NCBI RefSeq assembly: GCF_045037415.1
Contig: NZ_CP173438.1
From: Escherichia coli
Lineage (GTDB): Bacteria; Pseudomonadota; Gammaproteobacteria; Enterobacterales; Enterobacteriaceae
DNA length: 64,000 bases
Direction: 5' to 3' (one strand)
In this document: piece by piece, positions 1 to 64,000 of the stretch
Numbering within the stretch: the stretch's first letter is position 1
Layout of the letters: every line of letters begins with the position of its first letter
The notes under the pieces: model-generated
Databases searched by the model: none
The model's input: the letters and a program-made list of their open reading frames with translations, nothing else
What the model was told of the DNA's origin: nothing
Made by a program: the position numbers and the translations under genes

Positions 1-341
1 TCGTGAAAACCGTCGCTTTTCATGCTGCTGCCCAGCGCAATCATGACCGTAACAAATGAAAAATTGACTGACTGAATTGAAAGTAAACCAGAACCGACGA
101 TGCCGTAGCGGTTTACTTGTAACCAGGTACCAATACCAGAGGCGATCATCGCCATAGAAACAAGATAGGCAGTTGTTTCAGCGGAAAGCTGTAAGGCCGC
201 ACCCACGATTAACGCGGGGGTTACCATCGGAACGAAAATTGCCAACAGATGGGTAATGGCACCTACGAGAGCCTGATGAAAGGGAGGGCGATCCTCCAGT
301 TCAAATATAAGGTCAGAACCTGCATGGTTTATATCAGACAT
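1..341 (-). CDS. xanQ: Xanthine permease (NCS2 nucleobase transporter), N-terminal part only; gene runs off the window start
   Basis: ATG at 341 on complement, open frame to position 1; N-terminus MSDINHAGSDLIFELEDRPPFHQALVG followed by hydrophobic TM segments; position downstream of xdhD. Confidence 0.85.
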   Translation of the reverse strand, partial: MSDINHAGSDLIFELEDRPPFHQALVGAITHLLAIFVPMVTPALIVGAALQLSAETTAYLVSMAMIASGIGTWLQVNRYGIVGSGLLSIQSVNFSFVTVMIALGSSMKSDGFH

Positions 342-467
342 CCCTTCACTCCTTTTAAAGTAAATTTGATCATCTGAATTAGTAAAATAAATTCCCACGA
401 ATTTGGGGCGCAGGACGCCTTGAGAACGGCTTATCTCATTTTCGCAGTCACTATTTAGTCATCGTTC

Positions 468-496
468 AAACAGAGAAACAGGCCGCCGAAGCGGCC
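468..496 (-). terminator. Rho-independent terminator after xdhD
   Basis: GC hairpin GGCCGCcgaaGCGGCC (481-496) followed on the minus strand by TGTTTCTCTGTTT, 10 nt after xdhD stop. Confidence 0.6.
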
Positions 497-505
497 ATTT
501 ATTAC

Positions 506-3376
506 TTATATTTTTTCCAGCGCGGTGAGTATTTTCTCCGGTGTGAAATGCCATTCGCGTAACCAGATGCCGCAGGCATCGTGAATTGCGGTAGCAATCG
601 CCGGAGCTGCGCCATTTACACCGATTTCCGAGATCGATTTCGCCCCGAATGGGCCGACTTTATCGTCGCTCGGCACCAGCACAGCGCGGAAATCACGCGG
701 AATGTCACCAATTTTCGGTGCGCCGTAACTGCGTAAATCACGCGTTAACGGGTGACCTTCGGCGTCATAAATGATCTCTTCGCTCATACTGTGGCCGATA
801 GCACGCAGGGTGGCACCGTAGATTTGTCCCAACGCTAACTCTGGATTGACCGGTGTACCGCAGTCCAGCAAGGCGTAGAATTTATCCAGGCGGATTTCAC
901 CCGTACGCGTGTTGACGGCAACTTCAGCGAAGTTTGCGCCATACGGGAAGGCGAAATCAGGTGTGATATAACTGCCAGTTCCCACCAGTGAACCAAAGCC
1001 GGTGCCGGTTTCGCCTTTATGGGCTATCTCTCCGAAACTAACTTCGCCTTTCTTGCCGCGAACGACGCCCGGCGTTGCTAGTTGAACATCTGCCACTGGC
1101 TCACCCAATATTTGCGCGCCGTGGAACAGGATTTTCTCCCGCAGATTTTCCGCTGCCAAACGCGCAGCGTTACCCGAGAAGCAAGTACCGGACGAGGCAT
1201 ATGCGCCTTTATCAAACAGTGCATGATCGGTATCACCAGAGATAACATGCACGTCCTGCGGTGGGCAGTGCAGCACTTCTGCTGCCAGTTTGGTCACCAC
1301 AGTATCCAGACCAGTACCAATATCCGCACCACCGGAATGAACGATAAAGGTGCCATCCGATTCCAGTTTGATCATGCAGTTAGCCTGATCGATATCCGGG
1401 ATACCCGATTTCTGCATGATAATGGCGACGCCGCGACCGATGTGCCAGTCACCATTTTGCGGTTTTGGTGAAGACCATTGGATCATCTCGCGACCCTGAC
1501 GCAGGATCTCTTCCAGTGCGCAGCTGGCGGCGGAAGGAACGGAGGTCGGCGCTTTACCTTCACCGATTGCACCGAGAATTTTCAGCTCTTGCCCTTCGTG
1601 TACCCGGTTACGTTCGATAATTTCCAGTTGGTCGATCTGTAACTGTTCAGCCAGTTCCGCTAATGCCATGGTGATAGCGAAGTTACCTTTCGGTGCGCCA
1701 TAACCCTGATAAGCACCATTTGGGCAAATGTTGCTGTAGTAGGTGGTGACCTGAAAATCGACGTTATCGCATGGATATAACGGCAGCGACAGCGCCGGTC
1801 CGTTACACGGTACGGTGAGTGAGTGGTTACCGTAAGGACCCGTGTTGGCGCGGAAATCCATCTTCACTGCCGTCAGGCGACCATCTTTTTTCGCGCCCAG
1901 TTTGACGGTGACTTTCGCGACGTGACGAGAGGTGTTAGCAATAAACTCTTCTTCACGGGTGTAGCGGAAAAGTACCGGACGCCCGGTCACGCAGGTTGCC
2001 CAGGCGCACACTTCTTCCAGCAGGATGTCCTGTTTGGAACCAAAACCGCCGCCAACTCGCTCTTTAATGACATGAACTTTATGCTGTTTCATGCCCACGA
2101 GGCGCGCGACCTGGCGGCGTAAGTGCCATGGTACCTGGGTGGAGGCGTGGATCACCAGACGATCGCCGTCCATACGGGTAAAGCAGATATGTGTTTCAGT
2201 CGGGCACTGCTGTGCCTGCGTTGAATTATAGGTTCGCTCAATGATCACATCGGCATCGGCAAAGCCTTTGTCCATATCGCCAATATGACCATGAATACTG
2301 GCGGCGATATTTTTGCGTGGGCGAGAACCGATCGGGAAGTTGATGATCATATGCTCGCCGCGCTGGGCTGCATGGCTGTTATCATCTTCCAGAGTATCTG
2401 GCGCACCAGCAACATACACCACCGGTTCATCGTGCACGACAGGCGCATCTTCCGCCATTGCCTCGTCAATCGACATTACCGGCTTAAGCACTTCATATTC
2501 AACGTCGATGAGCTTCAGTGCTTCGAGCGCAATGTCTTCACTTTCGGCTACTACCGCAGCAACGCGATCGCCGACGTGACGCATTTTCTTGCCGAACATT
2601 CGGCGGTCAAGCGGTGACGGTTCCGGTGCGCTCTGACCACCCGGGGTATAGTAAATATCCGGGCAATTCAGGTGAGTAATAACGTGAACGACGCCCGGTA
2701 AGGCTTCAGCTTTGCTGACATCCAGATGAGTAATCAGTGCGTGAGCGTGTGGGCTACGTAACATTTTAATGACGCAGGCGTCAGCCGTTACGCGATCTTC
2801 AACATAGCAGGGTTTCGCCTGCACCATTTTCGCGGCATCAGTTTTAGGATAATGCTTGCCAATGACTTCAAGGTCGTCACGGAAAGTCGGAGCGATATCA
2901 ATGGTGGCCTGCGGATTATTTTTACGTGCAACCGCCAGTTCAATGACCTGATAGTATTGCTGCCAGCCAGCATCGCGGCTAAACAGACCTGAGAGTGCGT
3001 CGTCGATCTCTTCGCGGGTAGGTGCGTCGATGCGATCGAGAAGATCGGTGATAATCAGAGCCGCAGCTGGATCGTTATAACCAGACTGCACCACGCCAAC
3101 ATCAACCATGGCCTGTTGAACCAGACTTAACTCATTCCATTTGCCCAGAGATTCTGCGGTACGAATATCTGCCTTCTCTAACTGTGCGGCGATAAGCAAG
3201 GACGCGTTAACGATATTACCGTTAAAGATAATTGCGTCAGAACCGGCAAACCCAAAGCCATCATCACTGTTGCGTACAGAGTGCATTCCCATGTTAAACA
3301 ACAGCTTTTGCACGTTTTCGCCTGGATTAACGGTTAGCTCCTGAGGCGCGCCATTTAAAGTAAAGTGGATGATCAT
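506..3376 (-). CDS. xdhD: Molybdopterin-binding hydroxylase subunit (xanthine dehydrogenase family) with N-terminal ferredoxin-like domain lacking Cys ligands
   Basis: 956 aa ORF; GGGFGSK motif, aldehyde oxidase/xanthine dehydrogenase-like body; 4-nt overlap with ygfM. Confidence 0.93.
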   Translation of the reverse strand: MIIHFTLNGAPQELTVNPGENVQKLLFNMGMHSVRNSDDGFGFAGSDAIIFNGNIVNASLLIAAQLEKADIRTAESLGKWNELSLVQQAMVDVGVVQSGYNDPAAALIITDLLDRIDAPTREEIDDALSGLFSRDAGWQQYYQVIELAVARKNNPQATIDIAPTFRDDLEVIGKHYPKTDAAKMVQAKPCYVEDRVTADACVIKMLRSPHAHALITHLDVSKAEALPGVVHVITHLNCPDIYYTPGGQSAPEPSPLDRRMFGKKMRHVGDRVAAVVAESEDIALEALKLIDVEYEVLKPVMSIDEAMAEDAPVVHDEPVVYVAGAPDTLEDDNSHAAQRGEHMIINFPIGSRPRKNIAASIHGHIGDMDKGFADADVIIERTYNSTQAQQCPTETHICFTRMDGDRLVIHASTQVPWHLRRQVARLVGMKQHKVHVIKERVGGGFGSKQDILLEEVCAWATCVTGRPVLFRYTREEEFIANTSRHVAKVTVKLGAKKDGRLTAVKMDFRANTGPYGNHSLTVPCNGPALSLPLYPCDNVDFQVTTYYSNICPNGAYQGYGAPKGNFAITMALAELAEQLQIDQLEIIERNRVHEGQELKILGAIGEGKAPTSVPSAASCALEEILRQGREMIQWSSPKPQNGDWHIGRGVAIIMQKSGIPDIDQANCMIKLESDGTFIVHSGGADIGTGLDTVVTKLAAEVLHCPPQDVHVISGDTDHALFDKGAYASSGTCFSGNAARLAAENLREKILFHGAQILGEPVADVQLATPGVVRGKKGEVSFGEIAHKGETGTGFGSLVGTGSYITPDFAFPYGANFAEVAVNTRTGEIRLDKFYALLDCGTPVNPELALGQIYGATLRAIGHSMSEEIIYDAEGHPLTRDLRSYGAPKIGDIPRDFRAVLVPSDDKVGPFGAKSISEIGVNGAAPAIATAIHDACGIWLREWHFTPEKILTALEKI

Positions 3377-4152
3377 ACGGCTTCCTCCCCAGCCTGTTGG
3401 CAGTCGGCATACAGGTCGGCTACCAGAACTCCCGTGATATAGCGTTTATAGGCCACGCTGCCCCGCAAATCTTCCTGCGGGAAAATGGCGTTGGCGACAG
3501 CCTGTTCCAGTGCATTGCCTTCCAGATTTTGAGTTTCAACATCATGCAGACGCAGTGCTTTACTGGCGACGCCATCCAGCGCAATTCGCATACCGTCGTG
3601 GTCTGTTATTGCAACGGCTGCCGTCACGACGGTTAAACCTGCCTGAGAACGGCTAATTTTGCGAGTCGCACAGGTGCGATACGGATCTTTAATGATAATT
3701 TCGGTTAACAGGCGATCGCATGGGCAGGCCAGGTAGTCCTCGATTGACAGCGTTTCGCCGTTGCCAAAAACCAGTTCAGCATCCAGTGCCAGCAGGACGG
3801 GAAGCAGCACTGACTCTTCTTGCCGGGCGGCAATTTCACCACCAATGGTCGACTGATTACGAACATGGCGAGAGTAGACAAAACCGAGAGCTTCCCGCAG
3901 TGCTGCAGGAATAAATCGCGCATCACGCAGTGGCTGCAAGCGAGACATTGCGCCAATTCGTAGTGCACCGTTATCCCAGTCAATCCAGTCCAGCTCCAGA
4001 TCCTGCAAGGAAATGGCAATCTTTTTATCGGTACGGGTTGGTGTAGCGTTGAGTTTGCTGCCCCCGGCGAACCAGACGGCTTCATCCTGGTAGCGGCGCT
4101 TCAGTTCCAGCGCCTGTTCGACAGAGTCGGGTCTGAAAAATTGTTCAATCAT
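3373..4152 (-). CDS. ygfM: FAD-binding subunit of molybdenum hydroxylase (CoxM/XdhB-like)
   Basis: 259 aa; FAGGSKL motif resembling AGGTDL of XdhB; ATGA overlap with xdhD. Confidence 0.9.
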   Translation of the reverse strand: MIEQFFRPDSVEQALELKRRYQDEAVWFAGGSKLNATPTRTDKKIAISLQDLELDWIDWDNGALRIGAMSRLQPLRDARFIPAALREALGFVYSRHVRNQSTIGGEIAARQEESVLLPVLLALDAELVFGNGETLSIEDYLACPCDRLLTEIIIKDPYRTCATRKISRSQAGLTVVTAAVAITDHDGMRIALDGVASKALRLHDVETQNLEGNALEQAVANAIFPQEDLRGSVAYKRYITGVLVADLYADCQQAGEEAV

Positions 4153-4202
4153 CGTCTTTCCTTAATTTCCCCTCTTCTCTGAAAGAAGAGGGGAGCTGTT
4201 AT

Positions 4203-5531
4203 TTATGCCAGCGCATCCATCCGACGCCACATACTGGCAGCGGCTTTTCTGGCTTGCGCATAAATGGAATCGCAATCGAAGTTAAACTGACGGTCTTCAT
4301 AGACCATCACACCATTGACCATCACGCTGTGAACGCTACCTGAGCCCATACCGAAAGCGATATGCCCGGCGATATTGTCTGCCAGCAGCGGCGTCGGCGA
4401 GTTGTAATCGCAAATGGTTAAATCGGCTTTGTAACCGGCTTCCAGAAGCCCAAATTTCGCGCCAAAGTTGCGGCTCATCAGTTCGTTGCCGTTAGCCAGT
4501 GCTTTGGCAAAACTGTCAGGCCACAGCGGGCCACCCGCATCGCGATGTTTAAAGAAGGCAAATTTCATCTCTTCAAACATGTCCGAACCAATGCCGTCCG
4601 TTCCCAACGCCAGATTGCGGATGTCGCTAAGGTGATGGTTGTAGCCGACATGGTTGTTCATGTTTGAACGGGCGTTATGCACCAGGAACGCATCGCGCTG
4701 ATTGAGTAGGACGATGTCATCTTTCGACAGGTACAGCCCATGAGCGACCAGCGTTTTGCTGTCGATGAGATCGAATTGCGCAAGTCGTGCCAGCAGGTCT
4801 TTGCCGTACCAATGGTGACTGTAGGAAACGTCGTAAAGGTCTTCCGCAACGTGAATATGCAAACCACGACCTGTGCTTTTCACGGCTTCACGCAGCATCT
4901 CCAGACCGGCATCCGGCACGGTAAACGGCGCGTGAGCGCCGATATGTGCTTCCACCAGATACGGCTCGGTTGCTGCTTTCTTCGCCTCATCAATCTGACG
5001 GGTGAAGCGGATGTTTTCTTCTACACCTTCCTGCAACTCTTTGATGCCGTTGTTACGGTCAGTAGTTTCAAAACAGGTCATCGCGCGCAGGCCAACTTTT
5101 AAAAATGCGTTGCGCAATGTGGAGAGCGACCCGTCGATATACGCCGGAGAGGCATGGTGATCGATAACCGATGTACATCCGCTCTTAATCGCTTCCAGGG
5201 AACAAATCAGTCCGCTGTAATAGAGCGACTCTTCATCAAGAGCGCGATCGAGCCGCCACCAGAGATTTTTCAGCGTTGAGATGAAATCCGGGCAGGGGGC
5301 GATGTTTGCCATAATTCCGCGGGAAAGCCCCGAGTAAAAATGGTTGTGCGAGCAGACAATTCCCGGCATCACAATCCGACCATGCATCTCTTTGTAGCTG
5401 GCATCGGGGTAGCGTTGCGTCAGGGCATCGCCGATAGCGACAATCACATCATTTTCGATGGCGATATCAACGCCTTCCTGCACTTTCGCCGGGTGTAACT
5501 GCACTGCGGTGACATTCTTCAGAATCAACAT
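4203..5531 (-). CDS. ssnA: Amidohydrolase-superfamily protein (chlorohydrolase/aminohydrolase-like)
   Basis: 442 aa; CSHNHFYSG metal-binding HxH motif; 2-nt gap to ygfK. Confidence 0.9.
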   Translation of the reverse strand: MLILKNVTAVQLHPAKVQEGVDIAIENDVIVAIGDALTQRYPDASYKEMHGRIVMPGIVCSHNHFYSGLSRGIMANIAPCPDFISTLKNLWWRLDRALDEESLYYSGLICSLEAIKSGCTSVIDHHASPAYIDGSLSTLRNAFLKVGLRAMTCFETTDRNNGIKELQEGVEENIRFTRQIDEAKKAATEPYLVEAHIGAHAPFTVPDAGLEMLREAVKSTGRGLHIHVAEDLYDVSYSHHWYGKDLLARLAQFDLIDSKTLVAHGLYLSKDDIVLLNQRDAFLVHNARSNMNNHVGYNHHLSDIRNLALGTDGIGSDMFEEMKFAFFKHRDAGGPLWPDSFAKALANGNELMSRNFGAKFGLLEAGYKADLTICDYNSPTPLLADNIAGHIAFGMGSGSVHSVMVNGVMVYEDRQFNFDCDSIYAQARKAAASMWRRMDALA

Positions 5532-5533
5532 GA

Positions 5534-8500
5534 TTACACCTCCACGCGGCCCAGCAGATAATGATGATGCTGGTGGACATGGCTAATGATGCGGCACATA
5601 TCGTTCAGCTCCGGTGGTACGTTGTTGAACTGACCTTCGCTGTCGATGTTTAACACCCAGCTTTGGTTATTCAGACGTACGCGTACCCGGCAATCTTCCA
5701 CAAGGAAGCCTGGGTTACTGCTGTTATCAAAGTCTTGCGACAGGCTGAAGACGGTGATTTTGTCTTTGTACGGTTTACCGTTCCACGGGCAGAATTGGGC
5801 GCAGTTGCCGCATTCGTTGCAGTAGGCATCGAGATGCAGCGTCTGGAAACGGTTCTGGAAGCCAGGAACCGCAATGGATACGTTGGCGCGGTTCGGGCAG
5901 ACATCCACACACTTGCTGCAAACGTAGTTACATTCAAGGCAGCGTGCGGCTTCCTGTGCGACAAACGCGTCACGATCGTCACTGTTCACCAGAGTGACAG
6001 AGATATCGCCTTTACGTTGATAGATTTCCGCCGGATTTACGTTGTTCCAGTATTTATCGTTCTGGTGGGAACGGATATTTTCCCGACTAAGGATGGTATC
6101 GGTCGCCCGACGCGCGGTTCCGACAGCAGCGACAATGGAGGATGGTCCGCGCTGTACGTCGCCGATCATAAAGACGTCAGTCAGACGCGTTTCGCCATTA
6201 TGGTCGACGTCTGGCCAGCCGTTTTTGTCCAGCGGCACGCCCATCGCATTCAGGGCTTCAGTATCCTGCTGTTCACCAATGGCGGTGATCAGACTGTCCA
6301 CATGCAGTGTTACTGTTTCGTTGGTTTCAACCGGACGGCGACGACCTTTCTCATCAGGTTCGCCAAGCGACATAACGCGCAAGGTTAAGGTGCCATCAGC
6401 ATCGAAACGTTCCGGATTATTCAGAAAACGGAACTCCACGCCGTCGTGCAACGCTTCTTCATACTCTTCGCGCCATGCGGGCATTTCTTGCAGTGAACGA
6501 CGGTAAACGACCGTTGCTTTTTCTACGCCTGGAACGCGTAACGCCGCACGAGCGCAGTCCATTGCGGTGTTACCCGCCCCGACAACGACCACATGTTTGC
6601 CCAGCTTGAGCGCGGTGCCCTTGTTGTATTCACGCAGGAAAGGGAGTGATTTCCAGACATTTTGGTTGTCGCCCGCCAGTTTCACACCGCTATTTTTATC
6701 AGTGCCGGTGGCAATCAGAACATAGTGGAAGCCCTGATTTTTTAACTGTTCAACGGTCAAATCGGGTGAGCAACCGTACTCAAATTTCACGCCGTGAGCG
6801 GCAACAAAATCGATATCGTGCTGAATTAACTCTGCAGGAATACGGAACTGAGGAATGATATTTTTCACCACGCCGCCCGCATTGGCTTCGCGTTCAAACA
6901 GCGTGACCGGATGGCCCGCTCTGGCAAGGAAGTAACCTGCGGCCAGACCCGCCGGACCTGCACCAATCACGGCTACCGGATGGCGTGAACCGGAACCGGC
7001 TGGTTTGTGCCAGCGTTGCTTATATTCATCCCAACCTTTTTCCAGGGCGACTTTTTTCAGTTCGCGGATATTCAGCGCACTGTCGTAATCCAGGCGGGTA
7101 CAGTTGTATTGGCACTGGTGATCGCAAATATGACCGGTAATGGCGGGCAGGGCGTTGCGTTGATAGATGAGTTCCAGCGCGTCGGCATAGCGGTGTTCGC
7201 CAAGCAGACGGATGTATTCCGGAATATCTTGCTTGATAGCGCAGGCAGTAACACAGGGGGCAACGTAGCAATCGGTCAGCGGCAGGTCTTCAGCCACTTC
7301 AATACGCTCTTCTGGCTTCCAGTGTTTCTGGGTGTATTCCATGGTTAACGCGTCTGCTGCCAGTCTGTTCAGTCGTTCGACGTCAACGTGGTTAAGCTCC
7401 CAGGCGTCGGAGCCTTCCAGCTCGCGCATGCAGGCACTTAAGCGCAGATAGCCGCCAGGTTTCAGCAGGTCGGTTGCCATAGTAATAGGGCGAATACCAG
7501 TATCAAAAATATCGCGGATAGTCAGCTGACTGGCACCACCGGAATAAGAAATGGGCAGTTTGCCGTCAAAGGCGCGAGAGAGAACTGCTGCAACGTTGAT
7601 GGAGAGCGGGAACAGCGCACGGCCTGACATATACATCTCTTCACCGGGCAGTGCGCCTTTATTGTTGATGGTGCCGAGAGTGTTAGTCAGTTTTACGCCA
7701 AAGCCGAGTGATTTTTCTTTTGCCAGTGCCATCAGGCGTTCCAGCATTTCCAGTGCTTGCGTCAGCTTGAGGTCGTGATCAAATGACTCTTCTTTTAAGC
7801 CGATGTAACCGAAACCGCAGACATCGAGGATCTCACGAACACGCGCGTACCCCAGTAAGGTCGGGTTGAGTTTCACAAAGGTGTTGAGTCCTTTTTCTTC
7901 CAGCATGTAGCGGCAAATGGCTTCGATTTCATGCGGAGGACAGCCGTGCATGGTGGAGAGGGTAACACCTTGTACCATGCTGGTGGGGATGCGAGCGGGT
8001 AAGGCTTGCAAGCTTTCGCGTTTTTCCTGCAATCCGTGGCGGGCTAAAAATGCCTCATCCTGGAGTAGCTTATTAAGTGCATCGCGGTATTGAGCGAATT
8101 TCGGATGGTCAGATGCGTCCATCATATTGTCGATGAACTGCTGCATCGGCGGTTGCTTAATACCTTCGAGGTTGTAACCGACGCTCATATTAAAGATGAA
8201 CGATTTACCGGAATCAGAAGGCTGGAACATCGCTTCGAGAAGGTGCAGGGCAAACCAGGCTTTGAGGTATTCATCCCAGGCTTTAAGCAGGGTAAATTCG
8301 GTAGACCATTCGGTGTTAAAGCACTCGTCTTCGGCATCGATACAGGGCTTTTCCAGCTCCAGACGGTCAAGAATTTGGACGGTTTTTAGTTCGATGAAGC
8401 GTCCGCCAGTCAGCCAGGAAGTGACAATATTTTGCGCGAGTTGCGTGTGCGGGCCAGCGGCAGGGCCGACGGGAGTGGCACAGGTTTCACCGAAGACGCT

Positions 8501-8632
8501 AACAGTTTTACTTTTTACGGGTGAGTAAAACTGTTGCTCGGGAATACCAAAGATTGAGCGTTGTTGTTGGTATTCATCAAATATGCGCGTCAAAAGTTCC
8601 TCAAACGGAATGGGACGCATAATATCCCCCAT
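5534..8632 (-). CDS. ygfK: Large Fe-S flavoprotein oxidoreductase (GltD-like NAD(P)/FAD domain plus ferredoxin-type 4Fe-4S motifs)
   Basis: 1032 aa; VAVIGAGPAGLAAGYFLARAG dinucleotide fold; CLECNYVCSKCVDVCP cluster motif near C-terminus. Confidence 0.92.
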   Translation of the reverse strand: MGDIMRPIPFEELLTRIFDEYQQQRSIFGIPEQQFYSPVKSKTVSVFGETCATPVGPAAGPHTQLAQNIVTSWLTGGRFIELKTVQILDRLELEKPCIDAEDECFNTEWSTEFTLLKAWDEYLKAWFALHLLEAMFQPSDSGKSFIFNMSVGYNLEGIKQPPMQQFIDNMMDASDHPKFAQYRDALNKLLQDEAFLARHGLQEKRESLQALPARIPTSMVQGVTLSTMHGCPPHEIEAICRYMLEEKGLNTFVKLNPTLLGYARVREILDVCGFGYIGLKEESFDHDLKLTQALEMLERLMALAKEKSLGFGVKLTNTLGTINNKGALPGEEMYMSGRALFPLSINVAAVLSRAFDGKLPISYSGGASQLTIRDIFDTGIRPITMATDLLKPGGYLRLSACMRELEGSDAWELNHVDVERLNRLAADALTMEYTQKHWKPEERIEVAEDLPLTDCYVAPCVTACAIKQDIPEYIRLLGEHRYADALELIYQRNALPAITGHICDHQCQYNCTRLDYDSALNIRELKKVALEKGWDEYKQRWHKPAGSGSRHPVAVIGAGPAGLAAGYFLARAGHPVTLFEREANAGGVVKNIIPQFRIPAELIQHDIDFVAAHGVKFEYGCSPDLTVEQLKNQGFHYVLIATGTDKNSGVKLAGDNQNVWKSLPFLREYNKGTALKLGKHVVVVGAGNTAMDCARAALRVPGVEKATVVYRRSLQEMPAWREEYEEALHDGVEFRFLNNPERFDADGTLTLRVMSLGEPDEKGRRRPVETNETVTLHVDSLITAIGEQQDTEALNAMGVPLDKNGWPDVDHNGETRLTDVFMIGDVQRGPSSIVAAVGTARRATDTILSRENIRSHQNDKYWNNVNPAEIYQRKGDISVTLVNSDDRDAFVAQEAARCLECNYVCSKCVDVCPNRANVSIAVPGFQNRFQTLHLDAYCNECGNCAQFCPWNGKPYKDKITVFSLSQDFDNSSNPGFLVEDCRVRVRLNNQSWVLNIDSEGQFNNVPPELNDMCRIISHVHQHHHYLLGRVEV

Positions 8633-8704
8633 AACCCTCTCCTTAGCTTATACAGATATCATTGAGTGACCGGTGTTGAGAAATCCGGTGGTTTAGGGGG
8701 ATAG

Positions 8705-8720
8705 AGCAACAATCGCACCA
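8705..8720 (-). promoter_or_regulatory. Candidate sigma-54 (-24/-12) promoter upstream of ygfK
   Basis: Minus strand reads TGGTGCGATTGTTGCT; GG and GC dinucleotides 10 bp apart, matches TGGCAC-N5-TTGCW at 14 of 16 positions; about 70 nt upstream of ygfK start. Confidence 0.4.
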
Positions 8721-8783
8721 CTCTTGCCAGGTTTGACGGGAAATATAAAAAAATGTGAGGCGGCTCGAAACTTAATGGCTTTT

Positions 8784-8799
8784 TGTGAATGAACTCACA
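8784..8799. promoter_or_regulatory. CRP-like palindrome TGTGA-N6-TCACA (CRP site or enhancer-binding-protein UAS)
   Basis: Sequence TGTGAATGAACTCACA, perfect inverted half-sites, about 70 bp upstream of the candidate -24 element. Confidence 0.4.
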
Positions 8800-8953
8800 G
8801 GTGCCAAATGAGAATTAAAATCACTCCTGAAAATTATTATTGCCAGCCCATTTATCACTTTTTCTCTTTTCTCAAAATCAGTGATTCCTTATCATTATGA
8901 TAAAGAGTGCTGGAGGGATTAAATATTTGAACGCAATCGTTTAACTACGTTTT

Positions 8954-9532
8954 CTAAATTTCAGTATACCTTTTCTTCGCTGTAATAAAGTCGTCCGGAG
9001 TATCAATATCTAAAATTATTTCTGCATTTTCTATTTCGACGGAATAATGTTCTCCCATAAGGAGTGCCTGACGCATATTGGTGACATTGGGGCGCTGGAT
9101 TGCCTGCATCAGGCATGGTTTTGACACTAAAATCGGATGGCCGGGGATGCCATTATGGAGTGGCAGTATTGCGCCATCATTTCGTAACGACCAGATTTTT
9201 CTAAAAATATCGATGGTGAGGGTTGGCATATCTCCGTGGGTGAGAAAACAATGTTCTGTTTGCACCGCGGGTACTGCGGCCTTTACTGATGTCAGTAAAC
9301 CCTGCGCATAATCTGGGTTGTGGATAATAGTGATATTGCTCTGGTTCGCATAACGTTCGTGCAGTTCATTACCACGATAGCCGGTGACTAAAATAATTCG
9401 GCTACAAAACTGCAACGCATTTTTGATACTTGTATCAAGAATTGTTCCCTGTTGCCAGGGTAACATCATTTTCCATTGCCCCATTCTTGATGATAATCCT
9501 GCGGCGGTAATTATACAGTCGATGGCTGACAT
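8954..9532 (-). CDS. mocA: Molybdenum cofactor cytidylyltransferase (MobA-like nucleotidyltransferase)
   Basis: 192 aa; N-terminal AIDCIITAAGLSSRMG nucleotidyltransferase motif. Confidence 0.88.
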   Translation of the reverse strand: MSAIDCIITAAGLSSRMGQWKMMLPWQQGTILDTSIKNALQFCSRIILVTGYRGNELHERYANQSNITIIHNPDYAQGLLTSVKAAVPAVQTEHCFLTHGDMPTLTIDIFRKIWSLRNDGAILPLHNGIPGHPILVSKPCLMQAIQRPNVTNMRQALLMGEHYSVEIENAEIILDIDTPDDFITAKKRYTEI

Positions 9533-9635
9533 AGTGATTCCATTATTTACAGGAGCTAATAACGCCTGATAATTGCGTTACTTCCTGATGGATTACGTTG
9601 AGGGTAATTTATCCCAGAGAGGTCCATAAAGACGC

Positions 9636-10406
9636 GTGAAAAGTATAATTGACCCATCGGCATTATTCATTGATTTAGGCGCGCAGAAACGTCCCACTGT
9701 GATTTCTATTGTTGGTGCTGGGGGGAAAACCAGCTTGCTTTTTTGGCTGGCAGAACTGTTCCAGGCGAGTGGCAGGCGTGTATTAATCACTACGACGACA
9801 CATATGTTTATGCCAACATCTCACTGGCCCGTGGTTTTCTGTCGTGATCCCGCCATGCTTCCTCATGCGTCTTTTATATCCCCCATTTCATTTTGTTTTC
9901 ACTGCTGGAAAGCGAACCAGGGAAAAGTGCAGGGATTTACGCCAGAAGCGATTGATGCACTGGTACAACGACCAGAGTGTGACGTAATTCTCATTGAGGC
10001 AGATGGCTCGCGTGGAATGCCGTTAAAAGCGCCTGATGAGCACGAACCTTGCATACCTAAAAGCAGTTGCTGCGTGATTGCTGTGATGGGAGGACATATT
10101 TTGGGTGCGAAAGTGAGCACAGAAAATGTCCATCGCTGGTCGCAGTTTGCTGATATTACTGGGTTAACACCTGATGCACCCTTGCAACTGAGCGATCTCG
10201 TTGCGCTGGTTCGCCACCCTCAGGGCGCGTTTAAAAACGTACCGCAAGGTTGTCGGCGAGTCTGGTTCATTAACCGTTTTTCTCAATGTGAGAATGCGAT
10301 TGCGCAAAGCGAGCTCCTTCAACCGCTGCAACAACACAACGTAGAGGCAATCTGGCTGGGCGATATACAAGAACATCCTGCAATCGCGCGCAGATTTGTG
10401 AATTAG
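9636..10406 (+). CDS. yqeC: P-loop accessory protein of selenium-dependent molybdenum hydroxylase systems
   Basis: 256 aa, GTG start; Walker A IVGAGGKTS. Confidence 0.85.
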   Translation: MKSIIDPSALFIDLGAQKRPTVISIVGAGGKTSLLFWLAELFQASGRRVLITTTTHMFMPTSHWPVVFCRDPAMLPHASFISPISFCFHCWKANQGKVQGFTPEAIDALVQRPECDVILIEADGSRGMPLKAPDEHEPCIPKSSCCVIAVMGGHILGAKVSTENVHRWSQFADITGLTPDAPLQLSDLVALVRHPQGAFKNVPQGCRRVWFINRFSQCENAIAQSELLQPLQQHNVEAIWLGDIQEHPAIARRFVN

Positions 10407-10453
10407 CGGCCCGGGTATTCCGGGTTACTGAAAGGATATCCATTGAGGTTGGT

Positions 10454-12079
10454 ATGAATATTTTCACAGAGGCTGCAAAACTCGAAGAGCAAAATTGTCC
10501 GTTTGCGATGGCGCAAATTGTTGATAGCCGAGGCTCAACCCCCCGCCATTCTGCACAAATGTTAGTGCGCGCCGATGGTTCTATCGTCGGTACAATTGGT
10601 GGCGGAATGGTTGAGCGGAAGGTGATTGAAGAGTCGCTTCAGGCATTGCAGGAACGTAAGCCGCGATTATTCCATGGACGTATGGCTCGTAACGGTGCGG
10701 ATGCTGTCGGGTCAGATTGTGGAGGTGCAATGTCAGTATTTATCAGCGTCCATGGTATGCGTCCACGTCTGGTGTTGATTGGTGCGGGGCATGTCAACCG
10801 GGCGATAGCCCAGAGTGCGGCGCTATTAGGATTTGATATCGCCGTTGCCGATATTTATCGCGAAAGCCTCAATCCTGAACTATTCCCACCATCAACCACG
10901 CTTCTCCATGCTGAGTCGTTTGGTGCGGCAGTGGAAGCACTGGATATTCGCCCTGATAATTTTGTCCTGATTGCCACGAATAATCAGGATCGTGAAGCCC
11001 TCGACAAACTCATTGAACAACCCATTGCATGGCTGGGGTTGCTGGCAAGTCGCCGCAAGGTTCAGCTTTTCCTACACCAATTGCGTGAGAAAGGCGTGGC
11101 TGAAGAACATATTGCCCGTTTACATGCGCCCGTTGGTTACAACATAGGTGCGGAAACGCCGCAGGAGATCGCCATCAGCGTGCTGGCAGAAATATTACAG
11201 GTGAAAAATAACGCGCCGGGTGGGCTGATGATGAAGCCTTCTCATCCTTCCGGACACCAGCTGGTGGTGATTCGCGGTGCGGGGGATATCGCCAGTGGTG
11301 TAGCGCTACGTCTGTATCATGCGGGTTTTAAAGTGATCATGTTGGAAGTGGAAAAACCGACAGTGATTCGTTGTACCGTGGCGTTTGCCCAGGCCGTGTT
11401 CGATGGCGAAATGACGGTCGAAGGCGTCACCGCCCGCCTGGCAACCAGCTCTGCGGAAGCGATGAAACTTACCGAACGCGGATTTATCCCTGTGATGGTA
11501 GATCCCACCTGTTCATTGCTTGATGAACTGAAACCGCTTTGCGTGGTGGACGCTATTCTGGCGAAACAGAATTTGGGAACGCGGGCAGATATGGCACCAG
11601 TAACAATCGCGCTTGGGCCGGGCTTTACTGCAGGGAAGGATTGTCATGCGGTAATTGAAACAAATCGCGGGCACTGGCTCGGTCAGGTGATTTACTCAGG
11701 TTGTGCGCAGGAGAATACCGGTGTTCCCGGCAATATTATGGGGCATACCACCCGACGAGTGATCCGCGCTCCTGCTGCAGGCATTATGCGATCCAACGTG
11801 AAATTAGGCGATCTGGTGAAAGAGGGCGATGTCATTGCCTGGATTGGTGAGCATGAAATTAAAGCACCGTTGACGGGGATGGTGCGTGGCTTGTTGAACG
11901 ACGGACTGGCCGTGGTCGGTGGTTTTAAAATTGGTGATATCGATCCTCGTGGTGAAACGGCTGATTTCACCAGCGTTTCTGATAAAGCCCGGGCGATTGG
12001 CGGCGGCGTACTTGAGGCGTTAATGATGTTGATGCATCAGGGCGTTAAAGCGACAAAAGAAGTGCTGGAAGTGGCTTAA
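10454..12079 (+). CDS. yqeB: XdhC/CoxI-family molybdenum hydroxylase maturation protein
   Basis: 541 aa; Rossmann-like LVLIGAGHV segment; follows yqeC by 47 nt. Confidence 0.88.
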   Translation: MNIFTEAAKLEEQNCPFAMAQIVDSRGSTPRHSAQMLVRADGSIVGTIGGGMVERKVIEESLQALQERKPRLFHGRMARNGADAVGSDCGGAMSVFISVHGMRPRLVLIGAGHVNRAIAQSAALLGFDIAVADIYRESLNPELFPPSTTLLHAESFGAAVEALDIRPDNFVLIATNNQDREALDKLIEQPIAWLGLLASRRKVQLFLHQLREKGVAEEHIARLHAPVGYNIGAETPQEIAISVLAEILQVKNNAPGGLMMKPSHPSGHQLVVIRGAGDIASGVALRLYHAGFKVIMLEVEKPTVIRCTVAFAQAVFDGEMTVEGVTARLATSSAEAMKLTERGFIPVMVDPTCSLLDELKPLCVVDAILAKQNLGTRADMAPVTIALGPGFTAGKDCHAVIETNRGHWLGQVIYSGCAQENTGVPGNIMGHTTRRVIRAPAAGIMRSNVKLGDLVKEGDVIAWIGEHEIKAPLTGMVRGLLNDGLAVVGGFKIGDIDPRGETADFTSVSDKARAIGGGVLEALMMLMHQGVKATKEVLEVA

Positions 12080-12087
12080 ATGAAAAT

Positions 12088-12113
12088 GGCCGGATGGTAT
12101 TACCCATCCGGCC
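12088..12113. terminator. Bidirectional hairpin terminator between convergent yqeB and yqeA
   Basis: GGCCGGATGG-tatta-CCCATCCGGCC followed by TTTAAATT. Confidence 0.6.
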
Positions 12114-12119
12114 TTTAAA

Positions 12120-13052
12120 TTACTGACAAATCACCGTTCCGGTTTTGCCTTCAATCCCTTCTTTCGCTTTGCTCAATACGGTAATCAGTGCTTCACGACC
12201 TGCGCGAGAGCGAGCAAACGAGGCGGCAGCTTCCACTTTAGGCAGCATAGAACCTTTCGCAAAATGACCTTCTTCGATAAAGCGTTCAGCATCACTTAAT
12301 GACAGGCGATCGAGCCACTGTTCATTCTCTTTTCCGAAGTTAATGGCCACTTTTTCTACCGCAGTCAGAATGATCAGCATATCGGCATCGATCATTTCTG
12401 CTAAACGGGCACTGGCCCAGTCTTTATCGATAACCGCGCTGGCACCACGCAGATGGTTACCTTCACGAATAACAGGGATACCACCACCGCCAACGGTGAT
12501 CACCACCTGTCCGGCATCTACCAGAGCTTTAACCGTTTCTTTTTCAATGATATCAACCGGTTTTGGCGAAGCAACGACACGACGATAGCCGCGACCCGCA
12601 TCTTCTTTCAGAGTGTAACCCTGTTTTGTCAGTAGCTCTGCTTCTTGCTCGGTAAAGAACGAACCAATCGGCTTGGTCGGGTTGAGGAATGCCGGATCGT
12701 TAGCATCGACTTCGACCTGGGTAACCAGCGTTGCTACAGGTTTATTAATGCCACGAGAAAGCAGTTCTTCTCTTAAGGCGTTTTGTAGATCGTAACCAAT
12801 ATAACCCTGGCTTAAGGCAACACAGACAGACATCGGCAGCATTGGCGAGTGCGCTTCAGTTTTTGCGGCAGCTTCAAAGGCCTGGTTAATCATGCCCACC
12901 TGTGGCCCGTTGCCATGAGTGACGATGACCTCATGTCCCTGGGCAATTAAATCAACAATTGCCTGAGAAGTAATTTTTACCGCTTTCATTTGTCCGGCCA
13001 GGTCATCGCCCAGCGCATTCCCGCCCAGGGCGAGAACAATTTTCTTACTCAT
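12120..13052 (-). CDS. yqeA: Carbamate kinase
   Basis: 310 aa; N-terminus MSKKIVLALGGNALG typical of carbamate kinases. Confidence 0.93.
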   Translation of the reverse strand: MSKKIVLALGGNALGDDLAGQMKAVKITSQAIVDLIAQGHEVIVTHGNGPQVGMINQAFEAAAKTEAHSPMLPMSVCVALSQGYIGYDLQNALREELLSRGINKPVATLVTQVEVDANDPAFLNPTKPIGSFFTEQEAELLTKQGYTLKEDAGRGYRRVVASPKPVDIIEKETVKALVDAGQVVITVGGGGIPVIREGNHLRGASAVIDKDWASARLAEMIDADMLIILTAVEKVAINFGKENEQWLDRLSLSDAERFIEEGHFAKGSMLPKVEAAASFARSRAGREALITVLSKAKEGIEGKTGTVICQ

Positions 13053-13099
13053 TTTTCCTCACTCATCATTCTTGATTGTGTATAGATCCCTGGCAGTGG

Positions 13100-14485
13100 T
13101 TAGAGCACGGGAGGGACAAACGGTTTGCGTCGCAGGAAACGACCTCGCCCGGCTTTGCCTGTAAAGGTGCCGTCGCAGAAAATCGTTTCACCACGGGATA
13201 AGGTTCTGACAATCGCGCCCTGACAGGTAAAACCCTCCCATGGCGAGTAGTCAGCGTTGTCGTGGAGATGGCGATGCTGAATTTGTTGGCTCTGACGTGG
13301 GTCTATAATCACCACGTCGCCATCGGAACCGGGCGCTAATAATCCTTTTTGTGGCCACAGGCCAAACAGCCTGGCGGGCATTGCACTGGTTAACTCAACA
13401 AAACGCTCCGGTGAGATACGCCCCGTCATCACGCCACTGGAGAACAGCAGTTGCATGCGGTTCTCCACACCGGGTAAGCCATTTGGGCAGCGGCTGAAAT
13501 CGCCTTTAGAAATTTGCAGGCGTTGAGCCATCGAGAAGGTGCAGTGATCGGTTGCCACCACGTCAATCGCACCATCGCTGATGCCACACCACAGTTTGTC
13601 CTGCTCGCGTACGTTACGCAGCGGTGGGCTAAGAATGAACTTCATGCCATCTTCTGTATCGTAACTGCGTTCGTCCAACAGGAGATATTGTGGGCAGGTT
13701 TCAACCCAGACTGGCTGGTGATTCGCACGGGCAAGACGCAGATAATCCAGACCTAAGCCGTTAGACAGGTGCACGATATAGAGCGGGGCGTTACCGGCAA
13801 TTTGTGCCAGGTTAATCATGCGGGCGATGGCTTCCGCTTCGCATTCCAGAGGTCGACTCAAGGCATGATAACGCGGCGCGGTTAACCCTGCGGCGATAAA
13901 CTCCGCCCGCTTGCTGGCGATAGCTGCGTCATTTTCCGGGTGCACGGTGGTCAGCGCGCCGGACTCATGCAAGCGGCGTAATGCCTGCAACACTTCATCA
14001 TCGTTGAGTTTATATTGATAGGTTAAATAGAGTTTAAAACTGCTCAGTCCTTCCTCAACCATCATCGGAATTTCGTCGAGGATAGCGTGATTAATATGTT
14101 GAATGACACCGTGAAAGCTGTAGTCGATGACTGCTTTGTGGGCGGCATAACCGCGATAAACTTCCAGTTGATGGCGTAACCGGCAGCCATTTGGGCCAAA
14201 TCCCATATGGTCAATAATGGTTGTTGTACCGCCACACGCAGCTGCGCGGGTACCGGTAAAAAAATCATCACAACTGCGCGCGATGCCGACATCAATATTG
14301 AAATGCGTATGGACATCCACGCCGCCAGGGAAAACGTAACAGCCAGAGGCATCAATTTCTTCGCAAGGGAGTTGCGGCGAAATATCGGTACCCAACTGGC
14401 GAACAATCCCGCTTTCAATCAGCAAATCCTGCTTCGCCTGTCCATCTGCATTAACAACAATGCCGTTTTTTATCAATACGCGCAT
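13100..14485 (-). CDS. hyuA: Cyclic amidohydrolase (D-phenylhydantoinase/dihydropyrimidinase family)
   Basis: GGVDVHTHF metal-binding motif; ATG at 14485 with GGAG RBS preferred over the upstream TTG of the 465-aa track ORF, giving 461 aa. Confidence 0.92.
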   Translation of the reverse strand: MRVLIKNGIVVNADGQAKQDLLIESGIVRQLGTDISPQLPCEEIDASGCYVFPGGVDVHTHFNIDVGIARSCDDFFTGTRAAACGGTTTIIDHMGFGPNGCRLRHQLEVYRGYAAHKAVIDYSFHGVIQHINHAILDEIPMMVEEGLSSFKLYLTYQYKLNDDEVLQALRRLHESGALTTVHPENDAAIASKRAEFIAAGLTAPRYHALSRPLECEAEAIARMINLAQIAGNAPLYIVHLSNGLGLDYLRLARANHQPVWVETCPQYLLLDERSYDTEDGMKFILSPPLRNVREQDKLWCGISDGAIDVVATDHCTFSMAQRLQISKGDFSRCPNGLPGVENRMQLLFSSGVMTGRISPERFVELTSAMPARLFGLWPQKGLLAPGSDGDVVIIDPRQSQQIQHRHLHDNADYSPWEGFTCQGAIVRTLSRGETIFCDGTFTGKAGRGRFLRRKPFVPPVL

Positions 14486-14500
14486 AGCAAACTCCAAAAA

Positions 14501-14520
14501 CCCTCCGGTGAACCGGAGGG
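14501..14520 (-). promoter_or_regulatory. Intercistronic hairpin with U-run overlapping the hyuA ribosome-binding site
   Basis: Minus strand: CCCTCCGGttcaCCGGAGGG, then TTTTT, then GGAG and ATG of hyuA. Confidence 0.45.
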
Positions 14521-14537
14521 GAATAAGTGAAGAGTAA

Positions 14538-15749
14538 TTATTCGGTTGCCAGCCAGCTTAATGGGATTGCAGCGTACATAGCGGCACAGGTTACCAGGTG
14601 AGATTTCCAGGTTTTTTCGTTTGGCGCGTGCGCTTCCGGTTCTTTACCGGGGCCAAAACCGATGACCGGAATGCCGTGGCGACCCATGATGGATACGCCA
14701 TTAGTCGAGAAGGTCCACTTATCAACGACAGGCGCTTTACCAAACAGCCCTTCATAAGCATTCACCAGTGCTTTAACGGTGAAGTGATCTTCTTCCACTT
14801 TCCAGGTCGGGAAGTAGCATTCGGTTGGGTAAACCAGGCCAGTCCAGGACGGGCGGTCGTAGTTGTACATAGAAACGACAGCATTCGCTTTTTGTACTGC
14901 AGGCAGGGCACGGATCTCGTCCAGCGCGCCTTCCCAGGTTTCGCCCCAGGTCAGACGACGGTCGATTGAAACTGCGCAGCTGTCTGCGACAGCGCAACGG
15001 CTTGGGGAGGTGAAGAAAATTTCAGAAACGGTGAGGGTGCCTTTGCCGAGGAATTCGTCATAACCCAGACGTTGGGAGAGTTCTTGTAATTCGCCAAGAA
15101 TCGGACCCATTTTGAAAATGGCGTTATCACCGCGTTCTGGTGCCGAACCGTGGCAGCTAACACCCTGAACATCAATACGAATTTCCATACGACCGCGTTG
15201 ACCACGGTATACCTGGCAGTCGGTTGGTTCGGTACTGACCACAAATTCCGGGCGAATGCCGGATTGTTCAATAATGTACTGCCAGCACAGGCCGTCGCAG
15301 TCTTCTTCCTGCACAGTACCGGTAACCAGCAGGGTATATTCATCTTCCAGACCGAGATCTTTAATGATTTTACCGGCATATACCATAGACGCCATGCCGC
15401 CTTCCTGGTCGGAAGTACCACGACCACCGATCAGCTCGTCGGTTTCCATGCCTTCATACGGATCGAAGTCCCAGTTTTTGATGTTGCCAATGCCGACTGT
15501 ATCGATATGAGCGTCCATTGCCACCAGACGCGGGCCGTGGCCGATATAACCGAGAACGTTGCCCATTGGGTCGATTTCAACTTTATCGAAGCCGACTTTT
15601 TCCATCTCTTCTTTAATACGATGTACTACGCGTTTCTCGTCGCAGCTTTCACTGGGAATAGCAACCATATCGCGCAGGAAGCGAGTCATGTCTGCCTGGT
15701 AATCTTTTGCTTTTTCAAGAATCAGTTTGAATGGAATATTCTTAGCCAT
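14538..15749 (-). CDS. ygeY: M20-family metallopeptidase/deacylase (ArgE/DapE-like)
   Basis: 403 aa; M20 family assignment rests mainly on length and operon position (by recall); no specific motif checked. Confidence 0.9.
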
Positions 15750-15806
15750 TATTTTTCTCCAGATTTTTTACTCCCCGTTTTGCAGGGAGCAGTTCCAATA
15801 GGGTGA

Positions 15807-17003
15807 TTAAGGTGCTACAGCGTGTTTGCCTTCCCAGACAACTTCGCGGTAGTGCTTCACGTCGGTGTCGCCTTCAGTGCTGATAACCAGCACCACGGCA
15901 TCTTTGTTCAGCGCCAGTTTTTCCATCAGGCTTTGACGTTGCGGGTGATAATGAACCGCTGCGAGAACGCCCAAACCGACAGCGCCGGATTCACCGGAGA
16001 TGATGCGCGGGTCGTTGCCGTACGGATTACCCAGCACGCGCATACCTAATGCGGCAACGCTGTCCTGGCAGGAGATGAATTGGGTGGCGCAGTTACGTAG
16101 GATTTCCCAGCCCAGCGGGTTAGGTTCGCCGCAGGCCAGGCCCGCCATGATGGTGGCCATATCACCGCCAACGTTGACGATGTCGCCTTTGACGCCGGAG
16201 CGATAAATACAGTCAGCTTTGTCAGGTTCAACAATAATGCTGTGCAGATTTTGCGGGCTATAGACGTCGACCAGATAACCCAGCACACCACCGGCCATTG
16301 CACCGACACCTGCTTGCAGCAGAACGTGTGTCGGGGTTACGCCCATTTCACGCATTTGCTCGACGGCTTCATCCGCCAGTGTTGCGTAGCCTTGCATGAT
16401 CCAGGTTGGGATTTTGGTGTAACCTTCCCATGCCGTGTCCTGTACCACTTCCCAGCCGTGCTGCTGCGCGTGTTGCATGGTCAGGCGAACGGTATCGTCA
16501 TAGTTCATATCCGTGACGATGCACTCGGCACCGAGGTTTAGAATGGCGTCAACGCGTTCCTGAGCAGAACCTTTCGGCATGTAAATCACCGCATTCTGTC
16601 CGAGTTGCTGAGCGGCCCATGCCACACCGCGCCCGTGGTTGCCGTCGGTGGTGGTCGCGAAAGTCATTTTTTCGCCAATGGCATTTTTCAGGTGCTCAAA
16701 TGATAGCGTTTCGATATCAAGATGATATTTTTCACACAATAATTGAGCGATGGCGTATGCGCCGCCGAGCATTTTGAAGGCGTTCAGACCGAAGCGTTTT
16801 GATTCGTCCTTAACGAGAATTTTCTTTACACCAAACAGGTTTGCGAGATCGTCCAGCGCACAAAGCGGTGTTGGGCGATAACCAGCAATTTTCTGGTGGA
16901 ACTGGCGTGCCAGTTTTGCCTGGCTTTGCGAAAAAAGCGGTGATGTTTCGCCGTTGAAAAATTTGTTATCGGCGATATCAATCTTTAATGAGAAAACGGA
17001 CAT
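15807..17003 (-). CDS. ygeX: PLP-dependent diaminopropionate ammonia-lyase
   Basis: 398 aa; fold-type II PLP enzyme features; position between ygeY and ygeW. Confidence 0.9.
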   Translation of the reverse strand: MSVFSLKIDIADNKFFNGETSPLFSQSQAKLARQFHQKIAGYRPTPLCALDDLANLFGVKKILVKDESKRFGLNAFKMLGGAYAIAQLLCEKYHLDIETLSFEHLKNAIGEKMTFATTTDGNHGRGVAWAAQQLGQNAVIYMPKGSAQERVDAILNLGAECIVTDMNYDDTVRLTMQHAQQHGWEVVQDTAWEGYTKIPTWIMQGYATLADEAVEQMREMGVTPTHVLLQAGVGAMAGGVLGYLVDVYSPQNLHSIIVEPDKADCIYRSGVKGDIVNVGGDMATIMAGLACGEPNPLGWEILRNCATQFISCQDSVAALGMRVLGNPYGNDPRIISGESGAVGLGVLAAVHYHPQRQSLMEKLALNKDAVVLVISTEGDTDVKHYREVVWEGKHAVAP

Positions 17004-17060
17004 ATCCTATCCTTTTGGCCTCTGGAAATAGAGGGCCGACCAGCTGATCGGCCCGAGGGG

Positions 17061-18251
17061 TTATTTCACGCGTTCTTGCGCTTCTTTCAGCAGTTGCTCG
17101 AGCAGTGCACCTGGTTTGGCGTATTTACGGGACAGGATCATCGCGGCGATGATATAAGGCTTCCAGCTGGCTTCTTTGTAGGTAGCGATACGGTATTTTT
17201 CGAATACGCCTTCAGTCACTTCACCTTCTTTGCAGGATACGCCGCTGATATCAGCTGGCAGGCAGTGCATGTACAGGGCTTCGCCATCACGGGTCAGCTC
17301 CATCATCTCTTCGGTACAATGCCAGTCTTTGTGCTGTGCGTTCTGTGCCAGACACTGTTTTTCCAGCGCTTTCAGTCCTTCGTGATCGTTCGCACGCAGC
17401 AGTTCAGTACGCTCTTCCATCACTTTGTAAGGTGCCCAGGACTTCGGATAAACGATGTCTGCGTCTTTGAAGGCTTCTTCCATGCTGGTGACCTGACGGA
17501 AGCTACCACCGGAGGCTTTAGCATTGTTTTTAGCAACTTCAACGACATCCGGGATCAGGTCGTAGCCTTCCGGATGGGCCAGGGTGACATCCATACCGAA
17601 GCGGGTCATCAGACCGATGATGCCTTGTGGTACAGAGAGCGGTTTGCCATAGCTTGGGGAGTAGGCCCAGGTCATGGCGATTTTTTTACCTTTCAGGTTT
17701 TCCAGTGAACCAAAGTGTTCACGTAACCATGCCAGATCAGCCATTGATTGAGTCGGGTGGTCAATATCGCATTGCAGGTTCACTAAAGCCGGACGCTGCG
17801 GCAGCACACCCTGCTTGTAACCGTCATCAAGTGCAGCGCCAACTTCACGCATATAGGCGTTGCCTGCGCCCAGATACATATCGTCGCGAATACCGATAGC
17901 GTCAGCGCAGAAGGAGATCATATTGGCGGTTTCACGCACGGTTTCGCCGTGAGCGATTTGTGATTTACCTTCGTCAAGATCTTGTTGTGCAAGGCCGAGC
18001 AGGTTAAGCGCGGAAGCATAAGAGAAGCGGGTACGGGTGGAATTGTCGCGGAATACGGAAATACCTAATCCACTATTAAAGACTTTGGTTGAGATGTTTT
18101 CAGCACGCAGTGCTTTTAACGCGGCGGCAACGTCCAGTACTTGTTTCAGTTCGTCTGGCGTCTGTTCCCACGTTAACAAAAAATCTTTTTCATGCAGGTG
18201 AGAGGTCAGCGAATTGATATCCTTAATCAGCTCATTAACAGTTTTCATCAT
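17061..18251 (-). CDS. ygeW: Transcarbamylase of unknown specificity (ATCase/OTCase fold)
   Basis: 396 aa; carbamoyl-phosphate motif STRTR and HCLP motif both present. Confidence 0.93.
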   Translation of the reverse strand: MMKTVNELIKDINSLTSHLHEKDFLLTWEQTPDELKQVLDVAAALKALRAENISTKVFNSGLGISVFRDNSTRTRFSYASALNLLGLAQQDLDEGKSQIAHGETVRETANMISFCADAIGIRDDMYLGAGNAYMREVGAALDDGYKQGVLPQRPALVNLQCDIDHPTQSMADLAWLREHFGSLENLKGKKIAMTWAYSPSYGKPLSVPQGIIGLMTRFGMDVTLAHPEGYDLIPDVVEVAKNNAKASGGSFRQVTSMEEAFKDADIVYPKSWAPYKVMEERTELLRANDHEGLKALEKQCLAQNAQHKDWHCTEEMMELTRDGEALYMHCLPADISGVSCKEGEVTEGVFEKYRIATYKEASWKPYIIAAMILSRKYAKPGALLEQLLKEAQERVK

Positions 18252-18343
18252 AAAGTCCCGATAGTGGAATGACAGGCAAAGTGGTTTATTTCACTGTGAC
18301 GTGCCAAAGTGATTGGTGTTTTCACAGCTATACCTCGGACTAA

Positions 18344-18357
18344 CAATAAGTGTGCCA
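18344..18357 (-). promoter_or_regulatory. Weak candidate sigma-54 promoter upstream of ygeW
   Basis: Minus strand TGGCACACTTATTGTT: perfect -24 TGGCAC but -12 reads TTGT instead of TTGC. Confidence 0.25.
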
Positions 18358-18400
18358 GAATTATCCACGCGGCTGCGAAAGGCTAATTTGACGGATAATG

Positions 18401-18416
18401 TGTGGGGTTGATCACA
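18401..18416. promoter_or_regulatory. CRP-like palindrome in ygeW-ygeV divergent region
   Basis: TGTGGGGTTGATCACA (TGTGg-N6-TCACA). Confidence 0.3.
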
Positions 18417-18726
18417 TATTGATGCCAGTTTCCGGTTGTTTGTAAAATACGAAAACGTTTGGCTTTTTTTATTACGTTATTTATTTGCTGCTAAGTATCA
18501 GAAATAAGATAAAGAGGCAGGCTATCTCTCTTCAGTTTGATAAACTTGCCGCTGTAATTCTCATATTGATATAGAAATGTGATATCTCTTCCATAATTTT
18601 ATTAGAAAGTGATAAAAATCTTATGTTTTTATCAAAGCCAATTTCGCCTGAGTTAATATCATCATGATCTGTGAACCATCAACGTCTTCAATGATCGACT
18701 TTTAAGTAAGTCTGGAAGGTAAAGCT

Positions 18727-20505
18727 ATGGAGCTTGCGACTACGCAGTCAGTATTGATGCAAATTCAACCAACAATTCAGCGTTTTGCCAGAATGCTTGC
18801 CAGCGTTTTGCAGCTTGAGGTTGAGATCGTTGATGAAAACTTGTGTCGCGTCGCCGGAACGGGCGCGTATGGGAAGTTTCTTGGCCGCCAGTTGAGCGGC
18901 AACTCACGTCTGCTCCGCCACGTCCTGGAAACGAAAACTGAAAAAGTTGTGACACAGTCTCGCTTCGATCCCCTTTGTGAAGGTTGCGATAGTAAAGAAA
19001 ATTGCCGCGAAAAAGCATTTCTGGGTACGCCAGTCATTTTACAGGATCGTTGTGTTGGGGTGATAAGTTTGATTGCCGTTACCCACGAGCAACAAGAACA
19101 TATCAGTGATAATTTACGCGAATTTTCCGATTACGTTCGCCATATATCCACCATTTTTGTTTCTAAACTTCTGGAGGATCAGGGACCAGGAGATAACATC
19201 AGTAAAATATTCGCGACCATGATCGATAATATGGATCAGGGCGTGTTAGTGGTTGATGCTGATAATCGGGTTCAGTTTGTTAATCAGACAGCTTTAAAAA
19301 CACTCGGTGTTGTACAAAATAATATTATTGGAAAACCTGTTCGTTTCAGACCATTAACATTTGAGAGTAATTTTACCCATGGTCATATGCAACATATTGT
19401 TTCGTGGGATGATAAAAGTGAATTAATCATTGGTCAGTTGCATAACATCCAGGGCCGACAACTATTTTTAATGGCGTTTCACCAATCGCATACCAGTTTT
19501 TCTGTAGCAAATGCACCTGATGAACCGCATATTGAACAATTGGTTGGCGAGTGCCGTGTTATGCGGCAATTAAAACGACTCATTAGCCGTATTGCACCCA
19601 GCCCATCCAGCGTTATGGTGGTTGGTGAAAGCGGCACGGGTAAAGAAGTCGTCGCCCGTGCAATCCATAAGTTGAGCGGAAGACGGAATAAACCCTTTAT
19701 TGCTATCAACTGTGCCGCGATTCCGGAACAGCTTCTGGAGAGCGAACTGTTCGGTTATGTTAAAGGCGCATTTACTGGCGCTTCTGCCAACGGTAAAACA
19801 GGGTTGATTCAGGCGGCGAATACGGGCACGCTGTTTCTCGATGAAATTGGTGATATGCCATTAATGTTGCAGGCTAAATTACTGCGCGCTATTGAGGCGC
19901 GTGAAATTCTGCCGATTGGTGCCAGTAGCCCAATACAAGTCGACATCCGCATCATTTCTGCAACTAATCAGAATTTGGCCCAGTTCATTGCCGAAGGTAA
20001 ATTCCGCGAAGATCTCTTCTACCGACTTAATGTTATCCCGATAACTCTTCCACCGCTGCGTGAACGTCAGGAAGATATTGAATTACTAGTGCATTACTTT
20101 TTACATCTGCATACCCGTCGTCTGGGATCGGTTTATCCTGGCATTGCTCCTGATGTCGTCGAAATATTGCGTAAGCATCGTTGGCCCGGAAACCTGCGCG
20201 AGTTAAGCAATTTGATGGAATATCTGGTTAACGTTGTTCCTTCAGGTGAAGTTATCGACAGCACGCTATTGCCGCCAAATCTGCTGAATAATGGCACAAC
20301 GGAGCAAAGTGATGTAACAGAGGCCAGTGAGGCGCACCTGTCACTCGATGATGCGGGCGGCACGGCGCTGGAAGAGATGGAAAAGCAAATGATCCGCGAG
20401 GCGCTTTCACGTCATAACAGCAAGAAGGAAGTTGCTGATGAACTGGGCATCGGCATTGCTACGCTCTATCGCAAGATTAAGAAATATGAGTTGTTAAACA
20501 CATAA
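18727..20505 (+). CDS. ygeV: Sigma-54-dependent transcriptional activator (bacterial enhancer-binding protein) with N-terminal sensor domain
   Basis: 592 aa; Walker A GESGTGKE, GAFTGA sigma-54 contact motif, C-terminal HTH. Confidence 0.95.
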   Translation: MELATTQSVLMQIQPTIQRFARMLASVLQLEVEIVDENLCRVAGTGAYGKFLGRQLSGNSRLLRHVLETKTEKVVTQSRFDPLCEGCDSKENCREKAFLGTPVILQDRCVGVISLIAVTHEQQEHISDNLREFSDYVRHISTIFVSKLLEDQGPGDNISKIFATMIDNMDQGVLVVDADNRVQFVNQTALKTLGVVQNNIIGKPVRFRPLTFESNFTHGHMQHIVSWDDKSELIIGQLHNIQGRQLFLMAFHQSHTSFSVANAPDEPHIEQLVGECRVMRQLKRLISRIAPSPSSVMVVGESGTGKEVVARAIHKLSGRRNKPFIAINCAAIPEQLLESELFGYVKGAFTGASANGKTGLIQAANTGTLFLDEIGDMPLMLQAKLLRAIEAREILPIGASSPIQVDIRIISATNQNLAQFIAEGKFREDLFYRLNVIPITLPPLRERQEDIELLVHYFLHLHTRRLGSVYPGIAPDVVEILRKHRWPGNLRELSNLMEYLVNVVPSGEVIDSTLLPPNLLNNGTTEQSDVTEASEAHLSLDDAGGTALEEMEKQMIREALSRHNSKKEVADELGIGIATLYRKIKKYELLNT

Positions 20506-20514
20506 CCTCTGAGA

Positions 20515-20538
20515 ATCCGGCCTGAATTCAGGCCGGAT
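20515..20538. terminator. Hairpin terminator between convergent ygeV and xdhC
   Basis: Perfect palindrome ATCCGGCCTG-aatt-CAGGCCGGAT followed by ATCTTTT on the plus strand. Confidence 0.6.
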
Positions 20539-20543
20539 ATCTT

Positions 20544-21023
20544 TTACTTTGTTTTCTCGCAATCCAGAACTGTATTTACAATCATCTGATACCCCGTGCA
20601 GCGACAAAGATTTCCCGCCAGTCCACGACGAATTTCCGTAATGGTTAATGGCTTCTCGCGTGGTTTCGCCAGCATTGCCGTGGTAGCCATAATCAGGCCC
20701 GGCGTACAAAACCCGCATTGCACTGCACCAGATTTCGCATAAGCCAGTTGGACATGAGAAAGTTTACCGCCTTTCGCTTCACCTTCCAGCGTGCGGATCT
20801 CTTTTCCTTCAGCCCAGGCCGCAAGGAATAAGCAACTGTCTATCGCAGTGCCGTCGACCAGCACCGTACAGGCACCACATTCACCCACGCAGCACCCTTG
20901 TTTGACACTTAGCAGTCCTTGTTCGCGGAGTAATTCCGAGAGCGGCGTGCCTGGTGCGGCGTGAAGCTGAAAAGGCATCCCGTTAATGGTGCATTCGATG
21001 GTAATTGTTTCGCTGTGATTCAT
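20544..21023 (-). CDS. xdhC: [2Fe-2S] iron-sulfur subunit of xanthine dehydrogenase
   Basis: 159 aa; [11 protein letters not shown] and CGFCTPG...CRCTGY cluster motifs. Confidence 0.95.
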
Positions 21024-21897
21024 TGCAATTTCCCCCCGCCGCGGCGACGGCTTCGCTAATCACTTTTTTGGTCATCGTCTGGATGAGATGCAGACGAAAC
21101 TCTTTACTGGCCCGCCATGACGAACGCGGGGCGACATCTTGCAGGACTGATTCGCTGATGGCTTCCAGCGTTTGCAGGTTTAATGGCGCATTTTGTGCAG
21201 TCTGTTCGGCATGTTGGCAGCGAATCGGCGTTGGCGCGGCAACACCAAATGCCAGGCGTAATTCGCTGAAATTGCCGTTATCCAGTCGGCAATGTGCGGC
21301 GCAGCCAATTGTTGAAATATCCATTGCGTCGCGCATGGCATATTTAAAATGCGCGCTGCCCGCGTGTTCTTTCGGCTGTGGCGGAAAATGAAAGGCGACA
21401 AGGATTTCGTCATGCTCAAGAGACACTTTGCCCGGCCCGGTGTGAAAGCCATTAATCGGGACGAAACGAACACCGCGCGGGGAGTGGATCTCCAGTTTCG
21501 CGTCATAAATTAGCGTTGGCGTGGCAGAATCTGCGCTGGTGGCACCGTTGCAAATATTTCCGCCGTAGGTGGCGACATTACGGATCTGCGGCCCGGCGAT
21601 TGATGCAGCCGCAGCACATAACGCCGGGAGATGACGTTGAGTTACAGGATCTTCAATGAGCTGGGTAAATGTCGTTGCAGAGCCGATACGTAGCGCGCCA
21701 TCTTCCGCCAGCGTAATTCCCCGCAGCTCCGCCAGATTATGAATATCAACAATATGGCGATAACGGTCATTGTGATGGTGAAGCTGTATCAGTACGTCAG
21801 TGCCACCGGCGAGCAGTTTGGCCTGCGGGTTGTCAGTCAGCAGGTTGATGGCATCGGCAAGGGTTGCTGCGCGATGGTAAGAAGCAAAATCAAACAT
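20983..21897 (-). CDS. xdhB: FAD-binding subunit of xanthine dehydrogenase; here 304 aa with altered C-terminus (possible frameshift)
   Basis: [13 protein letters not shown] motif; ORF extends 41 nt into xdhC; expected length 292 aa by recall. Confidence 0.85.
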
Positions 21898-21907
21898 GAT
21901 GTTATCC

Positions 21908-24166
21908 TCAAATCAATCCTGCCAGATGGAATTCTTCATATAATCGTTTTGGCGTTAGCGGCAGTGTATTGATTGCAACACCGGTAGCCATCTTCACCGC
22001 GTTACGAATAGCAGCGGCTACAGGAATTATGGGTGGCTCACCCAGTGACTTATGTCCGTATGCGGATTGCGGCTCATTGATTTCGACGAACGCGCTTTCC
22101 AGTTGTGGCAGATCCGGCATGGTCGGCATTTTGTAATCCAGCAGATTGGGGTTACGGACCACGCCGCTTTTCGCATCGATGATCATCTCTTCAAATAGCG
22201 CCCAGCCAATGCCCATCCCCATTCCGCCGTGTACCTGACCTTCTGCCAGCAGCGGATTAAGAATATGGCCCGAATCATGAACGTTGAGGATGCGGTTGAT
22301 GGTTACTTTACACAGTGCAATATCGACCGTCAGATCAACAAAGGTACAGCCAAACGCCGGTGGGTTAGTGGTGGTTTTGATGGAGCTTTCGGCAGAGAGC
22401 TGCCCGCCGCGTTCAGGGTGGTAGAAAGCGTCCATCGCCAAATCTTTTAACGACATTAACGGCTCTTCCGGTCGTTCAACCAGCACGATATGGCCTTTTA
22501 TCAGGGTCAGATTCATCGCTGACTGATGTAGCATGACTGCGGCGTGAGCGATGATTTTCTCTTTTAATAACAGTGCCGCACTGCGCAGCGCAGGCGCGGC
22601 AACATAGCTCTGACGTGAGGCAAATGCGCCGGGGTCGAATGGTGTAACGTCGGTGTCTTGTGTCGAAATTACGCGGACATCGCTGACCGGAACTCCCACG
22701 GTTTCTGCCACCATTTGCGAGAACACGGTGTCGGCACCCTGGCCGATTTCCGTCGCGCCGCTTTGCACGTTGATGGTTCCATCCTGATTCATCAACAGGC
22801 GCGCGCCTGCTATTTCTACGCCGACAGGCCAGGTGTTAGAGGTGTAGCTAAAACAGGCGACGCCAACGCCACGACGTAAATTGCCTTGCTGGTTCTGGCA
22901 CTCTGCACGGCGTTTTTCCCATTCAAAGATTTTCCGGCCTTTTTCAAGACACTCCGGCAACCCTGCGCTGTAAATACGTTTTCCCGTGAGCGGATTAGCA
23001 TCTCCTTCGCGGGCGGCGTTGCGTAAACGAATTTCAACAGGATCAATACCTAACGCTGTCGCGGCATCATCAAGCATAGACTCAACGGCAAATACGACTT
23101 GTGGCGCGCCATAACCACGCATCGCACCAGCCGAGGGGAGGTTGGTATAGCAGGTCTTTGAACTGTAAGCGTAGGCACAACGAGGATAAAGGTAAGCGAC
23201 TTTATTCCCCCCAGCAGAAGCAATGGAGTGCCCGTGAGATGCATAAGCGCCGGTGTTAGACAGAACATCCAGACTATAACCTTTCAATGTTCCGTCGCGG
23301 TTCACGCCCATTTGCCCGTCAATAGTAAAAGCGTGGCGGGTACGGGTTGCGAGGAAACACTCTTCACGGCTAAGAGAAACTTTCACCGGAATGCCGCCAA
23401 GTTTGCTTGTCAGGAATGCCGCCATTGGCTCTTCCAGTACATCCTGTTTATTACCAAAACCGCCACCGATAAACGGTTTGATGACTCGTACGCATGACCA
23501 GGGAATATCCAGCGCCTGACCAACCACGCGGCGAACAATGTGCGGGATCTGGGTGCTGGAAACGATGGTAATTCGCGAGTCATCCTCCATCCATGCCAGC
23601 GATGTCACGCTTTCCATATGACAATGTTGAATAACGGGCGTCTGATAGTGCCCCTGTACCTGGTAGTCGGCGGCATCGATTGTTTGTTGGACATTACCCG
23701 TCGACATCGTGCTTTGTTTCAGTAAATTGCCACCGTTATGGATTGGTGCAGCGTCTTCTGCCAGCGCCGCTTCTGACGAGGTGATAACGGGTAATTCTTG
23801 CCACTCAATGCTGACCAATTGCACCGCTTTTTCTGCCGTGAGTTCATCGCGGGCTACGACGATGGCAACGGCGTCACCATGATGACGAACATGACGCGTT
23901 AGCAGGGCACGATCGGCAGTATCGCGCTTGTTTTCGTCAAGTGTCCAGGCATGCCCTGCCGTGGCGAATGGGATTTCTGGCACATCTTCCCAGGTAAAAA
24001 TCGCCAGGACGCCCGGCAAACTCCTGGCTTGTTCATCATTAATACTTACGGCATAACCATGTGCGATAGGGCTACGTACATATTTCGCGTAACACATGCC
24101 CGCCATAACATAATCGTCAGTATATCGTGCCCGCCCGGTGACCTTAGCAATGGCATCGACGCGCAT
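21908..24166 (-). CDS. xdhA: Molybdopterin-binding subunit of xanthine dehydrogenase
   Basis: Start chosen at MRVDAIAKVTGRARYTDDY (752 aa) rather than the 765-aa upstream start; GGGFGNK motif. Confidence 0.93.
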   Translation of the reverse strand: MRVDAIAKVTGRARYTDDYVMAGMCYAKYVRSPIAHGYAVSINDEQARSLPGVLAIFTWEDVPEIPFATAGHAWTLDENKRDTADRALLTRHVRHHGDAVAIVVARDELTAEKAVQLVSIEWQELPVITSSEAALAEDAAPIHNGGNLLKQSTMSTGNVQQTIDAADYQVQGHYQTPVIQHCHMESVTSLAWMEDDSRITIVSSTQIPHIVRRVVGQALDIPWSCVRVIKPFIGGGFGNKQDVLEEPMAAFLTSKLGGIPVKVSLSREECFLATRTRHAFTIDGQMGVNRDGTLKGYSLDVLSNTGAYASHGHSIASAGGNKVAYLYPRCAYAYSSKTCYTNLPSAGAMRGYGAPQVVFAVESMLDDAATALGIDPVEIRLRNAAREGDANPLTGKRIYSAGLPECLEKGRKIFEWEKRRAECQNQQGNLRRGVGVACFSYTSNTWPVGVEIAGARLLMNQDGTINVQSGATEIGQGADTVFSQMVAETVGVPVSDVRVISTQDTDVTPFDPGAFASRQSYVAAPALRSAALLLKEKIIAHAAVMLHQSAMNLTLIKGHIVLVERPEEPLMSLKDLAMDAFYHPERGGQLSAESSIKTTTNPPAFGCTFVDLTVDIALCKVTINRILNVHDSGHILNPLLAEGQVHGGMGMGIGWALFEEMIIDAKSGVVRNPNLLDYKMPTMPDLPQLESAFVEINEPQSAYGHKSLGEPPIIPVAAAIRNAVKMATGVAINTLPLTPKRLYEEFHLAGLI

Positions 24167-24260
24167 GCATGATTCACCCGTAGCGGTTGCTTCCCGCGCT
24201 TCCATAGAAATCCCCTCGGTTTGAACATTTGGTTCTTATGGCAAAGATTTAGTCTTAGCA

Positions 24261-24276
24261 GGCAAGAATTACGCCA
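24261..24276 (-). promoter_or_regulatory. Weak candidate sigma-54 promoter upstream of xdhA
   Basis: Minus strand TGGCGTAATTCTTGCC; GG-N10-GC spacing preserved. Confidence 0.2.
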
Positions 24277-24618
24277 GAAACGACTATATGCGTGAGGGGA
24301 GGAAGGAAGTGTGATGACGTTAAAAAAACACAGATATGATACGAAACAGGACTCTGAATAGGGACAGTGATACGTATCAATATGAGTGGCGATAAAATCA
24401 ATGTGATAAATTAGGATTATTACGCATCAAGGTGGGAAATAGGGTAAAAGTCAGGAAATTCGATACCACTACAGCAAATATTTTGCTGATGATACTTCCC
24501 TTTGCCAAATGAAATTAACCTCTTTCTCTATTACATCGTTTTTCCAGAAGCAAGAGATTGGGTATCAAGAGGCTGGCTGCTATGATATGGCGTCTTGTTT
24601 TTTAAGCGAGGAAAGATT

Positions 24619-25374
24619 TTGAGTGCGGGACGCCTGAATAAAAAATCTCTGGGTATCGTGATGTTGTTATCGGTTGGACTGCTTTTGGCGGGCTGTTCGG
24701 GTAGCAAATCATCCGATACAGGAACGTATTCCGGCTCCGTTTACACCGTGAAACGGGGGGATACGCTATATCGTATTTCGCGCACCACGGGAACCAGCGT
24801 AAAAGAACTGGCGCGACTGAACGGCATTTCCCCCCCTTACACCATTGAAGTAGGTCAGAAACTAAAACTGGGTGGGGCGAAAAGTAGCAGTAGTACACGT
24901 AAATCAACCGCCAAATCCACGACCAAAACCGCATCGGTTACACCGTCATCAGCGGTACCGAAATCTTCCTGGCCGCCAGTAGGGCAACGTTGTTGGTTAT
25001 GGCCAACGACAGGGAAAGTTATCATGCCGTATTCGACAGCAGATGGCGGCAATAAAGGGATTGATATCTCAGCTCCACGAGGTACACCTATTTACGCCGC
25101 GGGTGCAGGAAAGGTGGTGTATGTGGGCAACCAGCTGCGTGGCTACGGTAATCTCATCATGATTAAACACAGTGAAGATTACATTACGGCTTACGCTCAT
25201 AATGACACGATGCTGGTAAATAATGGGCAAAGCGTGAAGGCTGGGCAAAAAATCGCCACTATGGGGAGCACTGATGCGGCATCTGTTCGCCTGCATTTCC
25301 AGATTCGTTACCGTGCAACGGCAATTGATCCGCTACGTTACTTGCCGCCTCAGGGCAGCAAGCCAAAATGCTGA
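24619..25374 (+). CDS. ygeR: LysM plus M23/LytM-domain lipoprotein (amidase-activator type)
   Basis: Lipobox LLAGCS, LysM segment YTVKRGDTLYRISR, C-terminal M23-like domain; TTG start at 24619 chosen to give 251 aa, alternative ATG at 24595. Confidence 0.85.
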   Translation: MSAGRLNKKSLGIVMLLSVGLLLAGCSGSKSSDTGTYSGSVYTVKRGDTLYRISRTTGTSVKELARLNGISPPYTIEVGQKLKLGGAKSSSSTRKSTAKSTTKTASVTPSSAVPKSSWPPVGQRCWLWPTTGKVIMPYSTADGGNKGIDISAPRGTPIYAAGAGKVVYVGNQLRGYGNLIMIKHSEDYITAYAHNDTMLVNNGQSVKAGQKIATMGSTDAASVRLHFQIRYRATAIDPLRYLPPQGSKPKC

Positions 25375-25452
25375 TGGCGAATTAATCAGCAGTCAGCAGC
25401 GTGGTACTTGCTAAGGAGAGCGTAAGGTTTATAATGCCTTACGCATCTCGAA

Positions 25453-25526
25453 GCGGGCGTAGTTCAATGGTAGAACGAGAGCTTCCCAAGCTCTATACGA
25501 GGGTTCGATTCCCTTCGCCCGCTCCA
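25453..25526 (+). tRNA. glyU: tRNA-Gly (anticodon CCC)
   Basis: GCGGGCGTAGTTCAATGGTAGAACGAGAGCTTCCCAAGCTCTATACGAGGGTTCGATTCCCTTCGCCCGCTCCA; cloverleaf with 7-bp acceptor stem, CCC anticodon, encoded CCA. Confidence 0.95.
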
Positions 25527-25797
25527 ATTTATCTTCACATCATCTACCTGCCATTTTTGTTGTATCTGATTTTCTATATTATCTTAATTCAAGCGCTTCA
25601 GACTTTTCGCAATCGCCGTAATACTTCCCCATTTTTTTGTAAATAAAAAGCGTTTACGCAATGCAATCGTCATGTATCTTAAATAGTCTTATTTAAGATG
25701 TTCAGAACTCTTTGTGTGTTTAACTGGCTGATAATTATATAATATTACGAGAGAAGTGATAGAGCGGAATAATAACAAATGAACATTATGAAAACTG

Positions 25798-25832
25798 GGA
25801 TGGTTCAAAATTGAAGCAATTTTGAACCATCC
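25798..25832 (-). terminator. Rho-independent terminator after yqeG
   Basis: Perfect hairpin GGATGGTTCAAAATT-gaagc-AATTTTGAACCATCC, followed on the minus strand by CAGTTTTC. Confidence 0.55.
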
Positions 25833-25842
25833 ACAACGGATA

Positions 25843-27072
25843 TTAGCTAAAGAACATTACCGATACGCACAGGATACCCACGATCAGGGTAATCAGATTT
25901 CCGATGGAACGCCAGGGTTTAAGCGCCGGGATGAGATACGTTGACAGCGTAGGCATGATGAAAAGTATCATGGCAATGAGCGGGCCGCTGATCGCGTAAA
26001 TCATCGAAATCGCGTTCGGGTTAATGCAACAAACAATGAAGGTAATCAGCGATACCAACATAATTGATAGTGCGCGGTTAAATGCACGACTTTTCTTTAC
26101 ACCAACCTGCTGTAATGTTGTTTTGACGACCTCTGTGGCACCTTCAATAACGCCAAAGTACGTACCCAGGAATGATTTCGACATCGCAACTACTGCGACA
26201 ATAATCCCGGAAATTGACAACCATGCTGGGGCGTTCGGCAGCATAGAAAGCGCCGATAAAATGGTAACCCCTTCTTCTTTAGCCGCTTCAATATACGAAG
26301 GTGGAATAGAAAGCAGGCAGCTAAAGACAAAGAACAATACACTTATGCAGATGATGAGATAAGCGACTTTCATAATTTTTTTGCATTTATCCATAGCATG
26401 TTCGCCATATTTTTCACGTCTGTCTATGGCAAACGTAGAAATAATGGGCGTATGGCTAAAAGCGAAAACCATCACGGGAATCGATATCCATATCTGGTGA
26501 AGGGTATTCTGATTGAACTCTACCTGGGTTGTTAATAGATCAGGTTGCCAACTACCGACCAGGTAAATAGAAAGAAATAAGAAATAGGCAATCAATGGGA
26601 ATACCAAAAATCCCATTACCCGAATAGTGGCATGGCGTCCCATCAGAAAAATGAGATTCAGGATTAATACAACCCCCAGACTCACTAGCATACGGATGCG
26701 AAGATCAATAACCATATGCTTTGCCAGCTGTTCCGTAAGTGAGTTGGTAATTGCCACTGCATATATCAACACGACGACAAAAAAGGCGATGAAGTACAGC
26801 GTGGTAATCAGATTACCAATCTTCTTGCCATAGTAGTGTGTTACCGCGCCCGTTATCCCTTCACCTGCTGATGTTTTCGATGAGAGGATGAACTGGCATA
26901 AGGCTTTATGTGGCCAATATGTTAAAGGCCAGGCGACCAGAGCAGTAATAAACAGGACCACAGCCCCCGCCGAACCTAACTGAATAGGAAGGAAGAGCGT
27001 GCCTGCACCAACGGCTGTGCCGTAGAGTGCGAAACTCCACAGAGTTTCTTCTTTTGACCAAATATTAGACAT
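25843..27072 (-). CDS. yqeG: HAAAP-family amino acid permease
   Basis: 409 aa polytopic membrane protein resembling SdaC/TdcC/Mtr-type transporters. Confidence 0.88.
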   Translation of the reverse strand: MSNIWSKEETLWSFALYGTAVGAGTLFLPIQLGSAGAVVLFITALVAWPLTYWPHKALCQFILSSKTSAGEGITGAVTHYYGKKIGNLITTLYFIAFFVVVLIYAVAITNSLTEQLAKHMVIDLRIRMLVSLGVVLILNLIFLMGRHATIRVMGFLVFPLIAYFLFLSIYLVGSWQPDLLTTQVEFNQNTLHQIWISIPVMVFAFSHTPIISTFAIDRREKYGEHAMDKCKKIMKVAYLIICISVLFFVFSCLLSIPPSYIEAAKEEGVTILSALSMLPNAPAWLSISGIIVAVVAMSKSFLGTYFGVIEGATEVVKTTLQQVGVKKSRAFNRALSIMLVSLITFIVCCINPNAISMIYAISGPLIAMILFIMPTLSTYLIPALKPWRSIGNLITLIVGILCVSVMFFS

Positions 27073-27326
27073 TATCTGAACGTATCATCTACAAATTAAA
27101 CAAAATGGAGGGCAATTTACCATAAACCAGGTTAAGTATGGGAGATTAACGCCTTATCTACCTCTCTATTGGTGGGTTAGTGGTTGCAAACCTTACGTGC
27201 CAGTTATGTCTCTGACTACTACTCAGGCGTATTTCCTTTGTGATAATGGTCACTTTTTTTAAACAATTAAGATAACTGTAATTAACAATCATTTACTATT
27301 GCACTGTTAATTGGTGCGAGGTTGTG

Positions 27327-28508
27327 ATGAAAGACGTTGTGATTGTCGGGGCGTTACGGACACCTATCGGCTGCTTTCGTGGTGCGTTAGCGGGTCATTC
27401 CGCCGTGGAACTTGGCAGCCTGGTCGTCAAAGCGTTAATAGAACGTACCGGCGTTCCTGCATATGCGGTGGATGAAGTGATTCTTGGTCAGGTGTTGACT
27501 GCAGGGGCAGGGCAGAATCCGGCAAGACAATCGGCTATTAAAGGTGGTCTTCCTAATAGCGTTTCTGCAATCACTATTAATGACGTTTGTGGTTCCGGGC
27601 TTAAAGCACTGCATCTGGCTACTCAGGCGATACAGTGTGGCGAGGCTGATATTGTCATCGCCGGTGGCCAGGAAAACATGAGCCGCGCACCACATGTTCT
27701 GACTGATAGCCGCACCGGCGCACAGCTTGGCAATAGCCAGTTGGTTGATAGTCTTGTGCATGATGGGTTGTGGGATGCCTTCAATGATTATCATATTGGT
27801 GTCACCGCCGAAAATCTGGCTCGCGAATATGGCATCAGCCGTCAGTTGCAGGATGCTTACGCACTTAGCTCGCAACAAAAAGCGCGAGCGGCGATTGACG
27901 CCGGACGATTTAAAGATGAGATCGTCCCGGTAATAACCCAAAGTAACGGTCAGACGTTGGTTGTTGATACCGATGAACAGCCACGCACTGACACCAGCGC
28001 AGAAGGCTTAGCCCGTTTAAATCCTTCATTTGATAGTCTCGGTTCTGTGACAGCGGGTAATGCATCATCCATAAACGATGGGGCAGCTGCAGTAATGATG
28101 ATGAGCGAAGCCAAAGCACGAGCGTTGAATTTACCCGTGCTGGCCCGCATCCGCGCATTTGCCAGCGTTGGTGTGGATCCGGCATTGATGGGAATTGCGC
28201 CGGTGTATGCGACCCGCCGTTGCCTGGAGCGTGTTGGCTGGCAGTTGGCTGATGTCGATCTTATCGAGGCTAATGAAGCGTTTGCTGCACAGGCGCTTTC
28301 GGTTGGCAAGATGCTTGAATGGGATGAGCGTCGGGTCAATGTTAATGGTGGTGCGATCGCACTCGGTCACCCGATAGGCGCTTCCGGTTGCCGAATCCTG
28401 GTTTCTCTTGTTCATGAAATGGTGAAACGTAATGCCCGCAAAGGACTGGCAACGCTTTGTATCGGCGGAGGCCAGGGTGTGGCATTGACCATTGAACGTG
28501 ACGAGTAG
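27327..28508 (+). CDS. yqeF: Acetyl-CoA C-acetyltransferase (thiolase)
   Basis: Thiolase signatures VCGSGLKAL and C-terminal CIGGGQGVA; ATG at 27327 chosen (393 aa). Confidence 0.92.
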   Translation: MKDVVIVGALRTPIGCFRGALAGHSAVELGSLVVKALIERTGVPAYAVDEVILGQVLTAGAGQNPARQSAIKGGLPNSVSAITINDVCGSGLKALHLATQAIQCGEADIVIAGGQENMSRAPHVLTDSRTGAQLGNSQLVDSLVHDGLWDAFNDYHIGVTAENLAREYGISRQLQDAYALSSQQKARAAIDAGRFKDEIVPVITQSNGQTLVVDTDEQPRTDTSAEGLARLNPSFDSLGSVTAGNASSINDGAAAVMMMSEAKARALNLPVLARIRAFASVGVDPALMGIAPVYATRRCLERVGWQLADVDLIEANEAFAAQALSVGKMLEWDERRVNVNGGAIALGHPIGASGCRILVSLVHEMVKRNARKGLATLCIGGGQGVALTIERDE

Positions 28509-28664
28509 CTCTGCATTACCTCCTTACCGATAAATATCTGCCGTCATTAATCTGTTGAATAATGATGGCTGGTGAGTCGACATACCTTTTCAGGGCTCCC
28601 TGATTTTTCCATTCTCATGACATATTCGTGATCGACACTGCACTTTTTTTAATCCTTAACTTGA

Positions 28665-28751
28665 AAATGAAACATTGTTTTATTTTTAATTGAAAACCCT
28701 ATCCCATGGGCATATCATCCCCTCATAGAGAAAACGAAACAGTGTTTTATT
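28665..28751. promoter_or_regulatory. Two KdgR-type operators upstream of kduI
   Basis: AAATGAAACATTGTTTTATTT (28665-28685) and AAACGAAACAGTGTTTTATT (28732-28751) match the ATGAAACA-N-TGTTTCAT KdgR box. Confidence 0.55.
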
Positions 28752-28794
28752 ATTGTTTTCTATTTTCACGCTTCACTGATTATCGGAGGTTGAT

Positions 28795-29631
28795 GTGGAC
28801 GTAAGACAGAGCATCCACAGCGCGCACGCAAAAACGCTGGATACCCAGGGGCTGCGCAATGAATTTTTGGTTGAAAAGGTATTTGTCGCCGATGAGTACA
28901 CCATGGTTTACAGCCACATTGACCGTATTATTGTTGGCGGCATTATGCCGGTAACTAAAACGGTTTCCGTTGGCGGGGAAGTTGGTAAACAACTCGGCGT
29001 AAGCTATTTCCTTGAACGTCGCGAGTTAGGTGTTATCAATATTGGCGGTGCCGGTACGATTACTGTCGATGGTCAATGCTATGAAATCGGTCACCGCGAC
29101 GCCCTGTATGTTGGTAAAGGTGCAAAAGAAGTTGTCTTTGCCAGTATTGATACCGCCACTCCGGCGAAGTTTTATTACAATTGCGCACCCGCGCATACGA
29201 CGTATCCCACCAAAAAAGTCACACCGGACGAAGTATCTCCAGTCACGTTAGGCGATAACCTCACCAGTAACCGTCGCACGATTAACAAATATTTTGTCCC
29301 GGATGTGCTGGAAACCTGCCAATTGAGTATGGGGCTGACGGAGCTGGCTCCAGGTAACTTGTGGAACACCATGCCGTGTCACACCCACGAGCGCCGGATG
29401 GAAGTTTATTTCTATTTCAATATGGATGATGACGCCTGCGTTTTCCACATGATGGGGCAACCGCAAGAAACGCGTCACATTGTGATGCATAACGAGCAGG
29501 CGGTGATCTCCCCGAGCTGGTCGATCCATTCCGGCGTCGGAACCAAAGCTTATACCTTTATCTGGGGCATGGTCGGTGAAAACCAGGTTTTTGATGATAT
29601 GGACCATGTGGCCGTTAAAGATTTGCGCTAG
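28795..29631 (+). CDS. kduI: 5-dehydro-4-deoxy-D-glucuronate isomerase
   Basis: 278 aa, GTG start with GGAGG RBS; N-terminus [24 protein letters not shown]. Confidence 0.93.
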
Positions 29632-29660
29632 TTGTGGGCATAAACGAATAAGGTATTGTT

Positions 29661-30422
29661 ATGATTTTAAGTGCATTTTCTCTCGAAGGTAAAGTTGCGG
29701 TCGTCACTGGTTGTGATACTGGGCTGGGCCAGGGGATGGCGTTGGGGCTGGCGCAAGCGGGCTGTGACATTGTTGGCATTAACATCGTTGAACCGACTGA
29801 AACCATCAAGCAGGTCACGGCGCTGGGGCGTCGTTTTTTAAGCCTGACCGCCGATCTGCGAAAGATTGATGGCATTCCAGCACTGCTGGATCGCGCGGTA
29901 GCGGAGTTTGGTCATATTGATATCCTGGTGAATAACGCCGGATTGATTCGCCGCGAAGACGCTCTCGAATTCAGCGAAAAAGACTGGGACGATGTCATGA
30001 ACCTGAATATCAAGAGCGTATTCTTCATGTCTCAGGCAGCGGCGAAACACTTTATCGCGCAAGGCAATGGCGGCAAGATTATCAATATCGCGTCAATGCT
30101 CTCCTTCCAGGGCGGGATCCGTGTGCCTTCTTATACCGCATCAAAAAGCGGTGTGATGGGCGTGACGCGATTGATGGCGAACGAATGGGCTAAACACAAC
30201 ATTAATGTTAATGCGATAGCTCCGGGTTACATGGCGACCAACAATACTCAACAACTGCGGGCAGATGAACAACGTAGCGCGGAAATTCTCGACCGCATTC
30301 CAGCTGGCCGTTGGGGACTGCCGAGTGACCTGATGGGGCCGGTGGTGTTCCTTGCCTCCAGCGCTTCAGATTATGTGAATGGTTATACCATTGCCGTGGA
30401 TGGCGGTTGGCTGGCGCGTTAA
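29661..30422 (+). CDS. kduD: 2-dehydro-3-deoxy-D-gluconate 5-dehydrogenase (short-chain dehydrogenase)
   Basis: 253 aa; SDR glycine motif TGCDTGLG and catalytic YTASK. Confidence 0.93.
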   Translation: MILSAFSLEGKVAVVTGCDTGLGQGMALGLAQAGCDIVGINIVEPTETIKQVTALGRRFLSLTADLRKIDGIPALLDRAVAEFGHIDILVNNAGLIRREDALEFSEKDWDDVMNLNIKSVFFMSQAAAKHFIAQGNGGKIINIASMLSFQGGIRVPSYTASKSGVMGVTRLMANEWAKHNINVNAIAPGYMATNNTQQLRADEQRSAEILDRIPAGRWGLPSDLMGPVVFLASSASDYVNGYTIAVDGGWLAR

Positions 30423-30444
30423 TTCATTCCTCTTACTTTTATGA

Positions 30445-30468
30445 CCCTGTCGCATGGCAGGGTTTTTT
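30445..30468 (+). terminator. Rho-independent terminator after kduD
   Basis: CCCTG-tcgcatgg-CAGGG followed by TTTTTT. Confidence 0.65.
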
Positions 30469-30637
30469 ATACCTGTAGATCATCATAATCCATATCATGG
30501 TTATGAAATAATCCATATCAATTATCAATTGATGAACTTTATGAATTTTATCTGCTTTAAAATTAGGTGGTTAATAATAATCTCAATAATTCAACTTAAT
30601 TTGAAAATTGGAATATCCATCACATAACGACATGTCG

Positions 30638-30676
30638 TAGCAATTTAATCCATATTTATGCTATTTCCGACCTGAC
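30638..30676 (+). promoter_or_regulatory. AraC araI-like activator site of the araE promoter
   Basis: TAGCAATTTAATCCATA then TATGCTATTTCCGACCTGA; matches the TAGC-N7-TCCATA half-site and the I2-like ACCTGA. Confidence 0.5.
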
Positions 30677-30736
30677 ACCTGTGTGAATTGTTCACGTATT
30701 TTTTCACTATGTCTTACTCTCTGCTGGCAGGAAAAA

Positions 30737-32155
30737 ATGGTTACTATCAATACGGAATCTGCTTTAACGCCACGTCCTCTGCGGGATACGCGGCGTATGA
30801 ATATGTTTGTTTCGGTAGCTGCTGCGGTCGCAGGATTGTTATTTGGTCTTGATATCGGCGTAATCGCCGGAGCGTTGCCGTTCATTACCGATCACTTTGT
30901 GCTGACCAGTCGTTTGCAGGAATGGGTGGTCAGTAGCATGATGCTCGGTGCAGCAATTGGTGCGCTGTTTAATGGTTGGCTGTCGTTCCGCCTGGGGCGT
31001 AAATACAGCCTGATGGCGGGGGCCATCCTGTTTGTACTCGGTTCGATAGGGTCCGCTTTTGCGACCAGCGTAGAGATGTTAATCGCCGCTCGTGTGGTGT
31101 TGGGCATTGCTGTCGGGATCGCGTCTTACACCGCTCCTCTATATCTTTCTGAAATGGCAAGTGAAAACGTTCGCGGTAAGATGATCAGCATGTACCAGTT
31201 GATGGTCACTCTCGGCATCGTGCTGGCGTTTTTATCCGATACAGCGTTCAGTTATAGCGGTAACTGGCGCGCAATGTTGGGGGTTCTTGCTTTACCAGCA
31301 GTTCTGCTGATTATTCTGGTGGTCTTCCTGCCAAATAGCCCGCGCTGGCTGGCGGAAAAGGGGCGTCATATTGAGGCGGAAGAAGTATTGCGTATGCTGC
31401 GCGATACGTCGGAAAAAGCGCGAGAAGAACTCAACGAAATTCGCGAAAGCCTGAAGTTAAAACAGGGCGGTTGGGCACTGTTTAAGATCAACCGTAACGT
31501 CCGTCGTGCTGTATTTCTCGGTATGTTGTTGCAGGCGATGCAGCAGTTTACCGGTATGAACATCATCATGTACTACGCGCCACGTATCTTCAAAATGGCG
31601 GGCTTTACGACCACAGAACAACAGATGATTGCGACTCTGGTCGTGGGGCTGACCTTTATGTTCGCTACCTTCATTGCGGTCTTTACGGTAGATAAAGCAG
31701 GGCGTAAGCCGGCGCTGAAAATTGGTTTCAGCGTGATGGCGTTAGGCACTCTGGTGCTGGGTTACTGCCTGATGCAGTTTGATAACGGTACGGCTTCCAG
31801 TGGCTTGTCCTGGCTCTCTGTTGGCATGACGATGATGTGTATTGCCGGTTATGCGATGAGCGCCGCGCCAGTGGTGTGGATCTTGTGCTCTGAAATTCAG
31901 CCGCTGAAATGCCGCGATTTTGGCATCACCTGCTCAACGACGACAAACTGGGTGTCGAATATGATTATCGGCGCGACCTTCCTGACACTGCTTGATAGCA
32001 TTGGCGCTGCCGGTACGTTCTGGCTCTACACTGCGCTGAACATTGCGTTTGTGGGCATCACTTTCTGGCTCATTCCGGAAACCAAAAATGTCACGCTGGA
32101 ACATATCGAGCGCAAACTGATGGCAGGCGAAAAGTTGAGAAATATCGGCGTCTGA
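30737..32155 (+). CDS. araE: Arabinose:proton symporter (MFS sugar porter)
   Basis: Start at [24 protein letters not shown] (472 aa) rather than the upstream GTG of the 490-aa track ORF. Confidence 0.93.
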
Positions 32156-32161
32156 TTTCAC

Positions 32162-32194
32162 GGGCCGGATGTGCTGTACATCCGGCCCTTTTTT
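32162..32194 (+). terminator. Rho-independent terminator after araE
   Basis: GGGCCGGAT-gtgctgtac-ATCCGGCCC followed by TTTTTT. Confidence 0.7.
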
Positions 32195-32283
32195 CGTTAA
32201 TAGAGATTAGGCACCTGGCCGTTGAGGCGTTTGCCTCGTTCCTTATTCAGCCTTGTTGCGGTAACACTCATCAGGAGAGAGGA

Positions 32284-32976
32284 ATGAAAACAATTGGTTT
32301 GCTGGGAGGAATGAGCTGGGAATCCACTATTCCTTACTATCGTCTGATAAATGAAGGCATTAAACAGCGGCTTGGTGGGCTTCACTCTGCGCAAGTGCTG
32401 CTACATAGCGTCGATTTTCATGAAATAGAAGAGTGCCAGCGTCGCGGTGAGTGGGACAAAACCGGGGATATTCTGGCTGAGGCGGCGCTTGGCTTACAGC
32501 GGGCGGGCGCAGAAGGTATTGTGTTATGCACCAATACGATGCACAAAGTGGCGGATGCCATTGAGTCTCGTTGCTCTCTGCCTTTCTTACACATAGCGGA
32601 TGCCACTGGACGTGCAATTACCGGGGCAGGAATGACTCGTGTGGCGCTGCTGGGTACACGTTACACCATGGAACAGGATTTTTATCGCGGGCGGCTGACG
32701 GAACAATTTTCCATCAACTGTCTTATTCCTGAAGCGGATGACCGGGCGAAAATTAATCAGATTATTTTTGAAGAACTGTGTCTGGGGCAATTTACCGAAG
32801 CGTCACGCGCTTATTATGCGCAAGTGATTGCTCGCCTTGCAGAACAGGGCGCACAGGGCGTCATTTTTGGCTGCACAGAAATTGGTTTACTGGTGCCAGA
32901 AGAGCGCAGTGTTCTGCCTGTGTTTGATACCGCGGCGATCCATGCCGAGGATGCTGTCGCTTTTATGCTGTCGTAG
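32284..32976 (+). CDS. ygeA: Asp/Glu-family amino acid racemase
   Basis: 230 aa; Asp/Glu racemase family assignment by recall and position between araE and lysR. Confidence 0.88.
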
Positions 32977-33898
32977 CTGACGACAAAATAGCGTCAAGAG
33001 AAGTGACCAGTTTCGGTAATCCCGCTTGTAAATGCTCACTAAACGCCTGCACCAGCGCTGATGACGGGCGGTGCAGGGGGCGGATCAGGCTGACGGTGAA
33101 TGGAACCGCAATGCTGAACCGCCGCACCACTAAACCGCTTGCCGCATAATCCAGTGCGGTGAGCGGGTTAACCACTGAAACGCCTACCCCCGCCCGTACC
33201 ATTGCGCAGACTGACGCGGCGCTGTGGGTTTCTACGATCATGCGTCGTTTAACCTGATTCTCAGTAAACAATTGATCCAGCAACTGGCGATAGCTGTCAG
33301 TACGGGAAAGGCTGATGTAGTTCTCACCGTGAAAATCATCCGGCGTTAATACCTTTTTTACCGCCAGCGGATGGCCCGGAGGTAACACACACACTTCATC
33401 TAAAGAGAGTAATTCGGTACGTTCTGTTCCCGCAGGCGTATGGAGCGTTTCAGTGAGTCCTAAATCATGACGCTGGGCCGAGAGCCACTCTTCAAGTAGC
33501 GGTGATTCCTGGGGCACGATATTTAAGCTGACATCGGGATAACGTGCCAGAAAGGGTTGCAGGAGCTGCGGTAAAAAAGATTGCGAAAAGACCGGCAGGC
33601 AGGCAATAGACAGTTCTCCCTGGCGAAACTCGCGCAGACTTTCTGCGGCACTGACAATGCGATCCAGTCCGTACCAGGATCGTTGCACTTCTTCAAACAG
33701 ACGCAGTCCTTGCACGGTAGGATGTAATCGTCCACGTATGCGCTCAAACAATTTCAGCCCGATCACCTTCTCAAAGCGCGCCAGTTCGCGGCTGACGGTT
33801 GGCTGTGAGGTGTGTAGCAGGTGTGCCGCCTCAGTCAGGCTTCCGGCGGTCATTACCGCATGAAAAATTTCAATATGACGTAAGTTAACGGCGGCCAT
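32963..33898 (-). CDS. lysR: LysR-type transcriptional activator of lysA
   Basis: 311 aa; N-terminal [26 protein letters not shown]; divergent from lysA. Confidence 0.93.
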
Positions 33899-34019
33899 TA
33901 GCGCTCTCTCGCAATCCGGTAATCCATATCATTTTTGCATAGACTCGACATAAATCGATATTTTTTATTCTTTTTATGATGTGGCGTAATCATAAAAAAG
34001 CACTTATCTGGAGTTTGTT

Positions 34020-35282
34020 ATGCCACATTCACTGTTCAGCACTGATACCGATCTCACCGCCGAAAATCTGCTGCGTTTGCCCGCAGAATTTGGCTGCCCG
34101 GTGTGGGTCTACGATGCGCAAATTATTCGTCGGCAGATTGCGGCGCTGAAACAGTTTGATGTGGTGCGCTTTGCACAGAAAGCCTGTTCCAATATTCATA
34201 TTTTGCGCTTAATGCGTGAGCAGGGCGTAAAAGTGGATTCCGTCTCGTTAGGTGAAATAGAGCGTGCACTGGCGGCGGGTTACAATCCGCAAACGCACCC
34301 TGATGATATTGTTTTTACGGCAGATGTTATCGATCAGGCGACGCTTGAACGCGTCAGTGAATTGCAAATTCCGGTGAATGCGGGTTCTGTTGATATGCTC
34401 GACCAACTGGGGCAGGTTTCGCCAGGGCATCGGGTATGGCTGCGTGTTAATCCGGGGTTTGGTCACGGGCATAGCCAAAAAACCAATACCGGTGGCGAAA
34501 ACAGCAAGCACGGTATCTGGTACACCGATCTGCCCGCCGCACTGGACGTGATACAACGTCATCATCTACAGCTGGTCGGCATTCACATGCACATTGGTTC
34601 TGGCGTCGATTATGCCCATCTGGAACAGGTATGTGGTGCTATGGTGCGTCAAGTCCTCGAATTCGGTCAGGATTTACAGGCTATTTCTGCGGGCGGTGGG
34701 CTTTCTATTCCTTATCAACAGGGTGAAGAGGCGGTTGATACCGAACATTATTATGGTCTGTGGAATGCCGCGCGTGAGCAAATCGCCCGCCATTTGGGCC
34801 ATCCTGTGAAACTGGAAATTGAACCGGGTCGCTTTCTGGTAGCGCAGGCTGGCGTATTAATTACTCAAGTGCGGAGCGTCAAACAAATGGGTAGCCGCCA
34901 CTTTGTTCTGGTTGATGCCGGGTTCAACGATCTGATGCGCCCGGCAATGTACGGTAGTTACCACCATATCAGTGCCCTGGCAGCTGATGGTCGTTCTCTG
35001 GAACACGCGCCAACGGTGGAAACCGTCGTCGCCGGGCCGTTATGTGAATCGGGCGATGTCTTTACCCAGCAGGAAGGGGGAAATGTCGAAACCCGCGCCT
35101 TGCCGGAAGTGAAGGCGGGTGATTATCTGGTACTGCATGATACAGGGGCATATGGCGCGTCAATGTCATCCAACTACAACAGCCGTCCGCTGTTACCAGA
35201 AGTTCTGTTTGATAATGGTCAGGCGCGGTTGATTCGCCGTCGCCAGACCATTGAAGAATTACTGGCGCTGGAATTGCTTTAA
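34020..35282 (+). CDS. lysA: Diaminopimelate decarboxylase
   Basis: 420 aa; PLP fold-III decarboxylase; N-terminus MPHSLFSTDTDLTAENLLRLPAEFG. Confidence 0.95.
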   Translation: MPHSLFSTDTDLTAENLLRLPAEFGCPVWVYDAQIIRRQIAALKQFDVVRFAQKACSNIHILRLMREQGVKVDSVSLGEIERALAAGYNPQTHPDDIVFTADVIDQATLERVSELQIPVNAGSVDMLDQLGQVSPGHRVWLRVNPGFGHGHSQKTNTGGENSKHGIWYTDLPAALDVIQRHHLQLVGIHMHIGSGVDYAHLEQVCGAMVRQVLEFGQDLQAISAGGGLSIPYQQGEEAVDTEHYYGLWNAAREQIARHLGHPVKLEIEPGRFLVAQAGVLITQVRSVKQMGSRHFVLVDAGFNDLMRPAMYGSYHHISALAADGRSLEHAPTVETVVAGPLCESGDVFTQQEGGNVETRALPEVKAGDYLVLHDTGAYGASMSSNYNSRPLLPEVLFDNGQARLIRRRQTIEELLALELL

Positions 35283-35288
35283 CTGCGG

Positions 35289-36320
35289 TTAGTCGCTGGT
35301 TGCATGATGACTTGCCTCCAGCGACGGAGTTGACACTGAATGGCGACGTACCAGCGTCGGACTAAAGACATTAGTGATTTCCGGGAGAGGGCGATTATCC
35401 GCCAGCGCCAAAGCCAGTTCGGCAGCCTGCGTCGCCATCGTCACGATTGGGTAACGCACGGTGGTCAGGCGCGGACGCACATAGCGTGACACCAGCACAT
35501 CATCAAAGCCAATTAACGAAATCTCACCCGGTACATCAATACCATTATCATTGAGCACGCCCATCGCGCCCGCCGCCATTGAATCGTTATAACAGGCTAC
35601 CGCAGTGAAATTTCTGCCTCGTCCCAAAAGCTCGGTCATTGCCTGTTCGCCGCCGCTTTCGTCTGGTTCGCCAAATGTCACCAGCCGGTCATTGGCCGGA
35701 ATACCACTTTCAGCAAGGGCATCGTAATACCCTTGCAGACGATCTTCGGCGTCAGAAATAGAGTGGTTAGAGCACAGATAACCAATGCGGGTATGACCTT
35801 GCTGAATTAAATGACGCGTTGCCAGCCAGGCACCGTAACGATCGTCCAGAGCAATACAACGGTTTTCAAAGCCAGGCAGGATACGGTTGATCAGCACCAT
35901 ACCGGGCATTTGTTTCATTAATGAGGCTAAATCGGCATCCGGGATCATTTTGGCATGGACAACCAGCGCAGCACAGCGATGGCGGATCAGTTGCTCAATG
36001 GCCTGACGCTCTTTTTGTTCGTTGTGGTAACCGTTGCCAATCAATAAAAAATTACCAGTGTGATAAGCCACCTGTTCGACCGCTTTCACCATTGCACCGA
36101 AAAACGGATCGGAAACATCACCAACGACCAGACCGATCGTTTCAGTGGTCTGCTGCGCCAGCGCACGGGCGTTGGCGTTCGGGTGATAGCTAAGAGACTC
36201 CATTGCACTATGCACAGCCAGTCGGGAAGCTTCGCTGGCTTTGGGTGAATTATTAATGACGCGGGAAACGGTGGCGACTGAAACGCCTGCCAGTCGGGCT
36301 ACATCCTTTATGGTCGCCAT
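35289..36320 (-). CDS. galR: Galactose repressor (LacI/GalR family)
   Basis: 343 aa; N-terminal HTH MATIKDVARLAGVSVATVSRVIN. Confidence 0.95.
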   Translation of the reverse strand: MATIKDVARLAGVSVATVSRVINNSPKASEASRLAVHSAMESLSYHPNANARALAQQTTETIGLVVGDVSDPFFGAMVKAVEQVAYHTGNFLLIGNGYHNEQKERQAIEQLIRHRCAALVVHAKMIPDADLASLMKQMPGMVLINRILPGFENRCIALDDRYGAWLATRHLIQQGHTRIGYLCSNHSISDAEDRLQGYYDALAESGIPANDRLVTFGEPDESGGEQAMTELLGRGRNFTAVACYNDSMAAGAMGVLNDNGIDVPGEISLIGFDDVLVSRYVRPRLTTVRYPIVTMATQAAELALALADNRPLPEITNVFSPTLVRRHSVSTPSLEASHHATSD

Positions 36321-36533
36321 GAAAATACCTTAGTGGGTAAACGCTTACATTCTTTCAGTGTTACGGAAAACGCCCGTTGGTTCAAGGGGCGGCGTGTTTT
36401 CATTGTGGGAATGTGAGCCAAACGCAAATAAGTAAGACAAAAAAAGAGATTGCAAACCTTTGGTTACACTTTGCGAAACGCTGTTGCGATTGACCGCTGG
36501 TGGCGTTTGGCTTCAGGTTGCTAAAGTGGTGAT

Positions 36534-36615
36534 CCCAGAGGTATTGATAGGTGAAGTCAACTTCGGGTTGAGCACATGAATTACACCAGCCTGCGCAGAT
36601 GCGCAGGTTTTTTTT
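36534..36615 (+). ncRNA. omrB: OmrB small regulatory RNA (Hfq-dependent, OmpR-controlled)
   Basis: CCCAGAGGTATTGATAGGTGAAGTCAACTTCGGG...CCTGCGCAGATGCGCAGG plus T9 terminator. Confidence 0.9.
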
Positions 36616-36730
36616 TGCCGGTCATCAATCTGTAACAGTAACCGACAATTTACACACCTCGTTGCATTTCCCTTCATTCCTTTGCGTTTTCTCGCTGGCG
36701 AAGAGTCGTCGTGCAGACCACAATCAAGAT

Positions 36731-36818
36731 CCCAGAGGTATTGATTGGTGAGATTATTCGGTACGCTCTTCGTACCCTGTCTCTTGCACCAACCTGCGCG
36801 GATGCGCAGGTTTTTTTT
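36731..36818 (+). ncRNA. omrA: OmrA small regulatory RNA (paralogue of OmrB)
   Basis: CCCAGAGGTATTGATTGGTGAGATTATTCGG...CCTGCGCGGATGCGCAGG plus T8 terminator; same 5' and 3' ends as OmrB. Confidence 0.9.
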
Positions 36819-36884
36819 CGCACCTAATTTACTGTCGCTCGCGTTCTTTATCTCGTGTAATCTCCCTCCATTCGCTTTTACTGA

Positions 36885-40251
<3,367 letters not shown>

Positions 40252-40254
40252 TAT

Positions 40255-40280
40255 TTAACGCCGGTTTTAACCGGCGTTAA
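40255..40280. terminator. Bidirectional terminator between convergent lplT and tas
   Basis: Perfect palindrome TTAACGCCGGTT-tt-AACCGGCGTTAA. Confidence 0.6.
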
Positions 40281-40282
40281 TC

Positions 40283-41323
40283 TTATGGTGCAGGATACGT
40301 ATAAACCTGATGCACCGCTTCAATTTCAGCTAATACGTCTTCGCTCAACTCCAGATGCAAACTTTCGACGTTAGTTTTCAGCTGCTCCATCGTGGTTGCG
40401 CCCAGCAGAGTGCTGGCAACAAACGGTTGACGGCGTACAAATGCGAGCGCCATCTGAGCAGGGTCCAGGCTATGACGTCTGGCGATATCAACATACGCCG
40501 CGACGGCTTTTTGCGTTTGCTCACCGCTATAGCGGGTGAAGCGACTAAAGAGCGTATTACGTGCGCCAGCGGGTTTTGCACCATTGAGATATTTCCCGGT
40601 CAGCGTGCCGAAACCCAGGCACGAATAGGCCAGCAGTTCGACCCCTTCATACTGGCTGACTTCTGCCAGACCTACTTCAAAACTGCGGTTTAACAGGCTG
40701 TAGGGGTTCTGAATGGTGACAATACGCGGCAGATCGTGTTTGTCCGCCAGATGCAGGTAGCGCATTACGCCAAATGCAGTTTCGTTCGACACGCCTATAT
40801 AACGAATTTTTCCCGCGCGTTGGTACTCTGCCAGTGCGTCCAGCGTATCCAGCAGCGAAACCGCAGGCGCAGAATCTGTCCAGCTATAACCGAGTTTGCC
40901 GAAGCAGTTGGTTGGGCGCTGCGGCCAGTGCACCTGATAGAGATCGAGGTAATCAGTCTGCAGACGCTTGAGGCTGTCATGCAGCGCTTCACGGATATTC
41001 TTCCGATCCAGCGCCTGATCCGGGCGGATGCCTTTGTCATTATTGCGCGACGGTCCGCTCACTTTGGAGGCGATAATTAACTTTTCGCGGCTGCCATGTT
41101 TCGCCAGCCAGTTGCCGACGTAGGTTTCGGTTAGCCCTTGAGTTTCGGGGCGCGGAGGTACTGGGTACATTTCGGCAACGTCGATAAGGTTAATGCCCTG
41201 AGCGACGGCATAGTCGAGTTGTGCGTGGGCGTCGGCTTCGCTGTTCTGTTCACCAAACGTCATCGTGCCAAGCCCCAGCGTGCTGACTTCCAGCGAACTG
41301 TGGGGTATACGGTGATATTGCAT
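40283..41323 (-). CDS. tas: NADP(H)-dependent aldo-keto reductase
   Basis: 346 aa; AKR-family N-terminus MQYHRIPHSSLEVSTLGLGTMTFG. Confidence 0.93.
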   Translation of the reverse strand: MQYHRIPHSSLEVSTLGLGTMTFGEQNSEADAHAQLDYAVAQGINLIDVAEMYPVPPRPETQGLTETYVGNWLAKHGSREKLIIASKVSGPSRNNDKGIRPDQALDRKNIREALHDSLKRLQTDYLDLYQVHWPQRPTNCFGKLGYSWTDSAPAVSLLDTLDALAEYQRAGKIRYIGVSNETAFGVMRYLHLADKHDLPRIVTIQNPYSLLNRSFEVGLAEVSQYEGVELLAYSCLGFGTLTGKYLNGAKPAGARNTLFSRFTRYSGEQTQKAVAAYVDIARRHSLDPAQMALAFVRRQPFVASTLLGATTMEQLKTNVESLHLELSEDVLAEIEAVHQVYTYPAP

Positions 41324-41430
41324 AGCCGTTTCCTTTTTATAATCACGACATAAGGAATATAAAAATGGCAGAGGGAAGGGAAAAGGGAAAGAGAAAAATC
41401 TTAAGGCCAGCCGGATGCTGACCTTATTTG

Positions 41431-41649
41431 TTAACGTTCAATAATTTGCGAAACATCATCACGGTTAATTTGCATCGCGTTACCTTGCTGATCGTGATAA
41501 CTCACCAGCCCGGTATCATCATCAATTTCAGGTTTTCCATCGGTCAAAATCATACGGCCATCTTTGGTCGCCATGACGTAATCACTGGAACACCCGGAAA
41601 CAGCAAACGCCAGTCCGACTGCAGAAATTATTACTGCCCATTTTTTCAT
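41431..41649 (-). CDS. ygdR: Small lipoprotein
   Basis: 72 aa; signal peptide with lipobox AVSGC. Confidence 0.85.
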
Positions 41650-41786
41650 CCGGTTATCCTCATTTGGCCCACCTATGATAATAGTCTGTTTATAAACCGA
41701 CGTTATATATCTTGAAAGCAGGAAAATCTTAAACTGTGAGGGTAACAGGAGTGAGTACGCCCTCCCGCAGGAGAGCGTACGGAGTA

Positions 41787-42500
41787 TCAGAGCGGATTCT
41801 TTTTGTTGCGAATCAGGTTTAGGCTTTCAACCGCAATAGAGAAGAACATCGCGAAGTAGATGTAACCTTTCGGTACGTGGATGTCGAAACTTTCCAGAAT
41901 CAGGGTAAAGCCCACCAGAATCAGGAAAGAGAGCGCCAGCATTTTTACCGAAGGATGGCGCTCGACAAAATCACCAATCGAGCGCGCGGCGAACATCATC
42001 ACGCCTACGGCAATCACCACGGCAGCCATCATAATAAACAGGTGATCTGACAGACCCACAGCGGTAATCACCGAGTCGAGGCTGAAGATAATATCCAGCA
42101 GCATAATCTGCACGATAGCGCCGAGGAATGATGAAACGCGTGTTTTCAGCCCTTCTTCTTCACCTTCGATGGATTCGTGGATTTCCTTGCTGGCTTTCCA
42201 GATAAGGAACAAGCCACCCAGAAGCAGAATCAAATCACGGGCGGAAATTTCCTGACTGAATATTGTAAAAAGCGGATTCGTCAGGCGCGTAACCCAGGCG
42301 ATGGATGCCAGCAGCGCCAGACGCATGACCATGGCTCCCGCCAACCCCAGACGGCGCGCATGAGCACGTTGTGCTGTTGGGAGCTTTGCCACCACCAGAG
42401 AAAGGAAAATAATATTGTCGATCCCAAGAACGATCTCCAGCAGCGTCAGCGTACCGAGCGCAAGCCAGGCGTTAGGATCGGTTATCCATGCAAATAACAT
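41787..42500 (-). CDS. ygdQ: TerC-family integral membrane protein
   Basis: 237 aa multi-TM protein. Confidence 0.88.
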
Positions 42501-42568
42501 CTAAAAAGCCCTGCCAAAAAAATGAAGCGGTAATTATATGCCCGGAAAGCGGCAGGTCAAAGCGATGG

Positions 42569-43258
42569 CTACTGGATCAGAAAATGACGGGCCAGTAGCG
42601 CACTGGTGAAATTCTTCTTCAAATAAAATCCGCGCGGCAGCGTCAGAATCCGTTCGCCCCGGGCACCAATAGCTTCGGTCAGCGCTTTCGCATTCGCTGC
42701 TTTCGGTCGTATCTGTAAATATTCCCCGTGACGAGCGGTGATCCGCTCAATCTGACCGAGAACAATCATATCCATTAATTCTTCCCAGTCTTCGCGTAGC
42801 TGCCGGTCTTCCTCTTCATTCGGGCTCCACAGCAACGGTGATCCTACGCGACGCTTTGCCAGCGGGATGCTGCGCTCGCCTTCAACCGGTATCCACAGCA
42901 CGCGTTTGAGCTTGTGGCGCACGTGGCTGGTTTCCCATGTCACCCCGCTATTGCCCGTTAACGGGGCAACACAAACGAATGTTGTTTCCAGCGGACGACC
43001 AAGACTATCCACAGGGATAGTTTTAAGTTCCACGCCCAGAGCAGCAAAATCTTGCTCAGGTTTACTCCCTGCGCTGGCACCTAGCCAGATCTCCAGTAAC
43101 ACGCCAATCCAGCCCTTATCGCGTTTTAAATTCTCCGGCGTAACCAGCCCGGCAAGTGCCGCCAGTTCTCCCAATGTATAACCAGAAAGTTGTTGTGCTT
43201 GCGCTAACAATTGTTCTTCAGTTTCGGGAGGAGAGAGCAGTGGGCGAGGTTGGGACAT
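42569..43258 (-). CDS. mutH: DNA mismatch repair endonuclease MutH
   Basis: 229 aa; N-terminus [33 protein letters not shown]. Confidence 0.95.
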
Positions 43259-43439
43259 GTCATGATACCTTGGTTAAAAAACAAACAGCAATTATGTGCC
43301 GAATATTCGCAGTGTAACTTTTTCCACATGCGTTGTTCAATTCTCTGATTTATATTGCTTTTTAGGTTGCCGGTAATCGAGTTGCGCAACACTGCAACGG
43401 GTTTTCCAAATCTGGTCACTGAAAATAAACAGGATCTTA

Positions 43440-43845
43440 CACCATGTTATCCACAGAAAGCTGGGATAACTGTGAAAAACCTTCACTACTGTTTCCATTT
43501 ACAGCCTTGACGTGCGACGAAACTCCAGTTTTTAGTGGTTCAGTGCTTAACTTAGTGGCACATTCTGTGGATAAATACGGCGTTGGTTGATCTTTCGCCA
43601 ACCCGTAAATGAGAGGTGTGACCTGGGTCACGAATTACTCTTTTTTATTACTCAAATCACATGTAATACATTGACTGATAATGAATATTTTAAAATCTCT
43701 ATATCTGTCTTATTCAGAATGCTCCGGGTTTTCCCGTAGTAATTCCGTAGTTCTTCACAACTCTATCCACAGAAAAGGTGAATAAAAACGGCTATCCACC
43801 CCTTCCTCTGTTTATAACTCTGCACATAACTGTGAGTTATTCAAT
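43440..43845. promoter_or_regulatory. DnaA-box cluster consistent with DARS2 (DnaA-reactivating sequence 2)
   Basis: Consensus DnaA boxes TTATCCACA (43447-43455) and TGTGGATAA (43566-43574, inverted), near-consensus CTATCCACA (43763-43771) and CTATCCACC (43792-43800); lies in the mutH-rppH spacer. Confidence 0.7.
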
Positions 43846-43942
43846 TGTTATTAGTGTGTAATGCCCTGCAGAGAGTGGTTTACCGTCTTCCTGGAGTATG
43901 AAACAATCATTCGTATATAAAGCTTTATTTTGAGGTAGTCCG

Positions 43943-44473
43943 GTGATTGATGACGATGGCTACCGCCCAAACGTAGGTATCGTGATTTGTAATCGCCAGG
44001 GGCAGGTAATGTGGGCCCGGCGATTTGGTCAGCACTCCTGGCAATTTCCGCAAGGCGGAATCAACCCCGGAGAATCCGCAGAGCAGGCGATGTACCGTGA
44101 ATTGTTTGAAGAAGTAGGATTAAGCCGCAAAGACGTTCGAATCCTTGCTTCAACGCGTAACTGGTTGCGCTACAAATTACCGAAACGTTTGGTGCGTTGG
44201 GACACGAAGCCGGTTTGTATCGGCCAAAAACAAAAATGGTTTCTCTTGCAGCTGGTGAGCGGCGATGCAGAAATCAATATGCAAACCAGCAGTACACCAG
44301 AGTTTGACGGCTGGCGATGGGTAAGTTACTGGTATCCAGTCAGACAGGTGGTGTCATTTAAACGTGATGTCTACCGTAGGGTAATGAAAGAGTTCGCGAG
44401 TGTGGTGATGTCACTGCAGGAAAATACGCCAAAACCACAAAACGCATCTGCTTATCGACGTAAAAGAGGTTAA
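43943..44473 (+). CDS. rppH: RNA pyrophosphohydrolase (Nudix)
   Basis: 176 aa, GTG start; Nudix box [22 protein letters not shown]. Confidence 0.95.
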
Positions 44474-44485
44474 GTCACGCCAATT

Positions 44486-46732
44486 ATGCTCACTCGCCTG
44501 CGCGAAATAGTCGAAAAGGTAGCCAGCGCACCACGCCTGAATGAGGCGTTAAATATTCTGGTTACCGACATCTGTCTTGCGATGGATACCGAGGTCTGTT
44601 CGGTCTACCTGGCTGATCATGATCGACGTTGTTACTACCTGATGGCGACCCGGGGACTGAAAAAACCACGCGGTCGCACTGTAACGCTCGCGTTTGATGA
44701 AGGGATCGTCGGCCTGGTTGGCAGGCTGGCGGAACCGATAAACCTTGCAGATGCGCAAAAGCACCCCAGCTTCAAATACATCCCCTCCGTAAAAGAAGAA
44801 CGTTTCCGCGCGTTTTTAGGCGTACCAATTATTCAACGTCGCCAGTTGCTTGGTGTACTGGTGGTACAGCAACGAGAGTTGCGCCAGTATGACGAAAGTG
44901 AAGAATCCTTCCTGGTGACGCTTGCCACCCAGATGGCAGCTATTCTTTCTCAGTCGCAGTTGACTGCCTTGTTTGGGCAATATCGCCAGACGCGAATCCG
45001 TGCATTACCGGCAGCACCTGGTGTGGCGATTGCCGAAGGCTGGCAGGATGCCACGTTACCTTTAATGGAACAGGTGTATCAGGCATCAACGCTGGATCCG
45101 GCTCTGGAACGCGAACGACTGACCGGGGCGTTGGAAGAGGCGGCTAACGAGTTTCGCCGCTATAGCAAACGCTTTGCTGCCGGTGCACAAAAAGAAACGG
45201 CGGCTATTTTCGATCTTTACTCACACCTGCTTTCGGATACCCGGCTGCGTCGCGAATTGTTTGCCGAGGTTGATAAAGGCTCGGTGGCAGAGTGGGCGGT
45301 AAAAACGGTCATTGAAAAATTTGCCGAACAGTTTGCCGCGCTAAGCGATAACTATCTCAAAGAGCGGGCTGGCGATTTACGTGCACTTGGTCAGCGATTG
45401 CTGTTTCATCTTGATGACGCTAATCAAGGGCCGAACGCCTGGCCGGAACGTTTCATTCTGGTGGCAGATGAACTGTCAGCGACAACGCTTGCTGAGCTGC
45501 CCCAGGATCGCTTAGTCGGTGTTGTCGTGCGCGATGGCGCTGCCAACTCCCATGCTGCGATCATGGTACGTGCGCTGGGGATCCCTACCGTGATGGGCGC
45601 GGATATTCAGCCTTCGGTACTGCATCGTCGGACGCTGATCGTCGATGGTTATCGCGGTGAATTGCTGGTCGATCCGGAGCCGGTACTGCTGCAAGAATAT
45701 CAGCGGCTAATTAGTGAAGAGATCGAGCTTAGCCGTCTGGCGGAAGATGACGTCAATTTACCCGCCCAGTTAAAAAGCGGCGAACGCATTAAAGTCATGC
45801 TCAATGCCGGTTTAAGCCCGGAACATGAAGAAAAACTGGGCAGCCGTATTGATGGCATAGGACTTTATCGCACTGAAATCCCATTCATGCTGCAAAGTGG
45901 TTTTCCGTCGGAAGAAGAACAGGTGGCGCAGTATCAGGGGATGCTGCAAATGTTTAATGATAAACCCGTCACCTTGCGTACGCTGGATGTCGGAGCAGAT
46001 AAGCAGCTGCCTTACATGCCGATCAGCGAAGAGAATCCATGCCTGGGTTGGCGTGGGATTCGCATTACGCTCGATCAGCCGGAGATCTTCTTGATCCAGG
46101 TGCGGGCGATGCTGCGTGCTAATGCCGCTACGGGCAACCTGAATATTCTGTTGCCGATGGTCACAAGCCTCGATGAAGTTGACGAAGCACGCCGCCTGAT
46201 TGAACGTGCCGGACGTGAAGTCGAGGAGATGATCGGTTACGAAATTCCCAAACCACGTATCGGCATCATGCTGGAAGTGCCGTCAATGGTGTTTATGCTG
46301 CCGCATCTGGCAAAGCGGGTCGATTTCATCTCTGTTGGCACCAACGATCTGACGCAATACATCCTGGCCGTTGATCGCAACAATACCCGGGTGGCGAACA
46401 TTTATGACAGTCTTCATCCTGCAATGTTACGAGCTCTGGCGATGATCGCCCGGGAAGCGGAAATACATGGAATCGATCTCCGTTTGTGCGGTGAAATGGC
46501 GGGCGATCCGATGTGCGTGGCAATCCTCATTGGGCTTGGGTATCGCCATCTGTCTATGAACGGACGTTCTGTAGCGCGCGTAAAATACCTGCTGCGGCGC
46601 ATTGATTTTGCCGAAGCAGAAAATCTTGCGCAGCGTAGTCTGGAAGCGCAACTGGCGACCGAAGTTCGCCATCAGGTTGCAGCCTTTATGGAGCGTCGCG
46701 GCATGGGCGGGCTGATTCGTGGGGGGTTATAG
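44486..46732 (+). CDS. ptsP: Nitrogen-PTS enzyme I (EI-Ntr) with N-terminal GAF domain
   Basis: 748 aa; PEP-utilising enzyme body preceded by GAF-like domain; 12 nt after rppH. Confidence 0.95.
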   Translation: MLTRLREIVEKVASAPRLNEALNILVTDICLAMDTEVCSVYLADHDRRCYYLMATRGLKKPRGRTVTLAFDEGIVGLVGRLAEPINLADAQKHPSFKYIPSVKEERFRAFLGVPIIQRRQLLGVLVVQQRELRQYDESEESFLVTLATQMAAILSQSQLTALFGQYRQTRIRALPAAPGVAIAEGWQDATLPLMEQVYQASTLDPALERERLTGALEEAANEFRRYSKRFAAGAQKETAAIFDLYSHLLSDTRLRRELFAEVDKGSVAEWAVKTVIEKFAEQFAALSDNYLKERAGDLRALGQRLLFHLDDANQGPNAWPERFILVADELSATTLAELPQDRLVGVVVRDGAANSHAAIMVRALGIPTVMGADIQPSVLHRRTLIVDGYRGELLVDPEPVLLQEYQRLISEEIELSRLAEDDVNLPAQLKSGERIKVMLNAGLSPEHEEKLGSRIDGIGLYRTEIPFMLQSGFPSEEEQVAQYQGMLQMFNDKPVTLRTLDVGADKQLPYMPISEENPCLGWRGIRITLDQPEIFLIQVRAMLRANAATGNLNILLPMVTSLDEVDEARRLIERAGREVEEMIGYEIPKPRIGIMLEVPSMVFMLPHLAKRVDFISVGTNDLTQYILAVDRNNTRVANIYDSLHPAMLRALAMIAREAEIHGIDLRLCGEMAGDPMCVAILIGLGYRHLSMNGRSVARVKYLLRRIDFAEAENLAQRSLEAQLATEVRHQVAAFMERRGMGGLIRGGL

Positions 46733-46882
46733 CGCGGATCATATACATATCTTTTAACGGTATCCGGCAACCAGCCAGGTCCCCTTGTGCTATTATTCGC
46801 ACCTTTGGAGCGCCTGAAACCTGCGGCGCGCATTTCAATCGCTGTTCTCTTTCAGCGAAATAACAAGAACTTGTGGTGACAG

Positions 46883-47758
46883 ATGACCAGTAGCTATCTG
46901 CATTTTCCGGAGTTTGATCCGGTCATTTTCTCAATAGGACCCGTGGCGCTTCACTGGTACGGACTGATGTATCTGGTGGGTTTCATTTTTGCAATGTGGC
47001 TGGCAACACGACGGGCGAATCGTCCGGGCAGTGGCTGGACCAAAAATGAAGTTGAAAACTTACTCTATGCGGGCTTCCTCGGCGTCTTCCTCGGTGGACG
47101 TATTGGTTATGTTCTGTTCTACAATTTCCCGCAGTTTATGGCCGATCCGCTGTATCTTTTCCGTGTCTGGGACGGCGGCATGTCCTTCCACGGCGGCCTG
47201 ATTGGCGTTATCGTGGTGATGATTATCTTCGCCCGCCGTACTAAACGTTCCTTCTTCCAGGTCTCTGATTTTATTGCTCCACTCATTCCGTTTGGTCTTG
47301 GTGCCGGGCGTCTGGGCAACTTTATTAACGGTGAATTGTGGGGCCGCGTTGACCCGAACTTCCCGTTTGCCATGCTGTTCCCTGGCTCCCGTACAGAAGA
47401 TATTTTGCTGCTGCAAACCAACCCGCAGTGGCAATCCATTTTCGACACTTACGGTGTGCTGCCGCGCCACCCATCACAGCTTTACGAGCTGCTGCTGGAA
47501 GGTGTGGTGCTGTTTATTATCCTCAACCTGTATATTCGTAAACCGCGCCCAATGGGAGCTGTCTCAGGCTTGTTCCTGATTGGTTACGGAGCGTTTCGCA
47601 TCATTGTTGAGTTTTTCCGCCAGCCCGACGCGCAGTTTACTGGTGCCTGGGTGCAGTACATCAGCATGGGGCAAATTCTTTCCATCCCGATGATTGTCGC
47701 GGGTGTGATCATGATGGTCTGGGCATATCGTCGCAGCCCACAGCAACACGTTTCCTGA
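46883..47758 (+). CDS. lgt: Phosphatidylglycerol:prolipoprotein diacylglyceryl transferase
   Basis: 291 aa; N-terminus [31 protein letters not shown]. Confidence 0.95.
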
Positions 47759-47764
47759 GGAACC

Positions 47765-48559
47765 ATGAAACAGTATTTAGAACTGATGCAAAAAGTGCTC
47801 GACGAAGGCACACAGAAAAACGACCGTACCGGAACCGGAACGCTTTCCATTTTTGGTCATCAGATGCGTTTTAACCTGCAGGATGGATTCCCGCTGGTGA
47901 CAACTAAACGTTGCCACCTGCGTTCCATCATCCACGAACTGCTGTGGTTCCTGCAGGGCGACACTAACATTGCTTATCTACACGAAAACAATGTCACCAT
48001 CTGGGACGAATGGGCCGATGAAAACGGCGACCTCGGGCCAGTGTATGGTAAACAGTGGCGCGCCTGGCCAACGCCGGATGGTCGTCATATTGACCAGATC
48101 ACTACGGTACTGAACCAGCTGAAAAACGACCCGGATTCCCGTCGCATTATTGTTTCAGCGTGGAACGTAGGCGAACTGGATAAAATGGCGCTGGCACCGT
48201 GCCATGCATTCTTCCAGTTCTATGTGGCAGACGGCAAACTCTCTTGCCAGCTTTATCAGCGCTCCTGTGACGTCTTCCTCGGCCTGCCGTTCAACATTGC
48301 CAGCTACGCGTTACTGGTGCATATGATGGCGCAGCAGTGCGATCTGGAAGTGGGTGATTTTGTCTGGACCGGTGGCGACACGCATCTGTACAGCAACCAT
48401 ATGGATCAAACTCATCTGCAATTAAGCCGCGAACCGCGTCCGCTGCCGAAGTTGATTATCAAACGTAAACCCGAATCCATCTTCGACTACCGTTTCGAAG
48501 ACTTTGAGATTGAAGGATACGATCCACATCCGGGCATTAAAGCGCCGGTGGCTATCTAA
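47765..48559 (+). CDS. thyA: Thymidylate synthase
   Basis: 264 aa; active-site region [13 protein letters not shown]. Confidence 0.97.
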
Positions 48560-48580
48560 TTACGAAACATCCTGCCAGAG

Positions 48581-48608
48581 CCGACGCCAGTGTGCGTCGG
48601 TTTTTTTT
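48581..48608 (+). terminator. Rho-independent terminator after thyA
   Basis: CCGACGC-cagtgt-GCGTCGG followed by T8. Confidence 0.8.
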
Positions 48609-48743
48609 GCCCTCCGTTAAATTCTTCGAGACACCTTCCCGAAATTTTGCAACGTCCTGCAACGACGTAAATAGTCCGGAAGATGCGCCGAAGAAATAGA
48701 AACTGGCCCTCGTCTTTTTTTCTCCTCGCTCCATACTGCCGGC

Positions 48744-49214
48744 ATGAAAAAACAACGTGGTTATACGCTGATTGAAACGCTGGTCGCGATGCTGATTCTG
48801 GTCATGCTAAGCGCAAGTGGGCTCTATGGCTGGCAATACTGGCAGCAGTCGCAACGGCTTTGGCAAACCGCCAGCCAGGCGCGGGACTATTTGCTCTATT
48901 TACGTGAAGATGCCAACTGGCATAACCGCGACCACAGTATCAGTCTTATCAGGGAGGGGACGTTATGGTGCCTTGTGAGTTCCGTTGCTGGGGCGAATAC
49001 CTGTCATGGCAGTTCACCATTGGTCTTTGTGCCGCGCTGGCCCGAAGTCGAAATGAGCGACCTGACACCTTCGCTTGCTTTCTTTGGCCTGCGCAATACC
49101 GCATGGGCCGGGCATATTCGCTTCAAAAACTCAACGGGCGAGTGGTGGCTAGTGGTTTCGCCGTGGGGAAGACTCCGGCTTTGTCAGCAAGGAGAAACAG
49201 AAGGATGCCTGTAA
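48744..49214 (+). CDS. ppdA: Prepilin-peptidase-dependent pseudopilin A
   Basis: 156 aa; prepilin N-terminus [22 protein letters not shown]. Confidence 0.9.
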
Positions 49215-49768
49215 AAGAGCAAGGTTTTTCTCTGCTGGAAGTGTTGATTGCTATGGCGATCAGTAGCGTATTGTTGCTGGGGGCTGCACGCTTTCTGCCT
49301 GCGTTACAGCGTGAAAGTTTAACGAACACCCGTAAGCTGGCGCTGGAAGATGAAATCTGGCTGCGGGTATTTACCGTCGCGAAGCATCTCCAGAGGGCGG
49401 GTTATTGCCATGGCAGCTGTACGGGCGAAGGGCTGGAAATTGTCGGACAGGGTGACTGTGTCATTGTGCAGTGGGATGCGAACAGTAATGGTATCTGGGA
49501 TCGCGAACCGGTAAAAGAGTCCGACCAGATTGGATTTCGTCTGAAGGAGCATGTGCTGGAAACGCTACGCGGTGCGACATCCTGTGAAGGTAAGGGCTGG
49601 GATAAAGTCACTAATCCGGATGCCATCATTATCGACACTTTTCAGGTCGTACGTCAGGATGTCAGCGGCTTCTCGCCGGTGTTGACGGTTAATATGCACG
49701 CTGCCAGCAAGGCTGATCCGCAAACCGTGGTGGATGCCAGCTATAGCGTGACAGGATCCAACCTGTGA
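49205..49768 (+). CDS. ppdB: Prepilin-peptidase-dependent pseudopilin B
   Basis: Start at [21 protein letters not shown] (187 aa); the longer 267-aa track ORF overlaps ppdA. Confidence 0.88.
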
Positions 49769-50172
49769 ACCGCGAAAAGGGTGTTTCGTCACTGGCTCTG
49801 GTCCTGATGCTGCTGATTTTGGGTAGCTTGCTATTGCAAGGAATGAGTCAGCAGGATCGCAGTTTTGCTTCTCGCGTGAGCATGGAAAGTCAGTCATTGC
49901 GCCGCCAGGCCATCGTTCAGTCGGCGCTGGAGTGGGGAAAAATGCACTCCTGGCAGACGCTGCCCGCAGTTCAGTGCTTACTGTATGCTGCCACCGGTGC
50001 CCGGGTTTGTCTGCGTTTACTGGCAGATAATGAAGCCTTATTGATTGCTGGTTATGAAGGCGTTTCGTTGTGGCGAACAGGCGAAGTCATCGATGGAAAC
50101 ATTGTTTTTTCGCCACGCGGCTGGAGCGATTTTTGTCCGCTGAAAGAGAGGGCGTTATGTCAGCTTCCCTGA
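49765..50172 (+). CDS. ygdB: Pseudopilin-like protein with N-terminal hydrophobic segment
   Basis: 135 aa, GTG start; 4-nt overlap with ppdB. Confidence 0.85.
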
Positions 50173-50480
50173 GGAATCAACAAGGCTTTAGTCTGCCGGA
50201 GGTAATGTTGGCGATGGTGTTGATGGTGATGATTGTCACTGCGTTATCGGGTTTCCAGCGAACATTAATGAACAGTCTTGCCAGCAGAAACCAGTACCAA
50301 CAGCTCTGGCGGCATGGCTGGCAGCAAACGCAACTGCGCGCGATTTCGCCACCTGCTAACTGGCAGGTCAACCGAATGCAGACATCGCAGGCGGGATGTG
50401 TCAGCATCAGCGTTACGCTAGTTTCACCCGGGGGCAGAGAAGGCGAGATGACCCGCCTGCATTGCCCGAATCGTCAGTAG
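50157..50480 (+). CDS. ppdC: Prepilin-peptidase-dependent pseudopilin C
   Basis: Start at [24 protein letters not shown] (107 aa); overlaps ygdB by 16 nt. Confidence 0.88.
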
Positions 50481-50492
50481 TCAGGAGCCGCT

Positions 50493-53400
50493 ATGTTAAG
50501 GGTCTACCATTCCAATCGTCTGGACGTGCTGGAAGCGTTGATGGAGTTTATTGTCGAACGCGAACGGCTGGACGATCCTTTCGAACCAGAGATGATTCTG
50601 GTGCAAAGTACCGGTATGGCACAGTGGCTGCAAATGACCCTGTCGCAAAAGTTTGGTATTGCGGCAAACATTGATTTTCCGCTGCCAGCGAGCTTTATCT
50701 GGGATATGTTCGTCCGGGTGTTACCGGAGATCCCCAAAGAGAGCGCCTTTAACAAACAGAGCATGAGCTGGAAACTGATGACACTGCTGCCGCAACTGTT
50801 GGAGCGCGAAGACTTTACCCTGTTGCGGCATTATCTGACTGACGATAGTGACAAGCGAAAACTGTTCCAGCTTTCTTCAAAAGCGGCGGACCTGTTTGAC
50901 CAGTATCTGGTCTATCGTCCGGACTGGCTGGCACAGTGGGAAACAGGACATCTGGTAGAAGGGTTGGGAGAAGCACAGGCCTGGCAAGCGCCGTTGTGGA
51001 AGGCGTTGGTGGAATATACCGACGAACTTGGGCAACCGCGCTGGCACCGCGCCAATCTCTATCAGCGCTTTATCGAAACGCTGGAGTCCGCGACGACCTG
51101 CCCGCCGGGGTTACCTTCGCGCGTCTTTATATGCGGTATTTCCGCGTTACCGCCTGTTTATCTCCAGGCGCTACAGGCGCTGGGTAAACATATTGAAATC
51201 CATCTCCTGTTTACCAACCCCTGCCGTTATTACTGGGGCGACATTAAAGATCCCGCTTATCTGGCGAAACTACTGACTCGCCAGCGCCGACACAGTTTTG
51301 AAGATCGCGAATTACCGCTATTTCGCGACAGCGAAAATGCCGGGCAGCTCTTTAACAGCGATGGTGAACAGGATGTCGGCAACCCGCTGCTGGCTTCATG
51401 GGGCAAGCTTGGGCGCGACTACATTTATCTCCTTTCTGACCTGGAGAGCAGCCAGGAGCTGGACGCTTTTGTCGATGTGACGCCAGATAACCTGCTGCAT
51501 AATATTCAGTCTGACATTCTGGAACTGGAAAACCGCGCCGTTGCTGGTGTGAACATCGAAGAGTTTTCCCGTAGCGATAACAAACGCCCGCTTGATCCAC
51601 TGGATAGCAGTATCACCTTCCACGTTTGCCATAGCCCGCAGCGTGAAGTTGAAGTTTTACACGATCGCCTGCTGGCGATGCTGGAGGAAGACCCGACACT
51701 TACTCCGCGCGACATCATCGTGATGGTGGCTGATATCGACAGCTACAGTCCGTTTATTCAGGCTGTGTTTGGTAGCGCACCTGCGGATCGTTACCTGCCT
51801 TACGCCATTTCCGACCGTCGGGCGCGGCAGTCGCATCCTGTACTTGAAGCGTTTATCAGCCTGTTATCGTTGCCAGACAGCCGCTTTGTGTCGGAAGACG
51901 TGCTGGCATTACTGGATGTGCCGGTGCTGGCGGCGCGGTTTGACATCACCGAAGAAGGGCTGCGTTATTTACGCCAGTGGGTCAACGAGTCCGGCATTCG
52001 TTGGGGGATAGATGACGACAACGTTCGCGAGCTGGAACTTCCCGCTACCGGTCAACACACCTGGCGGTTTGGCCTGACGCGCATGTTGCTGGGCTACGCG
52101 ATGGAGAGCGCGCAGGGCGAGTGGCAATCGGTTCTACCTTATGATGAATCGAGCGGCTTAATTGCAGAACTGGTGGGGCATCTGGCTTCACTGCTAATGC
52201 AGCTAAATATCTGGCGTCGCGGGCTGGCGCAGGAGCGTCCGCTGGAAGAGTGGTTGCCGGTTTGTCGCGATATGCTCAACGCCTTCTTCCTGCCGGATGC
52301 GGAAACCGAAGCGGCGATGACGCTGATCGAACAACAATGGCAGGCGATTATCGCCGAAGGTTTAGGTGCGCAGTATGGCGACGCGGTGCCGCTGTCACTA
52401 TTGCGTGATGAACTGGCACAGCGCCTGGATCAAGAACGTATCAGCCAGCGTTTTCTCGCCGGACCGGTTAACATTTGTACTCTGATGCCAATGCGTTCAA
52501 TTCCGTTCAAAGTGGTTTGCCTGCTGGGAATGAACGACGGCGTTTATCCACGTCAGCTTGCGCCATTGGGCTTTGATCTGATGAGCCAGAAACCGAAGCG
52601 TGGCGACCGTAGCCGTCGCGATGACGACCGCTATCTGTTCCTGGAAGCGTTAATTTCCGCGCAGCAAAAACTCTATATCAGCTATATCGGGCGTTCCATT
52701 CAGGATAACAGTGAACGTTTCCCGTCGGTACTGGTGCAGGAACTGATCGACTACATCGGGCAAAGCCATTATCTACCGGGCGATGAAGCGCTCAACTGTG
52801 ATGAAAGCGAGGCAAGGGTAAAAGCGCATCTTACTTGCCTCCATACCCGAATGCCGTTTGATCCACAAAACTACCAGCCAGGCGAACGACAAAGTTATGC
52901 TCGTGAATGGCTACCTGCGGCCAGCCAGGCTGGTAAAGCACATTCTGAATTTGTTCAGCCGCTGCCATTTACCTTACCGGAAACCGTGCCGCTGGAAACG
53001 CTACAACGATTCTGGGCACATCCGGTGCGGGCATTTTTCCAGATGCGTTTGCAGGTGAACTTCCGTACCGAAGACAGCGAAATCCCCGACACCGAGCCAT
53101 TTATTCTGGAAGGACTTAGCCGTTATCAAATCAATCAGCAGTTATTGAATGCACTGGTTGAGCAGGATGATGCCGAACGCTTGTTCCGTCGCTTCCGGGC
53201 GGCAGGGGATTTACCGTATGGCGCTTTTGGTGAAATTTTCTGGGAAACGCAGTGTCAGGAGATGCAGCAGCTTGCCGACAGAGTCATTGCCTGTCGCCAG
53301 CCGGGGCAGAGTATGGAGATTGATCTCGCCTGCAACGGTGTGCAAATAACGGGCTGGTTGCCGCAGGTGCAGCCGGATGGCCTGTTGCGCTGGCGTCCCT

Positions 53401-53861
53401 CTTTATTAAGTGTGGCGCAGGGAATGCAACTTTGGCTGGAACACCTTGTCTACTGTGCCAGCGGTGGTAATGGTGAAAGTCGCCTTTTTCTACGCAAAGA
53501 CGGCGAGTGGCGTTTTCCGCCGCTTGCAGCCGAACAGGCTTTGCATTACCTCTCACAACTGATTGAGGGGTATCGTGAAGGAATGTCCGCGCCATTGCTG
53601 GTGTTACCTGAAAGTGGCGGCGCGTGGCTAAAAACCTGTTATGACGCGCAAAACGATGCCATGCTGGATGACGATTCCACGTTGCAAAAAGCCCGTACGA
53701 AATTCCTTCAGGCTTACGAAGGCAACATGATGGTGCGTGGCGAAGGTGATGATATCTGGTATCAACGGCTCTGGCGGCAATTAACACCAGAGACAATGGA
53801 GGCTATCGTTGAACAGTCGCAACGTTTCCTGTTACCGCTGTTTCGCTTTAATCAGTCATGA
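50493..53861 (+). CDS. recC: Exodeoxyribonuclease V gamma subunit
   Basis: 1122 aa; N-terminus MLRVYHSNRLDVLEALM. Confidence 0.97.
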   Translation: MLRVYHSNRLDVLEALMEFIVERERLDDPFEPEMILVQSTGMAQWLQMTLSQKFGIAANIDFPLPASFIWDMFVRVLPEIPKESAFNKQSMSWKLMTLLPQLLEREDFTLLRHYLTDDSDKRKLFQLSSKAADLFDQYLVYRPDWLAQWETGHLVEGLGEAQAWQAPLWKALVEYTDELGQPRWHRANLYQRFIETLESATTCPPGLPSRVFICGISALPPVYLQALQALGKHIEIHLLFTNPCRYYWGDIKDPAYLAKLLTRQRRHSFEDRELPLFRDSENAGQLFNSDGEQDVGNPLLASWGKLGRDYIYLLSDLESSQELDAFVDVTPDNLLHNIQSDILELENRAVAGVNIEEFSRSDNKRPLDPLDSSITFHVCHSPQREVEVLHDRLLAMLEEDPTLTPRDIIVMVADIDSYSPFIQAVFGSAPADRYLPYAISDRRARQSHPVLEAFISLLSLPDSRFVSEDVLALLDVPVLAARFDITEEGLRYLRQWVNESGIRWGIDDDNVRELELPATGQHTWRFGLTRMLLGYAMESAQGEWQSVLPYDESSGLIAELVGHLASLLMQLNIWRRGLAQERPLEEWLPVCRDMLNAFFLPDAETEAAMTLIEQQWQAIIAEGLGAQYGDAVPLSLLRDELAQRLDQERISQRFLAGPVNICTLMPMRSIPFKVVCLLGMNDGVYPRQLAPLGFDLMSQKPKRGDRSRRDDDRYLFLEALISAQQKLYISYIGRSIQDNSERFPSVLVQELIDYIGQSHYLPGDEALNCDESEARVKAHLTCLHTRMPFDPQNYQPGERQSYAREWLPAASQAGKAHSEFVQPLPFTLPETVPLETLQRFWAHPVRAFFQMRLQVNFRTEDSEIPDTEPFILEGLSRYQINQQLLNALVEQDDAERLFRRFRAAGDLPYGAFGEIFWETQCQEMQQLADRVIACRQPGQSMEIDLACNGVQITGWLPQVQPDGLLRWRPSLLSVAQGMQLWLEHLVYCASGGNGESRLFLRKDGEWRFPPLAAEQALHYLSQLIEGYREGMSAPLLVLPESGGAWLKTCYDAQNDAMLDDDSTLQKARTKFLQAYEGNMMVRGEGDDIWYQRLWRQLTPETMEAIVEQSQRFLLPLFRFNQS

Positions 53862-54036
53862 GTGTTGTATAAAAATTGCGCAATCTATCCGCTTACTTTA
53901 TGATGCGCACCAGTCACGGACTGATGGTTATATAGACATAGGCTGACTCGTTCAGCACAAGATTAAATTCTGGCAGATGATTTGCGTTAACGTGTTGAAT
54001 CTGGCCAGAAAATAAAGTTGATTATGAGGTCCGTGA

Positions 54037-56925
54037 ATGCCCCGCAGCATCTGGTTCAAAGCATTATTGTTGTTTGTTGCCCTCTGGGCACCCTTAAGTC
54101 AGGCAGAAACGGGATGGCAGCCGATTCAGGAAACCATCCGTAAAAGTGATAAAGATAACCGCCAGTATCAGGCTATACGTCTGGATAACGGTATGGTGGT
54201 CTTACTGGTTTCTGATCCGCAGGCAGTTAAATCGCTCTCGGCGCTGGTGGTGCCCGTTGGGTCGCTGGAAGATCCTGAGGCGTACCAGGGGCTGGCACAT
54301 TACCTTGAACATATGAGTCTGATGGGGTCGAAAAAGTATCCGCAGGCTGACAGTCTGGCCGAATATCTCAAAATGCACGGCGGCAGTCACAATGCCAGCA
54401 CGGCACCGTATCGCACGGCTTTCTATCTGGAAGTTGAGAACGATGCCTTACCCGGTGCGGTAGACCGCCTGGCCGATGCTATTGCAGAACCCTTGCTCGA
54501 CAAGAAATACGCCGAACGTGAGCGTAATGCAGTGAATGCCGAATTAACCATGGCGCGTACGCGTGACGGGATGCGCATGGCACAGGTCAGCGCAGAAACC
54601 ATTAACCCGGCACACCCCGGTTCAAAGTTTTCTGGTGGTAACCTCGAAACTTTAAGCGACAAACCAGGTAATCCGGTACAGCAGGCGCTGAAAGATTTCC
54701 ACGAGAAGTACTATTCCGCCAATCTGATGAAGGCGGTTATTTACAGCAATAAACCGTTGCCGGAGTTGGCGAAAATGGCGGCGGACACCTTTGGTCGCGT
54801 GCCGAACAAAGAGAGCAAAAAACCGGAAATCACCGTGCCGGTAGTCACCGACGCGCAAAAGGGCATTATCATTCATTACGTCCCGGCGCTGCCGCGTAAA
54901 GTTCTGCGCGTTGAGTTTCGCATCGATAACAATTCAGCGAAGTTCCGTAGTAAAACGGATGAATTGATTACCTATCTGATTGGTAATCGCAGCCCTGGTA
55001 CACTTTCTGACTGGCTGCAAAAGCAGGGATTAGTTGAGGGCATTAGCGCCAATTCCGATCCTATCGTCAACGGCAACAGCGGCGTATTAGCGATCTCTGC
55101 GTCTTTAACCGATAAAGGTCTGGCGAATCGCGATCAGGTTGTGGCGGCCATTTTTAGCTACCTCAATCTGTTACGTGAAAAAGGGATCGATAAACAATAC
55201 TTCGATGAACTGGCGAATGTGCTGGATATCGACTTCCGTTATCCGTCAATCACCCGTGATATGGATTACGTCGAATGGCTGGCAGATACCATGATTCGCG
55301 TTCCTGTTGAGCATACACTGGATGCAGTCAATATTGCCGATCGGTACGACGCTAAAGCGGTAAAAGAACGTCTGGCGATGATGACGCCACAGAATGCGCG
55401 TATCTGGTATATCAGCCCGAAAGAGCCGCACAACAAAACGGCTTACTTTGTCGATGCGCCGTATCAGGTCGATAAAATTAGCGCACAAACTTTCGCTGAC
55501 TGGCAGAAAAAAGCCGCCAATATTGCGCTCTCCTTACCGGAGCTTAACCCCTATATTCCTGACGATTTCTCGCTGATTAAGTCAGAGAAGAAATACGACC
55601 ATCCAGAGTTGATTGTTGATGAGTCGAATCTGCGCGTGGTGTATGCGCCAAGCCGTTATTTTGCCAGCGAGCCCAAAGCTGATGTCAGCCTGATTTTGCG
55701 TAATCCGAAAGCCATGGACAGCGCCCGCAATCAGGTGATGTTTGCACTCAATGATTATCTCGCAGGGCTGGCGCTTGATCAGTTAAGCAACCAGGCGTCG
55801 GTTGGTGGCATAAGTTTTTCCACCAATGCTAACAACGGCCTTATGGTTAATGCTAATGGTTACACCCAGCGTCTGCCGCAGCTGTTCCAGGCTCTGCTGG
55901 AGGGCTACTTTAGCTATACCGCTACGGAAGATCAGCTTGAGCAGGCGAAGTCCTGGTATAACCAGATGATGGATTCCGCAGAAAAGGGCAAAGCGTTCGA
56001 GCAGGCGATTATGCCCGCGCAGATGCTCTCGCAAGTGCCGTACTTCTCGCGAGATGAACGGCGCAAAATTTTGCCCTCCATTACGTTGAAAGAGGTGCTG
56101 GCCTATCGCGACGCCTTAAAATCAGGGGCTAGACCAGAGTTTATGGTTATCGGCAACATGACTGAAGCCCAGGCAATAACGCTGGCACGCCATGTGCAAA
56201 AACAGTTGGGCGCTGATGGTTCAGAGTGGTGTCGTAACAAAGATGTCGTGGTCGATAAAAAACAATCCGTCATCTTTGAAAAAGCCGGTAACAGCACCGA
56301 CTCCGCACTGGCAGCGGTATTTGTACCGACTGGCTACGATGAATACACCAGCTCAGCGTATAGTTCTCTGTTGGGGCAGATCGTACAGCCGTGGTTCTAC
56401 AATCAGTTGCGTACCGAAGAACAGTTGGGCTATGCCGTGTTTGCGTTTCCAATGAGCGTGGGGCGTCAGTGGGGCATGGGCTTCCTTTTGCAAAGCAATG
56501 ATAAACAGCCTTCATTCTTGTGGGAGCGTTACAAGGCGTTTTTCCCAACCGCAGAGGCAAAATTGCGGGCGATGAAGCCAGAAGAGTTTGCGCAAATCCA
56601 GCAGGCGGTAATTACCCAGATGCTGCAGGCACCGCAAACGCTCGGCGAAGAAGCATCGAAGTTAAGTAAAGATTTCGATCGCGGCAATATGCGCTTCGAT
56701 TCGCGTGATAAAATCGTGGCCCAGATAAAACTGCTGACGCCGCAAAAAATTGCTGATTTCTTCCATCAGGCGGTGGTCGAGCCGCAAGGTATGGCTATTC
56801 TGTCGCAGATTTCCGGCAGCCAGAATGGGAAAGCCGAATATGTGCATCCTGAAGGCTGGAAAGTGTGGGAGAACGTCAGCGCGTTGCAGCAAACAATGCC
56901 CCTGATGAGTGAAAAGAATGAGTGA
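54037..56925 (+). CDS. ptrA: Periplasmic protease III (pitrilysin, M16 family)
   Basis: 962 aa; signal peptide; inverted zinc motif HYLEHM. Confidence 0.97.
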   Translation: MPRSIWFKALLLFVALWAPLSQAETGWQPIQETIRKSDKDNRQYQAIRLDNGMVVLLVSDPQAVKSLSALVVPVGSLEDPEAYQGLAHYLEHMSLMGSKKYPQADSLAEYLKMHGGSHNASTAPYRTAFYLEVENDALPGAVDRLADAIAEPLLDKKYAERERNAVNAELTMARTRDGMRMAQVSAETINPAHPGSKFSGGNLETLSDKPGNPVQQALKDFHEKYYSANLMKAVIYSNKPLPELAKMAADTFGRVPNKESKKPEITVPVVTDAQKGIIIHYVPALPRKVLRVEFRIDNNSAKFRSKTDELITYLIGNRSPGTLSDWLQKQGLVEGISANSDPIVNGNSGVLAISASLTDKGLANRDQVVAAIFSYLNLLREKGIDKQYFDELANVLDIDFRYPSITRDMDYVEWLADTMIRVPVEHTLDAVNIADRYDAKAVKERLAMMTPQNARIWYISPKEPHNKTAYFVDAPYQVDKISAQTFADWQKKAANIALSLPELNPYIPDDFSLIKSEKKYDHPELIVDESNLRVVYAPSRYFASEPKADVSLILRNPKAMDSARNQVMFALNDYLAGLALDQLSNQASVGGISFSTNANNGLMVNANGYTQRLPQLFQALLEGYFSYTATEDQLEQAKSWYNQMMDSAEKGKAFEQAIMPAQMLSQVPYFSRDERRKILPSITLKEVLAYRDALKSGARPEFMVIGNMTEAQAITLARHVQKQLGADGSEWCRNKDVVVDKKQSVIFEKAGNSTDSALAAVFVPTGYDEYTSSAYSSLLGQIVQPWFYNQLRTEEQLGYAVFAFPMSVGRQWGMGFLLQSNDKQPSFLWERYKAFFPTAEAKLRAMKPEEFAQIQQAVITQMLQAPQTLGEEASKLSKDFDRGNMRFDSRDKIVAQIKLLTPQKIADFFHQAVVEPQGMAILSQISGSQNGKAEYVHPEGWKVWENVSALQQTMPLMSEKNE

Positions 56926-59900
56926 TGTCGCCGAGACACTAGATCCTTTGCGCTTGCCCTTACAGGGCGAGCGCCTGATTGAAGCCTCTGCCGGCACAGG
57001 CAAAACCTTTACGATTGCGGCGCTCTATTTGCGCCTGTTACTTGGACTAGGCGGTTCGGCCGCCTTTCCCCGCCCGCTGACCGTTGAAGAACTGCTGGTG
57101 GTGACCTTTACCGAGGCTGCCACGGCAGAATTGCGTGGTCGTATCCGTAGCAATATCCACGAGTTGCGCATCGCCTGTCTGCGTGAAACCACCGACAATC
57201 CACTGTACAAACGCCTGCTGGAAGAGATCGACGATAAAGCGCAAGCCGCGCAGTGGTTGTTGTTAGCCGAGCGGCAGATGGATGAAGCGGCAGTCTTTAC
57301 TATCCACGGCTTTTGCCAGCGCATGCTCAACCTGAATGCCTTTGAATCCGGCATGCTGTTTGAGCAGCAGCTGATTGAAGATGAGTCTCTGCTACGCTAC
57401 CAGGCCTGCGCCGATTTCTGGCGTCGCCACTGCTACCCGCTGCCGCGTGAAATTGCCCAGGTCGTCTTTGAAACCTGGAAAGGGCCGCAGGCGTTGCTGC
57501 GCGATATTAATCGTTATCTGCAAGGCGAAGCGCCAGTTATCAAAGCACCGCCCCCCGATGATGAAACGCTGGCTTCCCGCCACGCGCAAATTGTGGCGCG
57601 TATTGATGCCGTAAAACAGCAGTGGCGCGACGCAGTGGGTGAACTGGATGCGCTGATCGAATCTTCTGGTATTGATCGACGCAAGTTTAACCGTAGCAAT
57701 CAGGCTAAATGGATCGAGAAGATCAGCGCCTGGGCAGAAGAAGAGACCAATAGCTATCAGTTGCCGGAGTCGCTGGAAAAATTCTCTCAGCGTTTCTTAG
57801 AAGATCGCACGAAAGCCGGGGGGGAAACCCCGCGACATCCACTGTTTGAGGCGATCGATCAACTGCTTGCAGAACCATTGTCGATCCGCGATCTGGTGAT
57901 CACCCGCGCATTGGCTGAGATCCGCGAAACAGTAGCGCGTGAAAAACGCCGCCGTGGCGAATTGGGTTTTGATGACATGTTAAGTCGGCTCGATTCCGCG
58001 CTGCGTAGTGAAAGCGGCGAGGTATTGGCAGCGGCGATCCGTACGCGATTCCCGGTGGCAATGATCGATGAATTTCAGGATACCGACCCCCAGCAGTACC
58101 GAATTTTTCGCCGTATCTGGCACCATCAGCCGGAAACCGCATTGTTGCTGATTGGCGACCCGAAACAGGCCATATATGCATTCCGGGGTGCGGATATCTT
58201 CACTTATATGAAGGCGCGTAGCGAAGTTCATGCTCACTACACCTTAGATACCAACTGGCGTTCCGCACCGGGAATGGTGAACAGCGTTAACAAACTTTTC
58301 AGCCAGACTGATGACGCGTTCATGTTTCGTGAAATACCGTTTATTCCTGTGAAATCTGCCGGGAAAAATCAGGCGTTACGCTTTGTGTTTAAAGGTGAAA
58401 TGCAGCCTGCGATGAAAATGTGGCTGATGGAAGGCGAAAGCTGCGGCGTTGGCGACTATCAAAGTACCATGGCGCAGGTATGTGCTGCGCAAATCCGCGA
58501 CTGGCTACAAGCCGGACAGCGGGGCGAAGCGTTGCTGATGAACGGCGACGATGCGCGTCCGGTGCGTGCTTCGGACATCAGTGTGCTGGTGCGCAGCCGC
58601 CAGGAGGCCGCTCAGGTGCGCGATGCCTTAACGCTGCTGGAAATCCCTTCCGTTTACCTTTCGAACCGCGACAGTGTTTTTGAAACTCTGGAAGCACAGG
58701 AGATGCTTTGGCTGTTGCAGGCGGTGATGACGCCCGAACGTGAGAACACCCTGCGCAGTGCGCTGGCAACGTCAATGATGGGGCTGAATGCGCTGGATAT
58801 TGAAACGCTGAATAATGACGAACATGCGTGGGATGCGGTAGTCGAAGAGTTCGATGGTTATCGGCAAATCTGGCGCAAACGTGGCGTTATGCCGATGCTG
58901 CGGGCGCTGATGTCGGCGCGTAACATTGCAGAAAACTTGCTGGCAACGGCAGGCGGTGAGCGGCGTCTTACCGATATCTTGCATATCAGCGAACTGCTAC
59001 AAGAAGCCGGAACGCAGCTGGAAAGTGAACATGCGCTGGTACGCTGGTTATCGCAACATATCCTCGAGCCAGACAGTAATGCCTCCAGCCAACAAATGCG
59101 CCTCGAAAGTGATAAACATCTGGTGCAGATTGTCACGATACACAAATCAAAAGGGCTGGAATATCCGCTGGTCTGGTTGCCATTTATTACCAATTTCCGC
59201 GTCCAGGATCAGGCGTTTTATCACGATCGCCACTCGTTTGAGGCCGTTCTGGATCTTAATGCTGCGCCAGAAAGCGTCGACCTCGCGGAGGCCGAACGTC
59301 TGGCGGAAGATCTGCGTTTACTTTACGTGGCGCTGACGCGTTCGGTTTGGCATTGCAGTCTCGGCGTTGCACCGCTGGTGCGCCGTCGTGGCGATAAAAA
59401 AGGTGATACCGACGTCCACCAAAGTGCGCTCGGGCGTTTGCTGCAAAAAGGAGAACCGCAAGATGTGGCAGGGCTTCGTACCTGCATTGAAGCGTTGTGC
59501 GATGATGATATTGCCTGGCAAACGGCACAAATTGGTGATAACCAGCCCTGGCAGGTTAATGATGCATTAACTGCAGAACTGAATGCGAGGACGCTACAAC
59601 GATTGCCCGGCGATAACTGGCGTGTCACCAGCTACTCCGGTTTGCAGCAGCGTGGTCACGGTATCGCTCAGGATCTGATGCCACGGTTGGATGTTGATGC
59701 CGCAGGCGTGGTCAGCGTCGTTGAAGTACCGACGTTAACACCGCATCAGTTCCCGCGCGGTGCGTCACCGGGGACATTCTTGCACAGTTTGTTTGAAGAC
59801 CTCGATTTTACCCAGCCGGTTGACCCGAACTGGGTACAGGAAAAACTGGAGCTCGGTGGCTTTGAACCGCAGTGGGAACCGGTGTTGACTGAGTGGATCA

Positions 59901-60460
59901 CGGCTGTCCTCCTGGCACCTCTCAATGAAACGGGTATTAGCCTGAGTCAGCTTTCCGATCGCGATAAACAGGTGGAGATGGAGTTTTACCTGCCAATTAG
60001 CGAACCGCTCATCGCCAGCCAGCTTGATGCACTAATTCGCCAGTTTGACCCGCTATCTGCTGGCTGCCCGCCGCTGGAGTTCATGCAGGTACGTGGCATG
60101 TTAAAAGGCTTTATCGATCTGGTGTTCCGCCACGAAGGGCGTTATTACCTGCTCGACTATAAATCCAACTGGTTGGGTGAAGACAGTTCGGCTTACACCC
60201 AACAGGCTATGGCAGCGGCAATGCAGGCACACCGCTATGATCTGCAATATCAGCTTTATACCCTGGCGCTGCACCGTTATCTGCGCCATCGTATTGCTGA
60301 TTACGACTATGAGCGCCACTTTGGCGGCGTTATTTATCTGTTCCTGCGTGGCGTTGATAAAGAACATCCGCAACAAGGGATCTACGCGACCCGACCCAAC
60401 GCCGGGTTGATTGACCTGATGGATGAGATGTTTGCCGGTATGACCCTGGAGGAGGCGTAA
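56918..60460 (+). CDS. recB: Exodeoxyribonuclease V beta subunit (helicase-nuclease)
   Basis: Start at [30 protein letters not shown] (1180 aa); Walker A; overlaps ptrA end by 8 nt. Confidence 0.97.
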
Positions 60461-62286
60461 TGAAATTGCAAAAGCAATTACTGGAAGCTGTGGAGCACAA
60501 ACAGCTACGCCCGCTGGACGTGCAGTTTGCCCTGACCGTGGCGGGAGATGAACATCCTGCCGTCACCCTCGCGGCGGCACTATTAAGTCATGATGCCGGA
60601 GAGGGACACGTTTGTTTGCCGCTTTCACGACTGGAAAATAACGAGGCGTCGCATCCGCTGTTGGCGACCTGTGTCAGTGAAATCGGTGAGCTACAAAATT
60701 GGGAAGAATGCTTGCTGGCTTCACAAGCGGTCAGCCGGGGAGATGAACCAACGCCGATGATCCTCTGTGGCGATCGTCTTTATTTGAATCGCATGTGGTG
60801 TAACGAGCGCACAGTGGCACGTTTTTTCAACGAAGTGAATCATGCCATTGAGGTTGATGAAGCTCTACTGGCGCAAACCCTGGACAAACTTTTTCCAGTA
60901 AGCGATGAAATTAACTGGCAAAAAGTTGCGGCGGCAGTGGCGCTGACGCGGCGGATTTCGGTGATTTCCGGCGGTCCTGGCACCGGTAAAACGACCACCG
61001 TAGCGAAGTTGCTGGCAGCCTTAATTCAAATGGCCGACGGAGAACGCTGCCGTATCCGTCTGGCTGCACCAACGGGTAAAGCTGCCGCGCGCTTAACCGA
61101 ATCTCTCGGCAAGGCTTTGCGACAGTTACCGCTGACCGCTGAACAAAAGAAACGCATTCCGGAAGATGCCAGCACTTTGCACCGATTGCTGGGCGCGCAG
61201 CCGGGTAGCCAGCGTTTACGTCATCATGCCGGTAACCCGCTGCATCTTGATGTGCTGGTGGTAGATGAAGCGTCAATGATCGATCTTCCTATGATGTCGA
61301 GACTGATCGACGCCTTGCCCGATCATGCGCGAGTGATCTTTCTCGGCGATCGTGATCAACTGGCCTCGGTTGAGGCTGGGGCTGTGCTGGGCGATATCTG
61401 CGCTTATGCCAACGCGGGCTTTACCGCCGAGCGTGCCGGGCAGTTGAGCCGCCTGACGGGAAGCCACGTTCCAGCAGGAACTGGCACAGAAGCGGCATCT
61501 TTGCGCGACAGCCTCTGCCTGCTGCAAAAAAGCTATCGTTTCGGCAGCGATTCTGGCATTGGTCAGTTAGCTGCGGCGATTAACCGAGGTGATAAAACGG
61601 CAGTGAAAACCGTTTTTCAGCAGGATTTTACTGATATCGAAAAACGGCTTTTACAGAGTGGCGAAGATTATATTGCGATGCTTGAGGAAGTTCTTGCGGG
61701 TTACGGACGTTATCTGGATCTGCTGCAAGCGCGTGCCGAGCCGGATTTAATCATTCAGGCGTTCAATGAGTACCAGCTTTTGTGCGCCCTGCGGGAAGGA
61801 CCGTTTGGCGTGGCTGGATTGAATGAGCGAATTGAGCAATTTATGCAACAGAAGCGCAAAATTCATCGTCATCCGCACTCTCGTTGGTACGAAGGTCGAC
61901 CAGTGATGATTGCCCGTAATGACAGCGCGCTTGGGTTGTTTAATGGCGATATTGGTATTGCGCTGGATCGCGGGCAGGGGACGCGCGTCTGGTTTGCGAT
62001 GCCGGACGGCAATATTAAGTCTGTGCAACCGAGTCGCCTGCCAGAGCACGAAACGACGTGGGCGATGACGGTACATAAATCGCAGGGATCGGAGTTCGAC
62101 CATGCGGCGTTGATTTTACCGAGTCAACGCACGCCGGTAGTAACGCGAGAGCTGGTTTACACCGCGGTGACCCGCGCGCGTCGCCGTCTGTCGCTGTATG
62201 CCGATGAGCGCATTTTAAGTGCGGCAATTGCCACGCGCACCGAGCGGCGCAGTGGTCTGGCGGCGTTGTTTAGTTCACGGGGATAA
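60460..62286 (+). CDS. recD: Exodeoxyribonuclease V alpha subunit (helicase)
   Basis: 608 aa; Walker [10 protein letters not shown]; start overlaps recB stop (TAATG). Confidence 0.97.
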
Positions 62287-62293
62287 ACGTAAT

Positions 62294-62356
62294 TGCCTGA
62301 TGCGACGCATGTGGGTCTTATCATACCTATGAATGTTGTGCATGTCGCATCCGGCG
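62294..62356. repeat. REP-like palindromic unit(s) between convergent recD and argA
   Basis: TGCCTGATGCGACGCATGTGGGTCTTATCATACCTAT resembles the REP consensus; second partial copy CATGTCGCATCCGGCG. Confidence 0.4.
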
Positions 62357-62367
62357 ATTTGCATCGC

Positions 62368-63699
62368 TTAACCCAAATCCGCCATCAACACTTTGGATTT
62401 ACGCTGGTAGTTGTACAACTGCTTTTTGCTCTCGGGTAGTAAATCAATATCCACTGGGGTAAATCCACGTTCCTGGAACCAGTGAATACTGCGCGTGGTC
62501 AGCACAAACAATTTGCTTAAGCCGCTCTGCTTCGCCTGAGCGGCAATGCGTTCCAGCAGAACCTCGCCCCGTGATGAACTGCGGTAATCCGGGTGAACTG
62601 CCACACAGGCCATTTCCCCAATCTTCTCTTCCGGGAACGGATAGAGCGCGGCGCAGGCAATAGTCGTGTTATCGCGCTGAATAATGGTGAATTTGTCGAT
62701 TTCCATCTCCAGCTGCTCGCGAGAACGGCGTACCAGAATACCTTGTTGCTCCAGCGGGCGAATCAACTCCAGAATACCGCCAATATCGTTGATTGTTGCG
62801 CGACGAATCTGCTCGGCGCTTTCCATCACAATCTGCGTACCGATACCGTCGCGTGAGAACAACTCTTGCAATAGCGCGCCATCTTCCTGATAACTGATTA
62901 AATGACAGCGACGCACGCCGCTGCGGCAGGCTTTCACTGCGCCACGCAAAAAGCGCACCGTACCGGAGTTGTAATCGCCTTTCTCTTCCTGGGCTTCTAC
63001 CCGCGTTTGCGCTTCGTTAGGGAAAAGTTCGGAGACAATATCACCGTCGTCATTAGTGACGCCCTGGGAAGAGCAAAAACCAATCATTTTTTCAGCTTTC
63101 AGTTTGATGGCCAGTTGAGTGGCAATCTCTTCCGAGGTCAGATTAAAGCTCTCGCCAGTGACCGAAACAGCGACCGGCCCCATTAGCACTATTGCACCGC
63201 TGTCCAGTTGACGATGGATCGCGTCTTCATCAATCCGCCGGATACGCCCGCTATGACAGTAATCCACGCCGTCATCGACGCCCAGCGGCTGGGCAATAAT
63301 AAAATTACCACTGACGACGTTGATATGCGCGCCCTGCAGCGGTGTGTTATTGAGACTCATCGACAGGCGAGCAGTAATATCCAGTTGCAATGTTCCCGCA
63401 GCCTGCTTCACCAGTTCCAGTGTTTTGGCGTCGGTCACACGTATATTCTTGTGATACAGCGGTTCGTGGTGATGTGCAGCCAGATTTGCGTCGATCTGCG
63501 GACGTGCGCCATAGACCACCACCAGACGGATGCCGAGGCTGTGCAACAACCCGATATCATTAACGATACTGGAGAAATTCTCATGCTCAATGGCTTCACC
63601 GCCGAGCATGATGACAAACGTTTTTCCCCGGTGGGTATTGATATAGGGAACCGAATGGCGGAATCCCTCGACCAGCTCGGTTTTACGTTCCTTTACCAC
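62368..63699 (-). CDS. argA: N-acetylglutamate synthase
   Basis: 443 aa, GTG start; N-terminus [34 protein letters not shown] (kinase-like plus GNAT domains). Confidence 0.96.
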
Positions 63700-63709
63700 G
63701 GTACACCTC

Positions 63710-63748
63710 TTTGCATGATTATTCTAAATTATTGTATTTTTATTCTGT
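63710..63748 (-). promoter_or_regulatory. Tandem ARG boxes (ArgR operator) over the argA promoter
   Basis: Minus strand AGAATAAAAATACA and AGAATAATCATGCA, 21 bp start-to-start; each matches TGAAT-N4-ATTCA at 11-12 of 14. Confidence 0.5.
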
Positions 63749-63930
63749 TTTTTCGCAGGGTGCAAGTGTAAATTTTATGCGGGAGCGAGTTTTTTATCAG
63801 TAATACCGTGAATATAAAAAGAATGTTTACCGTTTTATAGATGACAGATTATGCGTCTTTCGCTAAAGTTTCCGGTCAAATTGGTCGTTTACTTGTTACA
63901 CAGCTTAGATTTCTTTTGCTCGGGAGAGGC

Positions 63931-64000
63931 ATGTCAGGATCCAACACTGCAATCAGCCGTCGTCGTTTACTGCAAGGCGCGGGTGCCATGTGGCTATTGA
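63931..64000 (+). CDS. amiC: N-acetylmuramoyl-L-alanine amidase AmiC, first 23 codons only (Tat signal)
   Basis: [23 protein letters not shown] twin-arginine signal; runs off window end. Confidence 0.8.

Follow-up and report, generated by a model that had tools for sequence, protein, structure and literature searches.

The five genes ygeW, ygeX, ygeY, hyuA and yqeA very probably encode the lower half of a known Escherichia coli route, the reductive uric-acid (2,8-dioxopurine, 'yanthine') pathway. They lie head to tail, in that order, on the minus strand at positions 12120-18251 of the window, the 64,000-nucleotide stretch of E. coli DNA that was analysed. This reading is right and is not new: two groups working independently, Li et al. 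(PMC12507026) and Liu et al. (bioRxiv 10.1101/2025.04.24.650524), published it in 2025. As these groups demonstrated for the K-12 enzymes, XdhD-YgfM, YgfK and SsnA reduce urate to 2,8-dioxopurine, dearomatise it and open its six-membered ring, thereby yielding ureidomethyl-hydantoin. HyuA opens the hydantoin ring of this compound to give 2,3-diureidopropionate, and YgeW moves one of its carbamoyl groups to phosphate. YqeA converts the carbamoyl phosphate and ADP to carbamate and one ATP by substrate-level phosphorylation. The second ureido group is hydrolysed by YgeY, and YgeX eliminates both amino groups of the resulting 2,3-diaminopropionate to form pyruvate, which enters mixed-acid fermentation.

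The evidence that carries this reading is biochemical and genetic, and it bears at the same time on an older one, derived from annotation, in which the genes serve the use of hydantoins, dihydropyrimidines or D-amino acids and have nothing to do with urate. There, HyuA would be a D-phenylhydantoinase and YgeX a stand-alone diaminopropionate detoxifier or, alternatively, YgeW would be the missing oxamate carbamoyltransferase of allantoin fermentation. RefSeq does name hyuA 'D-phenylhydantoinase' and the K-12 YgeW, YgeY and YqeA are only 'putative'; furthermore, HyuA matches the generic dihydropyrimidinase model, and as late as 2013 what YgeW does physiologically was termed elusive. This older reading is nevertheless contradicted by the published assays, and we regard it as highly improbable. 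Indeed, the conversion of urate to pyruvate has been reconstituted in vitro (PMC12507026; bioRxiv 10.1101/2025.04.24.650524), E. coli and C. sporogenes mutants pile up the matching intermediates, labelled and derived from urate, and homologues of the cluster genes (ygeW, ygeX, ygeY, ygfK, ssnA) are induced by urate in three gut bacteria. The genes also cluster with xdh, ygfK and ssnA in distant bacteria, and diaminopropionate gives no growth of E. coli. In E. coli ygeW, ygeX, ygeY and hyuA mutants, urate consumption is only partly blocked, because XdhABC can also reduce urate to xanthine, and none of these mutants forms labelled acetate from urate. The checks proposed by the first-pass annotation of this DNA are experiments already in print.

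The five proteins and their reactions

The five reading frames all lie inside the span given above, on one strand and with small gaps, as the first-pass annotation had described; the spacers measure 57, 57, 52 and 47 bp in the order from ygeW to yqeA. The STRTR and HCLP motifs which it quoted for YgeW and the DVHTHF motif of HyuA are present. Families were assigned by whole-protein scores against the curated NCBIfam equivalog cut-offs, which all five proteins exceed. The 6.1-kb stretch is found in 5178 of the 5426 complete E. coli genomes.

The knotted catabolic carbamoyltransferase YgeW (17061..18251, minus strand) scores 825.2 bits where the cut-off is 453, and 675.5 where it is 500 (NF005538 / TIGR03316). 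It is 100% identical to the K-12 protein and matches PDB 3Q98 with E = 5.9e-270; the title of the structure paper names its trefoil knot. STRTR at residue 71, HPTQ at 165 and HCLP at 329 are the carbamoyl-phosphate binding motifs of the transcarbamylase superfamily. From its identity with the K-12 enzyme, the window YgeW is predicted to convert 2,3-diureidopropionate and phosphate to mono-ureido-aminopropionate and carbamoyl phosphate, as reported for the latter. The phosphorolysis suggested by the first-pass annotation has been demonstrated with K-12 YgeW, which with phosphate takes one ureido group off its substrate (bioRxiv 10.1101/2025.04.24.650524). The product peak is small in vitro, which the authors of PMC12507026 ascribe to an unfavourable phosphorolysis. 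The first-pass annotation was right that the sequence cannot reveal the ureido substrate; its notion of a ureido substrate holds, and free diaminopropionate as the carbamoyl acceptor does not. The real substrate being 2,3-diureidopropionate, the acceptor is mono-ureido-aminopropionate. An identification of YgeW as ornithine carbamoyltransferase (ArcB) was rejected, although the module works like the arginine deiminase pathway, since the score lies below the equivalog cut-off (133.2 against 280.85 bits); the putrescine carbamoyltransferase cut-off is likewise missed (108 against 500 bits).

YgeX (dpaL; 15807..17003, minus strand) is the PLP-dependent 2,3-diaminopropionate ammonia-lyase, with 651.1 bits against 532.25 (TIGR03528) and 100% identity to the K-12 enzyme that has been crystallised and assayed (PDB 4D9G, E = 2e-274). 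The K-12 enzyme converts 2,3-diaminopropionate to pyruvate and two NH3, and a mutant phenotype has been published (PMC12507026; bioRxiv 10.1101/2025.04.24.650524). The proposed deamination by YgeX thus stands for 2,3-diaminopropionate; the direct action on the YgeW product had to be given up, because YgeY must hydrolyse the second ureido group beforehand. YgeY (14538..15749, minus strand), an M20 metallo-hydrolase, scores 721.6 bits against 321.5 and 713.6 against 321 (TIGR03526 / NF009555) and is 100% identical to the K-12 protein. No near relative of YgeY came up in a search of the solved structures; by family it stands closest to ArgE and DapE, which are N-alpha deacylases. It takes off the remaining ureido group to leave 2,3-diaminopropionate (PMC12507026; bioRxiv 10.1101/2025.04.24.650524).

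HyuA (13100..14485, minus strand), a cyclic amidohydrolase of the D-hydantoinase/dihydropyrimidinase type, starts at the ATG at 14485, the ORF finder having chosen an in-frame upstream TTG at 14497. It scores 667.5 bits against 393.25 (TIGR02033), carries in DVHTHF the HxH metal-binding motif of the cyclic amidohydrolases, and is identical to the K-12 protein at 454 of 461 residues (98%, 7 substitutions); its closest solved relative is the D-hydantoinase 1YNY (E = 1.6e-108). The ring opening anticipated by the first-pass annotation is borne out, HyuA converting both ureidomethyl-hydantoin and 5-ureido-dihydrouracil to 2,3-diureidopropionate (PMC12507026); the C. difficile HyuA was assayed by Li et al. 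and the E. coli enzyme by Liu et al. YqeA (arcC; 12120..13052, minus strand) is a carbamate kinase, with 385.4 bits against the ArcC cut-off of 358.25 (TIGR00746), 309 of 310 residues identical to K-12 (99%, 1 substitution) and the carbamate kinase 1B7B as closest solved relative (E = 2.4e-89). The ATP-yielding step attributed to it agrees with the published assay, in which YgeW and YqeA with ADP and Mg form ATP from 2,3-diureidopropionate (bioRxiv 10.1101/2025.04.24.650524).

The genes of the upper half lie close by. Their operon (506..8721, minus strand) comprises a sigma-54 site at 8705-8721, ygfK (5534-8632, from reading frame and annotation), ssnA (about 4203-5531), ygfM (about 3373-4152) and xdhD (about 506-3376), the operon coordinates being taken from the annotation with a locus offset of 3881. 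The sigma-54 site of this operon has the motif GTGGTGCGATTGTTGCT, which the ChIP-seq site OS31 shares exactly (PMC4591121). Together with the selenium/molybdenum cofactor genes yqeB, yqeC and mocA, these genes all fall within 506-12079. A bidirectional intrinsic terminator (12088..12113; -23.2 kcal/mol, z -6.1) is common to the convergent yqeA and yqeB.

Compared at the sequence level, the window differs from K-12 only as one strain from another: the locus is the same, as are its gene order, its spacers and its sigma-54 promoter, and the DNA is 96.85% identical, while a 181-bp REP-like insertion between yqeA and yqeB occurs in K-12 only and the ETT2 remnant neighbouring the K-12 locus is absent from the window. 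Aeromonas and Morganella have the identical order OTCase-PALP-M20-amidohydrolase-amino-acid kinase beside a sigma-54 activator gene, in Aeromonas with the same neighbours too (xdhD-ygfM, ygfK, ssnA, yqeB, yqeC, mocA). A contig with Gram-positive pilin genes holds the same five families clustered in a different order, and metagenomes contain predicted YgeW-YgeY and SsnA-YgeW fusion proteins. Judged from gene order, the five-gene arrangement is not a product of chance.

The ureido group removed by YgeW

The two papers conflict on the product of YgeW, which is 3-amino-2-ureidopropanoate for Liu et al. (bioRxiv 10.1101/2025.04.24.650524) and albizziin, that is 2-amino-3-ureidopropionate, for Li et al. 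(PMC12507026); a commentary counts this regiochemistry among the unsettled points. In the scheme of Li et al., it is the 2-ureido group that YgeW phosphorolyses, leaving the 3-ureido group for hydrolysis by YgeY, an assignment to which we give about an even chance. The product of HyuA and YgeW co-elutes with commercial albizziin, which YgeY and YgeX turn to pyruvate (PMC12507026); an overexpressing strain piles up albizziin, and the same product is formed by C. difficile UacY, the D-aminoacylase homologue that replaces YgeW and YqeA. On the other hand, Li et al. report no comparison with the isomer 3-amino-2-ureidopropanoate, their racemic commercial substrates do not fix the stereochemistry (PMC12507026), and both family resemblance and the findings of Liu et al. 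point in the opposite direction.

For the latter authors, YgeW would phosphorolyse the 3-ureido group to give (R)-3-amino-2-ureidopropanoate, from which YgeY would hydrolyse the N-alpha (2-) ureido group. Retention time, mass and fragmentation of their product agree with those of a synthetic standard (bioRxiv 10.1101/2025.04.24.650524). The families lean weakly the same way: YgeW scores 133, 129 and 108 bits against the ornithine, N-acetylornithine and putrescine carbamoyltransferases, which act on terminal amines, and a lower 75 bits against aspartate carbamoyltransferase, which acts on an alpha-amine, and the relatives of YgeY named above are N-alpha deacylases. The standard, however, was an undefined mixture obtained by heating diaminopropionate with urea, albizziin is neither mentioned nor compared, and the co-elution with commercial albizziin and its conversion to pyruvate speak against this assignment, which we hold to be rather unlikely. 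The two reports may both hold, should YgeW as well as YgeY accept either ureido position; the last steps of the pathway would then form a small grid and not a line.

Control region and transcript structure

Divergent from ygeW lies ygeV (18727..20505, plus strand), recognised from its reading frame, domain and annotation as encoding a sigma-54-dependent activator (enhancer-binding protein). Its sigma-54 interaction domain spans residues ~268-588, and none of the NCBIfam equivalogs matches it at cut-off. Iwadate and Kato (2019), as cited in a later paper, report ygeV among the genes involved in formate-dependent urate consumption. The -24/-12 element CTGGCACACTTATTGTT (18342..18358, minus strand) of the sigma-54 promoter at which ygeW transcription starts, found by motif match 90 bp upstream of ygeW and beside the divergent ygeV, is identical to the sigma-54 ChIP-seq site OS30, assigned to ygeW (PMC4591121). 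An RpoN site was also mapped to the ygeV/ygeW spacer by gSELEX, and the xdhA sigma-54 site is present with one mismatch. YgeV would be the activator of the ygeW promoter. The published YgeV iModulon groups ygeWXY and hyuA, as co-varying genes, with xdhABC, ygfK-ssnA-ygfM-xdhD, ygfT and uacT; yqeA is absent from the list.

The ygeV-ygeW spacer also holds a CRP-like site TGTGATCAACCCCACA (18401..18416) with one mismatch to TGTGA-N6-TCACA, also kept in K-12. For this spacer, a native Crp-binding site has been described by Li et al., who moreover report that glucose represses urate degradation, a repression with which the CRP-like site agrees. A perfect palindrome TGATAAAAA-N7-TTTTTATCA (18610..18634), a candidate regulator site, sits in a part of the same spacer where the window and K-12 show no difference; being A+T-rich, it could have arisen by chance.

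Within the module, three stem-loops interrupt the spacers. A 9-bp G+C-rich stem-loop follows the ygeW stop codon directly (17033..17054, minus strand; centroid -18.3 kcal/mol, z -1.1), and a second, in the ygeX-ygeY spacer, is followed by an A-run and not a U-run (15769..15791, minus strand; -14 kcal/mol, z -2.8). The ygeY-hyuA spacer contains the terminator-like hairpin CCCUCCGG-UUCA-CCGGAGGG, followed by UUUUU (14496..14520, minus strand; -16.6 kcal/mol, z -3.3), which differs from K-12 by a single loop base. In the four spacers together, 1 of 213 positions differs between the window and K-12, as against 3.1% of positions over the whole module. Morganella and Aeromonas likewise have a stem-loop at this position past ygeW, with unrelated sequences; past ygeY, Morganella has a hairpin with a U-run in the corresponding place and Aeromonas also has hairpins there. 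Owing to the terminator-like hairpin between ygeY and hyuA, a single five-gene transcript stays putative; the operon names in the literature end at ygeWXY, and yqeA is missing from the iModulon list. In favour of one transcript are the short spacers, the co-variation of hyuA with ygeWXY and a search for a sigma-70-like promoter before hyuA, which found none. HyuA and YqeA would be expressed by read-through of the stem-loops past ygeW and ygeY. We tentatively suggest that the module may not be a flat operon and that the stem-loops may act as partial terminators or 3'-end stabilisers, with expression decreasing from YgeW through YgeX/YgeY to HyuA/YqeA.

Related pathways and significance

The energy logic of the module, in which a transcarbamylase phosphorolyses a ureido compound and a carbamate kinase makes ATP, is common to the arginine deiminase pathway (bioRxiv 10.1101/2025.04.24.650524), with its catabolic ArcB and ArcC, and likewise to agmatine deiminase with putrescine carbamoyltransferase. 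YqeA passes the arcC equivalog model; unlike ArcB, YgeW belongs to a separate knotted family. The substrate is 2,3-diureidopropionate instead of citrulline or carbamoylputrescine, and the module adds ring-opening, hydrolase and PLP-lyase steps to the arginine deiminase scheme. Purine-derived ureides are also phosphorolysed, with a carbamate kinase adjacent, by the ureidoglycine carbamoyltransferase of Rubrobacter xylanophilus (Barba et al. 2013, PMC4016543) and, in allantoin fermentation, by way of oxamate carbamoyltransferase, but these systems belong to the oxidative (allantoin) branch, use an ATCase-like enzyme and act on allantoate or oxalurate. In the reductive pyrimidine (Pyd) pathway (PydA reductase, PydB dihydropyrimidinase, PydC decarbamoylase), the ring is similarly reduced, opened by a cyclic amidohydrolase and relieved of its carbamoyl group, an analogy stated explicitly by Li et al. 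(PMC12507026) and matched by the dihydropyrimidinase equivalog score of HyuA. In contrast, the module deals with two rings and two ureido groups, one of which is removed with energy conservation, and ends in pyruvate in place of a beta-amino acid. In the urate cluster of Clostridioides difficile, the same pathway with the same HyuA, YgeY and YgeX steps (PMC12507026) has the hydrolase UacY in the place of YgeW and YqeA; the ureido removal is an irreversible hydrolysis that gives neither carbamoyl phosphate nor ATP.

In conclusion, one more E. coli genome with this locus brings no new knowledge of the pathway itself, and the remaining value of the locus resides in the ureido group attacked by YgeW and in the grading of expression within the module. 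The pathway is the route by which many gut anaerobes clear the urate secreted by the host, and it supplies them with ATP and a fitness advantage in mice (bioRxiv 10.1101/2025.04.24.650524). Engineered into E. coli Nissle, it lowered serum urate in uricase-deficient mice. Its medical and ecological importance has been recognised in the literature of 2023-2025.

The ureide module and its route from urate to pyruvate

Exactly five ORFs occupy positions 12120-18251 of the window, all on the minus strand: ygeW (18251..17061), ygeX/dpaL (17003..15807), ygeY (15749..14538), hyuA (14485..13100) and yqeA/arcC (13052..12120). In the direction from ygeW to yqeA, the spacers measure 57, 57, 52 and 47 bp. 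The arrangement agrees with the first-pass annotation of five genes on one strand with short gaps, and the motifs that it named are found in the protein sequences, STRTR and HCLP in YgeW, along with HPTQ, and DVHTHF in HyuA. Each of the five proteins scores above its curated NCBIfam equivalog cut-off: YgeW as a knotted carbamoyltransferase, YgeX as a diaminopropionate ammonia-lyase, YgeY as an M20 hydrolase of the YgeY family, HyuA as a D-hydantoinase/dihydropyrimidinase and YqeA as a carbamate kinase. Two gene starts are ambiguous: hyuA (13100-14497) has an in-frame TTG 12 nt 5' of the annotated ATG, and ygeW (18246-18251) begins with ATGATG and is annotated with 396 aa in the reference strain K-12 and 395 aa in strain SA186.

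The window is chromosomal E. coli DNA, collinear with SA186 (NZ_CP022730.1) across its whole 64 kb at 99.99% identity. The K-12 locus is the same locus, from which the window differs at the strain level only: the module DNA differs at 193 positions over 6132 nt (3.1%), YgeW, YgeX and YgeY are 100% identical, and HyuA and YqeA are identical at 454/461 and 309/310 residues, seven of the module's eight amino-acid differences being located in HyuA and five of them within the first 46 residues. Because of these identities, the results obtained with the K-12 enzymes transfer directly to the window. Farther away, K-12 (locus L006, 19078-30984) carries between yqeG and the tRNA-Gly gene glyU a degraded ETT2 type III secretion island of about 12 kb, which runs from yqeH to ygeQ and includes IS2 and several pseudogenes; in the window (about 25453-26000), as in SA186, yqeG directly follows the tRNA-Gly (25453-25523). 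The module stretch is found in 5178 of the 5426 complete E. coli genomes, the other 248 giving no match. One E. coli match is plasmid-borne, and in a few clinical strains (NZ_OX030701.1, NZ_CP035720.1 and relatives) the match is split in two and the annotation beneath it shows a transposase of the IS26 family or of ISEc52, which suggests a disruption by insertion sequences.

The cluster was tied bioinformatically to purine catabolism and carbamate kinase as early as 2013 (PMC4016543), and a 2022 preprint (Liu et al.) showed that in three gut bacteria urate induces the homologous cluster genes ygeW, ygeX, ygeY, ygfK and ssnA. The pathway has since been rebuilt with recombinant E. coli K-12 enzymes by two independent groups, Li et al. 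(PMC12507026; Life Metab 2025), who took HyuA from C. difficile for the ring opening, and Liu et al. (bioRxiv 10.1101/2025.04.24.650524). According to both reports, urate is reduced by XdhD-YgfM to 2,8-dioxopurine, which is dearomatised and opened at its pyrimidine ring by YgfK and SsnA to give ureidomethyl-hydantoin; the opening of the hydantoin by HyuA generates 2,3-diureidopropionate, from which YgeW removes a first ureido group with phosphate and YgeY hydrolyses the second, and the resulting 2,3-diaminopropionate is converted by YgeX to pyruvate and ammonia. When YgeW and YqeA were incubated with 2,3-diureidopropionate, ADP and Mg, ATP was formed alongside substrate conversion (Liu et al., bioRxiv 10.1101/2025.04.24.650524). 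The ring opening to an N-carbamoyl compound, the phosphorolysis by YgeW and the ATP formation by YqeA had all been proposed from the sequence, and the true ureido substrate, which the first-pass annotation had left as a question together with the checks to answer it, is provided by experiments that essentially match those checks: it is 2,3-diureidopropionate. The deamination by YgeX also holds, with the refinement that YgeY must precede it; a transcript shared by all five genes is putative. The feature is real and its earlier reading correct, the pathway being already known; only the position-conserved hairpins within the module and a candidate regulator palindrome are modestly new.

In its ATP-yielding step, the module resembles the pathways of arginine deiminase and of agmatine deiminase. 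YgeW, however, does not pass the models for OTCase or PTCase; it is a member of a separate knotted family (PDB 3Q98). The order of ring reduction, ring opening and decarbamoylation is parallel to that of the reductive pyrimidine pathway. In C. difficile, the hydrolase UacY takes the place of YgeW and YqeA, and the ATP is forgone (PMC12507026; bioRxiv 10.1101/2025.04.24.650524).

The two groups make opposite assignments of the ureido group removed by YgeW, a conflict that a commentary lists as unresolved (PMC12990295) and that no later paper found in our literature search settles. For Liu et al., the YgeW product is (R)-3-amino-2-ureidopropanoate, whose 2-ureido group is then removed by YgeY. 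This order would agree with the weak family resemblance of YgeW, nearer the terminal-amine carbamoyltransferases, and of YgeY, nearer the N-alpha deacylases; however, the standard of Liu et al. was an undefined carbamoylation mixture, and albizziin is absent from the text of bioRxiv 10.1101/2025.04.24.650524. For Li et al., the product is albizziin (2-amino-3-ureidopropionate), whose 3-ureido group is then removed by YgeY, and commercial albizziin served as the authentic standard (PMC12507026). We lean slightly towards this second assignment, although the same family resemblance would point the opposite way; with resemblance and authentic-standard experiment in disagreement, the sequence does not decide the regiochemistry. 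A promiscuity of both YgeW and YgeY would reconcile the two reports.

The sigma-54 promoter and the ygeV-ygeW spacer

The 475-bp spacer between ygeV and ygeW is 98% identical to that of K-12. It contains on the minus strand the sigma-54 element of ygeW, CTGGCACACTTATTGTT (18342-18358), the same sequence as OS30, the site assigned to ygeW among published sigma-54 ChIP-seq sites (PMC4591121); an RpoN site has also been placed in this spacer by gSELEX. A generic sigma-54 pattern with at most two mismatches gave 67 matches in the window against 47 expected, and because this enrichment is only modest, the promoter call is based on the exact identity with the ChIP-seq site and not on the motif scan. 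A further sigma-54-like motif, TGGCACGCCAGTTCCA, with one mismatch, lies on the minus strand inside ygeX (16897-16912), about 100 nt into the gene.

Two more -24/-12 elements are found upstream of ygfK (8705-8721), where the sequence is identical to the ChIP-seq site OS31, and upstream of xdhA, CTGGCGTAATTCTTGCC (24261-24277), one base off the K-12 site OS29. In view of these two elements, the purine-catabolic neighbourhood as a whole appears to form a sigma-54 regulon. The product of ygeV (18727-20505, plus strand) has a sigma-54 activator domain, and the YgeV iModulon groups ygeWXY and hyuA with xdhABC, ygfK-ssnA-ygfM-xdhD, ygfT and uacT.

The spacer also holds a CRP-like site (18401-18416), in line with the report by Li et al. 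(PMC12507026) of a Crp site and of glucose repression. The perfect 9+9 palindrome TGATAAAAA-N7-TTTTTATCA (18610-18634) of this spacer, which lies upstream of both the sigma-54 promoter (by about 250 bp) and the ygeV start (by about 90 bp), is a candidate site for YgeV or another regulator, but it may have arisen by chance because it is A+T-rich. When the whole window was compared with Rfam at gathering thresholds, no riboswitch or leader was detected in the ygeW 5' UTR of about 80 nt or in the rest of the module, and the only matches were OmrA, OmrB and one tRNA. The OmrB (36534-36615) and OmrA (36731-36818) small RNAs are in tandem between aas and galR, at the same location as in K-12.

Stem-loops within the module

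Three of the spacers can fold, on the minus strand, into G+C-rich hairpins, directly after ygeW (17033-17054), between ygeX and ygeY (15769-15791) and after ygeY (14501-14520, in the wider delimitation 14496-14520; z = -3.3), this last one being followed by UUUUU; the hyuA-yqeA spacer is without hairpin. On the side of the convergent yqeB, the module ends in a strong bidirectional terminator (12088-12113; z = -6.1). The yqeA-yqeB spacer of the window strain (12080-12119) measures 40 bp with one hairpin, and K-12 (locus L003, 12395-12614) has there an insertion of about 181 bp, which includes REP-like sequence and has a duplicate of the terminator hairpin at its flank.

The generic promoter scan gave 2 matches against 8.1 expected after shuffling and the terminator scan 8 against 7.2, neither being above expectation; given these counts, the hairpins were retained only individually, by fold statistics and positional conservation. 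The four E. coli spacers (213 nt) differ from those of K-12 at a single position, a loop base, against the 193 differences of the whole module. Hairpins of unrelated sequence occupy the positions after ygeW and after ygeY in Morganella (L005, 11189-11247 and 13688-13756) and in Aeromonas (L004, 11189-11315 and 13857-13973), and the stem-loop after ygeY carries a U-run in both E. coli and Morganella. We infer that these stem-loops would grade expression along the module, by partial termination or by stabilisation of 3' ends. Such a grading agrees with the operon name in print, ygeWXY, and with the YgeV iModulon, in which hyuA still co-varies with ygeWXY and from whose list yqeA is absent.

Homologues and predicted gene fusions

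Homologues of YgeW at 85-92% identity are present in Klebsiella, Aeromonas, Morganella, Serratia, Arsenophonus and Salmonella. In two of these genera, Aeromonas and Morganella, all five families keep the module order and adjoin a sigma-54 activator gene, the Aeromonas cluster also adjoining homologues of yqeB, yqeC, mocA and ygfK. On a contig with Gram-positive pilin genes, the order is YgeX-YgeY-YgeW-carbamate kinase-(MocA-like)-amidohydrolase. The clustering of these genes is more than a chance arrangement. The distant YgeW representatives P0134, P0135 and P0132 lie on contigs of 3-4 kb, whose gene context is uninformative, and P0138 (40% identity) has an unrelated neighbourhood and may be a member of a different knotted-transcarbamylase subfamily.

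Two of the metagenome representatives are predicted fusions: a YgeW-YgeY protein of 963 aa (P0128), encoded at 8001-10892 of a gene-sparse marine TARA scaffold (L011) next to a single-chain xanthine-dehydrogenase-like gene, and an SsnA-YgeW protein of 773 aa (P0145). Both may be genuine Rosetta-stone fusions, or else artefacts of gene calling. If they are real, the fusions of YgeW with YgeY and with SsnA back the functional linkage.

Follow-up and report, generated by a model that had tools for sequence, protein, structure and literature searches.

The hairpin in the spacer between ygeY and hyuA of Escherichia coli has, in this species, every sequence feature of a Rho-independent terminator. 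We propose that it probably works as a leaky intrinsic terminator inside a single ygeW-ygeX-ygeY-hyuA-yqeA unit, where it would lower hyuA-yqeA relative to ygeWXY, and that its stem is probably older than the terminator. This is the simplest reconciliation of the terminator features and a mapped RNA 3' end with the lack of promoter-like motifs at hyuA and yqeA and the co-regulation of hyuA with ygeWXY. In this proposal the 3' end would arise by termination rather than by trimming, termination would be partial, hyuA would depend on read-through, and the stem would serve as a stabiliser in species whose hairpin has no U-tract.

Results

Layout of the ygeY-hyuA boundary

The stretch of DNA that we analysed, 64,000 nt long and here called the window, is E. 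coli chromosome, and about 3 kb round the hairpin is 100% identical to several complete genomes. The gene identities come from the annotation of such 100%-identical E. coli records, which gives ygeX(dpaL)-ygeY-hyuA-yqeA(arcC). The minus strand is the sense strand of the operon, whose gene order is ygeW-ygeX-ygeY-hyuA-yqeA. Its features, in window coordinates, are as follows.

18342-18357, minus: sigma-54-type promoter candidate, TGGCACACTTATTGTT, about 90 nt upstream of ygeW
18251-17061, minus: ygeW
17054-17033, minus: hairpin in the ygeW-ygeX spacer, GGGCCGATCAGCTGGTCGGCCC, 9-bp G+C-rich stem, -18.3 kcal/mol, U-poor tail
17003-15807, minus: ygeX
15791-15769, minus: hairpin in the ygeX-ygeY spacer, -14 kcal/mol, without a U tract
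15749-14538, minus: ygeY
14540-14538, minus: ygeY stop codon TAA
14537-14521, minus: A/U-rich linker of 17 nt from the ygeY stop to the hairpin
14520-14501, minus: terminator hairpin, 8-bp stem, -16.6 kcal/mol, with covariation, stem invariant in Escherichia
14520-14513, minus: 5' arm of the hairpin, CCCTCCGG
14512-14509, minus: loop of the hairpin, TTCA, 4 nt
14508-14501, minus: 3' arm of the hairpin, CCGGAGGG
14500-14496, minus: U5 tract (TTTTT), abutting the stem
14495, minus: base matching the dominant Term-seq 3' terminus (NC_000913.3 3,010,018; the peak, 3,010,012-3,010,020, equals window 14501-14493)
14495-14492, minus: hyuA Shine-Dalgarno sequence GGAG, outside the stem and predicted to be accessible
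14485-14483, minus: hyuA start codon ATG, where the protein alignments of orthologues begin in nearly all loci
14485-13100, minus: hyuA
13052-12120, minus: yqeA
12088-12113, both strands: bidirectional terminator hairpin of 10 bp between the convergent ends of yqeA (operon end) and yqeB

As RNA, the 52-nt ygeY-hyuA spacer with its flanking codons reads UAA-UUACUCUUCACUUAUUC-CCCUCCGG-UUCA-CCGGAGGG-UUUUU-GGAG-UUUGCU-AUG, the Shine-Dalgarno sequence being separated from the ATG by TTTGCT (6 nt). Seven of the 8 stem pairs are G-C, and U occupies 8 of the 12 bases past the stem (UUUUU and GGAGUUU). The original prediction, made from the letters of the window, had described a GC-rich 8-bp stem followed by UUUUU and then GGAG between the ygeY stop and the hyuA ATG, and the minus strand reads exactly so. 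An in-frame TTG at 14495-14497 (minus), 12 nt upstream of the hyuA ATG, lies within the U-run and the Shine-Dalgarno sequence, because of which the list of open reading frames extends hyuA to 14497; since this TTG is not conserved in other genera, the annotated ATG stands.

Terminator-like character of the hairpin

Folded as a 28-nt core, the hairpin reaches -16.6 kcal/mol (z = -3.8) and makes up 97% of the ensemble, and none of 200 shuffles is as stable; this supplies the folding-energy calculation that had been suggested along with the original prediction. The hairpin is present in both the minimum-free-energy (MFE) and the centroid structure of its 91-nt context, and a terminator scan also reports it. 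A strict pattern (perfect 8-bp stem with at least 7 G-C pairs, loop of 3-8 nt, at least 5 T in the next 8 bases) matches twice in the 64-kb window, at the ygeY-hyuA hairpin and at one hairpin after ygeV. Because dinucleotide shuffles lead us to expect 0.08 matches per 64 kb on both strands, the hairpin is far beyond chance. The opposite strand of the palindrome has no T-run, which makes the element unidirectional and oriented with the genes. Its d'Aubenton-Carafa-type hairpin-plus-tail score is +29 (values above 0 are terminator-like) against +3.7 for the operon-end terminator, as a rough guide, modern folding energies having been put into the old formula.

The element therefore has the G+C-rich sense-strand stem-loop of an intrinsic terminator (stem of about 5-14 bp, loop of 3-8 nt), a U-rich tract abutting the stem, which at U5 is shorter than the classic 7-9 U, and in vivo RNA 3' ends at the U-tract, with low counts in 2 of 3 libraries. 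Rfam gave no match at E <= 1 in 12000-18800, and the scan of the whole window gave nothing in the operon at the gathering score; elsewhere in the window that scan reports the tandem sRNA genes OmrA and OmrB (36534-36615 and 36731-36818, plus) and a tRNA gene (25453-25523, plus). As for regulatory input, we found no leader peptide, antiterminator alternative fold or riboswitch at the hairpin.

A mapped RNA 3' end after the U-run

In the TRS re-analysis of the Term-seq data of Dar & Sorek (PMC10687069), a 3' terminus of the class "Primary" is assigned to ygeY. The entry lies on the plus strand of NC_000913.3, with a peak at 3,010,012-3,010,020, a dominant position at 3,010,018, a signal of 0.667 and adjusted p values of 0, 1 and 0 (PMC10687069). 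In MG1655, ygeY ends at 3,009,975 and hyuA starts at 3,010,028; placed by sequence, the stem spans 3,009,993-3,010,012 and the U5 tract 3,010,013-3,010,017. The dominant 3' end is thus at window position 14495, the first base beyond the U-run and the sixth beyond the stem. Mapping of 3' ends near 14495 had been put forward as a check of the original prediction, and the published terminus falls on exactly that base; it also supports the part of the prediction in which the hairpin could be an internal attenuator uncoupling hyuA-yqeA from ygeW-ygeX-ygeY, which we consider a reasonable reading.

By the definition of the method, a signal of 2/3 stands for two libraries in which the site has at least 10 reads and the 67 nt beyond it contain no 3' ends, with the third below threshold. 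The ygeY signal is low in counts, comes from LB cultures with the operon nearly silent, is missing from one of the three libraries and, as Term-seq alone, does not separate termination from 3'-5' trimming back to the hairpin. In the same table there are no termini in the ygeW-ygeX or ygeX-ygeY spacers, which carry hairpins without a U-tract (PMC10687069). Nor does the operon strand have a 3' end after yqeA in this table; at the convergent gene ends, it lists one on the yqeB strand (minus in K-12 coordinates), at K-12 position 3,012,394, and none for yqeA (PMC10687069). Read-through is therefore presumed, and termination might be close to complete. The supplementary tables of Adams et al. 2021, TERMITe and SMRT-Cappable-seq hold no ends for these genes; absence from several genome-wide 3'-end tables is unsurprising because the operon is silent in laboratory media. 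Our literature search found no paper naming both ygeY and a terminator.

Conservation of the stem and of the U-tract

A search with HyuA, at one genome per species, gave 80 loci, in nearly all of which ygeY precedes hyuA. Gene order and short spacers are kept in about 70 loci, of which most have no U-tract. The ygeY-hyuA spacer of 43 of 45 Enterobacterales-type loci holds a hairpin with a folding energy of -10 kcal/mol or stronger (median -18.4 kcal/mol), at median distances of 14 nt from the stop and 14 nt from the ATG, and the Shine-Dalgarno sequence follows 1-9 nt past the stem. Against shuffles of their own spacers, the z-scores are mostly -2 to -6; the per-locus shuffle controls cover 46 loci, and the hairpin summary was recomputed without shuffles.

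The stem sequences themselves vary between loci (CCCTCCGG, TCCCCCGG, CTCCCGTCG, TCCCGCCGC, GCCCCGGCAC, AACCCCGAAGG, GCCCCGCAC and others). A plain MAFFT/RNAalifold consensus of the spacers gave a mis-registered 6-pair helix, and a covariance-model alignment was used instead. Among its 44 matches, 88% of the cells are paired against at most 65% in slid controls; this alignment leans to its own structure, and with a few rows mis-registered the 88% is a lower bound. Cells in which both sides have changed number 44, compared with 14.7 +/- 2.6 in shuffles, and none of 500 shuffles reaches the observed value. The aligned sequences thus point to real covariation of the stem arms, with sequences that diverge and complementarity that stays. 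G-U cells outnumber A-C cells by 20 to 3 in the aligned stems, and the selected structure is therefore the sense-strand RNA, not a DNA site.

Stem, U5 tract, Shine-Dalgarno sequence and spacer are invariant in the sampled E. coli, E. whittamii, Escherichia sp. and Citrobacter MGH106; what varies within Escherichia and the closest Citrobacter is the loop (TTCA, TTCG, TTTA) and codon wobble positions. By the rough hairpin-plus-tail score, only 13 loci are positive, namely in Escherichia, Citrobacter MGH106, C. amalonaticus, one Atlantibacter, Serratia silvae, Hafnia and Morganella, which have the U-tract. Negative scores are found in Klebsiella, Raoultella, Kluyvera, Enterobacter, Yokenella, Trabulsiella, Pluralibacter, Kosakonia, Edwardsiella and Buttiauxella, where UCU-GGAG or a similar sequence follows the stem. 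Since about 30 of the 43 species have a hairpin without a U-tract, termination cannot explain the conservation of the hairpin.

Sister hairpins at the other gene boundaries

The hairpin in the ygeW-ygeX spacer begins 6 nt past the ygeW stop and is present in 48 of 49 loci, with compensatory changes from C-G to U-A (14 sequences) and from G-C to A-U (9). That of the ygeX-ygeY spacer is found in 19 of 47 loci and is lost where the spacer shrinks to 26-33 nt. The hyuA-yqeA spacer, often just 12 nt long, has a hairpin in only 2 of 49 loci. Taken with the 43 of 45 loci and the covariation at ygeY-hyuA, these sister hairpins give the operon what is expected of a protective hairpin, a stable and conserved structure at a cistron boundary. 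In Yokenella regensburgei (L020), the hyuA-yqeA spacer is 124 nt long and carries an insertion, which we take to resemble the enterobacterial ERIC/IRU repeat consensus.

Promoters and operon definition

The candidate TGGCACACTTATTGTT upstream of ygeW is likely, from its sequence, to be the YgeV-dependent promoter, and it would be the only evident one for all five genes; sigma-54-type matches in the window are not above chance overall. A second such match, TGGCACGCCAGTTCCA, with one mismatch, lies inside ygeX at 16897-16912 (minus). Within 500 nt upstream of hyuA we found no sigma-70- or sigma-54-like promoter (for sigma-54, at most 2 mismatches in 14486-15000), and the lack of a match in that stretch leads us to discard a promoter of hyuA's own. 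According to the literature, hyuA belongs to the same YgeV iModulon as ygeWXY, and the five enzymes from ygeW to yqeA serve one pathway. Literature and databases differ as to the operon, with "ygeWXY operon" on one side and one ygeW-arcC operon, in a deletion study, on the other. Because hyuA has no promoter match, is co-regulated with ygeWXY, serves the same pathway and is also counted in one operon with these genes, read-through is probably needed. A partial terminator at the ygeY/hyuA boundary would yield just this split usage.

Discussion

Proposed mechanism

Based on these findings, we propose that the 8-bp G+C-rich hairpin would form in the nascent RNA, 17 nt past the ygeY stop, during transcription of the spacer. 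The linker is presumably long enough for the stem to stay folded while a ribosome terminates on ygeY. The hairpin and the U5 tract would then release some transcripts one base past the U-run, giving ygeWXY mRNA with a hairpin-capped 3' end; polymerases that read through would produce the full-length mRNA, on which the hyuA Shine-Dalgarno sequence would be free and hyuA would be translated normally. The net effect would be a hyuA-yqeA output below that of ygeWXY from a single sigma-54/YgeV-dependent promoter, that is, attenuation and not a switch.

The stem would predate the terminator, as the hairpins after ygeW, ygeX and ygeY are conserved across Enterobacterales without a U-tract. In species that lack the U-tract, the hairpin would most likely be an RNA structure that blocks exonucleases or insulates segments, and the U-tract may have been gained or retained in Escherichia, Hafnia, Morganella and a few others. 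Hairpins without a U-tract at three boundaries suggest an older role of the stem, for which the best-fitting known role, by analogy, would be a protective, decay-blocking one.

Alternative explanations

The hairpin might only block decay. Transcription would then run through, the RNA would be cleaved downstream and trimmed by 3'-5' exonucleases, and ygeWXY would be stabilised over hyuA-yqeA. Such a role would account for a covarying hairpin in 43 of 45 loci of which only 13 have the U-tract, and for the sister hairpins after ygeW and ygeX, which make up a series like that of menBCE; the Term-seq ends fit trimming as well as termination. However, the U5 tract is invariant within E. coli, the 3' end falls where termination predicts it, 6 nt beyond the stem and where the U-run ends, and the hairpins without a U-tract after ygeW (equally stable at -18.3 kcal/mol) and ygeX have no termini in the TRS table, a pattern more in keeping with termination that depends on a U-tract than with trimming to whatever hairpin is present. 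We therefore regard decay blocking as the only function of the E. coli hairpin as possible, though rather unlikely. It is less probable still, and in our opinion doubtful, that the terminator is complete and that hyuA-yqeA have a separate promoter, the two transcription units sharing the regulator YgeV. This would agree with the "ygeWXY operon" of the literature and databases, with an operon strand that has no TRS 3' end at yqeA, and with a ygeY-hyuA terminator that outscores the one at the operon end. Yet the part of ygeY that precedes hyuA has no sigma-70- or sigma-54-like match, the spacer measures just 52 nt and has its promoter-proximal part filled by the hairpin and the Shine-Dalgarno sequence, the gene order and short spacers are kept in about 70 loci of which most lack the U-tract, and ygeW-arcC is treated elsewhere as a single operon.

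The original prediction also held that the hairpin sequesters the hyuA ribosome-binding site and could be a translational switch, in which the Shine-Dalgarno sequence or the AUG would be hidden and then opened by a signal or by translational coupling. CCUCC in the 5' arm could indeed pair with GGAG, and in several species the fold of best energy has a stem lengthened by pairs between GGAG and the 5' flank; in addition, one MFE/centroid fold joins the last codons of ygeY to the spacer and AUG of hyuA. In the E. coli RNA, however, GGAG begins 5 nt and the AUG 15 nt downstream of the stem, neither of them inside it, so that the pairing of Shine-Dalgarno sequence or start codon within the structure that defines such a switch is absent. 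Opening the Shine-Dalgarno sequence is predicted to cost a modest 2.8 kcal/mol in the window. Controls in which the 5' flank was shuffled have a higher cost in 33 of 45 loci (medians 3.0 kcal/mol native and 4.0 kcal/mol shuffled), and in these folding models the 5' flank would, if anything, avoid the Shine-Dalgarno sequence; sequestration by the 5' flank was discarded on this ground, the native flank leaving the site more accessible than the shuffled one. Pairing between the end of ygeY and the start of hyuA exceeds the mean of codon-shuffled controls in only 17 of 45 loci (4.9 against 7.5 in the window), and only 2 of the 45 stand out from these controls; a long-range coupling helix between the 3' codons of ygeY and the hyuA AUG was rejected as well, being no stronger than in the controls. 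Across the 45 loci, no conserved flanking or long-range pairing hides the hyuA Shine-Dalgarno sequence, and no Rfam family matches. The sequestration claim thus fails, and a translational switch seems very improbable to us. We give even less weight to a site at the DNA level, for a dimeric regulator or as a REP/BIME-type repeat, which the perfect 8-4-8 inverted repeat in an intergenic spacer would suggest; the arms change between genera yet stay complementary, which is a signature of structure and not of protein recognition, the wobbles are strand-specific (20 G-U against 3 A-C), and the 64-kb window has no second copy of the repeat at up to 3 mismatches. As the gene cluster is linked to selenium, a SECIS-like reading was also considered, and was dropped because all ygeY stops are TAA or TAG, never TGA. 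Our preferred reading remains a leaky terminator with an accessible hyuA ribosome-binding site downstream.

Comparison with known systems

Partial terminators and attenuators inside operons set gene ratios, an example being the ribosome-controlled mccA-mccB terminator (PMC4231749). The ygeY-hyuA element resembles them in having an intercistronic hairpin with a U-run on the sense strand, a 3' end at the U-run and downstream genes of the same pathway without a promoter of their own. It differs in that there is no sign of regulatory input and the U-run is only 5 nt, and its leakiness is something that we infer. Dar & Sorek 2018 (PMC5927463) describe malE-malF (malEFG), puf and menBCE, the last with consecutive hairpins, as protective 3' RNA structures or mRNA decay terminators, and cite Newbury 1987 and Chen 1988 for protective structures. 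Like these, the ygeW-yqeA unit has stable hairpins at gene boundaries across Enterobacteriaceae, in series after ygeW, ygeX and ygeY and mostly with orthologues that lack the U-tract. The structures of Dar & Sorek lie mostly inside the downstream reading frame, whereas those of ygeW-yqeA lie in spacers; and unlike decay-blocking hairpins, the E. coli ygeY-hyuA copy also carries the U-run of a terminator.

RNA thermometers, riboswitch expression platforms and translational-coupling hairpins share with the element a hairpin a few nucleotides from a Shine-Dalgarno sequence, but the pairing of Shine-Dalgarno sequence or AUG within the structure, which defines switches that sequester a ribosome-binding site, is absent at hyuA. 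REP and BIME elements are likewise G+C-rich intergenic palindromes between operon genes, and REPs can stabilise upstream mRNA. They form a dispersed multi-copy family, however, whereas the ygeY-hyuA hairpin occurs once in 64 kb at up to 3 mismatches, at an orthologous position, and covaries across genera.

Significance

The element is of an ordinary kind that has not been individually described before, with a mildly interesting evolutionary pattern. The genes from ygeW to yqeA make up the lower part of the recently solved urate/purine degradation pathway of gut bacteria, which is relevant to host uric acid. A terminator with a mapped 3' end at the gene boundary would probably explain why databases disagree, and it predicts lower expression of hyuA-yqeA than of ygeWXY. 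For engineering of the cluster, removal of the hairpin or of the U-run should raise hyuA-yqeA output. That the stem is kept and the U-run is optional makes this a case for telling the function of a hairpin from that of termination, with no new principle involved.

A more speculative idea, to which we would not give much weight, is that the three covarying hairpins together form a post-transcriptional stoichiometry module for the anaerobic urate/2,8-dioxopurine pathway, acting by segmental mRNA stabilisation, and that the third was converted independently into a terminator in Escherichia, Hafnia and Morganella. If this were true, it would be a natural case in which a hairpin that blocks decay evolved to attenuate transcription, and attenuation could possibly depend on the coupling of ribosome and polymerase or on a factor that binds the hairpin.

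Insertions and unusual spacers

Several loci depart from the compact spacer. In Escherichia sp. E1V33 and E. whittamii, about 170 nt are inserted after the ygeY stop and before an intact hairpin (L002 5771-5945, and the same place in L052); the insertion contains CCCTCTCCCCTTCGGGGAGAGGGTTAGGGTGAGGGG and is flanked by TGATGACAAAG and TTTGTCAGCA. In Klebsiella indica an insertion of about 205 nt seemingly splits the hairpin arms (L008 5745-5975). Neither insertion has a match in Rfam, and both look like small mobile or repeat elements. The spacers of Aeromonas (L053-L065, L076) are about 100-120 nt long and hold two serial G+C-rich hairpins; those of Photobacterium (L062-L081) are 180-430 nt long and share the motif TTTTCCGTCCCGAGGGTG, and the hyuA start there seemingly lies further upstream. 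In four clinical isolates, E. coli U12A-U15A, a copy of the IS3-family element ISEc52 interrupts the region matching window 13000-16000.

Follow-up and report, generated by a model that had tools for sequence, protein, structure and literature searches.

What controls the transcription of ygeW and of the divergently oriented ygeV from the short spacer that separates them? The window analysed here is a stretch of 64,000 nucleotides of E. coli DNA that covers the xdh/yge/ygf purine-catabolism cluster, in an orientation reversed relative to K-12. Both ygeW (17061-18251, minus strand) and ygeV (18727-20505, plus strand) are supported by the open reading frame list and by the RefSeq annotation, and because these boundaries are correct the divergent control region between them (18252-18726) is exactly 475 bp long. 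Its GC content is 36.4 % compared to 51.1 % for the whole window. A preliminary description of this DNA, made from the letters alone, had called it an AT-rich 475-bp divergent region between ygeW and ygeV, and the gene identities, boundaries and coordinates are all confirmed. We conclude, with a probability of about 0.7, that the spacer is an enhancer-dependent sigma-54/CRP/YgeV control region of the ygeW operon and also of the divergent ygeV gene.

To follow the spacer across genera, we aligned the orthologous ygeW/ygeV spacers of eleven other enterobacterial genera with that of E. coli, 12 in all. An orthologue search with the E. coli YgeV protein returned near-identical E. coli proteins only, and the search was reseeded with the protein of Enterobacter sp. 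Bisph1, the one useful orthologue from a YgeV scan of genome contigs that otherwise yielded mostly generic AAA+ peptide patterns. The spacer has a mean pairwise identity of 0.49 in the 12 genera.

On the ygeW side, the sigma-54-like element noted in the preliminary description is real. The 17-mer CTGGCACACTTATTGTT lies at 18342-18358 on the minus strand and contains TGGCAC-N5-TTGT (18343-18357), read on the ygeW-sense strand, with the -24 GG at 18355-18356 and the -12 'GT' at 18343-18344. Compared to the TGGCAC-N5-TTGCW consensus the TGGCAC is perfect and the spacing correct, while the -12 doublet is GT instead of GC. The same 17-mer is the sigma-54 ChIP-seq site OS30, located 80 bp upstream of ygeW with a FAT of 3 (Bonocora 2015, PMC4591121), and with the RpoN holoenzyme gSELEX placed a peak of 53-55 % between ygeV and ygeW (Shimada et al. 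2021, PMC8743547). In the alignment TGGCAC-NN-TTATTGTTA is invariant in 12/12 genera, the -12 T included, and the mean pairwise identity of the box is 0.91. Placing transcription initiation 12 nt downstream of the -12 puts the ygeW start at 18331 on the minus strand. The resulting 80-nt leader agrees with the 'distance 80' in Table 1 of Bonocora, and the distance from this start to the ygeW ATG ranges from 69 to 96 nt across the 12 genera.

The -12 GT had been taken as a weakness of the promoter call, which the invariance of TTGT in all 12 genera and its presence at the confirmed pspA and pspG promoters (Bonocora 2015, PMC4591121) speak against. Because TTGT is invariant across the 12 genera, we consider the GT to be a maintained feature and not a sign of decay. 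The related claim that this promoter is weaker than that of ygfK holds for occupancy in vivo (FAT of 3 versus 26) but not for the -12 GT as a ground for doubt. The low ChIP signal at ygeW fits a weaker closed complex.

Further upstream lies the CRP box TGTGGGGTTGATCACA (18401-18416; TGTGATCAACCCCACA when read on the minus strand), of which 9/10 core positions fit TGTGA-N6-TCACA. Its centre is 65.5 bp from the ygeW -12, at about -77.5, and 53 bp upstream of the -24 GG, which bears out the earlier mention of a CRP-like palindrome about 50 bp upstream. The box is a published one: a CRP SELEX-chip study gives TGTGATCAACCCCACA for the CRP box in its ygeV/ygeW peak (Shimada 2011 Table S3, PMC3105977). 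The targets of that study, obtained with purified CRP-cAMP and defined at peak, not footprint, resolution, include ygfK, ygeV/ygeW and ygfT/ygfU (Shimada 2011, PMC3105977). The half-sites have identities of 0.88 and 0.80 in the 12 genera, while the 6-bp spacer between them drops to 0.32, and they are found at 65.5 or 66.5 bp from the -12 in 12/12 genera. All 12 keep GTGA-N6-TCNCA, with a single second-half substitution in E. coli, Citrobacter and Raoultella. The motif comparison across Enterobacteriaceae that the preliminary description had proposed thus finds the sigma-54 box invariant and the CRP half-sites fixed in every genus aligned.

One explanation for such matches is chance in AT-rich intergenic DNA, with no regulatory role. 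Pattern counts by themselves are indeed not significant: TGGCACN5TTGY occurs once in the window against 0.37 expected, a count of 1 being reached in 33 of 100 shuffles, and TGTG-N8-CACA occurs twice in the 64 kb against 1.19 expected, the other match being upstream of ygfK. With up to one mismatch, TGTGA-N6-TCACA has 6 matches in the window against 2.0 expected. The low ChIP occupancy at ygeW (FAT 3) points in the same direction. However, ChIP-seq and two independent gSELEX data sets contradict the absence of a role, and across the 12 genera the boxes have identities of 0.8-0.9 compared to 0.32-0.35 for the DNA that flanks them. We therefore hold chance to be extremely improbable; what makes the sigma-54 and CRP elements real is their position, orientation, cross-genus conservation and published binding, not the pattern count.

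Which protein the palindrome serves is a separate matter. At both ygeW and ygfK, TGTG-N8-CACA palindromes lie about 55-85 bp upstream of the -12, a distance from which an enhancer-binding protein (EBP) could act; the operons that they precede belong in both cases to the YgeV iModulon, and the enhancers of NifA, FhlA and 15 clostridial EBP groups follow the pattern TGT-N10-ACA (PMC6615313). The palindromes could thus be the YgeV enhancer, their binding of CRP in vitro being incidental. Against this, purified CRP-cAMP selects exactly these sequences, and in most other genera the outer bases of the ygeW box are altered (CGTGA...TCGCA), which breaks TGT-N10-ACA but keeps the GTGA/TCNCA core that fits the CRP consensus. 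Moreover, xdhA belongs to the same iModulon without having the palindrome, and the published motif of the orthologous clostridial EBP is a different one that all four E. coli promoters carry. We judge it very unlikely that the palindrome is the enhancer; most likely it is the site of CRP and not of YgeV. If the shared activator site suggested earlier for ygeW and ygfK was meant as a YgeV site, the selection of the palindrome by purified CRP, and the different motif common to four YgeV-iModulon promoters, argue against it.

That different motif is the basis of our prediction for YgeV itself. YgeV is a PAS/AAA+/Fis-HTH enhancer-binding protein for which NCBIfam has no curated family, the best match, PrdR, being under its cut-off. 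Its iModulon takes in the genes of the four promoters, xdhA included, and ygfT expression is reduced in a ygeV mutant. In the literature searched we found no report of an enhancer motif or of DNA targets for E. coli YgeV. In E. coli strain 23753 (NZ_CM190131.1) the annotation places an IS1 transposase within ygeV, whose parts are listed separately as a 'GAF domain' protein and a 'sigma-54 interaction domain' protein.

In Clostridia, the EBP group DioR has the motif AWTTMTCA-N3-TGAKAAWT and a predicted regulon of dpaL, ygeW-ygfK-ssnA-ygeY, yqeB and xdhABC (Nie et al. 2019, PMC6615313). Its sites include ATTTATCATAATGATAAGG of C. botulinum and AATTCTCGTATTGATAAAA, and lie 100-250 bp upstream of sigma-54 promoters as upstream activating sequences (UAS; PMC6615313). 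The E. coli counterparts are TTTATCATAATGATAAGG at ygfK and AATTCTCATATTGATATAG at ygeW. We generated a weight matrix from 14 published clostridial DioR sites only, the lowest-scoring of which reaches 19.4, and scanned the 64 kb with it. The four best positions are 18556-18574 (19.0), 8887-8905 (18.3), 10278-10296 (16.6) and 24393-24411 (13.7), and the fifth drops to 10.3. In Sedimentibacter a YgeV homologue of 36 % identity stands ahead of three TATCA-N3-TGATA palindromes, with a TGGCAC-N5-TTGCT promoter and dpaL-ygeW beyond them. The E. coli, Clostridium sp. MAG and Sedimentibacter proteins have exactly the same HTH segment, LGIGIATLYRKI.

The top-scoring position is the first of the predicted YgeV units in the ygeW/ygeV spacer, AATTCTCATATTGATATAG (18556-18574, with the core TATCAATATGAGA at 18559-18571). 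Its centre is at about -234 with respect to ygeW, it is found between -234 and -237 in 12/12 genera and its identity is 0.80. The second predicted unit, TATCAAACTGAAG (18530-18542, minus strand), matches TATCANNNTGA and is centred at about -205; the exact core is present in 6/12 genera, while across all 12 aligned genera the block is conserved (identity 0.77). A third conserved block, TATCACATTTC / TGTGATATCTCTTCCA (18572-18593, identity 0.75), combines a partial unit centred at about -247 with an overlapping CRP-like box of two mismatches that is found at -254.5 or -255.5 in 9/12 genera. This arrangement at about -205, -234 and, partially, -247 is the same in the 12 genera. The pattern TATCANNNTGA has 10 matches in the window against 1.8 expected, a number that 0 of 100 shuffles reach, and 7 of the 10 are located upstream of ygfK, ygeW/ygeV and xdhA.

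The unit consensus, TATCA-N3-TGA(T/G)A, recurs at ygfK, xdhA and uacT. Taken together, motif sharing and the orthology with DioR suggest that these repeats are most likely the YgeV enhancer, a prediction made from sequence. In the ygeW/ygeV spacer the units lie about 205-250 bp upstream of the inferred ygeW start and 140-190 bp upstream of the ygeV ATG. Since they are more than 200 bp from the ygeW promoter and closer to ygeV, they could mainly serve the autoregulation of ygeV.

The layout recurs upstream of ygfK, as the preliminary description had said of the palindrome, and both CRP boxes are printed by Shimada 2011. The ygfK sigma-54 promoter GTGGTGCGATTGTTGCT (8705-8721, minus strand) is conserved in 8 genera and is the ChIP-seq site OS31 with a FAT of 26, while the promoter of xdhA is OS29 (Bonocora et al. 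2015, PMC4591121). The CRP box TGTGAATGAACTCACA / TGTGAGTTCATTCACA (8784-8799) has a perfect core and is listed in Table S3 of Shimada; it lies 85.5 bp from the -12 and is kept in 7/8 genera at 85.5 or 86.5 bp. A second, weaker box, TTCGAGCCGCCTCACA (8754-8769), listed by Shimada 2011 as TGTGAGGCGGCTCGAA, is 55.5 bp from the -12 and is found at 55.5 or 56.5 bp in 8/8 genera. The spacer between ygfJ and ygfK was the third most frequent target with 9 SELEX clones, and both TGTGAGTTCATTCACA and TGTGAGGCGGCTCGAA are printed for it (Shimada 2011, PMC3105977).

The predicted YgeV site of ygfK, CCTTATCATTATGATAAAG (8887-8905, matrix score 18.3, rank 2), is a perfect TATCA-N3-TGATA palindrome, and TATCA...TGATA is invariant in 9 genera. 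Only the first base distinguishes this 19-mer from the DioR site ATTTATCATAATGATAAGG of C. botulinum. Two more blocks, AGTGATTTTAATTCTCAT (8808-8825) and TTTTGAGAAA (8868-8877), both on the minus strand, are conserved in 9 genera; they are flanked by the YgeV-type palindrome on one side and by the CRP box on the other. The AGTGATTTTAATTCTCAT block and the ygeW enhancer unit have AATTCTCAT in common.

At xdhA, the sigma-54 promoter CTGGCGTAATTCTTGCC (24261-24277, minus strand), the ChIP-seq site OS29, is conserved in 5 genera. Two predicted YgeV units, TATCACATTGATT and ACTCATATTGATA (24375-24411, matrix score 13.7, rank 4), are 21 bp apart, at 140 and 119 bp from the -12. The only CRP-like box is degenerate, TTTTA-N6-TCACA, and xdhA is not among the CRP SELEX targets. 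A conserved element containing TCACA lies 55.5 bp from the -12 at both xdhA (24310-24325, TTTTA-N6-TCACA) and ygfK (8754-8769, TTCGA-N6-TCACA); that of ygfK is in the CRP list of Shimada 2011, from which the xdhA counterpart is absent.

As for the start of the xdhA gene, the in-frame ATG at 24205, which gives a 765-aa protein, and the 13 codons after it (24166-24205) are conserved in five genera, and gene calls elsewhere have the long form of 765-767 aa. In K-12 the annotated protein has 752 aa. With the distance of 84 that Bonocora gives for xdhA, the gene would begin near 24166 and be shorter by 13 codons.

In the K-12 spacer between ygfT and uacT (NC_000913.3, about 3031160-3031298) the identical 13-mer TATCAATATGAGA is followed by the CRP-like TGTGATTGCCTCCGCA and then by the sigma-54-like TGGCACTCCACGAGCA. 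This candidate promoter of uacT is absent from Table 1 of Bonocora, and the CRP box that Shimada's table names for the spacer differs from TGTGATTGCCTCCGCA. The three-part layout of predicted YgeV sites, CRP-type box and -24/-12 element thus recurs at ygfK and uacT, and at xdhA with a degenerate CRP box.

The third-ranked YgeV/DioR-type site, TTTTCTCAATGTGAGAATG (10278-10296, score 16.6), falls in the 3'-terminal part of yqeC, with the start of yqeB, a DioR target in Clostridia (PMC6615313), about 158 bp away; downstream of the site no -24/-12 element was recognisable. The coding region of ygeX/dpaL also contains, about 280 bp from where it starts, a perfect TATCAAGATGATA palindrome, the YgeV-type core (16715-16727).

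The divergent position of ygeV raises the possibility that the main role of the CRP box is at a CRP-dependent sigma-70 promoter of ygeV, in which case catabolite control would be indirect, through the level of YgeV, and CRP would have no role at the sigma-54 promoter. Just past the box on the ygeV side there is a sigma-70-like TTGATG-18-TAAAAT (18419-18448, plus strand), ygeV itself is strongly regulated, being for instance induced by indole, and CRP sites are often shared in divergent regions. This pair of hexamers is, however, not conserved outside the closest genera, promoter-like sites are no commoner in the spacer than in shuffled sequence (2 versus 2.3), and the implied CRP position of about -46.5 agrees with neither class I nor class II spacing. 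Furthermore, the distance from the box to the sigma-54 -12 is fixed in 12 genera, and CRP boxes also precede ygfK and uacT, neither of which adjoins ygeV. We thus regard a CRP box working mainly for ygeV as unlikely.

Another stretch on the ygeV side, at 18654-18669 on the plus strand (identity 0.85), contains the invariant columns TAnTATCAT (18654-18662), which plausibly represent the -10 region of a sigma-70 promoter of ygeV. A sigma-70 consensus scan did not call this element and identified no conserved ygeV promoter. The E. coli copy also forms the UAS-like TATCATCATGATC, a match to TATCANNNTGA; such a unit over the candidate -10 would allow autoregulation, although this is speculation.

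Toward ygeW, the last 26 nt of the leader (18252-18277, minus strand, GCCnGTCATTCCACTAnCAGGA) form a conserved leader and ribosome-binding segment with invariant columns and an identity of 0.79, compared to 0.45 for the remainder of the leader. This conservation may reflect more than the ribosome-binding site. A search of Rfam with the spacer and the ygeW leader gave nothing credible (best E-value 0.88).

The DNA from the YgeV-type sites to the CRP box also contains a PurR-operator-like sequence, ACGAAAACGTTTGGCT (18449-18464), with 13/16 matches to ACGCAAACGTTTGCGT and the central AAACGTTT intact, conserved in E. coli, Citrobacter, Atlantibacter and Trabulsiella only. ygeW has been placed computationally in a putative PurR cluster (PMC4576408). 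We do not retain the box as significant: it is the sole match with up to 3 mismatches in the 64 kb, and 0.58 are expected by chance. By eye, no IHF consensus (WATCAANNNNTTR) was seen between the UAS and the promoters.

The distance from the UAS to the CRP box at ygeW is 155.5-158.5 bp in the 12 genera, while the intervening DNA is 32 % identical and essentially unalignable. At the four promoters the distances from UAS centre to CRP centre are 156.5, 127.5, 104.5 (83.5 in other genera), 84.5, 63.5 and 74.5 bp. Expressed in turns of 10.5 bp they correspond to 14.9, 12.1, 9.95 (7.95), 8.05, 6.05 and 7.1, all within about 0.15 turn of an integer, in a comparison that is post hoc and whose values are not independent. 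Such phasing would place the enhancers on one face of the helix together with the CRP bend, and it is from this near-integer spacing that we propose looping assisted by a CRP bend.

The mechanism that we propose would serve the ygeW-ygeX-ygeY-hyuA-yqeA operon, part of anaerobic urate/purine degradation, together with the divergent regulator gene ygeV. Sigma-54 RNA polymerase, whose binding was shown by others, would wait as a closed complex at TGGCAC-N5-TTGT, with CRP-cAMP, whose binding in vitro was likewise shown by others, on the palindrome centred 65.5 bp upstream of the -12. Some 205-250 bp upstream of the start, YgeV is predicted to occupy the TATCA-N3-TGA(T/G)A repeats, from where its hexamers would reach the polymerase through DNA looping. 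A CRP-induced bend on the same face as these distal enhancers may help or gate the loop, and the operon would thereby come under catabolite control.

Glucose represses urate degradation, and the repression is relieved when constitutive promoters take the place of the native region, whose site in the spacer is named 'the native Crp-binding site' in a 2025 study of the reductive urate pathway (PMC12507026). Gating of the loop by the CRP-cAMP bend would explain this glucose repression of uricolysis. Points against the proposed mechanism include the following: xdhA, in the same iModulon, has a degenerate box only and is no CRP SELEX target; the occupancy of ygeW by sigma-54 in vivo is low (FAT 3); and glucose may repress indirectly, for instance by way of inducer uptake or the expression of ygeV.

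We further hypothesize, tentatively and with more doubt than confidence, that the whole sigma-54 regulon, namely ygeW, ygfK, uacT and possibly xdhA, requires CRP-cAMP as a helically phased architectural co-activator. A positive architectural role of CRP has little precedent, since the documented CRP effects at dctA, glnAp2 and Pu are inhibitory. If true, CRP would stand in the place of IHF and exert a positive catabolite control, the opposite of its inhibition at glnAp2, dctA and Pu, and in such an arrangement the TTGT conserved at the -12 would be a tuned feature.

Since the sigma-54 site and the CRP box are both published, the two elements flagged in the preliminary description were already known: the observation is confirmed, its interpretation is partly supported and the finding is not new. 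What we add is modest, namely the conservation of the non-canonical -12, the fixed geometry across genera and the transfer of the DioR motif to YgeV at four promoters. The operons concerned carry out the anaerobic urate/purine degradation of gut enterobacteria, a pathway for which a link to uric-acid levels in the host has been described, and replacement of the ygeW/ygeV spacer is already used in engineered probiotics to escape glucose repression (PMC12507026). Assigning its boxes to sigma-54, CRP and YgeV tells engineers what to retain or delete, and supplies a concrete, testable enhancer motif, as a prediction, for E. coli YgeV.

The proposed architecture resembles that of sigma-54 promoters of the IHF-at-Pu type, with an upstream site for an AAA+ EBP, a middle bent by a protein and a -24 GG/-12 core for the closed complex, the distances being conserved and the intervening sequence free. 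It differs in having a CRP box in the intervening position and in the unusual distance of the UAS, about 193-235 bp from the -12. The -12 TTGT instead of TTGC is shared with pspA and pspG, but these have a different activator, PspF, a different physiology and a higher occupancy (FAT of 21 and 15 versus 3).

Analogous to glnAp2, dctA and Pu, where CRP-cAMP acts on the sigma-54 closed complex and inhibits, and where the orientation of the bend between UAS and core matters, our proposal has CRP-cAMP acting at the closed complex. Unlike the inhibition at those promoters, glucose repression here suggests a positive effect of CRP, and unlike Pu, at which no CRP site was found, the ygeW region has strong and conserved CRP boxes.

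The closest likeness is to the clostridial DioR system. YgeV is an orthologous EBP with 36-39 % identity and an identical HTH segment, the targets dpaL, ygeW, ygfK, ssnA, ygeY, yqeB and xdhABC overlap (PMC6615313), and the two have one UAS motif in common, ATTTATCA-N3-TGATAA / AATTCTCA-N3-TGATA, located 100-250 bp upstream of sigma-54 promoters. Unlike the DioR regulon, the enterobacterial promoters add CRP boxes and have non-consensus cores, TTGT at ygeW and TGGTG at ygfK.

Follow-up and report, generated by a model that had tools for sequence, protein, structure and literature searches.

The xdhB–xdhC junction

The window, by which we mean the whole 64,000-nucleotide stretch of Escherichia coli DNA that was analysed, carries on its minus strand an operon in which XdhB is encoded between the molybdenum and 2Fe–2S subunits, in the order xdhA–xdhB–xdhC. 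The upstream gene xdhA is an intact 765 amino acid open reading frame for the molybdenum subunit (21908-24205), xdhB is a 304 amino acid open reading frame by translation (20983-21897) and xdhC encodes a 159 amino acid Fe–S (2Fe–2S) subunit (20544-21023) whose ATG start codon at 21021-21023 is unchanged. The ygeV gene follows on the plus strand (18727-20505). The E. coli XdhB protein, the 292 amino acid FAD-binding subunit of the xanthine dehydrogenase XdhABC, shares both this xdhA–xdhB–xdhC–ygeV neighbourhood and its domain content with the window's protein: precomputed Pfam hits place PF00941 (FAD_binding_5), followed by PF03450 (CO_deh_flav_C), on the exact 304 amino acid product. Matches obtained with phmmer, among them CutM and the FAD subunit of nicotinate dehydrogenase, extend over residues 6-293.

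The window differs from canonical XdhB at the 3′ end of the gene, where 15 residues substitute for the usual KLQ and translation stops 41 nt inside xdhC. The altered tail, comprising codons 290-304 and a TAA stop, occupies 20983-21030 on the minus strand (the TAA itself lies at 20983-20985) and corresponds to nothing more than the xdhC 5′ end in a different reading frame. As a result, xdhB and xdhC overlap by 41 nt (20983-21023) rather than by the normal 4-nt ATGA. At the point of divergence lies a homopolymer tract at 21029-21037, G6A3 on the coding strand, that is 9 nt in length instead of the usual 10 nt; on the plus strand it reads T3 (21029-21031) followed by C6 (21032-21037). Both the extended reading frame and the T3–C6 tract had been described in a first-pass annotation of this DNA, and the coordinates, translation and sequence bear out the description.

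That annotation had also put the usual length of XdhB at 292 amino acids. This proved correct: an 879-nt xdhB with an ATGA overlap is present in RefSeq in the ST131 strain 4/1-1, the K-12 derivative ER1709, an O157:H7 strain and the type strain ATCC 11775. Residues 1-289 of the window's XdhB are identical to those of the ST131 292 amino acid protein (WP_000459203.1), and restoring a single base to the tract returns both the 292 amino acid product and the ATGA overlap, as expected for a one-base homopolymer contraction that shifts the last three xdhB codons. The canonical C-terminus (...GGKLQ) and ATGA overlap are absent from the window but present in every non-carrier genome examined. The window's product corresponds to the RefSeq protein WP_094248867.1, which is also the product of the identical xdhB of strain WGS1363 and shows no difference from the window.

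Tract alleles in public genomes

Comparison with RefSeq complete genomes identifies the window as E. coli O25b:H4-ST131. Over positions 9000-33999 it differs from EC958, JJ1886, JJ1887 and dozens of further ST131 chromosomes only by one base that these have in addition, whilst a single substitution separates positions 34000-58999 from all ST131 genomes compared, with no perfect match to that segment among the complete RefSeq genomes searched. In the ST131 strains U12A-U15A, 9000-33999 is matched in two pieces spanning ~1.25 kb more than the query, which suggests an insertion somewhere in this segment, probably an IS element.

Alignment of the junction revealed three alleles: G7A3 in ST131, G6A4 in the K-12 derivative, O157:H7 and ATCC 11775, and G6A3 in the window. 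In each of the 10-nt alleles, the sequence ...GCG GGG GG(G/A) AAA TTG CAA TGA encodes ...AAAGGKLQ followed by a stop, giving 292 amino acids. The first-pass annotation had proposed that one T was missing from the plus strand, correctly predicting the C-terminus, protein length and ATGA overlap that an added base would restore. The identity of the base is where it went astray: the ST131 relatives of the window have C7T3, so that relative to its own lineage the window is without one C, not one T. The C6T4 form that was proposed is instead the K-12-type tract.

Exact matching of a 61-mer spanning the 9-nt G6A3 tract found it in 18 of the 5279 complete E. coli genomes in RefSeq, far from the majority that would be expected were the 304 amino acid form typical of the species. 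The 10-nt ST131-type tract, G7A3, was matched exactly by a 62-mer in 573 of 5132 such genomes; the remaining genomes are one mismatch away from G7A3, as G6A4 would be, and three representatives did prove to have G6A4, the tract of most E. coli. An 11-nt form, G7A4, occurs in 10 of 5280 complete RefSeq E. coli genomes, and G8A3, the 11-nt form that one additional base would produce in an ST131 background, occurs in none. Taken together, the length variants of 9 and 11 nt account for 28 of about 5280 genomes (~0.5%), and the in-frame TGA stop is retained in 99.5%.

The 304 amino acid form is annotated on two backgrounds, as WP_094248867.1 in ST131-type genomes and WP_000459183.1 in K-12-type genomes. 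The latter stems from the loss of an A from G6A4 on a different haplotype, whereas the window is one G short of G7A3. PGAP annotates the 304 amino acid product as an intact XdhB rather than as a pseudogene. RefSeq accessions already exist for the allele, and the tract in which it lies is the site of a published indel.

Undercall or inherited deletion

The first-pass annotation left a choice between sequencing error and genuine strain variant, and both demonstrably occur in public genomes. For the window itself, we consider it slightly more probable than not that the C6 call reflects an undercalled homopolymer that persisted in an assembly based on long reads and not a change in cellular DNA; we infer this cause from the pattern seen in public genomes. 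If so, the real gene would carry G7, as every well-characterised ST131 genome does, and encode a 292 amino acid XdhB with a TGA stop overlapping the xdhC ATG. The short tract is a one-base change in a G/C run relative to genomes that are otherwise identical, and what groups the public ST131-type carriers is their sequencing project, not their phylogeny. B2-type xdh haplotypes, from ST131 or close relatives, account for 14 of the 18 carriers, and 12 of these 14 complete genomes come from four projects: the UID project in Bangkok (n = 6), a Taiwan series (439, 446 and 463), a Polish project (A1.S1.18 and A1.S1.126) and ECKH-100. In the UID project the deletion is found on at least four different haplotypes; the haplotype of UID2309220013 is also represented by three genomes from other projects, and in all three the tract is intact.

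The window has two further G/C runs of 7 nt, and as a control complete genomes were searched for forms of these that are shorter by one base. The C7 run in actS (24830-24836) is shortened in 4 of 5309, and the G7A3 run in recB (57818-57824) is called as G6 in 47 of 5407 complete RefSeq genomes, and these again cluster by project. They include A1.S1.18, A1.S1.126 and four further genomes from the Polish project, eight from the Taiwan series, UID2309220027, UID2309220013, ECKH-100 and ECKH-505. Among the 18 xdhB carriers, five (A1.S1.18, A1.S1.126, UID2309220027, UID2309220013 and ECKH-100) also have the recB G6 call, against a base rate of 0.9%. A recB frameshift in that many isolates is not credible as biology, and the recB G6 calls in public genomes have the look of systematic homopolymer undercalling. 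The recB calls share with the public xdhB calls the G7A3 run class, the projects of origin and the loss of a single G, and since these same projects also shorten recB G7 and other G/C runs, their xdhB calls look like undercalls too.

Individual genomes tell a similar story. Strain 447, from the Taiwan project, has a normal 292 amino acid XdhB but a ‘frameshifted’ recB that is flagged by PGAP, and its genome size lies within about 150 nt of those of 439, 446 and 463. Strain 439 additionally has C6 shortened to C5 in the xdhA run at 23207-23212, and UID2309220027 has G6 shortened to G5 at 9720 (run 9720-9725). Three long-read carriers found in GenBank only (L003, L006 and L008) show deletions in T7 and C6 runs as well, whilst in ECZP248 six neighbouring genes are frameshifted. 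Of the carriers that come from error-prone projects, about half are as clean as the window itself over the ~40 kb covered.

One-base deletions at the xdhA C6 run (23207-23212), a T7 run (18464-18470) and the G6 run at 9720-9725 were seen in other public ST131 assemblies, namely 439, UID2309220027, CP163600, LQHK01000008 and JBQMUY010000001, in which xdhA and yqeC are annotated as split or ‘frameshifted’.

The quality of the window itself speaks for the alternative, that replication slippage removed one G of the G7 run in an ST131 sublineage whose XdhB would now be 304 amino acids in length, an explanation that we regard as a serious one even if its chances fall somewhat short of even. All 60 other homopolymers of at least 6 nt in 9000-58999 match the ST131 consensus, including a T9 run, two T8 runs, the actS C7 run and the recB G7 run, so that no other homopolymer miscall was found among them. 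This is evidence against a generally noisy assembly, and distinguishes the window, which keeps recB G7, from the genomes with recB undercalls; the xdhB change, unlike the recB one, is innocuous enough to exist as a real allele as well.

Evidence for a real deletion comes from several sources. The allele is present in WGS1363, an ST131 H30R1-M27 strain described as a hybrid Illumina and ONT assembly and identical to the window over 25 kb; WGS1363 was the only carrier for which a literature search on strain names returned a result. MSB1_4E also carries the allele and has no other undercall in the regions tested. The exact ST131-type 304 amino acid protein is found on 157 contigs in 317 index blocks, from sources that include Logan and ENA, and in 247 of the 317 blocks no carrying contig reaches 200 kb, a size that looks like the product of short-read assembly. 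The tract is, moreover, an indel hotspot confirmed by Sanger sequencing in laboratory evolution (PMC6706779), and homologous structures align only to about residue 285-293, placing the change outside the conserved fold.

That a 304 amino acid form can persist in nature is apparent from a K-12-like lineage with the equivalent deletion (G6A4 to G6A3, WP_000459183.1). The K-12-type protein is found in 256 blocks, mostly on contigs of 20-50 kb. The Korean complete genomes Z1322HEC0001 and Z1322HEC0009 share a 6.6-kb haplotype with a Logan contig from SRR28364837, and related haplotypes also carry the allele. Korean clinical genomes and Logan short-read contigs both belong to this K-12-like lineage (loci L013, L014, L017 and L019-L021). 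The occurrence of the 304 amino acid allele on these near-identical haplotypes indicates that it is stably inherited and tolerated.

Against an ST131 sublineage with a genuine deletion stands the fact that project-specific undercalling explains most of the ST131-type carriers among complete genomes. Furthermore, no SNP shared specifically by carriers was found in the window, so that no clade is demonstrated. A T-to-C change at 39387 in lplT, found in 4 of 5379 complete genomes (A1.S1.18, UID2404240038, UID2309220027 and Esc19), marks an ST131 subgroup of small size. The xdhB deletion call is shared by three of these genomes, but these three stem from two error-prone projects and the tract of the fourth, Esc19, is intact. 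The lplT change is therefore ambiguous as a marker of a carrier clade.

The only substitution private to the window, in comparison with more than 500 ST131 genomes, lies at 44614 and is a synonymous GCC-to-GCT change in codon 43 (Ala43) of ptsP. Besides homopolymers, it is at methylation motifs that residual nanopore errors typically occur. A Dcm motif (CCTGG, 44608-44612) ends 2 nt before position 44614 and a Dam motif (GATC, 44615-44618) begins directly after it, and positions within 2 nt of both types of motif make up only 0.06% of the window. The substitution may be a methylation-context basecalling error, although as a sign of a second miscall in the window this context is only a hint.

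Consequences for XdhB, xdhC and annotation

If the deletion is genuine, ribosomes translating xdhB would pass the xdhC start codon and terminate 38 nt beyond it. The two genes would no longer be coupled by termination and reinitiation, leaving xdhC to rely on direct initiation from its own Shine–Dalgarno sequence. Judged from the sequence, this is likely to be the G run itself, which lies 8 nt upstream of the xdhC ATG at the same spacing as in ST131. The enzyme would probably still work, given that both conserved domains are intact and the last three residues alone are replaced, and the persistence of an equivalent allele in the K-12-like lineage suggests that uncoupling is tolerated. At most, the window would harbour a rare C-terminal variant, probably a neutral one, of a single subunit of an enzyme of purine catabolism that is not essential. 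The change in the window's xdhB is ordinary and of little biological importance: a miscall in sequencing or else a rare variant of this kind that does no harm.

The wider importance of the junction is for annotation. PGAP accepts the 304 amino acid product as intact and the call therefore propagates, whilst one-base undercalls in G runs create apparent pseudogenes of recB, xdhA and yqeC in ‘complete’ RefSeq genomes. Before the length of XdhB or such ‘pseudogenes’ are used as markers, the sequencing project and technology need to be checked.

Single-base changes in the same G run are known from the laboratory. The xdhB mutation 860ins861G (A287fs) arose during adaptive laboratory evolution of a K-12 mutS strain, in which it was confirmed by Sanger sequencing and small growth-rate differences were reported (Front Microbiol 2019, PMC6706779). 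The G run of the junction tract corresponds to nt 861-866 of K-12 xdhB. Like the change in the window, 860ins861G affects a single base at the 3′ end of xdhB but it does so in the opposite direction, the +1 change fusing xdhB to xdhC in frame where the −1 change of the window yields a 15-residue out-of-frame tail. According to the account given in the same article, the mutation was also seen in the evolution of recoded E. coli (Wannier 2018, cited in PMC6706779).

These observations raise the question of whether the tract might serve as a functional slippage switch or a site of programmed recoding, with changes in tract length, or ribosomal or transcriptional slippage, altering the expression of XdhB and XdhC. 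Both −1 and +1 forms do exist, in 18 and 10 genomes, respectively; the +1 form opens a 451 amino acid XdhB–XdhC reading frame and, as PMC6706779 describes it, has recurred in laboratory evolution. Nevertheless, we regard such a switch as very improbable. The run is only 6-7 nt in length, the variants make up ~0.5% of genomes and are grouped by sequencing project, the extension is no more than an out-of-frame reading of the xdhC 5′ end and the in-frame stop is almost universally kept. Two specific versions were considered and rejected. A phase-variable contingency locus typically has a tract of at least 8 nt, and here the 28 variant genomes are mostly clustered by project; a programmed ribosomal frameshift is at odds with both the retention of the in-frame TGA and the out-of-frame nature of the extension.

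A related proposal, which we rate as very unlikely, is that the 10-nt G/A tract, serving at once as the xdhC ribosome-binding site, forms a slippage-prone, three-state junction at which the length changes that recur in natural lineages and in the laboratory are selected for their effects on xanthine dehydrogenase subunit stoichiometry or purine catabolism. The 10-nt state would give separate subunits that are translationally coupled, the 9-nt state an extended XdhB with xdhC uncoupled and the 11-nt state a fusion.

In the 11-nt G7A4 form, the 451 amino acid XdhB–XdhC fusion frame is uninterrupted (loci L022-L024), and xdhB is annotated by PGAP as a partial pseudogene. A single water project in Panama supplied six of the ten G7A4 genomes, each from a different strain and on differing backgrounds, the remainder being RM11911, H2, N169 and mip270_04.

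Follow-up and report, generated by a model that had tools for sequence, protein, structure and literature searches.

A classical enhancer-dependent sigma-54 promoter with two phased activator sites is glnAp2, which is controlled by NtrC. The control region of xdhABC in Escherichia coli resembles this system in that a -24/-12 promoter is preceded, more than 100 bp upstream, by two dyad sites on the same face of the DNA. Its candidate activator, YgeV (IsrR), is likewise an AAA+ protein with a GAFTGA motif and a C-terminal Fis-type helix-turn-helix (HTH). However, the recognition sequence differs from that of NtrC, and the sensory module of YgeV is a PAS domain rather than a receiver domain. Furthermore, there is no recognizable IHF site between the putative xdhA enhancer and the promoter, where a T-tract and TCACA block is found instead.

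A second described system comes from Clostridiales, in which the sigma-54 regulon of DioR has been reconstructed (Nie et al. 2019, PMC6615313). The transcription units placed under DioR control are dpaL-pyrC-argE, ygeW-ygfK-ssnA-ygeY, yqeB, yqeC-ygfJ-yqeB-xdhC, pbuX, and hyp-xdhABC (PMC6615313). The DioR motif is TATCA/TCTCA-N3-TGATA/TGAGA, often with two or three sites per promoter at 100 to 240 bp upstream (PMC6615313), and the predicted enhancer sites include ATTTATCATAATGATAAGG, ATTTATCAAAGTGATAAGT, and AATTCTCGAATTGAGAATA (PMC6615313, supplement). The E. coli locus shares with this regulon a motif of the TATCA-N3-TGA type, the same genes, and a sigma-54 activator, and in both systems binding to the sites is predicted. 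In contrast, the two belong to different phyla, the flanks of the E. coli sites are less AT-rich, and the xdhA sites are hybrids (TATCA-N3-TGAG) when set against those of DioR.

Sigma-54 has already been placed at xdhA in E. coli K-12. The site corresponds to an intergenic ChIP-seq peak, OS29, with the sequence CTGGCGTAAATCTTGCC, a signal 11-fold above threshold (FAT 11), a PSSM score of 10.93, and a predicted start 84 nt from xdhA (Bonocora et al. 2015, PMC4591121). The same study lists ygeW as OS30 (FAT 3, PSSM 9.84) and ygfK as OS31 (FAT 26, PSSM 10.06), and it gives the status of the xdhA promoter in EcoCyc as "experimentally confirmed" (PMC4591121). Zhao et al. (2010, PMC2831329) placed this sequence between positions -110 and -93 relative to the K-12 start and found that xdhA mRNA rose 4.9-fold when sigma-54 was overexpressed and dropped 2.1-fold when rpoN was deleted. 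In effect, these changes run counter to rpoN-independent expression of xdhA, which had been named beforehand as an outcome that would refute the promoter. Genomic SELEX with the sigma-54 holoenzyme recovered the ygeV-ygeW spacer; the xdhA promoter was not among the listed peaks. In the PRECISE-1K compendium, the YgeV iModulon includes xdhABC and ygeWXY, to which a later list of genes adds hyuA, ygfK, ssnA, ygfM, xdhD, ygfT, and uacT. The original prediction for this DNA, which was made from sequence alone and proposed a single sigma-54 regulon of three operons (xdhA, ygeW, and ygfK), had therefore been anticipated by published work, in which that regulon is also assigned to YgeV.

The sigma-54 promoter of xdhABC

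The 64-kb stretch of E. coli DNA analyzed here (the window) is inverted relative to K-12. Positions 24100 to 24700 match strain SK1144 at 100% identity, and the spacer between xdhA and the divergent gene actS (formerly ygeR; plus strand, start 24619) has a phylogroup B2-like sequence, with 99.8% identity to ABU 83972 and 96% to K-12. This spacer is 452 bp long and holds the flagged element, and the limits proposed for the region (24167 to 24618) agree with the K-12 annotation. Searches of the spacer and leader against Rfam returned no family match at E ≤ 1, and a terminator search of the xdhA-actS spacer found none. On the minus strand, xdhA is followed by xdhB and then xdhC. The gene ygeV lies just downstream, 40 bp from xdhC, and adjoins xdhC in most of the loci examined. 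The other two operons are also on the minus strand, with ygeW and its operon below 18247 and ygfK below 8631 (Table 1).

Table 1. Positions of promoters, candidate regulatory sites, and genes in the window
Feature	Sequence	Position	Strand	Basis or remark
xdhABC sigma-54 (-24/-12) promoter	CTGGCGTAATTCTTGCC	24261..24277	-	Matrix, conservation, published ChIP-seq, rpoN-responsive mRNA
Predicted xdhA transcription start		24250	-	12 nt downstream of the C of the -12 element; rule of motif centre + 19
xdhA coding sequence, first gene of xdhABC		21908..24205	-	RefSeq start for the strain, 24205
Shine-Dalgarno sequence GAGGGGA (24217-24211) and ATG (24205-24203), both conserved		24203..24217	-	Upstream-region comparison
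Conserved fixed-phase block, -79 to -57, with TCACA at -64 to -60	TTTTTTTAACGTCATCACACTT	24307..24329	-	17-species comparison
Third copy of the CGTATCA heptamer, E. coli specific, 31 bp from the palindrome	TGATACGAAACA	24337..24348		Sequence search
Perfect palindrome	TGATACGTATCA	24368..24379		Sequence
Candidate promoter-proximal enhancer site (minus-strand sequence)	CTCATATTGATACG	24373..24386		18.9 bits, non-Escherichia matrix
Candidate promoter-distal enhancer site (minus-strand sequence)	TTTATCACATTGATT	24396..24410		18.7 bits, non-Escherichia matrix
ygeV (isrR), enhancer-binding protein		18727..20505	+	Domain matches
ygeW sigma-54 promoter	CTGGCACACTTATTGTT	18342..18358	-	Matrix and published ChIP
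Two TATCA-N3-TGA sites in the ygeV-ygeW spacer		18530..18573		Centres -205 and -234 from the ygeW start
ygfK sigma-54 promoter	GTGGTGCGATTGTTGCT	8705..8721	-	Matrix and published ChIP
Palindromic site upstream of ygfK, centre -202	TTATCATAATGATAA	8888..8904		21.2 bits, rank 1

The promoter element has the spacing originally described for it. On the minus strand, the GG (24275/24274) and GC (24263/24262) are separated by exactly 10 nt, and TGGCGTAATTCTTGC (24276 to 24262) satisfies the pattern TGGC-N7-TTGC. The element is the published sigma-54 promoter of xdhABC and was already known; compared with the K-12 sequence CTGGCGTAAATCTTGCC, it carries a single spacer-base difference and stands at the same distance from xdhA. 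The promoter in the window is a strain variant of K-12 xdhAp with no substantive difference. From the predicted transcription start to the K-12-type ATG of xdhA (24166) there are 84 nt, in line with the "about 85 nt" of the original prediction. The distance to the conserved ATG is only 45 nt, and this upstream codon, 13 codons before the one annotated in K-12, is likely to be the true start of xdhA.

To score the element, we built a sigma-54 matrix of 17 positions from the 135 ChIP-seq motifs that Bonocora et al. (2015) list in their Tables 1 and 2, from which the five sites of the present locus were omitted to leave a training set of 130. At 15.26 bits, the xdhA element was the top match on both strands of the whole window and fell at the 71st percentile of the 130 published sites. 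It had been described as the weakest of three candidate promoters. That ranking is reversed by the scores, given that xdhA has the best match in the window and exceeds ygfK (14.17 bits) and ygeW (13.82 bits) both in our matrix and in the PSSM of Bonocora et al. The proposed comparison with shuffled controls, for which we used dinucleotide shuffles of the window and of the 452-bp spacer, came out differently at the two scales. Within the spacer alone the score stands out, being reached in 0.5% of 20,000 trials, but across the whole window about one equal match is expected per shuffle. By itself, the sequence score offers modest evidence for a sigma-54 promoter at xdhA.

Conservation was assessed by querying with XdhA in one genome per species, which yielded 32 loci with XdhA identities down to 71%. 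Usable upstream regions were available for 28 of these, from 11 genera (Escherichia, Citrobacter, Kluyvera, Atlantibacter, Buttiauxella, Hafnia, Enterobacillus, Yokenella, Klebsiella [K. indica], Trabulsiella, and Pluralibacter). The sigma-54 element was present in all 28, with scores between 13.5 and 16.6 bits. Across these loci TGGCGT and TTGC are invariant, while the five bases between them drift (AATTC, AGTTA, AAATT, ACATC, GCATC, TATC, and others). The leader from the promoter to the conserved ATG of xdhA measures 28 to 59 nt, so that the position of the element is kept. A fixed core, a drifting spacer, and a kept position together form the pattern of a functional -24/-12 promoter.

A conserved two-site module and an E. 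coli palindrome

Upstream of the promoter, the original prediction had pointed to a perfect 12-bp palindrome. The unit that is conserved between species is a different one, a module of two sites that the earlier description lacked. The pair has the form TATCAyAATGAk and cTCAtwwTGATA, with a TCA-N3-TGA core in each. In the window, the proximal core spans 24377 to 24385 (centre -131) and the distal core 24398 to 24406 (centre -152). The cores are 21 bp apart, or two helical turns, which places both sites on the same face of the DNA. A repeat finder returned the pair unprompted, as ATCAATGTGA and ATCAATATGA with a spacing of 21 bp. Of the 16 species scanned, 15 have the two centres at -151 to -154 and at -129 to -134. 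The remaining species, from Hafnia, has the pair further upstream, at -191 and -171, with a 20-bp spacing kept. The TATCA-N3-TGA pair is most likely an enhancer for YgeV.

At the outer end of the module, a terminator-like hairpin was seen in Trabulsiella, ending five bases upstream of the distal site. The module thus lies at the outermost end of the control region.

The palindrome exists and is perfect, although it lies one base to the right of the coordinates first given (24367 to 24378). Its centre is 104 bp from that of the promoter, close to the "about 100 bp" proposed. With 16 perfect 12-bp palindromes in the window and an expectation of 15.6, such a sequence is no commoner than chance would have it. 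Its two parts have separate histories of conservation. The CGTATCA part (24373 to 24379) is conserved beyond E. coli, where it forms the outer flank of the proximal site. The TGATA part (24368 to 24372) is found neither in the other genera nor in E. albertii, E. whittamii, or the cryptic Escherichia. Read along the sense strand of xdhA, the E. coli sequence is CTCATATTGATACGTATCACTG, for which the counterparts are CTCATATTGATACGCTCTCC in E. albertii and CTCATATTGATAAACTGCAC in E. whittamii; in the other genera, divergence begins directly after TGATA(CG). The full palindrome is present in K-12, and the 44-bp segment around it occurs in 5,330 of 5,426 complete E. coli genomes. Presence in nearly all of these genomes and absence elsewhere make the palindrome a feature of E. 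coli sensu stricto. It is not an operator or functional unit in its own right, and it may have arisen as a side effect of sequence turnover beside the proximal site.

Between the module and the promoter lies a further conserved block, tTTtttAa-N3-caTCACA-N-TT, which contains no insertions or deletions in 17 species. Upstream of ygfK, TCACA is likewise found at exactly -64 to -60. Two familiar proteins were considered for this block, of which IHF was rejected. When CATCACACTT was compared by eye with the IHF consensus WATCAANNNNTTR, the TT came two bases early, and the reverse strand, also inspected by eye, did not match the consensus either. A CRP site here is doubtful, because the left half, TTTTA, is without both G residues.

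The motif across sigma-54 control regions and its likely regulator

The motif of the two-site module recurs at the other sigma-54 promoters of the cluster. The window has 10 occurrences of TATCANNNTGA, where 1.8 would be expected, and none of 100 shuffles reached 10. Seven of the 10 matches fall in the spacers upstream of xdhA, between ygeV and ygeW, and upstream of ygfK, which together make up 1.9% of the window. To guard against circularity, we trained an enhancer matrix only on xdhA-upstream sites from genera other than Escherichia. Applied to the window, this matrix scored the site upstream of ygfK at 21.2 bits, the two xdhA sites at 18.9 and 18.7 bits, and the ygeV-ygeW spacer at 17.0 bits; these are four distinct sites of at least 17 bits, against 0.13 expected. 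When the scan was widened to 346 kb of sequence covering 16 species, 46 of the 47 sites scoring at least 14 bits were located 129 to 236 bp upstream of a sigma-54 match. The distances are specific to the operon, being -235 or -236 at ygeW (12 species) and, for sites of the ygfK type, -198 or -199 in Kluyvera and -202 in E. coli.

We then asked how the sites compare with those of DioR, using a symmetric matrix made from 20 published clostridial DioR sites only and hence independent of E. coli. The two best matches in the window were in the ygeV-ygeW spacer (18565; 18.7 bits) and inside yqeC (10287; 17.6 bits), followed by the site upstream of ygfK (8896; 16.1 bits) and, at rank 4, the distal xdhA site (24402; 14.0 bits). 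These four are outliers, with the next best match at 9.7 bits and 0.35 such sites in shuffles, and three of them are candidate enhancer sites that had already been found. The proximal xdhA site was not matched by the clostridial matrix (score of -2.4), a result that reflects flanks that are not AT-rich and a half-site that reads CTCA instead of TATCA. The closest likeness between single sites was that of the E. coli ygfK site CTTTATCATAATGATAAGG to the C. botulinum ygeW site ATTTATCATAATGATAAGG, which agree at 17 of 19 positions.

YgeV is the sole regulator encoded in the cluster. Its domains comprise PAS, Sigma54_activat (E = 1e-70), an AAA lid, and, at the C terminus, HTH_8; the GAFTGA motif is found at residue 347. 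No DNA site for YgeV is described in the searchable literature, and the mBio paper in which YgeV was renamed IsrR defines none. Among the matches listed in a search for YgeV homologues, there were only near-identical E. coli copies and no clostridial sequence. We lean toward the view that the two phased sites are the YgeV (IsrR) operator and that their motif, which is shared with the clostridial DioR regulon, defines the YgeV regulon in Enterobacterales. By this motif, the Enterobacterales regulon would comprise xdhABC, ygeWXY-hyuA, and ygfK-ssnA. A fourth site may possibly lie inside yqeC, near an intragenic sigma-54 site that faces yqeB. The assignment of an enhancer in E. coli would be a modest extension of the motif published for Clostridia.

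We consider it probable that the spacer consists of the sigma-54 promoter of xdhABC together with its enhancer, most likely bound by YgeV, and that ygeW and ygfK are co-regulated with it. In the sequence of events that we infer, sigma-54 RNA polymerase would be parked as a closed complex on CTGGCGTAATTCTTGCC (24277 to 24261, minus strand), and YgeV would most likely bind the two same-face sites about 105 to 130 bp upstream of it. A signal linked to purine or urate catabolism would activate YgeV, which would then oligomerize on its sites and loop to the promoter, where hydrolysis of ATP by YgeV would open the sigma-54 complex and transcription would start near 24250. The T-tract and TCACA block at -79 to -57 may assist looping. 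Through the same motif at ygeW and ygfK, the cluster for purine and urate degradation would be co-regulated. The Reg-Seq data set lists the ygeR promoter without regulator sites, which fits an enhancer that serves xdhA and not actS, although it is no proof of this.

Competing explanations and significance

Even if the palindrome is no operator, its E. coli-specific half could have some auxiliary role, in that TATCA (24368 to 24372) and the nearby CGTATCA (24337 to 24343) would add low-affinity contacts for YgeV that promote assembly of its oligomer, so that the palindrome would have a quantitative effect in E. coli. The window contains six CGTATCA heptamers, three of which are clustered here within 43 bp; the 44-bp segment is found in nearly all E. 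coli genomes, K-12 and B2 strains included, and other genera have TATCAC-like extras downstream of the proximal site, at distances that vary. However, recent ancestry alone would account for conservation across E. coli, and the extra half is missing from all genera besides Escherichia and, within Escherichia, from E. albertii and E. whittamii. Without a TGA at the N3 spacing it does not make a full site, and neither matrix gives it a score. We regard such a role as doubtful. It is less plausible still that the TATCA-N3-TGA sites are bound by some other regulator, local or global, while YgeV acts from solution or from other sites. The motif does persist in Kluyvera, Hafnia, and Enterobacillus, in which no YgeV orthologue was found within 10 kb, and similar TATCA-N3-TGA motifs have been predicted for the clostridial activator BldR. 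These observations have to be set against the near-exclusive occurrence of the motif in the sigma-54 upstream regions of the cluster (the 46 of 47 sites above), its match to the motif predicted for the clostridial sigma-54 activator of the same genes, and the presence in the cluster of a single regulator, YgeV, which has an HTH_8 domain.

The two remaining explanations both appear very improbable. In one of them, the palindrome would by itself be the operator of a dimeric global regulator, for which CRP is the best fit, with AGTGA-N6-TCAAT (24366 to 24381, centre -123.5) matching TGTGA-N6-TCACA at 7 of 10 positions. CRP sites do exist at the sister promoters, with a perfect core upstream of ygfK (TGTGAGTTCATTCACA, centre -97.5) and a CRP-like sequence with 9 of 10 matches at ygeW (TGTGATCAACCCCACA, centre -77.5), and a Crp site in the ygeV-ygeW spacer has also been mentioned. 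Genomic SELEX with CRP recovered ygfK, ygeV<>ygeW, and ygfT<>ygfU. Yet xdhA/ygeR was not among its targets, which counts against the palindrome as a CRP site, and we rejected it as such given also that a 7 of 10 match is frequent by chance, that the palindrome itself occurs at chance frequency, and that conservation of the AGTGA half does not extend beyond E. coli. In the other explanation, sigma-54 would bind silently and xdhABC would be expressed from an unrecognized sigma-70 promoter. Most sigma-54 binding sites were without transcription under the conditions of Bonocora et al. (PMC4591121), the YgeV iModulon is rarely active, and there is one weak sigma-70-like match upstream (24508 to 24480). 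But such a match is at chance level (1 found versus 1.1 expected), whereas conservation across 11 genera extends to the -24/-12 bases, the phased enhancer sites, and the spacing between promoter and start codon, and xdhA mRNA responds to rpoN.

The analysis corrects two points about this region: the xdhA site is strong and not weak, and the palindrome is a distraction. The promoter itself adds nothing new, and the findings matter to specialists of the pathway while leaving general concepts unchanged. What the phased two-site motif provides is a concrete, testable candidate operator for YgeV/IsrR, a regulator that has been tied to urate degradation in the gut and to the virulence of EHEC. A candidate operator eases footprinting of YgeV, prediction of its regulon, and the engineering of urate-degrading probiotic strains. 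If the motif is indeed shared with DioR, then the regulatory code of the purine and urate cluster would have been kept, or transferred with the genes, between Firmicutes and Proteobacteria.

Elements around the putative enhancers and the sigma-54 promoters

The DNA separating the candidate YgeV enhancers from their sigma-54 promoters was compared among the xdhA, ygeW, and ygfK upstream regions. Upstream of xdhA, a T-tract followed by a TCACA block keeps a fixed distance to the promoter, with zero indels across 17 species. TCACA occupies precisely the same position, -64 to -60, upstream of xdhA and of ygfK (ygfK copy at about 8754-8758). The xdhA block does not fit IHF, and it is not a good CRP site.

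CRP-type sites were found at ygfK (TGTGAGTTCATTCACA) and ygeW (TGTGATCAACCCCACA), in both cases between the enhancer and the sigma-54 promoter. The two sites also show conservation in other genera, and they agree with targets published from CRP SELEX. The centers of these sites and of the xdhA TCACA block (-67.5) differ by 10 and 20 bp, which puts all three on one helical face.

The roughly 45 bp between the proximal enhancer site and the T-tract (24330-24372) in E. coli sensu stricto are unrelated to those of E. albertii, E. whittamii, and cryptic Escherichia, yet at the xdhA-orthologous loci L002-L005, L016, and L025 the unrelated sequence has the same length. The segment has been swapped out with the helical phase unchanged. 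The half of the spacer nearer actS holds a 17-bp palindrome, CAGCAAATATTTTGCTG (24472-24488), with one mismatch in one arm of the K-12 copy.

The ygeV-ygeW spacer contains AGCCAAACGTTTTCGT, which bears a close likeness to a PurR operator. The site is kept in this spacer in Escherichia, Citrobacter, Atlantibacter, Yokenella, K. indica, and Trabulsiella. One computational study, published in 2015, assigned ygeW to a predicted PurR regulon.

Features of the regulon and its surroundings
Feature	Position	Strand	Placement or scope
CRP-type site TGTGAGTTCATTCACA, perfect core	8784-8799	minus	centered at -97.5 of ygfK
CRP-type site TGTGATCAACCCCACA	18401-18416	minus	centered at -77.5 of ygeW
PurR-operator-like AGCCAAACGTTTTCGT	18449-18464	minus	about -125 from ygeW start
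xdhA T-tract and TCACA block	24307-24329	minus	fixed at -79 to -57
xdhA upstream ATG and Shine-Dalgarno	24203-24217	minus	29 orthologous regions compared
Published intragenic sigma-54 site	10037-10053	plus	in yqeC
DioR-motif match TTTTCTCAATGTGAGAATG	10278-10296		inside yqeC 3' end
Palindromic TATCAAGATGATA, full TATCA-N3-TGATA match	16715-16727		inside dpaL (ygeX)
Kluyvera ygfK-type promoter and upstream site	about +3870 to +4030 from xdhA start		L009, L010, L020

The start codon of xdhA

In all 29 orthologous regions, an ATG in the xdhA frame, paired with a good Shine-Dalgarno sequence, lies 13 to 14 codons 5' of the start annotated in K-12. The N-terminal extension that it adds, MEAREATATGESC, is conserved at the protein level. 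The K-12 gene model, which begins at 24166 (752 aa), is probably too short; the 765-aa RefSeq version beginning at 24205 is probably correct. The leader would then be about 45 nt, not 84.

Further putative enhancer matches and the Kluyvera arrangement

Matches to the enhancer motif were also found inside genes. The window's second-ranked match to the clostridial DioR motif, TTTTCTCAATGTGAGAATG, is found some 223 bp downstream of the transcription start predicted at the yqeC intragenic sigma-54 site, and yqeB follows about 166 bp after the match. This could represent a fourth unit under YgeV control, one whose enhancer would sit downstream of the promoter. Within the coding sequence of the regulon gene dpaL, TATCAAGATGATA reached 12.8 bits when scored by the enterobacterial matrix and may be either an internal site or a chance match.

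In three Kluyvera loci, a ygfK-type sigma-54 promoter (GTGGTGCGAATGTTGCT) directly follows xdhC, with a TATCATAATGAGA site at -198 of that promoter. No ygeV gene was found within 10 kb at these loci. The gene cluster has a different layout in Kluyvera, but the pairs of promoter and enhancer are retained.

Follow-up and report, generated by a model that had tools for sequence, protein, structure and literature searches.

The window, by which we mean the whole 64,000-nucleotide stretch of Escherichia coli DNA analysed here, carries between glyU and yqeG the ETT2-negative allele of phylogroup B2, and this empty junction most likely goes back to a single old deletion, of which it is the scar. The existence of an ETT2-free B2 junction is already published and is not a new observation. 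This check adds two refinements: the ETT2 boundary does not coincide with the tRNA attachment core, and the empty site is probably one old deletion scar. The evolutionary value of these findings is modest: they favour loss of the island over its never having been acquired, which bears on the repeated shedding of the second type III secretion system of E. coli.

The locus is framed by two core genes. Its left flank is actS (ygeR; 24619..25374, plus strand), encoding an amidase activator, which was recognized by tblastn with 100% identity to O157 ActS and by a position matching K-12 b2865. The gene glyU for tRNA-Gly(CCC) follows (25453..25526, plus strand). It is the sole tRNA that ARAGORN calls in the 64-kb window, reaches 71.6 bits with the Rfam tRNA model and is 100% identical to glyU of K-12 and O157. 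On the right, yqeG (25843..27072, minus strand) is a 409-aa open reading frame for a HAAAP-family amino-acid permease, showing 100% protein identity to O157 YqeG and annotated as yqeG in matching genomes. The original prediction placed about 316 bp of AT-rich DNA between the 3′ end of the tRNA and the yqeG stop, and this is exact to the base: the spacer (25527-25842) measures 316 bp and has a GC content of 32.0%, compared with 51.1% for the window. Both flanks are collinear with K-12 MG1655, with the order xanQ...xdhA-actS-glyU on one side and yqeG-yqeF-kduID...argA-amiC on the other, and the divergence between the window and K-12 amounts to 2.45%. The spacer diverges from non-B2 alleles by 7-8%. 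A wider zone of raised divergence, considered as a sign of imported flanks, was rejected, the elevation being confined to the 316-bp spacer (7.1%, compared with 0.8-3.4% in the adjoining 500-bp bins).

Comparison with occupied strains divides the spacer into two parts, defined by the point at which megablast matches split and by the alignments to O157 and K-12. Segment A, the glyU-proximal part (142 bp, 25527..25668), is found in ETT2-positive E. coli between glyU and the pkgA/ygeQ end of ETT2. Segment B, the yqeG-proximal part (174 bp, 25669..25842), corresponds in such strains to the yqeG-proximal portion of the yqeG-yqeH intergenic region. In the window, both segments abut with zero extra bases between them. 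A sensitive blastn search of the spacer against the ETT2 interior of O157 and K-12 delivered chance-level matches only, the best being an exact 13-mer with E=0.15, and island remnants in the spacer were rejected as nothing rose above chance. No match was obtained by tblastn with 32 ETT2-region proteins over the 64-kb window; in the same set, matches were seen only for the five flanking proteins ActS, YqeG, YqeF, KduI and KduD. The integrase of the glyU island of strain 98195 gave no tblastn match anywhere in the window, and stops close all six reading frames of the spacer. The 3′ end of the tRNA has no second copy in the window (a 25-mer and a 13-mer each occur once). A degenerate glyU 3′ end near yqeG, considered as a relic of tRNA-end integration, was rejected, since its best match of 9/16 is what chance yields. 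An IS element is lacking too, as the window has no insertion of more than 20 bp relative to the K-12 flanks. The original prediction of a clean empty site, with no integrase fragment, no second tRNA 3′ copy and no IS sequence, thus stands on each of these points: there is no ETT2 DNA, IS or pseudogene fragment between segments A and B, neither island-derived sequence nor attachment-site repeats were found, and the reference lineage does carry an island here.

Alignment against ETT2-positive and ETT2-negative E. coli, which had been proposed as a check of the original prediction, separates two states of the locus. The contiguous junction is present in 1,174 of 5,426 complete E. coli genomes when a 701-bp query is used with megablast, and in 1,217 of 5,426 with an 80-bp junction-centred query (about 22%). 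In essentially all other genomes (about 4,250) the match splits at query position 369/370, equivalent to 25668/25669 of the window. The genomes with a contiguous junction can be regarded as one haplotype, because 1,169 of the 1,174 are at least 99% identical to the window. Over the 701 bp, identity is 100% to SK1144 and others and 99.7% to Nissle 1917; the haplotype of the window is common to Nissle 1917 and NU14, both of them phylogroup B2 strains. Judged by these alignments, the window can be classified as an ordinary ETT2-negative glyU-yqeG allele typical of phylogroup B2. The Clermont markers chuA, yjaA and TspE4.C2 are located outside the 64-kb window, and a B2 host genome is indicated indirectly, by the divergence of 2.45% from K-12 and by the identity with B2 strains.

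At the position where the other E. coli genomes split, ETT2 or remnants of it in the range of 1.5-27.5 kb are found. The original prediction had named K-12 as a carrier of an ETT2 remnant at this locus, and K-12 indeed has between the same two genes a remnant of 11.7 kb comprising yqeH-yqeK, ygeF-ygeQ and IS2. ETT2 of about 27.5 kb lies between glyU and yqeG in O157:H7, and a nearly intact copy of about the same 27.5 kb occupies this interval in RIVM_C039629. In O121 strains, 1.46 kb is left, with a ygeQ′-′yqeH fusion, and many strains show IS1-associated remnants at the locus. The ETT2 loci and remnants of K-12, O157:H7, O121 and the ST69-like type thus share with the window the interval and the flanking segments A and B; they differ in that A and B are separated by 11.7 kb in K-12, by 1.46 kb in O121 and by about 27.5 kb in O157 and RIVM_C039629, whereas the window has nothing between them. 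That B2 strains lack ETT2 has belonged to textbook knowledge since 2004, and the trait serves as a lineage marker. According to PMC7058095 and PMC9241512, which both refer to Ren et al. 2004, most E. coli possess ETT2, the exception being phylogroup B2. The ETT2-negative B2 locus reported for ST131, ST73 and others (PMC7058095, PMC9241512) has in common with the window both the locus and the absence of every ETT2 gene, and no difference between them was detected.

The site had been predicted as an unoccupied tRNA integration site of glyU. It is empty, but the ETT2 boundary is situated 142 bp beyond glyU and not at the 3′ end of the tRNA. The 16-nt 3′ end of glyU, CCCTTCGCCCGCTCCA (25511..25526, plus strand), serves as attachment core in other E. 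coli and is present as a single copy in the window. In strain 98195, an 8.9-kb island is inserted exactly at the glyU 3′ end, with CCCTTCGCCCGCTCCA as a 16-bp direct repeat on both sides; it contains a gene for a 548-aa site-specific integrase, a DUF4145 gene and ISEc12 (L096, 16807-25692), and the order in this strain is glyU, integrase island, segment A, ETT2. As this island directly adjoins the tRNA and precedes segment A and ETT2, glyU has a separate, classical attachment site. This site (25511-25526) is accordingly distinct from the ETT2 junction, and both are unoccupied in the window. The 98195 island and the locus of the window share the same tRNA gene as a landmark. Unlike ETT2, however, the 98195 island inserts at the tRNA 3′ end with an integrase and a 16-bp repeat, and it is absent from the window. 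An imperfect attL/attR pair flanking ETT2, suggested by a 72-bp and a 47-bp piece that seemed alignable, was rejected when the O157 junctions were aligned and compared with shuffled sequences: a direct repeat at the two O157 ETT2 ends scored 23, against 19.9 +/- 2.8 for the shuffles, 70 of 500 of which scored at least as high. An integrase within ETT2 next to glyU was found in none of K-12, O157 and RIVM_C039629. The ‘tRNA-associated’ ETT2 is therefore not inserted at the tRNA attachment core.

A probable trace of the classical attachment site was observed on a plasmid. In pF1053-2 (L003, 3985-4036), a fragment matching window positions 25509-25544 has the appearance of an attR, consisting of a degenerate tRNA T-arm/acceptor 3′ end and 18 bp that follow glyU in the chromosome. 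IS1 truncates this fragment, which adjoins a DUF6998 gene. It probably represents one end of a glyU-integrated element that was captured; a first search gave 58 such attR-like places on E. coli plasmids.

We consider the junction of the window to have been emptied by deletion rather than to be primitively empty, which is probably the correct and in any case the most economical reading. An ancestor with an occupied site is the simplest assumption because of four observations: yqeH in two outgroup lineages, the remnant in E. albertii, the conservation of DNA upstream of yqeH, and a second, independent scar in Escherichia sp. MOD1-EC7003. The two outgroups are divergent Escherichia lineages (L007 and L008) with about 89% nucleotide identity to the window. 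In both of them yqeH directly follows yqeG, and L007 carries yqeI, yqeJ and ygeH as well before glyU. When they are aligned to O157 in 100-nt bins, no step in divergence is seen at the B2 junction: the nucleotide identity per bin is 83-99% in yqeG, 68-79% in the intergenic region on either side of the junction and 84-91% in yqeH. Deeper ETT2 genes are much more diverged than core genes, with amino-acid identities between E. coli and L007 of 72% for YqeI, 70% for YqeJ and 63% for YgeH; this greater divergence could reflect decay or a separate acquisition.

In the type-strain lineage of E. albertii, a 1.3-kb remnant keeps both ETT2 ends at this locus. Our look-up of E. albertii by ActS for loci with intact ETT2 returned the type-strain lineage only, where ETT2 has already been deleted beside an IS1. 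An intact ETT2 at glyU in E. albertii was described by Ooka et al., who inferred an acquisition before the split of this species from E. coli (PMC4700944). Segment B runs into the upstream sequence of yqeH in O157, K-12, L007, L008 and E. albertii, and E. albertii, L007 and L008 have conserved the adjoining 47 bp, which B2 lacks. They have likewise conserved the motif GAATATCTATATYGCAAA; in front of yqeH in Citrobacter sedlakii and C. amalonaticus, this motif is again conserved, together with the yqeH promoter.

The Citrobacter loci (L009, L011, L012, L015; 11.2-18 kb) carry homologues of yqeH (78% amino-acid identity), yqeI and yqeJ after yqeG, along with rcnA-like and fimbrial genes, and no type III secretion genes within 10 kb. 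The secretion genes may have come to the locus later than yqeH-yqeJ, the ‘end of ETT2’.

Escherichia sp. MOD1-EC7003 (L006, 93-94% identity) has an empty site of its own, with 286 bp between glyU and yqeG and no ETT2 genes. As in the window, both genes are adjacent. The junction is a different one: it retains the 47 bp of yqeH-upstream DNA that B2 lacks and is without the last 72 bp of segment A. Its breakpoints share ATCGC (5-6 bp of microhomology), and it was found in no E. coli genome searched. This different junction on a microhomology of 5-6 bp identifies the empty site of MOD1-EC7003 as an independent deletion scar of the typical microhomology kind, which shows that the locus does lose ETT2 by deletion. 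In addition, MOD1-EC7003 lacks kduD, kduI and most of yqeF (window 28072-30422; L006 about 9308-9730), and its similarity to the window is lost past the start of xdhA (L006 beyond 12839). Several deletions or rearrangements have hence affected this locus in the MOD1-EC7003 lineage.

The alternative would be a primitively empty site, in which case B2 branched off before ETT2 entered E. coli and ETT2 was inserted later between 25668 and 25669. This is the commonly cited view, and it is the conclusion which PMC7058095, in its summary, attributes to Ren et al. 2004, namely that B2 is older than the acquisition of ETT2. It has to be weighed seriously, since the B2 junction is perfectly clean: it shows neither a remnant nor microhomology, and it has no indel when set against the joined flanks of occupied strains. 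The same appearance would be expected of a site that was never occupied, and the junction sequence alone is therefore no proof of deletion; moreover, the borders assigned to ETT2 derive solely from comparison with this empty allele. The divergence of 7-8% between the spacer and non-B2 alleles, against 2.45% over the whole window, likewise fits an old split of alleles. However, ETT2 genes or remnants are located at the same junction in E. albertii (PMC4700944) and in the two divergent Escherichia lineages, in the latter of which yqeH is as conserved as yqeG, and yqeH with a conserved promoter follows yqeG even in C. sedlakii and C. amalonaticus. Given outgroups that are occupied at the same junction, a primitively empty B2 would call for several independent insertions at the same nucleotide without recognizable site-specific machinery or repeats. 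We therefore regard it as unlikely, though with a real share of the probability. The term ‘unoccupied’ in the original prediction is correct for the present state of the site and should not be read as never occupied, as the outgroups favour an old, clean deletion.

A virgin reference, that is an Escherichia genome demonstrably never in possession of ETT2, was not found. The scan with YqeG used one genome per species, and E. fergusonii was not recovered in it. The order yqeG ... glyU-actS is kept in Huaxiibacter, Silvania, Enterobacter, Lelliottia, Leclercia and Pseudenterobacter (L026-L031, L036, L038, L039, L067), where 0.9-8.8 kb of cargo made up of unrelated small genes lies between yqeG and glyU. 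Spacers of this Enterobacter group were rejected as a virgin reference as they are not alignable. Variability of the yqeG-glyU interval therefore seems to be old and to extend far outside Escherichia.

According to the deletion model which we prefer, the ancestor would have carried, between segments A and B, the complete yqeH...pkgA(ygeQ) block. A single old deletion, whose right end fell within the intergenic region separating yqeG from yqeH in the ancestor, would have removed this block, and the joint of A to B at 25668/25669 would be its scar. The scar allele would then have been inherited by B2 and occasionally have been moved to other backgrounds by homologous recombination. The last step concerns five genomes whose flanks lie outside the window haplotype and which carry exactly the same 142|174 junction: HH45, Z1323CEC0015, HH97, 2016C-3878 and 2017.11.01CC. 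Identity to K-12 reaches 99.0-99.6% in the flanks of HH45, Z1323CEC0015 and HH97, while the flanks of 2016C-3878 and 2017.11.01CC are about 98% identical to K-12 and to the window alike. Such cases would be expected if the empty junction had arisen many times, this genome included, by a recurrent precise excision, for instance through a site-specific recombinase. All empty alleles of E. coli, however, have a private C at position +3 (GTCATG), whereas the occupied E. coli alleles and MOD1-EC7003 read GTTATG, and HH97, 2017.11.01CC and 2016C-3878 are clear mosaics with B2-type tracts adjoining the junction. HH45 fits a mosaic only partly and Z1323CEC0015 differs from an O121-like allele at +1 and +3 only, so that these two add little independent support. 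Neither a significant direct repeat at the ETT2 ends nor an integrase in ETT2 next to glyU is available for a precise excision, and other losses at this locus are imprecise, being IS1-mediated or internal deletions which leave ygeQ/yqeH fragments. Recurrent precise excision is in our opinion highly improbable. The shared C(+3) and the three clear B2-type mosaics point to one origin spread by recombination, and the non-B2 empty sites fit an occasional import of one empty allele by homologous recombination.

Taken with the outgroups, it is likely that one ancient deletion of about 27-30 kb took ETT2 along with the older yqeH-yqeK regulator block and that the C(+3) allele has since been copied to non-B2 strains by short recombination tracts. 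That the island was merely collapsed or dropped in the assembly of this genome can be dismissed, as nothing was found in support of such an artefact and the same contiguous junction is seen at 99% identity or more in over 1,100 independently finished complete genomes. If true, the deletion scar would overturn the often repeated statement that B2 diverged before the acquisition of ETT2, and it would agree with the inference drawn by Ooka et al. from E. albertii (PMC4700944).

The empty spacer and its surroundings contain further elements. A promoter-like site (TTGCTA, 16 nt, TATAAT; 25408..25435, plus strand) was detected in a consensus scan with 10/12 matches. It ends 17 nt before the 5′ end of the tRNA and, from this position, would serve glyU. 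An AT-rich palindrome, ATCTTAAATA-GTCT-TATTTAAGAT (inverted repeat I8, 25676..25699), starts 7 nt from the junction. It shows 0-3 mismatches in E. coli, MOD1-EC7003, L007, L008 and E. albertii, compared with about 70% identity in the surrounding intergenic DNA. The palindrome may be a candidate binding site, for a regulator or of the H-NS type, of the former yqeG-yqeH intergenic region. A weaker sequence resembling it was noticed upstream of yqeH in Citrobacter.

Transcription of yqeG is predicted to end at an intrinsic terminator (25798..25832, minus strand), which was found by a terminator scan 10 nt past the yqeG stop and consists of a perfect 16-bp stem and a 3-nt loop, followed by CAGTTTTCAT. 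The RNA fold of the minus strand at 25660-25850 has -38.5 kcal/mol (z = -3.68), and none of 200 shuffled sequences was equally stable. A structured RNA or sRNA in the spacer was considered and rejected: Rfam at E<=1 yields the tRNA only, and the plus-strand fold of 25524-25720 has a z of 0.05 relative to shuffles.

Two sequence differences within the spacer were also observed. At 25726-25746, seven B2-specific substitutions fall within 21 bp (GG..TT..TA..T, where O157, O121 and K-12 have AA..AC..GG..G). As the outgroup MOD1-EC7003 is closer to the non-B2 form, the seven substitutions look as if the B2 allele had acquired them in one multi-nucleotide change. K-12 MG1655 lacks 76 bp of segment A (window 25537-25612; K-12 locus L001, about 14472-14476), which are present in O157 and in the window. 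The ends of this deletion lie in short repeats (ATCTTC / TCGCC), and it is a microdeletion of the K-12 lineage just downstream of glyU.

Elsewhere in the window, small differences from K-12 were noted. About 125 extra bases, flanked by a 28-bp repeat, are found in K-12 between yqeA and yqeB (L005, 13727-13880) and are absent at window position 12087-12114; a small repetitive extragenic element is the likely explanation for them. In the argA-recD intergenic region, the window carries a 20-bp insertion (CATGTGGGTCTTATCATACC) at 62308 relative to K-12. The sRNA genes omrB (36534-36615) and omrA (36731-36818), both on the plus strand, are intact as in K-12, with Rfam scores of 86 and 97 bits, respectively.
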